A stretch of DNA of 39,405 bases from a virus (Duplodnaviria; Heunggongvirae; Uroviricota; Caudoviricetes), in IMG/VR virus record IMGVR_UViG_2713896795_000007, positions 1-39,405 of that record; one strand, 5' to 3'. Within the stretch, counting starts at the first letter, position 1. Each line of letters starts with the position of its first letter. The notes beneath the pieces were generated by a model. That model saw only the letters and a list, made by a program, of their open reading frames with translations. It did not search any database and was not told the origin of the DNA. Shown here piece after piece: positions 1 through 39,405 of the stretch. The translations under genes and the position numbers were made by a program.

Positions 1-747
1 ATGAAAAATATTGCGGCAAGCGGTGTTCTTGAACGTATCCGCAGACTGGCCCCACAGCATGTAACCGCGCCGTACCGGACACGGGAAGAGTGGTACGAGT
101 GGTGGCTTGCTGAAGGGCGAAAACGTAGTGAGGAGATTAATCGCCTGAATAACAAGATTCATGCGGAAAAAATTCTGAACCGTTCGGGTATCCAGCCGTT
201 GCACCAGAAGTGTTCGTTTGCGAATTACCGGGTGCAGAACGACGGGCAACGCCACGCGCTGAGTCATGCAAAATCCATCGCGGACGAACTTATGACCAGG
301 TGCACAAATTTCGTGTTCAGCGGTAAGCCGGGTACCGGAAAAAATCACCTTGCGGCAGCCATCGGCAACCATCTTCTGGCGAAGGGGCGGAGTGTGATTG
401 TGGTCACTGTGGCTGATGTGATGCTGGCGTTGCACGGCAGCTACGACAACAAAAACTCGGGTGAAAAGTTTTTGCAGGGATTGTGCAACGTTGACCTGCT
501 GGTTCTGGATGAGATTGGCATGCAGCGTGATACACGCAATGAACAGGTCACTCTGAACCAGATAGTCGACCGCAGAACGGCTTCGATGCGCAGTGTCGGG
601 ATGCTGACGAACCTGAACCATACCGCGATGAGCACCCTTCTGGGAGAGCGAGTGATGGACCGCATGACCATGAACGGTGGTCGCTGGGTGAATTTTAACT
701 GGGAAAGCTGGCGTTCGAATGTCGGTCAGCCAGGAACAGAGAAGTAA
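1..747 (+). CDS. DnaC-like replication protein (AAA+ helicase loader)
   Basis: 248 aa ORF with Walker A motif [15 protein letters not shown] and DEIG Walker B-like motif; colinear with E. coli DnaC from M1 ([24 protein letters not shown]). ATG at window position 1, so upstream RBS cannot be seen. Confidence 0.85.
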
Positions 748-769
748 TTTTTACCGGGAGAAAAATTTT

Positions 770-1516
770 ATGGAAACCGTTTTTGACGCACTGAAAGCAA
801 TGGGCAAAGCCACGTCGGTAGAGCTGGCTGCGCGACTTGATATCAGTCGTGAAGAAGTGCTGAACGAGCTGTGGGAGCTGAAAAAGGCTGGTTTCGTTGA
901 TAAAAGCGTATACACCTGGCGTGTGGCTGATAACAACGCTCAGCAGGAACAGCCAGAGCAGGCAGAACCGCCGGAAGAAACCACCACGGCAACAGTCGCG
1001 AAAATACCGGAGTGCGATTTAACCGCGACGATTGAACAACGTGGTCCACTAACTGCGGATGAACTGGCTACGTTGTTCGGTACCACATCACGCAAAGTGG
1101 CTTCAACGCTGGCTATGGCAATCAGCAAAGGACGCCTGATTCGCGTAAATCAGAACGGTAAATTTCGTTACTGCATACCGGGTGATAATTTACCAGTAGA
1201 GCCGAAAGTTGAATCGGTAGCGGAAACCAATGGTAAAGCCTTTCCTCAGCCAGCAGGTGTTGCGTTACCAGTACAGGAAGCTGCAGCACAGGAAGATATT
1301 AAAACAGAAACTGTGGCGGACATTGTACAGTCGCAGTCATCGGTAACGGAAAAGCGAGTGGATAATCTGGTTCTGCCATCGCTGCGACAGGCAAACCGCG
1401 AGCTGCGTAGGGTGAAAAGTGATATCCGGAAGTGGGAGCGTGTCTGTGCTGCGCTGCGGGAGCTGAACAAACACAGGGATATTCTCCGGAAGATTGCAGC
1501 TACCGGAGAACAATAG
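770..1516 (+). CDS. hypothetical phage protein, N-terminal winged-helix-like segment and Q/E-rich linker
   Basis: ORF track 719-1516; start taken at ATG 770 with GGGAGA RBS, just after the DnaC-like stop. No recognised catalytic motif. Confidence 0.6.
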
Positions 1517-1581
1517 CAGTGGGAAACCGGAAGACGTGGTGCAGGGCTGAAATCCTGATACTCCGGCAGTGTGCGGGAACC

Positions 1582-1836
1582 ATGCGGGTGAAAGACATCG
1601 GGAAGCTGACGGGGCGTACGGAGGCGGCAGTAAGAACAAAAGCGCGGGAACTGGGTATCAGTCTGATGTTGCGGGGTGATTTTCACCAGTCGGTAAAAAT
1701 GCCCCGGAGCAGCGTTGAGGTGATACGACAGCTACATGAGCAGGGCATTTCACGTCGCGAGATAGCGGAAAAATTCGAAATGCCGCTGCGCACGGTGAAT
1801 AACTATGTTTATTTCGACAGGAGGGTTCAGGAGTGA
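1582..1836 (+). CDS. small helix-turn-helix DNA-binding protein
   Basis: Internal ATG of ORF 1432-1836; two HTH-like segments (GKLTGRTEAAVRTKARELGIS and ISRREIAEKFEMPLRTVNNYV). Start uncertain. Confidence 0.5.
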   Translation: MRVKDIGKLTGRTEAAVRTKARELGISLMLRGDFHQSVKMPRSSVEVIRQLHEQGISRREIAEKFEMPLRTVNNYVYFDRRVQE

Positions 1837-2138
1837 GAGTGAGGGTTTCTATCGCCGGTCCAATGACGGGGTATGAAAATTTCAACCGTGAGGCATTTCA
1901 CAAGGCGGAAGAGGAACTGAAACGGGAAGGGCATACCGTCCTGAATCCGGCAGTGCTTCCGGACGGGCTGACACAGCCGCATTACATGGATATCTGTATG
2001 GCAATGATTCGTTGCGTGGATGCGATTTACATGCTGAAAGGCTGGCAGCGGTCGGCAGGCGCTAAGGCAGAACTGGCGCTGGCGGAGAAACTGGGACATG
2101 CGGTTATTTTTCAGGAGGCAGCCAGTGAGCAAGACTGA
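1833..2138 (+). CDS. DUF4406-like protein (nucleoside 2-deoxyribosyltransferase-like)
   Basis: GTG start overlapping the previous stop, AGGAGG RBS; N-terminus VSIAGPMTG...FNREAFHKAEEEL...GHTVLNP typical of this phage family. Confidence 0.6.
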   Translation: MRVRVSIAGPMTGYENFNREAFHKAEEELKREGHTVLNPAVLPDGLTQPHYMDICMAMIRCVDAIYMLKGWQRSAGAKAELALAEKLGHAVIFQEAASEQD

Positions 2139-2580
2139 TTATCAGGCGCTACGGGAACGTTATTCACCTAAGCCAGTACCTGAATGCTCTGTTTGTGGCG
2201 AGGAAATGTCGATGCAGCGCATATCTTCCGGAACGCATATTGTGTATGCCTGCACAGGCGAGGGGGATGATGGATATTTAAAGTTTGGTCGAACTTTTGC
2301 GGATGAGCATTACCTGAAATCGCGTGTAACCGTCGTTGATGTTAGCGATCCTGACGTACTGTCACTGCTGGACGAGCTGGATGCAGCAAAAAATCGCATT
2401 GCAGAATTGACAGACGTGCTTACACAAATGATTAATGCGCATAAAACCACAATTCGTTTGGGTCATGAACGCATAACTGAATGTGGTGGTGACTGCGATT
2501 CGCCAGAAAAGATGATTTCAGAAAATCCGGATATCAGAATGGCAGAGGCTGTTTTGAGAACGGGAATAAAAACTGAATAA
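2125..2580 (+). CDS. hypothetical phage protein with Cys pairs and C-terminal coiled-coil
   Basis: GTG start after AGGAGG RBS (ORF track 2098-2580); CSVCGEE and CGGDCD pairs; in-frame, tightly packed with neighbours. Confidence 0.5.
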   Translation: MSKTDYQALRERYSPKPVPECSVCGEEMSMQRISSGTHIVYACTGEGDDGYLKFGRTFADEHYLKSRVTVVDVSDPDVLSLLDELDAAKNRIAELTDVLTQMINAHKTTIRLGHERITECGGDCDSPEKMISENPDIRMAEAVLRTGIKTE

Positions 2581-2675
2581 TTAAATTTAGCACAGCAAAT
2601 TTAATTTAATCCTTAACCGGAGGGATTTCTGCACCCTCAGAACATCAGGAGGCTGCCCGAAAGGACGGTAGCAAT

Positions 2676-2858
2676 ATGCGAAAGTTCAAAATAATTATTG
2701 AAACGGGAATAGCTGGTGGAAATTTTGAGGATGTATTCGAAGTGGACGATGATGCGACACCTGATGAAATAAATGACGAAGCAAAAGAAATTTTCTTTAA
2801 CTACTGCAATTACTCATATTACGAAATAAAAGACGAAGAGGAAGAACAAAATGGCTGA
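2676..2858 (+). CDS. small hyper-acidic protein (60 aa)
   Basis: ATG preceded by AGGAGG; roughly 19 of 60 residues are D/E (EVDDDATPDEINDEAKE, KDEEEEQ); sits in the early region. Confidence 0.5.
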   Translation: MRKFKIIIETGIAGGNFEDVFEVDDDATPDEINDEAKEIFFNYCNYSYYEIKDEEEEQNG

Positions 2859-3071
2859 TATTGCCGATCAGGCATCAGAGATCGAAGAACTTCAGCGCAA
2901 TAGTGCCCTGCAAAATACCAGACAAATTTTCGTTCCGTATCCTCCACTCATTGTTGTGAGTGTGGCGAGCCGATAGATAAACGGCGGCGACTGGCCGTTA
3001 AGGGGGGCCGGACTTGTACCAGTTGCCAGGAGGATCTGGAGCTTATCAGTAAACAGAGAGGTTCGAAGTGA
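2851..3071 (+). pseudogene. TraR/DksA-family C4 zinc-finger gene, disrupted by a 1-nt frameshift
   Basis: ATG 2851 reads MADIADQASEIEELQRNSALQNTRQIF then stops at 2974; the CxxC-x17-CxxC finger (CCECGEPIDKRRRLAVKGGRTCTSCQ) continues in frame 3 to TGA 3069-3071 with no start codon of its own. Restoring one T in the T-run 2927-2930 gives a 73-aa intact protein. Confidence 0.55.
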
Positions 3072-3667
3072 GAGAAATTAACTATCAGGCACTGCGTGAG
3101 ATAGCAAAACAGGCAACACAGGGCGAATGGGGCGCATTTATTTCGCCGGGCAAACACGGCACGTACGCCGTGCACACACCAGGAGATAATCACCACGGAG
3201 ATATTGTCGACTGGCCTGGATTCGACGAACAGAAAAACGCAGAGAACAACGCTCGTTATATCGCAGCTTTCAACCCAGAAGTAGCGCAGGAGTTGCTGGA
3301 TGAACGGGAAACCCAAAACAAGCGCATAGCAGAACTGGAGAAAAGCGAAGAGCAACTCATCAATGAGCGTGACCATGCTGAGTCTGCTTTAGATGATATG
3401 TACTTTGCAGCAACCGGTAACAGGCCGGAGTGGAGTAACTGGTTCGGCTTTTCAGATGCCGTCGATGCCGTGGTTGACAGAATTGCTGATTTGGAAGCCA
3501 AACAGCCATCGCCAGTAGTACCGAAAGGACTGGTTAAAGCAGTGCGCTTCTATGAACAGGTTAAGCGTGAAAATCCGCCAGTCGAAACCGGAGCATGGAA
3601 AGACGCTGTTGATTGGGTACTCAAAGAGGCTTGCCAGGCTGTAAACATTGGTACCAAAGGAGATTGA
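3068..3667 (+). CDS. Ea22-like family protein
   Basis: GTG start with GAGAGG RBS; motifs ALREIAKQATQGEWGAF and ARYIAAFNPEVAQELLDE plus central coiled-coil are characteristic of lambdoid ead/Ea22-like proteins. Confidence 0.7.
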   Translation: MREINYQALREIAKQATQGEWGAFISPGKHGTYAVHTPGDNHHGDIVDWPGFDEQKNAENNARYIAAFNPEVAQELLDERETQNKRIAELEKSEEQLINERDHAESALDDMYFAATGNRPEWSNWFGFSDAVDAVVDRIADLEAKQPSPVVPKGLVKAVRFYEQVKRENPPVETGAWKDAVDWVLKEACQAVNIGTKGD

Positions 3668-3668
3668 T

Positions 3669-3791
3669 ATGAGCACTTTTACCGACAAAGAAATGATTAA
3701 AGAAATCAAAGAGCGCATAGGCAGCCTGGACGTGAGAGACAATATTGAGCGCCGAGCTTATGAAATAGCGTTAGCCTCGCTGGAAGCATAA
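3669..3791 (+). CDS. small hypothetical protein (40 aa)
   Basis: ATG overlaps upstream stop (TGATATG), consistent with translational coupling; too small to assign. Confidence 0.3.
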   Translation: MSTFTDKEMIKEIKERIGSLDVRDNIERRAYEIALASLEA

Positions 3792-3821
3792 CCTGTAAGC
3801 CAAACTTGCAAGTTGCCTCCC

Positions 3822-4193
3822 ATGTCATCCAACGAAGTTAACGACGCGGCATGGAAATTACACAACATATTGACAGAACATGGCCCTCTGAACGGGCGTC
3901 AGTTCAATAATCTGAAAGGTTGCTTCTATGAGGTATTTAAGATCGCAATGCGCAACTATCCGGTAACTCCGGATGGTTGGATAAGCTGTAGTGCGCGAAT
4001 GCCTGAAAAGGGCGAGAACGTGCTTATTTCAGTGAATTTCGATAGCTCTCTGGTTGAACCGCTAATATGCTCCGCACGCTATACCGGAAGCACCTTTCGG
4101 CGCGGAGATGCAACGATTAAGCCGGGTAATGGTATTGAGCAAGCAACTCACTGGATGCAGCTACCGGAACCGCCGCAGGAGGTGAGTCAATGA
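3822..4193 (+). CDS. DUF551-like phage protein
   Basis: C-terminal THWMQLPEPP and WISCSARMPEKGENVLISV motifs typical of DUF551; ATG 3822 chosen over upstream TTG 3813. Confidence 0.7.
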   Translation: MSSNEVNDAAWKLHNILTEHGPLNGRQFNNLKGCFYEVFKIAMRNYPVTPDGWISCSARMPEKGENVLISVNFDSSLVEPLICSARYTGSTFRRGDATIKPGNGIEQATHWMQLPEPPQEVSQ

Positions 4194-4273
4194 GCTGGCC
4201 TGAAGCATTTGCAACGGCAGGAATTGCGATGGCGGTGGCGCTGGTGGTGTATTCGATTTGCCGCTGGGGGTAA
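4190..4273 (+). CDS. small hydrophobic peptide (27 aa)
   Basis: ATGA overlap with previous stop; sequence MSWPEAFATAGIAMAVALVVYSICRWG is a single predicted TM helix. Speculative. Confidence 0.25.
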   Translation: MSWPEAFATAGIAMAVALVVYSICRWG

Positions 4274-4645
4274 GGCATTAAGAACGCGCCTTGTGTACAT
4301 AAGCAGGGCGCTTAACGCACAGAGTTAAATATCGACATAACGAAATCTTATCTTCTATTGCTGCTGTGATAACACGGACACATATTTATCATGCACGTGC
4401 ACGCTAAATGTGGGAGGTTATCGTGCTGGTTCTGAAATGCGCGCTGGCTATTGTGGCTGTAATGGCAATTTATTGTCTTGTTATTGTTCTCATGGATCAC
4501 CTTTCTGATTGATTTCATATTGGCGAGGTGATGGGAGTTAAGTAGAATTGCTGCGGGTGCTTGAGGCTATCTGCCTCGGGCATGAACACCAACGGCAGAT
4601 AGAGAAAAGCCCCACCCGACTATAAATCGAAGTGAGGCAAGTCTT

Positions 4646-4852
4646 ATGTCTCGACAACTGAAGATTAGCCTCTTACGTGCCGAAAGGCAAGGAGAAGCAG
4701 GCTATGAAGCAGCAAAAGGCGATGTTAATCGCCCTGATCGTCATCTGTTTAACCGTCATAGTGACGGCACTGGTAACGAGGAAAGACCTCTGCGAGGTAC
4801 GAATCCGAACCGGCCAGACGGAGGTCGCTGTCTTCACAGCTTACGAACCTGA
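4646..4852 (+). CDS. mok: mok-like overlapping reading frame
   Basis: 68-aa ORF overlapping almost all of hok in another frame, the canonical hok/mok arrangement. Confidence 0.45.
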   Translation: MSRQLKISLLRAERQGEAGYEAAKGDVNRPDRHLFNRHSDGTGNEERPLRGTNPNRPDGGRCLHSLRT

Positions 4853-4859
4853 GGAGTAA
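4704..4859 (+). CDS. hok: Hok/Gef-family type I toxin (51 aa membrane peptide)
   Basis: MKQQKAMLIALIVICLTVIVTALVTRKDLCEVRIRTGQTEVAVFTAYEPEE matches the Hok/Gef family (TM helix, conserved RK.LCE.R...EVAAF..YE) and closely resembles chromosomal HokD/RelF. Confidence 0.85.
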   Translation: MKQQKAMLIALIVICLTVIVTALVTRKDLCEVRIRTGQTEVAVFTAYEPEE

Positions 4860-4928
4860 GAGACCAGGCGGGGGAGAAATCCCTCGCCACCTCTGATGTG
4901 TCAGGCATCCTCAACGCACCCGCACTTA

Positions 4929-4950
4929 ACCCGCTTCGGCGGGTTTTTTA
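4929..4950. terminator. rho-independent terminator after hok
   Basis: Hairpin CCCGC-TTCG-GCGGG followed by TTTTTT. Confidence 0.6.
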
Positions 4951-4955
4951 TGGTT

Positions 4956-5288
4956 TTATAAAGCCCCCATAAACCTGAGGATGTAATCTTTAAAGATGAG
5001 TGCCAGAGCAGCGGCAACGATAAACCACTGGAGTCGGTCAAACTTGGTTTCCAGTTTATCCAGACGCTTATCAACCGACATTAACTGATTTTGCAAAGAG
5101 TTAAAGCGACTATCGACTTCCCGACGCAGATTATCAACGTTTTCTTGTGAAGCATTAAATCGACTATCAATCTCGCGACGTAAGTTATCAACGCTTTCCT
5201 GTGTTGCAAGATGTTGCATATTCTGATGGCGATGGAGTAAAGCATTCAACACATCAGCTGGTGCTGAACTCAATTTTTTTGTCGTCAC
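4956..5288 (-). CDS. coiled-coil protein with C-terminal TM anchor and internal tandem repeat
   Basis: 110 aa; repeat ESVDNLRREIDSRFNASQ / ENVDNLRREVDSRFNSLQ, C-terminal hydrophobic helix WFIVAAALALIF; only long minus-strand gene in the early region, convergent with hok. Confidence 0.55.
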   Translation of the reverse strand: MTTKKLSSAPADVLNALLHRHQNMQHLATQESVDNLRREIDSRFNASQENVDNLRREVDSRFNSLQNQLMSVDKRLDKLETKFDRLQWFIVAAALALIFKDYILRFMGAL

Positions 5289-5420
5289 TCATGATGGCCT
5301 CCTGTATTGGGGAATTGTGGTACAGGAAAAACCTGTTAAGTAAATAGTAAAGTTAATCGCCTCACTCATCAAGTGAGTAAGCGCAGAAGCGGTTGACGAC
5401 AACAGAAATCAGAGACAATA

Positions 5421-5747
5421 TTGCCGCACGCCAGCCTGAACAACTGGCACCTGCTGCGCCTGCAGAGAAAACAGATGGCGCACAATACCAAACATCACAA
5501 TTCTGATACCGACCTTGCCAGCAGGCACGGGCGGCGCTCTCGCGCATTTAAATCTGATTGGTACCAGCATCCCCCATGTACTGAAGAACAAGCTGAATGG
5601 CTAATTCAGTGCTACCGCAGACACGGATACGAGATTAAGAAAGCCCTCAGCCTCGATTATCGTCACTGGATAATCTCCGTCAGGCTTCCTTACTCCGAAC
5701 GCCCACCGCGTCCGTCCCGCACATTCCAGCAACGGATCTGGAGGTAA
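5421..5747 (+). CDS. hypothetical basic protein
   Basis: 108-aa ORF immediately upstream of the DUF968 gene; start uncertain; no motif recognised. Confidence 0.35.
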   Translation: MPHASLNNWHLLRLQRKQMAHNTKHHNSDTDLASRHGRRSRAFKSDWYQHPPCTEEQAEWLIQCYRRHGYEIKKALSLDYRHWIISVRLPYSERPPRPSRTFQQRIWR

Positions 5748-5748
5748 C

Positions 5749-6798
5749 GTGCGGGTATTACTTCGACCTGTTCTGGTACCGGAACTCGGGCTGGTGGTCC
5801 TTAAGCCAGGTCGTGAATCCATGCAGGTATTTCACAATCCTCGAGTGCTGGTGGAGCCGGAACCGAAAAGCATGCTCGGTCTGCCGTCCGGAGTCGTCCC
5901 TGCCGTTCGCCAGCCGCTGGCGGAGGATAAATCATTACTGTCATTTTTCAGCGACGAACGAGTGATTCGTGCTGCTGGTGGCGCTGGCGCATTGTCTCAC
6001 TGGTTACTGCGCCATGTTAAATCCTGCCAGTGGCCACACGGCGATTATCACCACAGTGAAACCGTCATTCACCGTTATGACTCTGGCGCGATGGTGTTGT
6101 GCTGGCACTGCGACAACCAGTTGCGTGACCAGACCTCCGAATCACTCGGGCTACTAGCTCACCAAAACTTGTCAGCATGGATGATTGACGTCATCCGTCA
6201 CGCAATGAATGGCACACAGGAGCGAGAGTTATCGCTAGCTGAATTATCTTGGTGGGCGGTCTGCAATCAAGTGGCGGACGCGCTTCCGGAGGCAGTATTA
6301 CGTCGTTCTCTGGGATTGCGTGCGGAAAAAATCCGCTCGGTGTACCGCGAAAGCGACATCATACCGGGAGAGCAGACAGCCACCAGCGTACTGAAGCAGC
6401 GCACAAAAAATCTTGTGCAGCCATCTCACGCCCACCAGCAACAAAACCCACCACAGGAAAAGACGGTGGTCAGCATCACCGTTGATCCGGAGTCACCGGA
6501 ATCTTTCATGAGGCGGCCTAAACGTCGCCGTTGGGTAAATGAGAAATATACGCGCTGGGTGAAGACACAGCCGTGTACGTGTTGTGGTAAGCCAGCAGAC
6601 GATCCCCATCACCTGATTGGTCACGGTCAGGGCGGGATGGGGACAAAAGCCCACGATATTTTTACGTTGCCGCTGTGTCGGGAACATCACAACGAACTTC
6701 ATGCAGATCCGCAGGCGTTCGAAGAAAAGCATGGTTCCCAGGTTGATTTAATTTTTCGTTTTCTTGATCACGCCTTTGCAACCGGCGTGCTTGGGTAA
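5749..6798 (+). CDS. DUF968-like protein with C-terminal HNH-like Cys/His motif
   Basis: C-terminus CTCCGKPADDPHHLIGHGQGGMGTKAHD...LPLCREHHNELH resembles an HNH/zinc-binding motif; start (GTG 5749, ATG 5821 or ATG 5872) is uncertain. Confidence 0.65.
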   Translation: MRVLLRPVLVPELGLVVLKPGRESMQVFHNPRVLVEPEPKSMLGLPSGVVPAVRQPLAEDKSLLSFFSDERVIRAAGGAGALSHWLLRHVKSCQWPHGDYHHSETVIHRYDSGAMVLCWHCDNQLRDQTSESLGLLAHQNLSAWMIDVIRHAMNGTQERELSLAELSWWAVCNQVADALPEAVLRRSLGLRAEKIRSVYRESDIIPGEQTATSVLKQRTKNLVQPSHAHQQQNPPQEKTVVSITVDPESPESFMRRPKRRRWVNEKYTRWVKTQPCTCCGKPADDPHHLIGHGQGGMGTKAHDIFTLPLCREHHNELHADPQAFEEKHGSQVDLIFRFLDHAFATGVLG

Positions 6799-6810
6799 AA
6801 GAGGTTACTG

Positions 6811-7182
6811 ATGCGTATAGAGTTTGTTTTGCCTTACCCGCCGACGGTGAATACCTACTGGCGACGTCATGGCAATACGTATTTCATCTCGGAAGCCGGA
6901 AAGCGTTATCGCCGTGATGTGGCGCTAATTGTTTGCCAGCAGCGGTTGAAATTAAACCTGTCCGGAAGGCTGGCGATAAAGATTATTGCAGAGCCACCGG
7001 ATAAGCGCCGTCGTGACCTGGACAATATCCTGAAAGCACCACTGGATGCGCTGACGCATGCCGGACTACTCATAGACGACGAGCAGTTTGATGAAATCAA
7101 TATTGTGCGTGGTCTGCCTGTTTGCGGTGGGCGACTGGGTGTGAATATATTCGTAATAAGAGGATGTAATGATGTTGCGTGA
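6811..7182 (+). CDS. rusA: RusA Holliday junction resolvase
   Basis: [16 protein letters not shown]...[28 protein letters not shown] matches RusA hallmarks including the catalytic DLDN region; RBS AAGAGG. Confidence 0.9.
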
Positions 7183-7543
7183 TATTCAGCTGGTTATGGA
7201 GCGGTGGGGAGCATGGGCAGCAAATAATCATGAAGATGTAACATGGCCCTCGATAGCTGCTGGTTTTAAAGGATTAATCCCGGCTAAAGTGAAATCACGT
7301 CCTCAGTGTTCTGATGATGACGCCATGATAATTTGTGGCTGTATGGCACGATTAAACAAGAATAATCAGTATTTGCACAATTTGTTGGTGGATTATTACG
7401 TAGGTGGAATGACATTTATGGCTCTTGCACGTAAGCATAGATGTTCTGATGGGCTTATTGGTAAAAGACTTTATAAAGCAGAAGGTATTATTGAAGGAAT
7501 GCTTATGGCTCTGAATGTCAGGTTAGATATGGATATGCGGTAG
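7169..7543 (+). CDS. late-gene antiterminator, Q-like
   Basis: 124 aa directly after rusA, the canonical lambdoid position; [10 protein letters not shown] motif and Cys cluster typical of one Q-protein family. Confidence 0.7.
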
Positions 7544-7633
7544 GGATATATAGTGACTATGGTTATGTTTTCTATGTTTATAATCAATGTGTTTATTTTG
7601 TGGTCGTGAATTTTATGGAAAGTAAACAAAATG

Positions 7634-7662
7634 TTGCCAGGTGAATTGAAAATATTGATAAT
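7634..7662 (+). promoter_or_regulatory. candidate sigma70 promoter (late PR-prime-like or moron promoter)
   Basis: TTGCCA, 17-bp spacer, GATAAT in the AT-rich gap between Q and the CPBP gene. Confidence 0.3.
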
Positions 7663-7693
7663 CAATCTTCATCATTAAATAAAAGGAGTGTTT

Positions 7694-8512
7694 ATGTGGA
7701 TTGTGTTAGCACTGTCACTGTCAACTCTCAGTTGGCATAAGGTAGTGGCTTTTTCATTGTTGACGGTGTCTGTTGTCCTGGCTGTGCTTAATGATATTAT
7801 TGATTGGCCTGTGTTGTTTTTTGTTGCTACAATCGTTTTTTTTATTATTTTGAAGTTCAACTGGAAATATAACGCCTGGGCTAAATCCATATATGAAGCT
7901 GGCATAGTTTTATCAGCCATAGCATTATCTTTCCATTTATGGCCAGGGTTTCACAATCCTGTAGTGCTAAAGTCTGTTACTGTCGGACCTCAAAGCACTC
8001 CCTATACAATGTATTTTAATTTTGATAAAGCGCTGGTGCCATTTTTGTTAGTCCTGTGTACAGCTTCTTTGTTTAAAAAAGAAGTGAAATCAGAAGTGTC
8101 TTTGTGGAAATGGGGGGCTCTGTTGCTCTCTGTTCCTCTTATCCTTTTTTTGGCTGTTTTTTTTGGTGGGTTAAAGCCAGAGATTCATTTTCCTGAGTGG
8201 TTGCCAGAGTTTATATTGGCTAATTTGTTTTTTGTGTCTCTGGCAGAGGAATCATTATTTAGAGGGTATATTCAATCACGGCTATCAGAAGTAACGTCTC
8301 CATTGATTGCGTTAATTGTGGCGTCTTTGTTGTTTGGTCTTTTTCACTATTCAGGTGGTGCTTTACTTGTATTATTTGCCACGTTATCTGGTGTTGTGTA
8401 TGGATTGTCATGGATGTGGAGTGGGCGCTTGTGGGTGGCAACCCTTTTCCATTTTGGTCTGAATCTGTGTCACTTGTTATTCTTTACCTATCCATTCTTA
8501 AAACATAATTGA
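7694..8512 (+). CDS. CPBP-family intramembrane metalloprotease (CAAX protease / Abi-like)
   Basis: Polytopic membrane protein with motifs EESLFRGYIQ (EExxxR), LLFGLFHY (FxxxH) and HFGLNL (HxxxN); AAGGAG RBS 5 nt before ATG; markedly AT-rich. Confidence 0.8.
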   Translation: MWIVLALSLSTLSWHKVVAFSLLTVSVVLAVLNDIIDWPVLFFVATIVFFIILKFNWKYNAWAKSIYEAGIVLSAIALSFHLWPGFHNPVVLKSVTVGPQSTPYTMYFNFDKALVPFLLVLCTASLFKKEVKSEVSLWKWGALLLSVPLILFLAVFFGGLKPEIHFPEWLPEFILANLFFVSLAEESLFRGYIQSRLSEVTSPLIALIVASLLFGLFHYSGGALLVLFATLSGVVYGLSWMWSGRLWVATLFHFGLNLCHLLFFTYPFLKHN

Positions 8513-8652
8513 TTTTTTCTATGGCCTTAAATTTATAACACTGAAAAATAGCAGGATGTGACATTTGCATGAGAAATATGCACGGCAAAGTATTTACGTA
8601 CGTAAAAAATCATGTATGCTTTTAAGAGTGGTTATTTCACTGCATAGCCTGA

Positions 8653-8676
8653 ACCCGCCTCTGAGCGGGTTTTTTG
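8653..8676. terminator. rho-independent terminator after the CPBP gene
   Basis: Hairpin CCCGC-CTCTGA-GCGGG followed by TTTTTT. Confidence 0.6.
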
Positions 8677-8797
8677 TGCTCGCAAAGTAGCGCAGTGCGT
8701 TAAATGTGCTGTGGTTATTAATACTGGTCTTTCTGCTTGCTGGCTTTTTCGACATGAGTTATTGGTATGTCACGTTAACCAGAAAAGGGAAAAAGAC

Positions 8798-17686: not shown

Positions 17687-19327
17687 ATGATAGTCGATAA
17701 AAATGGCAGACCTTTTCCGCAACAGACGGAAAAAAAACGCGCACTGAATGACAGCGGGCGGATCCCCTACGACTCTGCCGGTTTCTCGCACGGTTCGGTG
17801 GCGGGCTGGAACCCGGTACTGTGGTCACCGGACAATGAAGTGAATATCTGGCGTAACCGTATGGTTGCCAGAATGCGCGACCTTGTCCGCAATGACGGCT
17901 GGGCGAATGGCAGTATCACCCGTCTGCTGGACAATGCCATGGGGGTGGTTTTTCGCCCGAGGATGAAGCCTGACTACCGGATGCTGGCAGAGATGACCGG
18001 CAACCGGGCATTTGATGCAGACTGGGCGGATGAGTACGGGCGCTGTGTGGAGGCACACTGGCGCAACTGGGCCAGTGATGCCGGGTGTTACTGCGACCTT
18101 GAACGCAGACAGACCCTGCCGCAGCTTTTCCGGCTGGCATTCCGCCACAAGATGATCGACGGCGATGCGCTGGCGGTCATCCACTGGCGACCGGACAGAA
18201 TAGCCCCCGGTCGCGGGCGTTACGGTACGGTGGTACAGGTGATTGACCCCGACCGGCTGAGTAACCCGAACGATGCGTTTGACATGCCGCATATTCGTGG
18301 CGGTGTGGAAATTGACGCGGACGGGGTGCCGGTAGCCTATCACATCCGGTCCGCACACATGGGGGACTGGTGGAGCGGCAGTGACACGATGCACTGGGAA
18401 CGCGTGCCGCGTGAAACGTCGTGGGGAAGGCCGGTGGTGGTGCATGACTTTGATCATGACCGTGCGGGCCAGCATCGTGGTGTCGGTATTCTCAATCCCG
18501 TGGTTCAGCGTCTGAAAATGCTTATCAAGTACGACCAGGTGGAGCTGGAAGCCGCCATCATCAATGCCATGTTCGGTTTTTTCATCACGTCGCCCTATGA
18601 CCCGAAACTGACAGAAGATCTGATGAGTGACGCGGAGGTGATTAATGGCTACCAGGATGCGCGCATGAAGTATCACGATACTAACCGGATTTCGATGTCG
18701 GGCGTGCGTATTCCCATCACGTTCCCCGGCGAAGAGCCAAAAGCCGTGAGCGCCGCCCGCCCGGTCAGTAACTTTAAGGAGTTCGAGGGCACGGTGCTCA
18801 GGAATATTGCCGCTGCACTGGGTCTGTCCACCCAGCAGGTGACACAGGACTGGTCGGACGTTAACTACAGCTCTGCCCGTGCGGCACTCCTTGAGGCGTG
18901 GAAAACACTGACCCGCCGTCGTGATGAGTTTGCGGTTGGCTTTGCCCAGCCGGTGCTGACGGCGTTTCTGGAAGAGCTGCACGAAGAAGAGGATTTGCCG
19001 CTGCCTGCAGGCGCACCGGATTTTCTGGCGGCGCGGGCCGCTTACACCCGTGCCCACTGGATGGGACCGGGGCGTGGCTGGGTGGATCCGGTCGCGGAGA
19101 AAAAAGGGGCGATTCTGGCGATGGAGGCCGGCATGTCCACGCTGGAAATCGAAGTGGCTGAGAACGTGGGGGAAGATTTCGAGGACATTCTCGATCAGCG
19201 GGCGCGAGAAGAGCGGGCCTTTAAGGAAAGAGGCCTGACACCGCCTTCCTGGTTTCAGGCAGAGCAGTTTGCCTCCACACCGACGGGCAGTGACCCGGCA
19301 GAGCCGAAGGAGCCTGATGTTTCATGA
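17687..19327 (+). CDS. portal protein (lambda gpB family)
   Basis: 546 aa, size and position match lambda gpB; follows gpW and precedes the protease. Confidence 0.85.
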   Translation: MIVDKNGRPFPQQTEKKRALNDSGRIPYDSAGFSHGSVAGWNPVLWSPDNEVNIWRNRMVARMRDLVRNDGWANGSITRLLDNAMGVVFRPRMKPDYRMLAEMTGNRAFDADWADEYGRCVEAHWRNWASDAGCYCDLERRQTLPQLFRLAFRHKMIDGDALAVIHWRPDRIAPGRGRYGTVVQVIDPDRLSNPNDAFDMPHIRGGVEIDADGVPVAYHIRSAHMGDWWSGSDTMHWERVPRETSWGRPVVVHDFDHDRAGQHRGVGILNPVVQRLKMLIKYDQVELEAAIINAMFGFFITSPYDPKLTEDLMSDAEVINGYQDARMKYHDTNRISMSGVRIPITFPGEEPKAVSAARPVSNFKEFEGTVLRNIAAALGLSTQQVTQDWSDVNYSSARAALLEAWKTLTRRRDEFAVGFAQPVLTAFLEELHEEEDLPLPAGAPDFLAARAAYTRAHWMGPGRGWVDPVAEKKGAILAMEAGMSTLEIEVAENVGEDFEDILDQRAREERAFKERGLTPPSWFQAEQFASTPTGSDPAEPKEPDVS

Positions 19328-20184
19328 ATCAACTTGCACTGTTAAGCCAGCGCCTGCTGAACACGCCGCTGGCCATTCATCCGCGAAAAGCGGAAATCAT
19401 TGTTACGGCACTGGCAGAACGACTCGGGATCACCCGGATAAAAACGGGGGCCTGGTATGACGATGATGAAGACGATTTCTGCCGTCCCGCCCGTGAAAGC
19501 GGGTACGACATTCTGGAAGGGATCGCCATCATTCCCGTGCACGGCACCCTGGTACAGAAACTGGGGACGCTACGGCCTTACTCCGGCATGACGGGGTATG
19601 ACGGCATCCGGCGAAATTTTCTGACGGCGCTTAACGACCCTGATGTTAAGGGCATCTGTCTTGATATCGATTCACCCGGCGGAGAAGTGGCCGGGTGTTT
19701 TGATCTGGTGGACACGATTTTTGCCTGTCGCGGGCAGAAACCGGTGCACGCCATTCTCTCGGAGTCGGCGTACTCGGCGGCCTATGCCCTTGCCAGCGCC
19801 GCCGACCGGATCATGGTCCCCCGCACGGGCGGCGTGGGATCCGTCGGTGTCATCTACGTGCACTGTGACATGTCGCGCCAGATGAAGGATGAGGGGCTGA
19901 ACGTGACCATCATCACCTGCGGCAGCCGGAAGGCGGAGACCAGTCCGCTGCGTCCGCTGAGTGAGGCGGCACAGGCGGCACTTCAGGCGGACACTGACGC
20001 TGCAGGCACGCTTTTTATCGAAACCGTTGCCCGCAACCGTGGCATCAGCGCGGATGCGGTGCGTGCACTTGAGGCCCGGACGTTGCGGGCTGACGAAGGG
20101 GTGCAGGCAGGGCTTGCCGACGACGTGATGTCGCCGGATGAGGCCTTTTCTTTTCTGTTAAAGGAGACAGCAAACAATGGGTAA
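19324..20184 (+). CDS. head maturation protease, S49 (SppA/ClpP-like) family
   Basis: DIDSPGGEVAG and SESAYSAAYALASAADRIM motifs typical of S49 peptidases; lambda gpC position. Confidence 0.85.
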   Translation: MNQLALLSQRLLNTPLAIHPRKAEIIVTALAERLGITRIKTGAWYDDDEDDFCRPARESGYDILEGIAIIPVHGTLVQKLGTLRPYSGMTGYDGIRRNFLTALNDPDVKGICLDIDSPGGEVAGCFDLVDTIFACRGQKPVHAILSESAYSAAYALASAADRIMVPRTGGVGSVGVIYVHCDMSRQMKDEGLNVTIITCGSRKAETSPLRPLSEAAQAALQADTDAAGTLFIETVARNRGISADAVRALEARTLRADEGVQAGLADDVMSPDEAFSFLLKETANNG

Positions 20185-20758
20185 ATTTTCTTTCATGCAC
20201 CTGGTAGGCATGGGCGGTCGTTCGCGAATGGATGACGATCCGGAGGACAAACGCGACGGGGAGAATGCGGAGGATGACGAGGATCGTCGCGAAAGCCGTA
20301 AGGCGCGCTCCCGTGCGGATGACGACGATAACGACGACGACGGACAGGCGGATGACGACGAAAACTGCCGCGAAAGCCGTAAGGCGCGCTCCCGTGCGGA
20401 TGATGACGATAACGACGACGATGAAAACGCAGAAGACGACGATGACGAAGAAAAGGCCCGCGCCAGCGAACGTCATCGCTGCGCAGCCATCTTCGCCACG
20501 CCGTATGCAGCGAAAAATCCGGCCCTTGCCGCAGAGCTGGCCTTCAACACCCGCATGAGTGTGAAACAGGCCAGAGCCGTGATGAAAGCGGCGGTGGCAG
20601 GGGGCGCAGGCCAGAAAGGCGGACTGACTGCCCGTATGCAGCATGTACCACAGCCGGGAACCGGACGTGATGTCCGCCCTGCACCGACGGAGGCGCACGC
20701 GATGGCACAGCACGCCATGAAACTGTACAACGAGGCGACGGGAGGTAAAGCGCAATGA
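20177..20758 (+). CDS. acidic repeat-containing head assembly protein (scaffold-like)
   Basis: AAGGAG RBS; D/E-rich N-terminal half with duplicated RESRKARSRADDDDNDDD unit (about 49-bp direct repeat, copies starting near 20287 and 20368); between protease and decoration protein. Confidence 0.55.
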   Translation: MGKFSFMHLVGMGGRSRMDDDPEDKRDGENAEDDEDRRESRKARSRADDDDNDDDGQADDDENCRESRKARSRADDDDNDDDENAEDDDDEEKARASERHRCAAIFATPYAAKNPALAAELAFNTRMSVKQARAVMKAAVAGGAGQKGGLTARMQHVPQPGTGRDVRPAPTEAHAMAQHAMKLYNEATGGKAQ

Positions 20759-21156
20759 GCACATACGGAAACAACCCGTCGGTACCGGGTTACTGGTCCG
20801 GTGCATACCAGCCGGACCAGCTGCTGTGCGGACCGCTTCAGGTGGTCACAAAAACTGTGACCATCACTGGTGGCGAGGTGTATCAGCGCGGTACGGTGCT
20901 GGGGCGCATCACGGAAAGTGGGGCGTACACCCTCTGCAAGCAGGGGGCAGGCGTGACGGACGGCAGCGAAACGCCGGTGGCGATTCTGGCGGACATGGCG
21001 GATGCCTCGTCCGGTGATGTGCTGGCCGGTGTCTACCTGATGGGTGAGTTCAACGCAAACCGGGTGATTTTTGATGAAAGCTGGGACATTGATGATCTGA
21101 GCGTGGCGCTGGAGAAAGAGAAAATCTTTCTGCGCAATCCGGTCACGGTACCGTGA
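20755..21156 (+). CDS. head decoration protein (gpD-like)
   Basis: 133 aa immediately upstream of the major capsid gene; size and position of lambda gpD-type decoration proteins. Confidence 0.65.
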   Translation: MSTYGNNPSVPGYWSGAYQPDQLLCGPLQVVTKTVTITGGEVYQRGTVLGRITESGAYTLCKQGAGVTDGSETPVAILADMADASSGDVLAGVYLMGEFNANRVIFDESWDIDDLSVALEKEKIFLRNPVTVP

Positions 21157-21178
21157 TCTCCCCTCTGACAGCCTGACA

Positions 21179-21200
21179 GCCGCATGATGCGGCTTTTTTT
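21179..21200. terminator. hairpin plus T-run between decoration and capsid genes
   Basis: GCCGCA-TGA-TGCGGC followed by TTTTTTT. Confidence 0.5.
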
Positions 21201-21211
21201 ATGGGATTTTT

Positions 21212-22267
21212 ATGAGCGAAAAAGACTTTAATCTGCTGTACGACACCGCGTTTCTGGCGCAGGTGGTGCCGAACCTGTTTGTGGCTCAGAACTGGCTGCT
21301 GGACAGTTTCTTCCCGAATATCGTGCTGAGCGATACGGAGTATGTGGCCATTGATGTGGAAGTGGGCGCACGCCGTATGTCACCGTTCTGCTCCCCTCTG
21401 GTGGAAGGACCAATGGTTGAGGCCCTGCCGTACCAGACCAACACCTTCAGACCGGCCTACATCAAGGATAAGCGCGTTCCCGATTTGCTTCGTCCGGTGC
21501 GCCGTATGATCGGCGAACGCCTGGGCGGGCGTGAGTACACGCCAGCAGAGCGTGCAATGCTGAACCTCCAGTACGAGATGGCCGACCAGATCAACATGCT
21601 GAACCGTCGTCTTGAATGGATGGCGGCACAGGCGCTCCAGTACGCGAAGGTGACGATCGCCGGTGAGGGCTACCCGACCACGGAAGTGGATTTTCGTCGT
21701 GACAGCGACCTGACGGTGACACTGAGCGGGGATGATGTCTGGCCTTCTGAGGAAAGCAGCACGATCCCGACCTCCTGCCTTGAGGCGTGGGCGACGCTGA
21801 TGCTGAAAAAATCCGGTGCGTACCCGACCGAGGTGATTTTCACGCCGTCAGCCTGGACAGCGTTCATGAACGACAGTTTCATTCGTGAGAACGCCATCAA
21901 CATGCCCGCCCTGAACCCGACCAGCAACGTGGTGAACCCGGGGACGCAGATCAACACCGGTGCGGTGTACAAGGGCAGGTGGGGGAACTTCAACCTCTGG
22001 CTGTATAACGACTGGTTCATCGATCCGGATGACGGAACCGAAAAACCGATGCTGGATGACGGCAACGTCATTCTGACCGGGGCGGCCCTGATGGGGACCC
22101 GCGCGTTCGGCTGTATCATGGATCCGGCGTTTAATTACGGCCAGATGGCCTATGCCCCGAAAATGTGGGATCAGCAGGATCCGGCACAGCGTTTCCTGAT
22201 GATGCAGTCGGCACCGATTGTCATCCCGTCCCGTGTCAATGCGTGCCTGTGCGCGTCGGTGGTGTGA
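21212..22267 (+). CDS. major capsid protein (lambda gpE family)
   Basis: 351 aa; C-terminal region TRAFGCIMD...QRFLMMQSAPIVIP parallels lambda gpE (LRTYGCIQD...REFTMIQSAPLML). Confidence 0.9.
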   Translation: MSEKDFNLLYDTAFLAQVVPNLFVAQNWLLDSFFPNIVLSDTEYVAIDVEVGARRMSPFCSPLVEGPMVEALPYQTNTFRPAYIKDKRVPDLLRPVRRMIGERLGGREYTPAERAMLNLQYEMADQINMLNRRLEWMAAQALQYAKVTIAGEGYPTTEVDFRRDSDLTVTLSGDDVWPSEESSTIPTSCLEAWATLMLKKSGAYPTEVIFTPSAWTAFMNDSFIRENAINMPALNPTSNVVNPGTQINTGAVYKGRWGNFNLWLYNDWFIDPDDGTEKPMLDDGNVILTGAALMGTRAFGCIMDPAFNYGQMAYAPKMWDQQDPAQRFLMMQSAPIVIPSRVNACLCASVV

Positions 22268-22268
22268 G

Positions 22269-22454
22269 ATGGCGTCCGGCAAAAAGGGCGCGCCGGTTGA
22301 CTATGTTGTGCTGCGCGGTTGTGTGCAGCACAACGGACAACGGGTGGCGCAGGGTAATGTGATCACCCTGAGCGAAAGCGAGGCGCAGCGTCTTCTGCGT
22401 CTGGGGGTGATTGTTCCACTGGCGGAGATGAAGGGTGATGGCCGGACCGGTTGA
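22269..22454 (+). CDS. small head/neck-region protein (61 aa)
   Basis: ATG after GGTGGTGTGAG; located between capsid and tail genes. Confidence 0.4.
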   Translation: MASGKKGAPVDYVVLRGCVQHNGQRVAQGNVITLSESEAQRLLRLGVIVPLAEMKGDGRTG

Positions 22455-22770
22455 CTGGGACAAAAATCTGTTGTCCCCGTTGTTCGGGGTGTTTGGTGAG
22501 GAATGCGAACACCGCCCGCGTGGCGGTGAGGCGTACCGGCTGACCGGGATTTTTGACCGGGCGTACACGCAGCAGCTTGTCGGCGAGGACGGGGGCACGG
22601 AATCAAACTCCACGCTGCCCGTGCTGGGCGTGCGGGATGCGGCGTGTCGCGTGAAGCCGAAGCAGGGCGATATTTTCCTCATCGTGCGCACGGGGGAGCT
22701 GTATATCGTGCGGGATGTGCAACCGGACAGCCACGGCGGCACGCGACTTGAACTGAACAGGGTGAAGTGA
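22435..22770 (+). CDS. putative head completion / head-tail connector protein
   Basis: 111 aa, overlapping neighbours in operon style. Confidence 0.45.
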   Translation: MMAGPVDWDKNLLSPLFGVFGEECEHRPRGGEAYRLTGIFDRAYTQQLVGEDGGTESNSTLPVLGVRDAACRVKPKQGDIFLIVRTGELYIVRDVQPDSHGGTRLELNRVK

Positions 22771-23330
22771 TGAATACCGCAGAAGCCAGAAAAATTGTCA
22801 CCCGGGCACTGAACGACTGTTCCGGTTTTGGCGGTCGGGTGTATTCCCCGCGCACCCTGCCGGTGATGCCGGACCAGTACCCGCTCATCATTGTGTCCGT
22901 GCAGTCCGAACACAAGGTGTCACAGGGGCGGCATGTGCCGCAGTTCACCACCACCACGACCCTGCGTATCGACGGTCGCGTGCTGGCGTATGACAGCGGG
23001 GACGAGACGGAAAACGCAGCAGGCGTGGCGTGGGAAGAGGCGGAGGCGATGAAGGAGGCGATAGAGCGTGCCGTCATCGGTAATCCGGACGTCCGCATGA
23101 AGTTTCAGCAAATCAGCAGGATCCGGTCGCATATCGGCGTGGATTCCGACGGTGAAGCGCACACCGGTATTGTGGTGCTGGAGCTGGATCTGGAGTACTA
23201 CCAGGGGCCGGAGGATTTCTTCCCGTCTGAGATTGTCCCGCTGCGTGAGGTGAACGTGCGCGGCGTGTATCCGTCATTCCGCCTGCATTTTGATTTGTCT
23301 GCCGGTGATGAAACCGGCAGTGAAACCTGA
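22767..23330 (+). CDS. putative neck / tail completion protein
   Basis: 187 aa in the head-tail joining region; start overlaps the previous stop. Confidence 0.45.
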   Translation: MMNTAEARKIVTRALNDCSGFGGRVYSPRTLPVMPDQYPLIIVSVQSEHKVSQGRHVPQFTTTTTLRIDGRVLAYDSGDETENAAGVAWEEAEAMKEAIERAVIGNPDVRMKFQQISRIRSHIGVDSDGEAHTGIVVLELDLEYYQGPEDFFPSEIVPLREVNVRGVYPSFRLHFDLSAGDETGSET

Positions 23331-23343
23331 CAGGAGAAATTCC

Positions 23344-23580
23344 ATGTTTGTGAAACCTGTACCGGGGCGCAGGGTGCGCTACCCCGGCGACCCGTCACGT
23401 CTGCTGCCTGATGAGGGGGCGGAGGTGCCGGATCGTGATTTGTTCTGGCGACGCCGCCTGAAGCAGGGGGATGTGGTACTGGCTGACAGGGCCACCACGG
23501 CAGCCACCGGCAAAGTGACCGCGTCCACGACAGCAACAGGCAGCACGTCTGCCAGCACGGCGAAAGGGGGTGATGCATGA
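23344..23580 (+). CDS. small protein preceding tail sheath (78 aa)
   Basis: GACAGGAG RBS; Thr/Ala/Ser-rich C-terminus; position seen in Mu-like tail modules. Confidence 0.45.
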   Translation: MFVKPVPGRRVRYPGDPSRLLPDEGAEVPDRDLFWRRRLKQGDVVLADRATTAATGKVTASTTATGSTSASTAKGGDA

Positions 23581-25079
23581 CGGTATCGTTCAGCAATATC
23601 CCGTCAAATCTCCGTGTGCCACTGTTCTATGTTGAAGTGGACAACTCAATGGCGAACAGCGCCACGGAGACGCAGCGCACCCTGCTGATTGGTCAGATGA
23701 CGGCTGCGGGAACGGCCACGGCAGGGACGGCATACCGCTGTTCATCGGCCTCCATGGCTGCCGGGCTGTGCGGGGAAGGCTCCATGCTGCATACCATGCT
23801 GATGGCCTACCTTAAAAATGACAGCTACGGAGAGACCTGGCTGCTGCCGCTGGCAGATGATGACAGCAGCATGACGACGGCCACAGGCAGTATATCTGTT
23901 GACAGTGTGCCGACGGCATCCGGCGTTATTTACCTGTACATCGCAGGCACCCGCGTGCGCCTGACGGTGAAGCCAGCGTACACGCGGGCAGAGATTGCCA
24001 GTCTGCTGGCAGACAGAATCAACGCCACCTCCGGGCTGCCGGTGACGGCCTCCGTGCCCCGTGATGGCACGACCGTTGAGCTTACGGCCAGAAATGCCGG
24101 TGAGACGGGAAACACCATTGATATCCGGCTGAACTATCTCGGGTCATCCGGCGGCGAGTCCACCCCGGACGGCCTGACGCTGACCATCACGGCGATGAGT
24201 GGCGGGGAGGGTGCGCCGGACCTTGCGGATGCGCTCGCCTCTCTGGGCGACCGCACGTTTGATTTCATTGTCCTGGCGTATTCCGACACCACATCGCTCA
24301 ACGACATGAAGGATTTTCTGTCGGATGACGAAGGTCGCTGGGCGTGGGACAAACAAATTTACGGCCATGCCTTCACGGCGGTAAACGGCAGCTATGGCGA
24401 GCTGGCAGACAAGGGAGAGCGCCGCAACGACCAGCACATGACACTCTGGGGAGTGTATGACGGTCCGAACACCTCATATGACTATGCCGCCGCGATGGTG
24501 GGGGCGCTGGCGCAGTCGGTCCGCAACGATCCGGCGAGACCCACCCAGACGCTGCCGGTATCCGGTGTGCTGGCCCCGCCGCTGGCAAGCCGTTTCACCC
24601 TGACGGAGCGGAACACGCTTCTCTACAGCGGTATCTCAACCTTCACGGTGTCGGCCGACGATACGGTGACGCTTGAGAATACCATCACCACGTACCAGAC
24701 CAACCGATACGGTGCGACAGACGACAGCTACCTGCAGATCGAGACGATGTACACGCTGATGTATGTATGCCGCGACATGCGCACACAGGTGACCTCGAAG
24801 TTTGGACGGATGAAGCTGGCAGATGACGACGCGAATATTCCGGCAGGGGCTGCGATAGCCACACCTGCGATTATTCGTGCTGAGCTGATCGCCCGGTTCC
24901 GGACGCTGGCGAGCAACGGCTACGTGCAGAATGCGGATGCGTTTGCGGAGCAACTGGTGGTTGAGCGTGACAGTGACAACCCGAACCGCGTGAACGTGGT
25001 GTGGCCGGGCCGCCTGATGAACCAGTTACGCATCTTTGCGGTGCTGAACCAGTTCAGGCTGAACAGCCGCAGCGATTAA
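23577..25079 (+). CDS. contractile tail sheath protein (Mu gpL-like)
   Basis: 500 aa, first gene of a Mu-like tail module and followed by the tube gene. Confidence 0.8.
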   Translation: MTVSFSNIPSNLRVPLFYVEVDNSMANSATETQRTLLIGQMTAAGTATAGTAYRCSSASMAAGLCGEGSMLHTMLMAYLKNDSYGETWLLPLADDDSSMTTATGSISVDSVPTASGVIYLYIAGTRVRLTVKPAYTRAEIASLLADRINATSGLPVTASVPRDGTTVELTARNAGETGNTIDIRLNYLGSSGGESTPDGLTLTITAMSGGEGAPDLADALASLGDRTFDFIVLAYSDTTSLNDMKDFLSDDEGRWAWDKQIYGHAFTAVNGSYGELADKGERRNDQHMTLWGVYDGPNTSYDYAAAMVGALAQSVRNDPARPTQTLPVSGVLAPPLASRFTLTERNTLLYSGISTFTVSADDTVTLENTITTYQTNRYGATDDSYLQIETMYTLMYVCRDMRTQVTSKFGRMKLADDDANIPAGAAIATPAIIRAELIARFRTLASNGYVQNADAFAEQLVVERDSDNPNRVNVVWPGRLMNQLRIFAVLNQFRLNSRSD

Positions 25080-25086
25080 CCATGAT

Positions 25087-25108
25087 GCCGCCTGCGGGCG
25101 GCTTTTTT
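25087..25108. terminator. hairpin plus T-run after the sheath gene
   Basis: GCCGCC-TGCG-GGCGGC followed by TTTTTT. Confidence 0.5.
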
Positions 25109-25118
25109 ACGGGAGACG

Positions 25119-25484
25119 ATGATGAGTCAGAACGCGTTAGCGGGCACCTGTACCGTGACGATTGACGGCGTGTCGGTCAATGTGGCCGGAACGTTCAGAT
25201 ATTCCGTGGGTGAAATCGAGCGTGAAACGCTCACGGGGATGAGCGGCATACATGGCTTTAAGGAGTCGTACAAAGCGCCGTTTATCGAGATGACGGTGCG
25301 TGATTCCGGCTCACTGTCACTGAAGGATTTTGCGGCATATACGGATGTGACGGTGGCGGCCTATCTGGTGAACGGCAAGACCATTCTCGGTCAGAACATG
25401 TGGCTGACTGGCCGGATTGAGACAGACAACAACGATGCAACCTTTACGGCCCGTTTTGAGGGGCGGGAAGTGACGGAGAGCTGA
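25119..25484 (+). CDS. tail tube protein (Mu gpM-like)
   Basis: 121 aa immediately after the sheath gene. Confidence 0.7.
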   Translation: MMSQNALAGTCTVTIDGVSVNVAGTFRYSVGEIERETLTGMSGIHGFKESYKAPFIEMTVRDSGSLSLKDFAAYTDVTVAAYLVNGKTILGQNMWLTGRIETDNNDATFTARFEGREVTES

Positions 25485-25486
25485 CA

Positions 25487-25765
25487 ATGAATGAGAAACA
25501 GACCGAAGAACTGGTGGTGACGCTGAAACGTCCGGTGAAGGATCCGGATACCAGGACCGAGTTCCGTGAGCTGCGACTGAAAGAGCCGGTGCTGTTCCAG
25601 GCGGAGGACTTTCACCGCAATACCGCCTCACTGGGCGCAATGGCGGCCATGCGTGAGCTGATTGCGGCAGTGGCGGGCGTGCCGTCTGCCCCGCTGAAAT
25701 TCATGGCGGTGTCCGATTACAAAAAGTGTGAGCGGTTCCTGACGGGTTTTTTCCTGGAGGCCTGA
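25487..25765 (+). CDS. tail assembly chaperone (short form)
   Basis: 92 aa between tube and tape measure genes; ends just after a GGGTTTTTTC slippery run. Confidence 0.7.
   Translation: MNEKQTEELVVTLKRPVKDPDTRTEFRELRLKEPVLFQAEDFHRNTASLGAMAAMRELIAAVAGVPSAPLKFMAVSDYKKCERFLTGFFLEA
25744..25753 (+). promoter_or_regulatory. candidate -1 programmed ribosomal frameshift site
   Basis: G GGT TTT TTC in the chaperone frame; a -1 slip opens a 52-codon extension ending at TAA 25903-25905, overlapping the tape measure start. Confidence 0.5.
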
Positions 25766-25894
25766 GCCAGTGGCAGGCGAGGGCGGCTGAACTAACGTGG
25801 TTCTTTCACTGGTCCCCGCGCGAGGCGTGGGGGCTGACGTCAGGGGAAATTCTCTGGTGGTCGTCGCAGGCAGAGCGGATCAACAGGCTGAGGA

Positions 25895-27859
25895 GTGGCG
25901 ATGGCGGGTAATGCTTTTGTTTTTGAGCTGAATGCAAAGGGTAACGCGGATGCGCTTTTACTGAGAGCCTCAGAGGCTGCCGGTTCGCTGGCAGGTCGCG
26001 CAGGGCAGGCGGCGGCCTGCGTGTCAGAACTGTGTGACGGGCTTGATGCGGTAAATGAAATGCCCCTGAAGGGGGCATCCGGTGCGGCGGATGCGCTGGG
26101 CGGGAAGATAACGCAGATCCACGATTCGGTTACGCTACTGATGAACGCGCTGCTGGCCACAGACAGGGCGGGTAACAGGGCGCTGGGAAGGGAGAGTCAG
26201 GAGAATGCGGACAGGATGTCCGGATATTTTGAACGGCTGTCCCGGCTGGGGAAGGACACGTCACAGCATTTCGGGGATATTGTGCCGCCGCTGCGCAATG
26301 TCGGGGCACTGTCATCAGAGCTGTTCAGTGCGCTGGGGCGCGGAGGTCTTGCGGGGCTTGCGGTCGCTGGCGGTGGCATGGCGGTGAAGGCGGTCGTCAG
26401 TAATCTTTATGATGCCTCGAAAGCGGCATACAGCCTGGATGTGAACGCAAGGAACGCCGGAATGCGCGTGAGTGCGTTCAGCCGCTTTGCCGGGGTGTTC
26501 CGTCTGATGGGCCTGTCGGCAGATCAGGCACAGGCGGAGACCGGTGCACTGTTCACGACACTGAACGATGCGCTGAACACCCGTTCACCGGAGGTCACGG
26601 GCATTCTTAACCAGTTTGGTGTGAAGCTGGCGGAGAACAGCGACCACACGGTGAACCTGGAAAAGAGCACGCAGAACCTGATTGATGCCTTCGGGAGACT
26701 GAACAGTTCGTCGCAGAAGGTGGTGGCAGACGCGCTGGGGCTGTCGGATGCACAACTGGCGCTGCTGCGGGGAACGAAAAACCTGAATGCGGCGCTGGCG
26801 GAGTCCGATCGTCTGGGGCTGTCGATGCCGGACAGTCTGAATGCGAAGCTGGTTCAGGCCAACAGCAACCTGAACCGTCTGTCAGCCGCGTGGGATGGTT
26901 TCACCGGCAGGATGAAGGCGAAGGTACTGGGCAGTGATGCTGTCACCGCCTCCGTGGACTGGGCGACCGATGTCCTGACCGGTCAGCGCAGCAGTCAGCA
27001 GAAAACGGGTGACCGTCTGTCAGAGCTGCGCGGTTATCTGTATGCCCATCCGGAGCAACTGAAATCACTGACGTCCCGGCAAAGATACAATCTCGATAAC
27101 AATATCGCGACATCAGATCTCCTGGAGATGCACACGCGTCTGTCCGGTCAGCGGTCCGACAGACTGAATGCGCTTACCACGATGCTGAATGACGATCTGT
27201 CGAAAGTTATGGTGTCTCCGGCCCTGTCACAGATCACGTCACCACAAAAAAACGGTGCCGGTGGTCGTGATATCACCCCTGAACTGCGGGCGCATTTTGC
27301 GGCACTGGAGAAGCAGTACAACCTGCCGGAAAACACGCTGTACGGTCTGGCCATGACGGAGTCGTCCGGGCGGGCGGATGCTGTCGGGCCGCTCACCCGT
27401 TACGGCACGGCAAAGGGGATGTTTCAGTTCATTGACCCGACGGCCCGGGAGTATGGCCTTTCCGGTATGGATGTATTCAACCCTTACCGGGCCTCGGAGG
27501 CAGCGGCCAGAAAACTGGCGGGGCTGATGGCGCAGTATGGTGGTGACATGCAGCGCGTCTTTCAGGCGTACAACTGGGGCGAAGGCAATATAAGCGCCTG
27601 GCTTCGCGGACAGAAGGGGATGCCACAGGAGACACAGACCTACGCGCCGAAGGTGTTCAGGCACATGTCGCAGGTATCCGGCGGCAGCATCATCATGCCG
27701 CAGTCCGGCAGTTCAGGGACTGACGTGCGGGATGAAATCAGTCGCGGTTTCAGCGAAAACAAAATCCGGCTGGACATTAACGTCACCAACACCGCCACGG
27801 GGCAGACAACCCGCCGGACGGTGAAGGGGGGCGCGGTGGTCACGGCGATGGATGTGTGA
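25895..27859 (+). CDS. tail tape measure protein with C-terminal lytic transglycosylase-like domain
   Basis: 654 aa, Ala/Gly/Leu-rich helical N-terminal part; C-terminal LAMTESSGR...GMFQF...QAYNWGEGN resembles the SLT catalytic motif. Confidence 0.85.
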   Translation: MAMAGNAFVFELNAKGNADALLLRASEAAGSLAGRAGQAAACVSELCDGLDAVNEMPLKGASGAADALGGKITQIHDSVTLLMNALLATDRAGNRALGRESQENADRMSGYFERLSRLGKDTSQHFGDIVPPLRNVGALSSELFSALGRGGLAGLAVAGGGMAVKAVVSNLYDASKAAYSLDVNARNAGMRVSAFSRFAGVFRLMGLSADQAQAETGALFTTLNDALNTRSPEVTGILNQFGVKLAENSDHTVNLEKSTQNLIDAFGRLNSSSQKVVADALGLSDAQLALLRGTKNLNAALAESDRLGLSMPDSLNAKLVQANSNLNRLSAAWDGFTGRMKAKVLGSDAVTASVDWATDVLTGQRSSQQKTGDRLSELRGYLYAHPEQLKSLTSRQRYNLDNNIATSDLLEMHTRLSGQRSDRLNALTTMLNDDLSKVMVSPALSQITSPQKNGAGGRDITPELRAHFAALEKQYNLPENTLYGLAMTESSGRADAVGPLTRYGTAKGMFQFIDPTAREYGLSGMDVFNPYRASEAAARKLAGLMAQYGGDMQRVFQAYNWGEGNISAWLRGQKGMPQETQTYAPKVFRHMSQVSGGSIIMPQSGSSGTDVRDEISRGFSENKIRLDINVTNTATGQTTRRTVKGGAVVTAMDV

Positions 27860-27869
27860 GGAGCAGAAG

Positions 27870-29276
27870 ATGGGCATTATCACAGACGCGGTGTCATCCG
27901 CCCTGGGGCTGTCTTCCTCCGGCGGGTGGGAGTGGCAGTCGCATATTCACCAGGCGTCATTTTGTGGCGTGCCGTTTGGCGTGATTCACGGCGAGGGGGT
28001 ATATGGTCGCCGGGTTGCGGTGCATGAATACCCGTACCGCGATACGGTCTGGGTGGAAGACCTGGGGCGCAGCGCCCGGAAGTTCACACTGCGCGGGTTC
28101 CTGATACAGGACAGTCTGGTGTACAGCGCGGGGGATGTGTTCAGTCAGCGGGATACCCTGGTGGCGGCCTGTGAAACATCCGGCGGAGGTCTGCTGGTCC
28201 ATCCGACGCTGGGTGAGATGACGGTGTATGTCCCGGACGGCGGGCTGCGTATTGAGGAGGGCGTGGAGTCCGGGCGTGTGTTTTCGTTCACGCTGACCGT
28301 CATTGAGTCAGGGGAAAAAGCGTTTTCACTGGTGACGGGGACAACCTCCACGTCATCGGAGACGTGGTATCAGACGCTGACCACAACGGCCACCGTGACG
28401 CTGGCGGCGATTACCGGTGAGATGAACAGTGTCACCGGGGCGGTAAAAACGATAAAGAGCACGGTGAGCGCGTGGAAGACGATATTTTCGCGGGCGGTGA
28501 CGTCGGTGACCAGCATGACCAGCACGGTGTCATCCCTGTATTCGCCTGACAGTTACGGGCGTTACTGTCGGGGCAGTGACACGCCGTCGGGCAGCACGGC
28601 CTCGTCGCTTGCAACGTGGCTTGCCACCACGGATGCGGATGATGACAGTATCCTGGAAACCATTCAGGCCTGCTCCGTGCAGGACCGGTCGGCGGCGGAG
28701 TCGGCGACAGCGGTGCTGGAGGATATCACATCCGTGTCCGGTGCCGTGTCCGCGATACAGGCGGTCATTATCACTCTGGCGGAGGCCACGGGCAGCGACA
28801 CGGAGAAAATCCGCGTCATGGCTGAGATTGCGTCGGCGGAAGACGGGACGTATTACGAAGGGGAGGCGGCAAATGCCATCTCTGCGGCGGTGCAGGCCCT
28901 TATCCGCACACTGGGGGCCGGAGCGATGCTGTGGCGGCTGATGCAGTATTCCCCCCGTGGTCACGACGACGCGGTGTTGGTGATGCGGAAGGCCCGCACG
29001 GTGACGGAAACCGTCCTGCTGTTACTGGCTGACCGTACGGATGACGACAGTTATGACGCGCTGAATGCGCAGTACACGCAGTTTGTCACCCACTGGCAGA
29101 CGAATTATCTGTCACAACAGGACGTGATGAAGGTGACCAGCCGCTCACCGCAGCCGTCGCTGGCGCTGGCAAACCGGCTGTATCAGGACGCCTCGCGTGC
29201 GGACGAACTGGTACAGGCGGTCTCTCCCGTCCATCCGGCGTTCATGCCGCTTTCCTTCACAGCGAGAAACACATGA
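27870..29276 (+). CDS. Mu gpN-like DNA circulation protein
   Basis: GAGGAG RBS before ATG 27870; size and position after the tape measure match Mu N. Confidence 0.7.
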   Translation: MGIITDAVSSALGLSSSGGWEWQSHIHQASFCGVPFGVIHGEGVYGRRVAVHEYPYRDTVWVEDLGRSARKFTLRGFLIQDSLVYSAGDVFSQRDTLVAACETSGGGLLVHPTLGEMTVYVPDGGLRIEEGVESGRVFSFTLTVIESGEKAFSLVTGTTSTSSETWYQTLTTTATVTLAAITGEMNSVTGAVKTIKSTVSAWKTIFSRAVTSVTSMTSTVSSLYSPDSYGRYCRGSDTPSGSTASSLATWLATTDADDDSILETIQACSVQDRSAAESATAVLEDITSVSGAVSAIQAVIITLAEATGSDTEKIRVMAEIASAEDGTYYEGEAANAISAAVQALIRTLGAGAMLWRLMQYSPRGHDDAVLVMRKARTVTETVLLLLADRTDDDSYDALNAQYTQFVTHWQTNYLSQQDVMKVTSRSPQPSLALANRLYQDASRADELVQAVSPVHPAFMPLSFTARNT

Positions 29277-30361
29277 GTACAACCACAGATGACACCCTGA
29301 CGCTGAAGGTGAACAACACCGTCATGTCGGGATGGAGCCATATCCGGGTGACGCGGGGTATTGAGCGCCTGCCGTCGGATTTTGAGCTTTCGCTGACGGA
29401 CTGGTATCCGCAGGAGGGCTTTCAGCTGGCCCCGCCGGGGAGCAACTGCACGATATCCATTGGTGATGACCGGGTGATGACCGGCTATGTCGACCAGTGG
29501 GTGAACACCCTGACGCCGCAGTCGCATGATATCCGGGTGACGGGCAGGGGAATGTGCCAGGACCTTGTGGACTGCGCCGCCTGGTGGGAGAACAACATGA
29601 TAAAGGGCGGCGATGCGCTGGCCATCATCAGAAAACTGGCGTCGGTGTACGGCATCACGGTGACGACAGACATCGACAGTTTCACCACGGTGCCGGATTT
29701 TGTCATCAACTGGGGGGAGTCGTCGCAGCAAATCATTGACCGCATCTGCCGGTATGAGGGGCTGCTGTATTACGACCTGCCGGATGGCAGCCTGTTCCTG
29801 ACGCGGGCAGGAACGGCGTCGGCAGCCAGCGGGGTGACGCAGGGGGTGAACCTGCAGAAGGCGGAGTACACACGAAGCATGAATGAACGGTTTTCGGAAT
29901 ACACCGGGCTGTCGGTGTCGGTGAACAGCCTCAGCGAGCTGTCACCGGCATCCGGTTATGACAGCGTGCTGCTGGCGACGGCCCGTGACCCGGAAGCCGC
30001 CGGTATGCGCACCCGTCGTCACGTGACGATAGTGGAGAGCACGCTGATGACGACGGGGTGTGCACAGCAGGCGGTGAACTGGGAAATGAACCGGCGCTAC
30101 GGGCGTTCCATGGCAGTGAACGTCACGGTGGACAGCTGGCGTGACAGTGCGGGAACGCTGTGGCAGCCCAACACCTTTGTGCCGGTGAGCATACCGGCAC
30201 TGGGGGCGGACAGTCTGAACTGGCTGGTCTCTGAGGTGACGTTCAGCCGTGACGATGAGACGGGGACCACGGCATCGCTGGTCCTGATGCCGCCGGAGGC
30301 GTTCAGCGTGCAGCCGTACCGTTTTTATTCCGGCGTGGCCGGAAGGGATGTGTCGTCATGA
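29273..30361 (+). CDS. baseplate hub protein (Mu gpP-like)
   Basis: 362 aa, between the N-like and spike genes. Confidence 0.7.
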   Translation: MSTTTDDTLTLKVNNTVMSGWSHIRVTRGIERLPSDFELSLTDWYPQEGFQLAPPGSNCTISIGDDRVMTGYVDQWVNTLTPQSHDIRVTGRGMCQDLVDCAAWWENNMIKGGDALAIIRKLASVYGITVTTDIDSFTTVPDFVINWGESSQQIIDRICRYEGLLYYDLPDGSLFLTRAGTASAASGVTQGVNLQKAEYTRSMNERFSEYTGLSVSVNSLSELSPASGYDSVLLATARDPEAAGMRTRRHVTIVESTLMTTGCAQQAVNWEMNRRYGRSMAVNVTVDSWRDSAGTLWQPNTFVPVSIPALGADSLNWLVSEVTFSRDDETGTTASLVLMPPEAFSVQPYRFYSGVAGRDVSS

Positions 30362-30939
30362 ATCCTGTACAGGTGCTTTTTCGCCGTCTGGTGTCACTGC
30401 TGAGCGTGGGGCGCGTGACGGCGGGTGATGACAGCGGTGTGGTGCAGACCGTGCAGGTGCAGAGTCCGTCAGAGGTACGCAGCGACACGCCGGTTCTTCA
30501 GCAGTTTGGTTTTTCCTCGGTGCTGCCCGACGGAACGGATGTGGTGGTGATGAGTCTTGCCGGTAACCGCAGCAGCGCGGTGGTGGTGGCGTCCGGCCAT
30601 CAGTCATACCGGATTAACGGTCTGAGCAGCGGTGAGGTGGTGGTCTACAACCAGTGGGGGCAGTTCGTCCGTCTGGGTGAGGACGGGATTGTGGTGGAGG
30701 CCTCCGGGCAGCCGGTGACGGTGAACAGTGCCACCACGCTGAAGGTGACGGCGACGGACGGGGTCACCCTTGAAACGCCGTCGCTGAAGGTGACGGGGGA
30801 TATCACGGACAACTGTGAAACCAACAGCACCACGCTGAAGGCGCTGCGGGAGGCATACAACATCCACACCCACCCGGTCAGCGGTGTGGAGAGCGGCGGC
30901 AGCACGGTGACAAGTCAGGCAACCACGGGGACGGTGTGA
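30358..30939 (+). CDS. baseplate spike protein (gpV / Mu gp45-like)
   Basis: 193 aa; central Val/Thr-rich beta segment and C-terminal HTHP His motif typical of spike apex domains. Confidence 0.7.
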   Translation: MNPVQVLFRRLVSLLSVGRVTAGDDSGVVQTVQVQSPSEVRSDTPVLQQFGFSSVLPDGTDVVVMSLAGNRSSAVVVASGHQSYRINGLSSGEVVVYNQWGQFVRLGEDGIVVEASGQPVTVNSATTLKVTATDGVTLETPSLKVTGDITDNCETNSTTLKALREAYNIHTHPVSGVESGGSTVTSQATTGTV

Positions 30940-30940
30940 G

Positions 30941-31378
30941 ATGAGCGATATCACGCTTTTGTACGATGAAGAGGCGCTGCGGTGCGACTGGTCCGTGGGC
31001 ACAGGTGACATTGTCTGCGGAAATGATTTGCAGACGGCCATTCTCATCAGCCTGTTCACGGACAGGCTGGCGGATGCATCAGATGAGACGGATGACGGAA
31101 ACCGGCGCGGATGGTGGGGTGACCTTGAGCAGGACTACCGGGTCGGCTCCCGGCTGTGGCTGCTGCGCAGGCAGAAACTGACCACACAGGTGGCGCTTAA
31201 GGCGGAGGCATACGCCCGGGAGGCGCTGCAGTGGCTGAAGGATGACGGCGTGGTGGCCTCGCTGGATGTGGAGGCGTGGATAGTGCCGCCGGACCGGCTG
31301 TACATGACCATTGCATACCAGCGTCCGGATGCGGACACGACGGAATACCAGAAATTTTACCGGGTGTGGGAGGTATGA
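30941..31378 (+). CDS. baseplate wedge protein (Mu gp46-like)
   Basis: 145 aa between spike and baseplate J-like genes. Confidence 0.65.
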   Translation: MSDITLLYDEEALRCDWSVGTGDIVCGNDLQTAILISLFTDRLADASDETDDGNRRGWWGDLEQDYRVGSRLWLLRRQKLTTQVALKAEAYAREALQWLKDDGVVASLDVEAWIVPPDRLYMTIAYQRPDADTTEYQKFYRVWEV

Positions 31379-31379
31379 G

Positions 31380-32534
31380 ATGCCGTTTGAGCGTCCCGGA
31401 TTAAGCGAACTGCGTGAGAAAAGCCGGTCGTATGTGACCGGCCAGCTGGATGAGGCCGGTGCCCTGCTGCGGTTTTCCACGCTGGGGATTCTGGCGGATG
31501 CCGTGGCGGGCATGACGCATCTGCATTACGGCTATCTTGACTGGATAGCGCAGCAGTGCACACCGGCCACGGCCACCGGGGAATATCTGGCGGCTTGGGG
31601 GGCACTGAAGGGCATCATCCGCAGGGCAGCAGTGGCGGCCACCTGTGAGGCGGTGCGCTTTACGGGCACACCGGGCAGCACGGTGAGCGCGGAGGCGGTG
31701 CTGAACCGTGCGGACGGGTATCAGTACACGCTGGATGAGGATGTGAGCATTGACAGTGACGGCAGCGGCACGGGGAGCATCACGGCGGTGCTGCCGGACC
31801 CGACGGATGACCGCACCGGCGGTGGTGATGACGGTAACGCGAATGCCGGAACGACCCTGACACCGGATGTCACCTGGTCAGGCATCGACTCAACGGTGAC
31901 GATGGTGAGTGCCGCCACCGGCGGCAGTGACACTGAGGATGAGGAAGCGTACCGCCAGCGCGTGCTGTATGCGTACCAGAACCCGCCTCAGGGCGGGGCG
32001 GCGGCGGACTATGTGCAGTGGGCGCTGGAAGTTCCCGGTGTGACCCGTGCATGGTGTGTGAACCGTGCACTGGGGTTCGGGACGGTGGGTGTTTACATCA
32101 TGACGGACGGAGATGATGAAGACAACGCCGGGGGCTTTCCTGACGGCACGGACGGGGTGGCAACGGATGAGGACTGGACGGACCGGAAAGCCACGGGGGT
32201 GCAGCTGACGGTGGCGGACCATATCCGGCAGTACCAGCCGGTCACGGCGGTGGTGTACGTGATGTCGCCGGTGGCCAGAAGCATTGATTTTGAGATACAG
32301 GGGCTGAGCAGTGCCACGGCGGCACTGAAGGCACGGGTGGAGAGTGCCATCAGCGAGGTGCTGTACAACGTGGGTGAACCGGACGGCAGCGGGGTGATTC
32401 ACCTTTCAGACCTCTGGTACGCCATTGCGGACACAGAGGGGACAGACGGGTTCATTCTGGTGTCTCCTGACAGCAACATCACGCTGTCGCAGGGAGAGCT
32501 GCCGGTGACCGGAACGATAACCTGGGCAACATGA
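31380..32534 (+). CDS. baseplate J-like protein (Mu gp47-like)
   Basis: ATG overlapping the previous TGA; about 385 aa in the conserved baseplate position. Confidence 0.75.
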   Translation: MPFERPGLSELREKSRSYVTGQLDEAGALLRFSTLGILADAVAGMTHLHYGYLDWIAQQCTPATATGEYLAAWGALKGIIRRAAVAATCEAVRFTGTPGSTVSAEAVLNRADGYQYTLDEDVSIDSDGSGTGSITAVLPDPTDDRTGGGDDGNANAGTTLTPDVTWSGIDSTVTMVSAATGGSDTEDEEAYRQRVLYAYQNPPQGGAAADYVQWALEVPGVTRAWCVNRALGFGTVGVYIMTDGDDEDNAGGFPDGTDGVATDEDWTDRKATGVQLTVADHIRQYQPVTAVVYVMSPVARSIDFEIQGLSSATAALKARVESAISEVLYNVGEPDGSGVIHLSDLWYAIADTEGTDGFILVSPDSNITLSQGELPVTGTITWAT

Positions 32535-35500
32535 GGAACAGGATGAGTCGTTTTTCACATGATGACTACACGCGCGCGATGCTGAACCTTCTGCCGTCAG
32601 GGATTGCCTGGAGCCGTCTGCCTGACAGCGTGCAGCACCGGCTGATACGCGGACTGGCACAGGCGTACCGGCAGAGTGACGCTGATGCGTGCGCACTGAT
32701 AACGGGCGCCTTCCCGGAAACGGCGGATGCGCTCACTGATGAGTGGTATGCCTCGCTGGGGCTGAATGATGAATGCGGGACGCAGGCATCCACCACAGAC
32801 CCGGCGCAGGCCAGAAAATTCATTCTGGCGAAACTGCTGTCGACGGGCGGGCAGAGTGTGGCGTATTTCACGGAGCTTGCGGCGACGATGGGGTACAGCA
32901 TCACTATCCGTGAGTACCGCACACCGCTGTGCGGATTTTCGTGGAGCGGGCATCTGCTGAGTGACGACAACCGGTTTAACTGGACCGTGGTGGTGGCACC
33001 GCCGGGGGATGAGGTGACCACCTCACGGGCGTACCTGGAGTGCCTGTTTCGTCGTTATGCCCCGGCGCATACGCTGGTGACGTTTGAGTGGCAGTCATCG
33101 TACAGCGCCGCTCTGAGCATTGCATGGGACAACATCACACACGTTCTTTCCGGTGCGCTCACGGCAGACGAGGGGGTGGTGGTGTCGGGGGTGACGGTGA
33201 ATGTTGTCATCAAATCCGCGTCGGGACAGCGGTATGTGGCGACAGTGACAACGGACAGTGAAGGGCACTGGTCGTATGAAATGGAGGATGATGATTTTGC
33301 GAACGGCTGGTATTCGGCGTATGCAGAGGCTGCCGTTGACATGCCGGATGACGTGACAGTACCGGTACGCAGTGAGGTGATAAATCTGCGGAAAACCGTG
33401 AGTGTGCGCGGTGTGAGCCTGTCGGTCACTGAGCTGGAGCTTGACAATGATGAGTGTGCTGCGGTTGCGGTGAGTGTCTGGCCGGAGAATGCTGAAGACC
33501 GGAGCTGGACTGTGACGGTCAGCGATGAAAGCGTGGTGTCGGTGGTGGTCAACAGCGACAGTTCACTGACCGTGTGCGGGGTGAGCGAAGGTGATGCGGT
33601 GGTGACGGTGACGACAAATGACGGCGGACACACGGCAACATTACAGGTCAGCTGTTACGTGCCGGCGGTTTTTGATTCGGTCTGTGCTTCATCGTCAAAA
33701 GCGCTGGTCAGTGTTGCTGATGTGGTGAACTGTCGTGTCAGCTTCGGCGACGGATATGTTGCTGCGGACCAGCTTGAAACGACAACCAGCGGGGGCTGGG
33801 CGAATATCCTGTTACCCGACTCACTGGCAGACGGGGAGCTCCGGACAATCAGGGTGAGAACGGCGGGGAGTGTCAGGTTCAGGGTGTACGGGTACAGCAG
33901 CACGGCTTACAACGACCTGGTCAGACTACGTCAACTTCCGGCGGGACAAAAATCCTGTAGCTACCTTGCGGGTAATACTCCCAGTCTGGTGAGTATTGAC
34001 AGCGGCGCATTCCGTTTTTGCAAAAACGCTACGGCATTCGACAGTGCATTTTACCGGTGTAAAGGACTGACTGCGATACCTCCGGGGCTGTTTGCTGAGT
34101 GCGCCAGCGCCACGACGTTCTATCAGGCATTTTACGAATGTACGGGACTCACTGCAGTCGGTGACAGCGCGTTTGCCGGCTGCACAGGCGTAACGACTTT
34201 TCGTCAGGCGTTTTACGGCTGTACCGGGCTGAGAGCGGTGGGTGAGAGCGTGTTTGCCGGGTGCACCGGTGCCACGACGTTTGAGGATACCTTTTATGGT
34301 TGTACCGGACTGAGCGCCGTGGGGGACCATGTGTTTGCCGGGTGCACCAGTGCGACAACATTTTACAGGGTCTTTTATAACTGCAGGGAACTGAGCACGG
34401 TGGGTAACAGCGTGTTTGCCGGATGTGCCAGTGCCACAACGTTTTTGCAGGCCTTTTATGGCTGCCAGGCGCTGACATCATTAGGTCAGGGGATATTTGC
34501 AGACTGCACCGGGGTGACGACATTCCTCCAGGCTTTTTATAACTGCAGGGGACTGACGGCATTGCCGGAAGGGATGTTTGACAGCTGCACTGCCGTGACC
34601 ACGTTCAGTAATGCCTTTTATGGCTGCACGGCTCTGACAGCAATACCGGAAGGGTTGTTTGACAGTTGTACCGGGGTGACGACATTCAACCGGACGTTTT
34701 ATGGCTGCGGGGCCCTGACAGCGATACCGGCAGGGCTGTTTGACAACTGCGTCTCTGTGACGACGTTCAGTTATGCCTTTGGCGACTGTGTGAGACTGAA
34801 GGCGCTGCCTGCCGGGCTGTTTGAAAACTGTAGTCGTGTGACGACCTTCTTCCGGACGTTTTATGGCTGCACGGAACTGGTAACGGTGGGGGAAAGGGCG
34901 TTTGCAGGCTGCAGCAGTGCATCGACGTTCGAAGGCACATTTTACGACTGCACGAAGCTGACAACGCTGGGAGACAGTGTATTTGACGGATGTACAGGTG
35001 TGACGTCGTTCTATCAGACTTTCAGTGGCTGCACGAAGCTGACAGCAATACCTGCAGGGCTGTTTGACAGCAGCCACGGCGTGACAACCTTCTACCGGAC
35101 ATTTTACCGGTGTGCCGCCCTGACGACGGTGCCTGAGGCGGTATTTGACCGTTGTGTCAGCGCAGGGTCTTTCCAGGATACGTTTTTCGGTTGTACGGGG
35201 CTGACGATGTTACCTGCAGGATTGTTTGATAACTGTACCCGTGTGACGTCGTTTTACCGGACGTTCCGGGGCTGTACAGGTCTGAAGACACTGCCGGAAG
35301 GGTTGTTTGACAACAACACTGCTGTGACCACGTTCAGTCAGACTTTTTACGGCTGTACGGGGCTGGCGGTGCTGCCTGCCGGGCTGTTTGAAAACTGTAC
35401 CGGAGTGACATCGTTCTATCAGACCTTTGATGGTTGCACGGGGCTGATGACGATACCGGACGGACTGTTTGCAGGACTCGCCAGCGTAACAACATTCAGA

Positions 35501-35821
35501 GAGACCTTTAACGGTTGTACGGGGCTGACCACTGTGGGCGACGGCTTGTTTGCGGGGTGCGTCAGTGCGACGACGTTTGAGGGCACCTTTTACGGTTGCA
35601 CAGGGCTGGAGAGTGATGTGAATGACATCCTCCCGGCGGAAGAGTACCCGCAAATAACCAGTGTGTACCGTTGTTTTTACAACTGCCGGTCATTGCAGGG
35701 AAGCGGATGTGCGCTCATTGAGAAGTTGCCTGGCGTGACGAGTTACGCGGATGCGTTTTATAACTGCGTATCCCTGAGCGATTTCAGCACCCTGTCTGAG
35801 CGTTATCCAGTCTGGGTTTAA
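32531..35821 (+). CDS. giant baseplate gp48-like protein fused to an Ig-like domain and about 25 Cys-containing leucine-rich-type repeats
   Basis: 1096 aa. The N-terminal ~200 aa sits in the Mu gp48 position; residues ~290-380 form an Ig-like beta-rich segment; from ~470 on, 26-27-aa units of the form F.GCTGLT.IP.GLFD.CT.VTTF..TFYGC repeat about 25 times. Confidence 0.8.
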   Translation: MRNRMSRFSHDDYTRAMLNLLPSGIAWSRLPDSVQHRLIRGLAQAYRQSDADACALITGAFPETADALTDEWYASLGLNDECGTQASTTDPAQARKFILAKLLSTGGQSVAYFTELAATMGYSITIREYRTPLCGFSWSGHLLSDDNRFNWTVVVAPPGDEVTTSRAYLECLFRRYAPAHTLVTFEWQSSYSAALSIAWDNITHVLSGALTADEGVVVSGVTVNVVIKSASGQRYVATVTTDSEGHWSYEMEDDDFANGWYSAYAEAAVDMPDDVTVPVRSEVINLRKTVSVRGVSLSVTELELDNDECAAVAVSVWPENAEDRSWTVTVSDESVVSVVVNSDSSLTVCGVSEGDAVVTVTTNDGGHTATLQVSCYVPAVFDSVCASSSKALVSVADVVNCRVSFGDGYVAADQLETTTSGGWANILLPDSLADGELRTIRVRTAGSVRFRVYGYSSTAYNDLVRLRQLPAGQKSCSYLAGNTPSLVSIDSGAFRFCKNATAFDSAFYRCKGLTAIPPGLFAECASATTFYQAFYECTGLTAVGDSAFAGCTGVTTFRQAFYGCTGLRAVGESVFAGCTGATTFEDTFYGCTGLSAVGDHVFAGCTSATTFYRVFYNCRELSTVGNSVFAGCASATTFLQAFYGCQALTSLGQGIFADCTGVTTFLQAFYNCRGLTALPEGMFDSCTAVTTFSNAFYGCTALTAIPEGLFDSCTGVTTFNRTFYGCGALTAIPAGLFDNCVSVTTFSYAFGDCVRLKALPAGLFENCSRVTTFFRTFYGCTELVTVGERAFAGCSSASTFEGTFYDCTKLTTLGDSVFDGCTGVTSFYQTFSGCTKLTAIPAGLFDSSHGVTTFYRTFYRCAALTTVPEAVFDRCVSAGSFQDTFFGCTGLTMLPAGLFDNCTRVTSFYRTFRGCTGLKTLPEGLFDNNTAVTTFSQTFYGCTGLAVLPAGLFENCTGVTSFYQTFDGCTGLMTIPDGLFAGLASVTTFRETFNGCTGLTTVGDGLFAGCVSATTFEGTFYGCTGLESDVNDILPAEEYPQITSVYRCFYNCRSLQGSGCALIEKLPGVTSYADAFYNCVSLSDFSTLSERYPVWV

Positions 35822-35863
35822 TAACAGGAGGATCCCGCCGCTCCGGTGGCGGGGTAAGGATGT

Positions 35864-39405: not shown

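What the first reader, a model, noticed from the sequence alone, without database searches (positions are those of the whole stretch)
25487..25905. Probable -1 programmed frameshift in the tail assembly chaperone at GGGTTTTTTC
The chaperone ORF stops at 25765, but a -1 shift at the G GGT TTT TTC run (25744-25753) opens a 52-codon extension (FPGGLSQWQARAAELTWFFHWSPREAWGLTSGEILWW...) ending at 25905, overlapping the tape measure start. This matches the conserved long-form chaperone arrangement between tube and tape measure genes in tailed phages.
Basis: partly seen in the sequence, partly recalled or inferred. Interest (0 to 1): 0.45.

Follow-up and report, generated by a model that had tools for sequence, protein, structure and literature searches.

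The report
Tail chaperone -1 frameshift, P2 type
A prophage tail-assembly chaperone gene carries the classic slippery run that lets a few ribosomes shift back one base and make a longer second protein; this is a real, conserved instance of a well-known phage trick, and genome annotations leave it out.

Summary
The 92-codon chaperone ORF (25487-25765) lies between the tail tube and tape measure genes. It ends ACG GGT TTT TTC CTG GAG GCC TGA. From 25753 the -1 frame stays open for 52 codons. One detail is wrong: the last sense codon ends at 25908 and the stop is TAA 25909-25911, not 25905.

- The 135 nt that RefSeq leaves intergenic evolve under purifying selection in the -1 frame only (dN/dS 0.10-0.17, against about 1 or more in the other frames).
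- The -1 window contains no ATG, GTG or TTG.
- The extension is homologous to the E' part of phage P2 gpE+E', and the upstream part to the P2 gpE chaperone family (PF10109).
- An in-phase T_TTT_TTN heptamer sits at the same place in 78 of 80 viral-contig relatives (the other two are sequence artefacts), in two cultured phages and in P2.

The conserved slippery heptamer is T_TTT_TTC (25747-25753), not G_GGT_TTT. Either gives the same 141-aa product. No conserved stimulatory structure follows at the usual spacing, as reported for P2.

This is a new, unannotated member of a known kind: a P2-type E/E+E' frameshift inside a Mu-type tail module of a lambdoid E. coli prophage. Interest is low.

The parts
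25119..25484 (+). Tail tube gene (121 aa), immediately upstream of the chaperone
   Evidence: PF10618 Tail_tube 2.7e-33. phrog_185 tail tube. RefSeq relatives annotate it as 'phage tail tube protein'.
25487..25765 (+). Short form of the tail assembly chaperone (92 aa, zero frame, stop TGA 25763-25765); analogue of P2 gpE
   Evidence: PF10109 Phage_TAC_7 at 31 bits against a cut-off of 25, residues 11-89. phrog_166 4.5e-15. The exact protein is on 478 contigs and is named 'phage tail assembly protein'.
25744..25753 (+). Slippery run G GGT TTT TTC. It holds two overlapping in-phase heptamers, G_GGT_TTT (25744-25750) and T_TTT_TTC (25747-25753). The second is the conserved one.
   Evidence: Read directly from the sequence. 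T_TTT_TTN is in phase at the homologous position in L002, L017, L019, L021, L022, phiNP, BZS1 and P2 and in 78 of 80 viral contigs. U_UU.U_UU.Y is among the most shift-prone motifs in E. coli (PMC4066793).
25753..25911 (+). -1 frame extension: 52 sense codons (25753-25908) plus TAA. Joined to codons 1-89 it gives a 141-aa long form, the analogue of P2 gpE+E'.
   Evidence: Translation. dN/dS 0.10-0.17 in this frame only. No ATG/GTG/TTG in 25732-25908. phrog_10636 7e-10. PF06528 Phage_P2_GpE at 19 bits here and 25.5/23.1 bits in relatives. BLASTP against P2 E' gives 6e-7.
25889..25894 (+). GAGGAG, the likely Shine-Dalgarno of the tape measure gene, 6 nt before ATG 25901 and inside the extension
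   Evidence: Read from the sequence. The function is inferred.
25901..27859 (+). Tape measure gene (652 aa) with a C-terminal lytic transglycosylase domain. Its first 11 nt overlap the end of the extension.
   Evidence: phrog_2276 tape measure 2.2e-39. PF01464 SLT at residues 467-574. RefSeq relatives start at the equivalent ATG.
25811..25835 (+). Stable 11-bp hairpin inside the extension, 58 nt 3' of the slip site. Whether it belongs to the frameshift signal is doubtful.
   Evidence: -20.6 kcal/mol, z = -3.06. Mostly kept within the window's clade but broken in phiNP and BZS1. It is too far downstream for a canonical stimulator.

Best explanation
Most ribosomes translating the chaperone mRNA read ...GGU UUU UUC CUG GAG GCC UGA and release a 92-aa short form.

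A minority slip back one base while the tRNA-Phe molecules occupy UUU (P site) and UUC (A site) of the heptamer U_UUU_UUC (25747-25753). The overlapping G_GGU_UUU gives the same outcome. These ribosomes continue in the -1 frame from CCU (25753) for 52 codons to UAA (25909-25911). The result is a 141-aa long form with the same N-terminal chaperone domain and an added E'-like C-terminal domain.

By analogy with lambda gpG/gpGT and P2 gpE/gpE+E', both forms bind the tape measure protein encoded just downstream. The extra domain of the rare long form recruits the tube protein, so that the tube polymerises around the tape measure. Neither form ends up in the virion. The fixed slip rate sets the short:long ratio.

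Shown here: the geometry, the phase, the conservation, selection on the -1 frame, the absence of a start codon, and the homology to P2 E and E'.

Inferred: that slippage is ribosomal, its efficiency, and the protein functions.
For: Sequence and phase:
- establish the ORF, the slippery run and its phase.
- Synteny is sheath-tube-chaperone-tape measure-DNA_circ_N-GpP.

Homology:
- The chaperone domain PF10109 ends exactly at the slip codon, at residue 89 here and residue 85 in P2.
- The extension is homologous to P2 E'. PF06528 maps to P2 E+E' residues 104-139. It hits the window extension at 19 bits and the extensions of relatives at 25.5 and 23.1 bits. BLASTP gives 6e-7.
- Sizes are 92/141 aa here against 91/142 aa in P2 (PMC3091744).

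Selection and conservation:
- dN/dS in the post-stop region is 0.106, 0.122, 0.105, 0.169 and 0.136 in the -1 frame. The other frames give 0.99-4.2. Differences concentrate at third codon positions.
- There is no ATG/GTG/TTG in the whole -1 window.
- 24 of 65 distinct relatives also lack any start codon upstream of the conserved motif.
- In-phase T_TTT_TTN is present in 78 of 80 viral-contig relatives. The other two are an N-containing assembly and a disrupted gene that still carries the run.
- Cultured phages phiNP and BZS1 show the same arrangement at about 43% identity.

Literature:
- U_UU.U_UU.Y is among the most efficient -1 motifs in E. coli (PMC4066793).
- The conserved tail-chaperone frameshift is reviewed in PMC5009743.
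Against: - No protein or RNA data exist for this locus, so the fusion product is inferred.
- No conserved stimulatory hairpin or pseudoknot lies 5-9 nt downstream and there is no upstream SD-like element. Efficiency is therefore unknown and may be low.
- PF06528 scores below its gathering threshold on the window's own extension (19 against 23 bits).
- The relatives are homologous, so the 78 of 80 count reflects descent as well as selection.
- The protein sequence cannot distinguish ribosomal from transcriptional slippage, because both give ...GFFPGG...
Confidence: 0.88

Rival explanations
1. Transcriptional slippage. RNA polymerase occasionally adds one extra U while copying the T6 run (25747-25752). 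This yields a minority mRNA in which chaperone and extension are in one frame, and the protein product is identical.
For: The slip site is a homopolymeric T run, with 6 T here and 7 T in L017, L019 and L021. The predicted product GFFPGG is the same for both mechanisms. No RNA stimulator for ribosomal shifting was found.
Against: From established knowledge, efficient RNA polymerase slippage in E. coli generally needs runs of about 8-9 or more A/T, and six is short. In every sequence with exactly six T (window, L002, phiNP, BZS1, P2 and most viral contigs) the run is in the one phase that makes X_XXY_YYZ. Ribosomal slippage requires that phase and transcriptional slippage does not, although shared descent weakens the argument. 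The homologous P2 site is described and annotated as a translational frameshift (PMC3091744).
Confidence: 0.07
2. The extension is a separate small gene translated from its own initiation site, not a fusion.
For: Gene callers sometimes call a small ORF here. Examples are the 50-aa gene at L022 3276-3428 with a weak PF06528 hit and the family phrog_10636. Many relatives have an ATG/GTG in the -1 frame 27 nt before the end of the slip site.
Against: The window has no ATG, GTG or TTG anywhere in the open -1 stretch 25732-25908. A TGA at 25729-25731 closes the frame just upstream. 24 of 65 distinct relatives likewise have no start codon before the conserved motif. The upstream ATG/GTG seen in others is a by-product of the conserved Lys-Lys-Cys-Glu codons of the zero frame.
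Confidence: 0.02
3. Chance open frame or decayed gene. The -1 stretch is not translated, and the T run and open frame are coincidental or left by a frameshift mutation in a once-continuous gene.
For: An open -1 frame of 52-59 codons has a 5-16% chance in this G+C-rich module. RefSeq and GenBank records annotate nothing here.
Against: Purifying selection is specific to the -1 frame. The extension is conserved at protein level down to about 40% identity. It is homologous to P2 E'. The zero-frame stop and the two-frame layout are kept in all relatives, including P2, where both products are annotated as essential tail proteins.
Confidence: 0.02

Closest known systems
Bacteriophage P2 gpE / gpE+E' (-1 frameshift at T TTT TTG in the FETUD tail operon; Christie et al. 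2002, cited in PMC3091744 and PMC5009743)
   Same: - Same two Pfam families in the same order: PF10109, then PF06528 in the -1 frame.
- The slip site lies at the last residues of the PF10109 domain, with local sequence GGT TTT TTN.
- Product sizes are nearly identical: 92/141 aa here, 91/142 aa in P2.
- The extension ends a few nt into the tape measure gene: 11 nt here, 8 nt in P2.
- No downstream stimulatory structure is reported for P2 (PMC3091744) and none is conserved here.
   Different: - The last base of the heptamer is C here and T in the closest clade, against G in P2. That makes it U_UU.U_UU.Y, which is more shift-prone in E. coli (PMC4066793).
- An extra overlapping G_GGT_TTT heptamer is present here.
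- The surrounding tail genes are Mu-type (PF10618 tube, DNA_circ_N, GpP), not P2 FI/FII/T/U/D.
- The N-terminal domains are related only at profile level, and the extension is 33% identical.
Bacteriophage Mu gp41 and its frameshift product (verified -2 frameshift; Xu, Hendrix and Duda 2004)
   Same: Same position in a syntenic tail module: sheath L, tube M, chaperone, tape measure, N, P. The role is the same, a tail assembly chaperone made in two forms.
   Different: - Mu gp41 is 144 aa and belongs to PF23746 Gp41_Mu. It has only a sub-threshold PF10109 hit at 24.7 bits, and the window protein has no PF23746 hit.
- Mu shifts by -2 into the +1 frame (PMC5009743). Here the +1 frame closes after 15 codons and the conserved extension is in the -1 frame.
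Lambda gpG / gpGT (-1 frameshift at G GGA AAG; Levin et al. 1993; Xu et al. 2013, 2014)
   Same: The logic is the same. The chaperone gene sits between the major tail and tape measure genes. A rare -1 shift near its 3' end adds a domain, and the ratio of the two forms matters for assembly. In lambda the ratio is about 30:1 and neither product is in the virion (PMC5009743).
   Different: No sequence similarity to lambda was seen, and no lambda gpG/gpT family hit appeared. The heptamer differs. Lambda has a non-contractile siphovirus tail, whereas this module has a contractile tail with a sheath.
Citrobacter phage phiNP and Serratia phage vB_SspM_BZS1 (cultured phages with Mup41-like chaperone)
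   Same: About 43% identity over both frames. They have the same tail module, in-phase T_TTT_TTG or T_TTT_TTA, and a conserved -1 extension.
   Different: Their GenBank records annotate only the short chaperone and no slippage. The hairpin at the window's 25811-25835 is not kept in them.

Membership tests
Conserved tail-assembly-chaperone programmed frameshift of tailed phages (Xu et al. 2004) | The gene lies between the major tail/tube gene and the tape measure gene | tested here: met
   Tube 25119-25484 (PF10618), chaperone 25487-25765, tape measure 25901-27859.
Conserved tail-assembly-chaperone programmed frameshift of tailed phages (Xu et al. 2004) | A second ORF overlaps the 3' end in another frame and has no start codon of its own | tested here: met
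   The -1 frame is open from 25732 to 25908 and contains no ATG/GTG/TTG.
Conserved tail-assembly-chaperone programmed frameshift of tailed phages (Xu et al. 2004) | An in-phase slippery heptamer X_XXY_YYZ lies within the overlap | tested here: met
   G_GGT_TTT at 25744 and T_TTT_TTC at 25747, both in phase.
Conserved tail-assembly-chaperone programmed frameshift of tailed phages (Xu et al. 2004) | The slip site and the coding capacity of the extension are conserved in relatives | tested here: met
   Seen in 8 closer relatives and 78 of 80 viral contigs. dN/dS is 0.10-0.17 in the -1 frame.
Conserved tail-assembly-chaperone programmed frameshift of tailed phages (Xu et al. 2004) | Both the short and the fused long protein are made from one start, and both are needed for tail assembly | not testable with these tools
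   This needs mass spectrometry, western blots, reporter assays and genetics.
P2 gpE / gpE+E' type | N-terminal domain PF10109 (Phage_TAC_7) above the gathering score | tested here: met
   31.0 bits against 25, residues 11-89. P2 E+E' scores 47.5 bits over residues 7-85.
P2 gpE / gpE+E' type | The -1 frame extension belongs to PF06528 (Phage_P2_GpE, the E' segment) | tested here: inconclusive
   The window extension scores 19.0 bits, E = 1e-3, below the cut-off of 23. Extensions of relatives score 25.5 and 23.1 bits (above) and 20.0 bits. BLASTP against P2 E' gives 6e-7 at 33% identity. phrog_10636 gives 7e-10. Homology is well supported, but the curated threshold is not reached by this sequence alone.
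P2 gpE / gpE+E' type | Slippery T_TTT_TTG directly after the chaperone domain | tested here: met
   The position and T_TTT_TT are identical. The last base is C here and G in P2 and most relatives.
P2 gpE / gpE+E' type | Embedded in a P2-type (Peduoviridae) FI-FII-E-T-U-D tail operon | tested here: not met
   The neighbours are Mu-type: PF10618 tube, PF07157 DNA_circ_N, GpP-like hub. The head genes are lambda-like. It therefore works like P2 E/E+E' and shares its domains, but it is not part of a P2-like phage.
Mu gp41 type (-2 frameshift) | Chaperone belongs to PF23746 Gp41_Mu | tested here: not met
   No PF23746 hit for the window protein. Mu gp41 hits it at 119.5 bits.
Mu gp41 type (-2 frameshift) | The extension lies in the +1 (= -2) frame | tested here: not met
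   The +1 frame closes after 15 codons at 25788, and the conserved extension is in the -1 frame.

The most novel reading that the evidence does not exclude
In this clade the signal may be more than a plain copy of the P2 site. Two overlapping heptamers (G_GGU_UUU_UUC) use the highly shift-prone U_UU.U_UU.Y motif. A stable hairpin (25811-25835) sits 58 nt downstream, within the clade. Together these could set a higher or regulated short:long ratio. Alternatively, the hairpin could act on the normally ribosome-free stretch before the tape measure start, affecting mRNA stability, Rho access or tape measure initiation, rather than on frameshifting itself.
Probability: 0.1. Interest if true: 0.4.

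Novelty: new member of a known kind. Interest (0 to 1): 0.17.

Why it matters
The value is mainly for annotation. The short form occurs on hundreds of E. coli contigs and is named 'phage tail assembly protein'. The 141-aa long form is absent from a collection of about 15 billion proteins. RefSeq and two cultured-phage records leave the 135-nt extension as intergenic.

In P2, both E and E+E' are annotated as essential tail proteins, so the long form here is probably needed for tail assembly too. If so, the annotations leave out a required protein of this prophage family. The locus also shows module mixing: a P2-type chaperone and frameshift cassette sits in a tail module that is otherwise Mu-type, whereas Mu itself uses a different chaperone family and a -2 shift. 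Neither point changes current understanding of frameshifting or tail assembly.

Tried and rejected
- DNA search of the phage collection with 25100-26100 found nothing, even in distant mode. Only protein-level tblastn found phiNP and BZS1.
- The scan of one-genome-per-species contigs with the short-form alignment gave 156 pattern hits but no confirmed relative.
- The word-indexed protein search returned only 7 close homologues, so diversity was obtained from viral contigs instead.
- NCBIfam has no model for either form.
- A profile search of PDB sequences gave no credible solved relative; the best hit was E = 0.008 to an unrelated ribosomal protein. I did not attempt structure prediction, because only window and short-form sequences may be submitted, which would leave the extension without alignment depth.
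- Downstream stimulator: the 87 nt after the slip site fold no better than shuffles (z = -1.0). The consensus fold of 8 relatives has no conserved pairing within about 35 nt of the site.
- The GGAGG at 25757-25761 is not conserved (L019, L021 and L022 lack it). It lies 3' of the site, so I rejected it as an SD-like stimulator.
- G_GGT_TTT was rejected as the conserved site because the Gly codon is replaced by GAT, GTT, TGT or TCT in relatives.
- The Christie et al. 2002 paper (PMC135442) is not held. P2 facts are therefore taken from the GenBank record and from PMC3091744.
Full report
**Observation**

The window carries a 92-codon ORF at 25487-25765. Its 3' end reads AAA AAG TGT GAG CGG TTC CTG ACG GGT TTT TTC CTG GAG GCC TGA. 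The run GGGTTTTTTC occupies 25744-25753 and contains two overlapping heptamers that are in phase for -1 slippage: G_GGT_TTT (25744-25750) and T_TTT_TTC (25747-25753).

The -1 frame is closed by a TGA at 25729-25731 and is then open from 25732 to 25908. After a slip, the next codon is CCT at 25753. Fifty-two codons follow: PGGLSQWQARAAELTWFFHWSPREAWGLTSGEILWWSSQAERINRLRSGDGG, then TAA at 25909-25911. The stated end (25905) is not; the true end is 25908, or 25911 with the stop. The extension overlaps the tape measure ATG at 25901 by 11 nt. The fused product is 89 + 52 = 141 aa whichever heptamer is used, because both give ...L-T-G-F-F-P-G-G...

**Is it more than chance?**

The open frame by itself is weak evidence. 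With the composition of the tail module, 52-59 stop-free codons have a probability of 0.12-0.16, and 5% of in-gene positions there have a -1 frame that long. Of 25 in-phase slippery heptamers in + strand ORFs of the window, only this locus and one ordinary 4-nt gene overlap lead into a long -1 frame. In the G+C-rich late region, T6 runs on the + strand are rare: only 25103 and 25747 between 22 and 36 kb. The case rests on the comparative data below.

**Context**

The neighbours, in order, are:
- a tail sheath (23577-25079; PF04984/PF17482);
- a tail tube (25119-25484; PF10618);
- the chaperone (PF10109 Phage_TAC_7, 31 bits against a cut-off of 25);
- a tape measure protein with a C-terminal SLT lytic transglycosylase domain (25901-27859);
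- a DNA_circ_N protein (27852-29276);
- a Mu GpP-like hub (29273-30361).

This is a Mu-type contractile tail module. In E. coli ST2350, which is 97.7% identical over this kilobase, the same prophage has lambdoid early genes (RusA, Q) and a lambda-like head: large terminase, gpW, portal, S49 protease, decoration protein and major capsid protein. It lies next to an ompW remnant, yciE/F/G and trp. Only 8 of 5,426 complete E. coli genomes carry it at 85% identity or more.

**Comparative test**

I collected relatives at several distances:
- E. coli genomes at 98% and 92% nucleotide identity (L001, L002);
- assemblies whose chaperone is 67-80% identical (L017, L019, L021, L022);
- two cultured phages at about 43% identity, Citrobacter phage phiNP and Serratia phage vB_SspM_BZS1;
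- 80 IMG/VR viral contigs, mostly 35-45% identical.

In every one of the closer set, the zero-frame stop is kept and the -1 frame stays open to just inside the tape measure gene. It encodes a recognisably conserved peptide...WQxxAA(E/D)(L/V)TxFFxWxPxxAWxLTxxxxxWWxxQAxRIN....

The stretch that follows the zero-frame stop and precedes the tape measure ATG is left intergenic by RefSeq. Nei-Gojobori dN/dS against the window in that stretch is 0.106, 0.122, 0.105, 0.169 and 0.136 in the -1 frame. The two other frames give 0.99-4.2. Differences pile up at third codon positions, for example 4/5/17 and 11/7/22. This DNA is therefore translated in the -1 frame.

Among the 80 viral contigs, 78 have the extension in the -1 frame relative to the chaperone ORF, with an in-phase T_TTT_TTN heptamer in the overlap. 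The two exceptions are artefacts. L035 has an N directly after TTTTTTG that fuses the frames. L040 has a disrupted upstream ORF but still carries the run.

**Which heptamer, and how**

The glycine codon of G_GGT_TTT is not conserved. It is GAT, GTT, TGT or TCT in relatives. T_TTT_TTN always is conserved: C or T in the window's clade, G in most others and in P2, and A in BZS1. The conserved signal is therefore T_TTT_TTC at 25747-25753, and the overlapping G_GGT_TTT is an extra of this sub-clade.

Sharma et al. (PMC4066793) place H_HH.U_UU.Y, which includes U_UU.U_UU.C and U_UU.U_UU.U, among the most efficient -1 motifs in E. coli. They rank U_UU.Y as the second-best A-site tetramer. They also note that R_RR.U_UU.Y motifs, such as G_GG.U_UU.U, remain shift-prone.

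I found no conserved stimulator. The 87 nt after the site fold no better than shuffles (z = -1.0). The consensus fold of eight relatives has no conserved pairing near the site. No SD-like sequence lies upstream. This matches what is reported for P2 and its relatives (PMC3091744). The likely mechanism is simple tandem slippage of the two tRNA-Phe molecules at an intrinsically slippery heptamer, at a low fixed rate.

**Rivals**

- *Independent initiation* is excluded for this locus. There is no ATG, GTG or TTG anywhere in 25732-25908, and 24 of 65 distinct relatives also lack one before the conserved motif. The ATG/GTG that some relatives show 27 nt upstream is a by-product of the conserved Lys-Lys-Cys-Glu codons.
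- *Chance or pseudogene* is excluded by the frame-specific selection.
- *Transcriptional slippage* on the T run would give the same protein and cannot be excluded by computation. Six T is short for RNA polymerase slippage. Wherever the run is exactly six, its phase is always the one that ribosomal slippage needs. I give this rival about 7%.

**Comparison with known systems**

The closest match is phage P2 gpE/gpE+E'.
- In P2 the annotated -1 site is GTC GGT TTT TTG TCG.
- On P2 E+E', PF10109 covers residues 7-85, ending at the slip codon, and PF06528 covers residues 104-139, which is the frameshift-encoded E' part.
- In the window, PF10109 covers residues 11-89 and again ends at the slip codon.
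- The window extension hits PF06528 at 19 bits, below the cut-off of 23. The extensions of relatives reach 25.5 and 23.1 bits.
- BLASTP of the long form against P2 E+E' aligns the extension with E' at E = 6e-7 and 33% identity.
- Product sizes are 92/141 aa here against 91/142 aa in P2 (PMC3091744).
- In both, the extension ends a few bases into the tape measure gene.

Mu itself, whose tail module this otherwise resembles, is different. Its gp41 is 144 aa and belongs to PF23746, and its verified shift is -2 (PMC5009743). In the window the +1 frame closes after 15 codons. The general logic is that of lambda gpG/gpGT: a roughly 30:1 ratio, binding to the tape measure protein, recruitment of the tail tube subunit by the extra domain, and absence from virions (PMC5009743). 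Those functional steps are inferred here by homology and position.

**Novelty and value**

The kind is well known (Levin 1993; Christie 2002; Xu 2004). This is an unannotated member. The short form is on 478 contigs as 'phage tail assembly protein'. The 141-aa long form is not in a collection of about 15 billion proteins. RefSeq and the phiNP and BZS1 GenBank records annotate only the short ORF. One mildly interesting point is the mosaic: a P2-type chaperone/frameshift cassette inside a Mu-type tail module on a lambdoid prophage.

An 11-bp hairpin at 25811-25835 (-20.6 kcal/mol, z = -3.06) lies 58 nt downstream of the slip site. It is kept within the window's clade but not beyond it. It is too far away to be a canonical stimulator and remains unexplained.

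**Verdict**

Interest is low.

Noticed in passing
window 25811-25835: Stable 11-bp hairpin (GGUCCCCGCGC-GAG-GCGUGGGGGCU, -20.6 kcal/mol, z = -3.06) inside the -1 extension, 58 nt 3' of the slip site. It is mostly kept in the window's clade, with double changes in L021, but is broken in phiNP and BZS1. It is too distant for a canonical frameshift stimulator, and its role is unknown. It may simply follow from the conserved W-S-P-R-E-A-W-G codons.
   Followed up: partly
window 14102-14108: In-phase T_TTA_AAG heptamer 12 nt before the stop of ORF 13440-14120 (phrog_1924, 'minor tail protein'). The -1 frame continues into the next ORF, 14117-14449 (GTG start, no PHROG hit). This is probably an ordinary 4-nt overlap of coupled genes, but U_UU.A_AA.G is a very efficient -1 motif in E. 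coli.
   Followed up: partly
window 10358-10433 and 10437-10511: The prophage carries tRNA-Thr (anticodon UGU) and tRNA-Gly (anticodon UCC, reads GGA/GGG) downstream of the Q/methyltransferase region. The first codons of the frameshift extension include GGA, and the -1 P-site codon of G_GGU_UUU would be GGG. I know of no link, and this is likely coincidence.
   Followed up: no
L001 3667-3801, L002 3667-3801, L024 2756-2896, L025 2765-2885: RefSeq (PGAP) E. coli records and the GenBank records of the cultured phages phiNP and vB_SspM_BZS1 annotate only the short chaperone and leave the conserved extension as intergenic. The 141-aa long form is absent from a collection of about 15 billion proteins.
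   Followed up: yes
L035 about 1695-1705 (IMGVR_UViG_2671180930_000005); L040 about 1400-1760: L035 has an ambiguous base (N) directly after TTTTTTG that artificially fuses the chaperone and extension into one frame. This looks like an assembly problem at the homopolymer. L040 has a frame-disrupted chaperone N-terminal part but keeps the slippery run and the extension.
   Followed up: yes
window 32531-35821: A 1096-aa ORF combines an N-terminal baseplate-wedge-like part (phrog_203), Ig-like domains and a large repeat region (phrog_9915, five stretches). The counterpart in E. coli ST2350 is 4332 nt long and is annotated as a leucine-rich repeat protein. This appears to be a variable, unusual host-recognition protein for a Mu-type baseplate.
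   Followed up: no
window 25901-27859: The tape measure protein carries an SLT lytic transglycosylase domain (PF01464, residues 467-574). RefSeq therefore names it only 'lytic transglycosylase domain-containing protein' and not a tape measure.
   Followed up: partly
L027 2686 (P2, AF063097 position 19685): The join in the P2 GenBank record re-reads base 19685, the T after TTTTTTG, and gives ...GFL-F-AEL... Tandem slippage on T_TTT_TTG would re-read the G and give ...GFL-V-AEL... The exact junction residue in P2 therefore depends on which annotation or mechanism is assumed. In the window the junction is the same either way.
   Followed up: no

What the first reader, a model, noticed from the sequence alone, without database searches (positions are those of the whole stretch)
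32531..35821. Baseplate gp48-like protein expanded into a 1096-aa adhesin-like protein with an Ig-like domain and about 25 Cys-containing leucine-rich-type repeats
In Mu-like baseplates the gene after the J-like protein encodes a ~190-aa protein. Here that gene is 1096 aa: after the gp48-like N-terminus comes an Ig-like beta-rich segment, then about 25 tandem 26-27-aa units (F.GCTGLT.IP.GLFD.CT.VTTF..TFYGC) that resemble BspA-type leucine-rich repeats, a fold I associate with cell-surface adhesins rather than phage tails. A separate conventional tail fibre plus Tfa follows, so this would be a second, baseplate-embedded host-recognition module. The repetitive DNA is also a substrate for repeat-number variation.
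Basis: partly seen in the sequence, partly recalled or inferred. Interest (0 to 1): 0.72.

Follow-up and report, generated by a model that had tools for sequence, protein, structure and literature searches.

The report
Phage baseplate protein carrying leucine-rich-repeat arm
A prophage tail gene that normally encodes a small baseplate wedge protein here carries a long extension of three Ig-like domains and a 20-turn leucine-rich-repeat solenoid, probably an extra host-binding arm, and its turn number differs between related E. coli prophages.

Summary

The gene sits between baseplate J and a 263-aa fibre plus Tfa, with no internal promoter-like site.

Related E. coli prophages carry alleles of 18, 32, 33 and 34 turns. 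All differences are exact multiples of 81 nt. The window allele equals the 33-turn allele minus 13 turns, joined at an 18-nt homology. It is on record only in one draft assembly.

The same stalk-LRR-cap module is fused to two other wedge-3 families: P2 gpI in a Klebsiella phage and E. coli A34, and Phage_Wedge1 in a metagenomic contig. It is therefore a recurrent, shuffled module rather than a one-off.

A host-binding role is inferred, not shown. PGAP already names the protein "leucine-rich repeat protein". I found no functional study in the papers I could search.

The parts
32531..35821 (+). Whole ORF (1096 aa from 32531; probable true start at 32543, giving 1092 aa)
   Evidence: PGAP start in the orthologues
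32576..33088 (+). Mu Gp48 / baseplate wedge subunit 3 (BW3) domain, aa 16-186; the anchor in the wedge
   Evidence: Pfam PF10076, E 5e-21; phrog_203 baseplate wedge subunit, E 6e-45; matches solved Mu gp48 chain 9ki1_a residues 7-175 of 180, E 4e-13
33098..33400 (+). First beta-sandwich domain (aa ~190-290), weakly Big_13-like; conserved even in relatives that lack the LRR
   Evidence: Big_13 E 9e-4, below cutoff; all-beta in the model, pLDDT ~80-85; retained in L011 and in 259-293-aa relatives
33404..33649 (+). Big_2 Ig-like domain (aa 292-373)
   Evidence: Pfam PF02368, E 4e-7; Foldseek hits to tandem Ig proteins
33665..34009 (+). Third beta domain with an F-GDG motif (PKD-like by eye, aa ~379-470) plus the N-terminal cap of the solenoid (aa ~470-493)
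   Evidence: beta strands in the model; conserved (D/S)(Y/F)GDG block in the 4-protein alignment; no Pfam hit
34010..35629 (+). 20 tandem 27-aa (81-nt) BspA/PARCEL-type leucine-rich-repeat turns, aa 494-1033
34715..34732 (+). 18-nt homology CTGACAGCGATACCGGCA where the window allele joins turn 9 to turn 23 of the 33-turn allele (a 1053-nt, 13-turn difference)
35630..35818 (+). C-terminal cap: two degenerate units and a short helix (aa 1034-1096), 97-98% conserved between alleles and recognisable in the Klebsiella, A34 and P0178 homologues
31380..32534 (+). Baseplate J / Mu gp47 (BW2) gene directly upstream; its stop overlaps the 32531 ATG
   Evidence: Pfam Baseplate_J, E 9e-56
35864..36655 (+). 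263-aa tail fibre
   Evidence: PHROG tail-fibre families, E 1e-31
36665..37204 (+). Tail fibre assembly protein
   Evidence: Pfam Caudo_TAP, E 7e-25; phrog_136, E 5e-58

Best explanation
The gene encodes the third wedge subunit (BW3, Mu gp48-type) of a Mu-like contractile-tail baseplate with an accessory adhesion arm fused to its C-terminus. The N-terminal ~190 aa is a complete Gp48 domain. By analogy with the solved Mu baseplate, it would sit once per wedge, so six per virion, at the baseplate periphery, and would also dock the fibre trimer. From it would project a monomeric arm: three Ig-like beta-sandwich domains as a stalk, then a 20-turn LRR solenoid with a cap. I propose that the solenoid surface binds a component of the bacterial envelope. 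That would give a reversible first contact, or a second specificity, alongside the short 263-aa fibre. Specificity and reach would then be tuned by swapping, duplicating or deleting blocks of turns. What is shown: the domain identities, the predicted fold, the gene's position in the tail operon, the allelic turn-number and turn-content variation, and the recurrence of the module on three wedge-protein families. What is inferred: incorporation into the virion, the copy number, the outward projection, and any ligand binding.
Against: There is no binding, virion-proteomic or adsorption evidence. Well-characterised fibres and tailspikes are mostly trimeric, as far as I know, whereas this arm is predicted as a monomer on a one-per-wedge subunit. 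The Gp48 domain itself is modelled at only pLDDT 50-70. The concave-face assignment of the variable positions rests on sequence pattern, because I had no access to model coordinates. The gene is rare, present in 6-7 of 5426 complete E. coli genomes. It also survives intact in the decayed E24377A prophage with the stalk deleted, so intactness alone does not prove current function. A conventional fibre plus Tfa is already present and might suffice for adsorption.
Confidence: 0.55

Rival explanations
1. The arm is structural or regulatory rather than a receptor binder. It would form a peripheral skirt or strut that stabilises the baseplate or holds and positions the short fibres. The enlarged wedge-3 proteins of complex baseplates do this (T4 gp7; Afp12/Pvc12 of extracellular contractile injection systems; these examples are from my own knowledge and were not tested here).
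For: BW3 is the fibre-docking subunit in Mu. LRRs are generic protein-protein interaction scaffolds (one search hits). The gene always lies next to a short fibre of 263-365 aa in the Mu-like and P2-like versions.
Against: A structural strut should have a fixed length, yet turn number varies from 18 to 34 between prophages whose gp47 is 99.7% identical and whose fibres are 93-98% identical. The central turns are replaced cassette-wise. L011 keeps the same fibre with a quite different module, and phiNP manages with a 201-aa gp48.
Confidence: 0.15
2. The arm binds something other than the bacterial host, such as mucus glycans or animal-cell surfaces. It would hold virions in the gut niche, in the way proposed for Ig-like capsid decorations and in line with the role of BspA-type LRR adhesins.
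For: The closest solved folds include gut-bacterial surface LRR proteins (4gt6, 4fs7) and animal adhesion LRRs. The Big_2 and Ig stalk resembles phage decoration domains. All carriers with a stated source are gut E. coli from animals or humans.
Against: The attachment point is the baseplate periphery next to the fibre, not the capsid or tail tube. The allele pattern (conserved anchor, variable tip) is the one expected from an arms race with the bacterial host. There are no direct data either way.
Confidence: 0.12
3. The 20-turn form in this window is an assembly artefact or a decaying allele. On this view the true gene in the source strain has 33 turns, and the window says nothing special about a 1096-aa protein.
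For: The exact 1092-aa product is on record in only one draft assembly, GCA_001077955.1 contig LFKC01000011.1, which is identical to the window. It equals the C8 allele minus turns 10-22 exactly.
Against: The junction homology is only 18 nt. The longest exact repeat in the 33-turn allele (79 nt) lies elsewhere and would remove 14 turns, not 13. The product is in frame, with an intact solenoid register. Other natural alleles show comparable block deletions and duplications in complete genomes. Either way the protein class is real.
Confidence: 0.15

Closest known systems
Bacteriophage Mu gp48 (baseplate wedge protein 3, PDB 9KI1; PMC11915804)
   Same: The N-terminal 190 aa match Pfam PF10076 and the solved chain over its full length. 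The gene has the same position after the gp47/J gene and before the fibre gene.
   Different: Mu gp48 is 180 aa and ends where this protein's ~900-aa stalk-LRR extension begins.
BspA/TpLRR-type leucine-rich-repeat surface proteins (Pfam LRR_5; structures 4fs7, 4gt6, 6mlx)
   Different: The period here is 27 aa with two F..C half-units per turn, against ~23 aa in the family. There is no signal peptide or cell-surface anchor; the domain is carried by a phage wedge protein.
PARCEL / DUF285 repeats (TIGR02167; Roske et al. 2010, PMC2996958)
   Same: The VTxFxxxFxxCxxL pattern, variable-number tandem arrays, association with mobile elements, and an NCBIfam hit above cutoff are shared. DUF285 hits the Klebsiella and P0178 homologues.
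   Different: The unit is 27 aa rather than 25-26. The dyad symmetry of the coding DNA that gives PARCELs their name is not significant here.
Klebsiella phage ST16-OXA48phi5.4 gp35 'tail protein I' (NC_049450) and the E. coli A34 'phage tail protein I'
   Same: The Big_2, PKD-like, ~20-turn LRR and cap module is homologous (32-35% identity). Both genes sit after baseplate J and before a short fibre.
   Different: The anchor is the P2 gpI family (PF09684) in a P2-like phage, not Mu Gp48. Neither protein has been characterised functionally.
LRR/beta-helix-bearing DUF7941 proteins of phage Goslar (bioRxiv 10.64898/2026.04.21.720040)
   Same: These are peripheral baseplate-associated proteins with C-terminal LRR-type domains, proposed speculatively to act in host recognition.
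   Different: They have an unrelated anchor domain, belong to a jumbo chimallivirus, and form oligomeric filaments. No homology was shown.
Enlarged wedge-3 proteins of complex baseplates (T4 gp7; Afp12/Pvc12); from my own knowledge, not tested here
   Same: The same wedge position has been expanded with extra peripheral domains.
   Different: Those extra domains are not LRRs and serve mainly as scaffolds for other baseplate proteins.

Membership tests
Mu Gp48 / BW3 baseplate wedge family (PF10076) | Profile match above the curated threshold | tested here: met
   75.4 bits against a cutoff of 37.4, aa 16-186 covering profile positions 2-148 of 150
Mu Gp48 / BW3 baseplate wedge family (PF10076) | Similarity to the solved Mu gp48 chain over its full length | tested here: met
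   9ki1_a, E 3.8e-13, query 14-187 against chain 7-175 of 180
Mu Gp48 / BW3 baseplate wedge family (PF10076) | Gene directly after baseplate J/gp47 and before the fibre gene in a gp44-gp45-gp46-gp47 cluster | tested here: met
Mu Gp48 / BW3 baseplate wedge family (PF10076) | Incorporated once per wedge and docks the fibre trimer | not testable with these tools
   Known for Mu; needs virion proteomics or cryo-EM
BspA-type LRR (Pfam LRR_5, LRR clan) | Profile match above threshold over tandem units | tested here: met
   77.9 bits against 27.7, 4 stretches; 126.7 bits in the 34-turn allele
BspA-type LRR (Pfam LRR_5, LRR clan) | Regular 20-30-aa period with a conserved hydrophobic/Cys ladder | tested here: met
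   Exact 27-aa period; F1, F10, F14, C17 and L20 invariant in 54 distinct units
BspA-type LRR (Pfam LRR_5, LRR clan) | Curved solenoid fold | tested here: met
BspA-type LRR (Pfam LRR_5, LRR clan) | Exported cell-surface protein (signal peptide or anchor) | tested here: not met
   The N-terminus is the Gp48 domain and shows no hydrophobic leader when the sequence is read. The protein shares the fold, not the cell-surface context.
PARCEL / DUF285 repeats | HMM match (TIGR02167) | tested here: met
   41.7 bits against a cutoff of 30; DUF285 hits in homologues
PARCEL / DUF285 repeats | 25-26-residue unit | tested here: not met
   All units are 27 aa
PARCEL / DUF285 repeats | Dyad symmetry of the repeat-coding DNA | tested here: not met
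   The profile self-reverse-complement score is reached by 11.6% of codon-shuffled controls. Only 3 weak inverted pairs were found.
Phage receptor-binding proteins (fibres, spikes) | Conserved N-terminal virion anchor with a variable, exchangeable distal part, encoded in the tail module | tested here: met
Phage receptor-binding proteins (fibres, spikes) | Binds a host surface receptor and determines adsorption or host range | not testable with these tools
   Needs adsorption and binding assays
Phage receptor-binding proteins (fibres, spikes) | Trimeric fibre or beta-helix architecture (usual but not universal) | tested here: inconclusive
   The monomer model is an LRR solenoid, not a fibre fold. 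The oligomeric state was not modelled.

The most novel reading that the evidence does not exclude
LRR solenoids are a distinct, so far uncharacterised class of monomeric phage receptor-binding domain. They are mounted six per virion on the wedge-3 subunit of simple contractile baseplates. Their specificity and reach evolve by shuffling, duplicating and deleting whole turns, which would be a phage counterpart of cassette-built LRR receptors such as lamprey VLRs. The module moves between the Mu-like, P2-like and E217/Pam3-like tail lineages.
Probability: 0.35. Interest if true: 0.7.

Novelty: new variant of a known kind. Interest (0 to 1): 0.5.

Why it matters
If the arm binds the host, it is a second receptor-binding device that is easy to overlook. 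It hides in a gene that annotation pipelines call 'baseplate protein', 'tail protein I' or 'leucine-rich repeat protein', so host-range prediction and engineering that look only at fibre genes would miss it. It would also add the LRR solenoid to the known folds of phage receptor-binding proteins. The fold is modular turn by turn, and turns are visibly swapped and counted up and down in nature. That makes it attractive for retargeting phages, tailocins or other contractile injection systems. The allele series of 18, 20, 32, 33 and 34 turns on near-identical prophages is a ready-made natural experiment.

Tried and rejected
1. Megablast of the gene against 50,697 phage records found nothing. Only protein-level searches found relatives.
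2. Word-index protein searches were uninformative. The full-length query was saturated by repeat words and gave 22 hits. The Gp48 domain gave 13 hits. A 4-sequence profile of the PKD-like and N-cap region gave only 6 fragments. I therefore could not count how common the fusion is.
3. The exhaustive representative search with aa 1-490 was swamped by generic Big_2 proteins. It was still useful for Gp48-family lengths and for finding P0178.
4. PARCEL-style dyad symmetry was tested and rejected: 11.6% of shuffled controls reach the observed score. Only a direct 39/42-nt half-unit periodicity is present.
5. A fast slippage or phase-variation mechanism is rejected. Turns share 44-75% DNA identity, and the longest exact intra-gene repeat is 29 nt.
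6. An independent transcription unit or RNA element is rejected. There are no promoter-like sites and no Rfam hits in 32000-37500.
7. A secreted bacterial adhesin or moron is rejected, because the N-terminus is a wedge domain without a leader.
9. Literature searches for phage LRR receptor-binding proteins returned no functional study. The only relevant item is the speculative Goslar model.
Full report
**Observation**

The ORF at 32531-35821 (+) exists and encodes 1096 aa. The ATG at 32531 overlaps the stop of the upstream gene. A second ATG at 32543 has a GAGGA five bases upstream. It is also the start used by PGAP in every orthologue and by the one database record that has exactly this product. 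The protein is therefore probably 1092 aa.

Pfam finds three domains:
- Phage_Mu_Gp48 at aa 16-186, E 5e-21
- Big_2 at aa 292-373, E 4e-7
- LRR_5, the BspA type, E 8e-22

PHROGs adds phrog_203 'baseplate wedge subunit' for the N-terminus. It also gives a very strong match, E 2e-163, to phrog_9915, a 1813-position family of unknown function.

The repeats are strikingly regular. F..C motifs recur at alternating 13- and 14-aa spacing, which gives an exact 27-aa (81-nt) unit from aa 494 to 1033. That makes 20 units, followed by two degenerate units that form a C-terminal cap. The estimate of 'about 25 units of 26-27 aa' is slightly too high.

**Fold**

I ran an AlphaFold2 model on a 14-sequence alignment. 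It has mean pLDDT 81.5, about 90 across the repeat array, 80-90 over three beta-sandwich domains at about 190-470, and only 50-70 for the Gp48 domain. Each 27-aa unit forms one turn with three short strands.

The top Foldseek hit in the PDB is the Faecalibacterium LRR surface protein 4gt6, followed by tandem-Ig proteins. Sequence searches of the PDB hit designed and VLR-type LRRs and, for the N-terminus, the solved Mu gp48 chain 9ki1_a over its whole length. NCBIfam also assigns the PARCEL repeat (TIGR02167) above cutoff. The dyad symmetry that defines PARCEL coding DNA (PMC2996958) is not significant here.

**Context**

The gene lies in a Mu-type tail module:
- gp44-like hub, 29273-30361
- gp45, 30358-30939
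- gp46, 30941-31378
- baseplate J/gp47, 31380-32534
- this gene
- a 263-aa fibre, 35864-36655
- a Caudo_TAP assembly protein, 36665-37204

No promoter-like site and no Rfam family occur in 32000-37500, so the gene is part of the late tail operon.

In the solved Mu virion, gp48 is wedge protein BW3. It is present once per wedge and carries the loop that docks the fibre trimer (PMC11915804).

The norm for this gene is indeed small. Mu gp48 is 180 aa. The nearest isolated phage by sheath similarity, Citrobacter phage phiNP at 60%, has a 201-aa homologue. Gp48-family hits in the exhaustive search are mostly 160-350 aa.

**Relatives and repeat-number variation**

The window is identical to a contig of the draft assembly GCA_001077955.1. 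Closely related prophages occur in 6-7 of 5426 complete E. coli genomes, at the ompW/yciE, ssrA and uspF/ompN sites, and in IMG/VR contigs. Their orthologues have 18, 32, 33 and 34 turns against 20 here, and every difference is an exact multiple of 27 aa.

A unit-by-unit map shows how the alleles relate:
- The window allele equals the 33-turn allele of strain C8 with turns 10-22 removed. The two flanks are 93-100% identical. The crossover lies in an 18-nt identity at 34715-34732.
- The DS26-1 allele contains an internal block duplication of eight turns, which includes 572 nt of exact identity.
- The E24377A allele is the DS26-1 type with that duplication collapsed. It also has the stalk (aa 257-450) deleted, in a decayed prophage.

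Between alleles, gp47 is 99.7% identical, aa 1-489 are 98% and the cap is 97-98%. The central turns of the DS26-1/E24377A type are only 52-78% identical to the window's.

Within the array, turns share 59% DNA identity on average, with a maximum of 75%. Change therefore comes through occasional unequal recombination on short homologies, not through rapid slippage.

Across 54 distinct turns, F1, F10, F14, C17 and L20 never vary. Positions 11, 12, 21 and 25 are the most variable.

**The module is shuffled between lineages**

A relative (L011) shares the Gp48 domain and first beta domain at 86% identity over aa 1-287. It then switches to five 16-aa repeats plus a separate 368-aa ORF, and keeps the same fibre.

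Conversely, a homologous Big_2, PKD-like, ~20-turn LRR and cap module (32-35% identity) follows baseplate J on other anchors:
- On P2 gpI anchors, in Klebsiella phage ST16-OXA48phi5.4 gp35 (1008 aa, annotated 'tail protein I') and in an E. coli A34 prophage (1046 aa).
- On a Phage_Wedge1 (DUF2612) anchor, in an E217/Pam3-like tail cluster from a metagenome (P0178, 1147 aa).
- A shorter version ends an RCC1-like plus Big_2 'tail protein' that lies beside the fibre genes of Phapecoctavirus phages.

BFVD contains many further phage LRR_5/BspA proteins. The LRR is therefore not foreign to phages. It is a recurrent tail-tip module that no study in the searchable literature has characterised. A 2026 Goslar preprint only speculates that LRR-bearing peripheral baseplate proteins recognise hosts.

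**Interpretation**

The best-supported reading, at confidence about 0.55, is that this is a wedge-3 subunit carrying an accessory adhesion arm. The N-terminal domain builds into the baseplate and docks the fibre. The Ig stalk and LRR solenoid project as six monomeric arms that bind a bacterial surface component. Specificity and reach are tuned by turn content and number.

The architecture, fold, operon position, allelic pattern and cross-lineage recurrence are shown. Virion incorporation, geometry and ligand binding are inferred.

The rivals are:
- a structural or fibre-positioning strut (0.15), disfavoured by the length polymorphism;
- binding to non-host material such as mucus (0.12);
- for this particular 20-turn allele, an assembly artefact or recent deletion (0.15 for the artefact). 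The short 18-nt junction argues against an artefact, but the allele is seen only in one draft assembly.

**Verdict**

The repeat-variation prediction is verified. The functional claim remains an inference.

The protein is already labelled 'leucine-rich repeat protein' in RefSeq, and it belongs to a family that recurs in several myophage lineages. I therefore rate it a new variant of a known kind, namely modular extension of baseplate proteins with binding domains. It has moderate interest (0.5) and a clear experimental path.

Noticed in passing
L011 5992-8269 (IMGVR_UViG_2671180921_000015): A sister prophage replaces the Big_2/PKD-like/LRR part after aa ~287 with five tandem 16-aa repeats (TQEPLVINRVMLQSGR). 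A separate 368-aa ORF with no Pfam match follows, then the same 263-aa fibre (89% identical). This looks like an alternative distal cassette at the same breakpoint.
   Followed up: partly
L003 6013-10425 (E. coli DS26-1): The 34-turn allele contains a 572-nt exact internal duplication spaced 1215 nt (15 turns) apart, which indicates a very recent block duplication inside the array.
   Followed up: partly
L016 and L017 (E. coli strain 'numer 3', NZ_CP141863.1): One genome carries two related prophages, next to ssrA and next to uspF/ompN. Each has its own LRR wedge gene, of 33 and 32 turns. This gives scope for recombination between alleles.
   Followed up: partly
window 35834-35853: A GC-rich hairpin, CCCGCC-GCTCCGGT-GGCGGG, with no T-run sits in the 42-nt gap between the LRR gene stop and the fibre gene's ribosome-binding site. 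It could be an mRNA stability or coupling element.
   Followed up: no
window 37424-38224 (-): A 266-aa alpha/beta-fold hydrolase gene with 42% GC lies just past the tail genes, on the opposite strand. It is a cargo-like gene, conserved in the related prophages but split into two ORFs in DS26-1 and E24377A.
   Followed up: no
window 38842-39405 (-) and related loci: An ORF6N-domain gene lies at the prophage edge. In the relatives it is accompanied by a frameshifted second copy. The relatives are inserted beside a truncated ompW, next to yciE/yciF.
   Followed up: no
window 1-15000 versus 16000-36000: There is a sharp composition change, from 40-53% GC in the left part to about 60% GC across the head and tail module. 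This suggests a mosaic phage whose structural module comes from a higher-GC lineage.
   Followed up: no
window 34149-35653 (-): Several long antisense ORFs (134-198 aa) run through the repeat array and are themselves repetitive. They look like by-products of the periodic GC-rich coding sequence, not genes.
   Followed up: no
window 25895-27859 (+): The protein in the tape-measure position is annotated in the orthologous loci as containing a lytic transglycosylase domain, so the tail carries its own peptidoglycan-cleaving activity.
   Followed up: no
L004 6013-8547 (E. coli E24377A): In a heavily decayed prophage that lacks gp47 and most tail genes, the LRR gene is still an intact 844-aa ORF. 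It has lost aa 257-450, the stalk, so the Gp48 domain is joined almost directly to the solenoid.
   Followed up: partly
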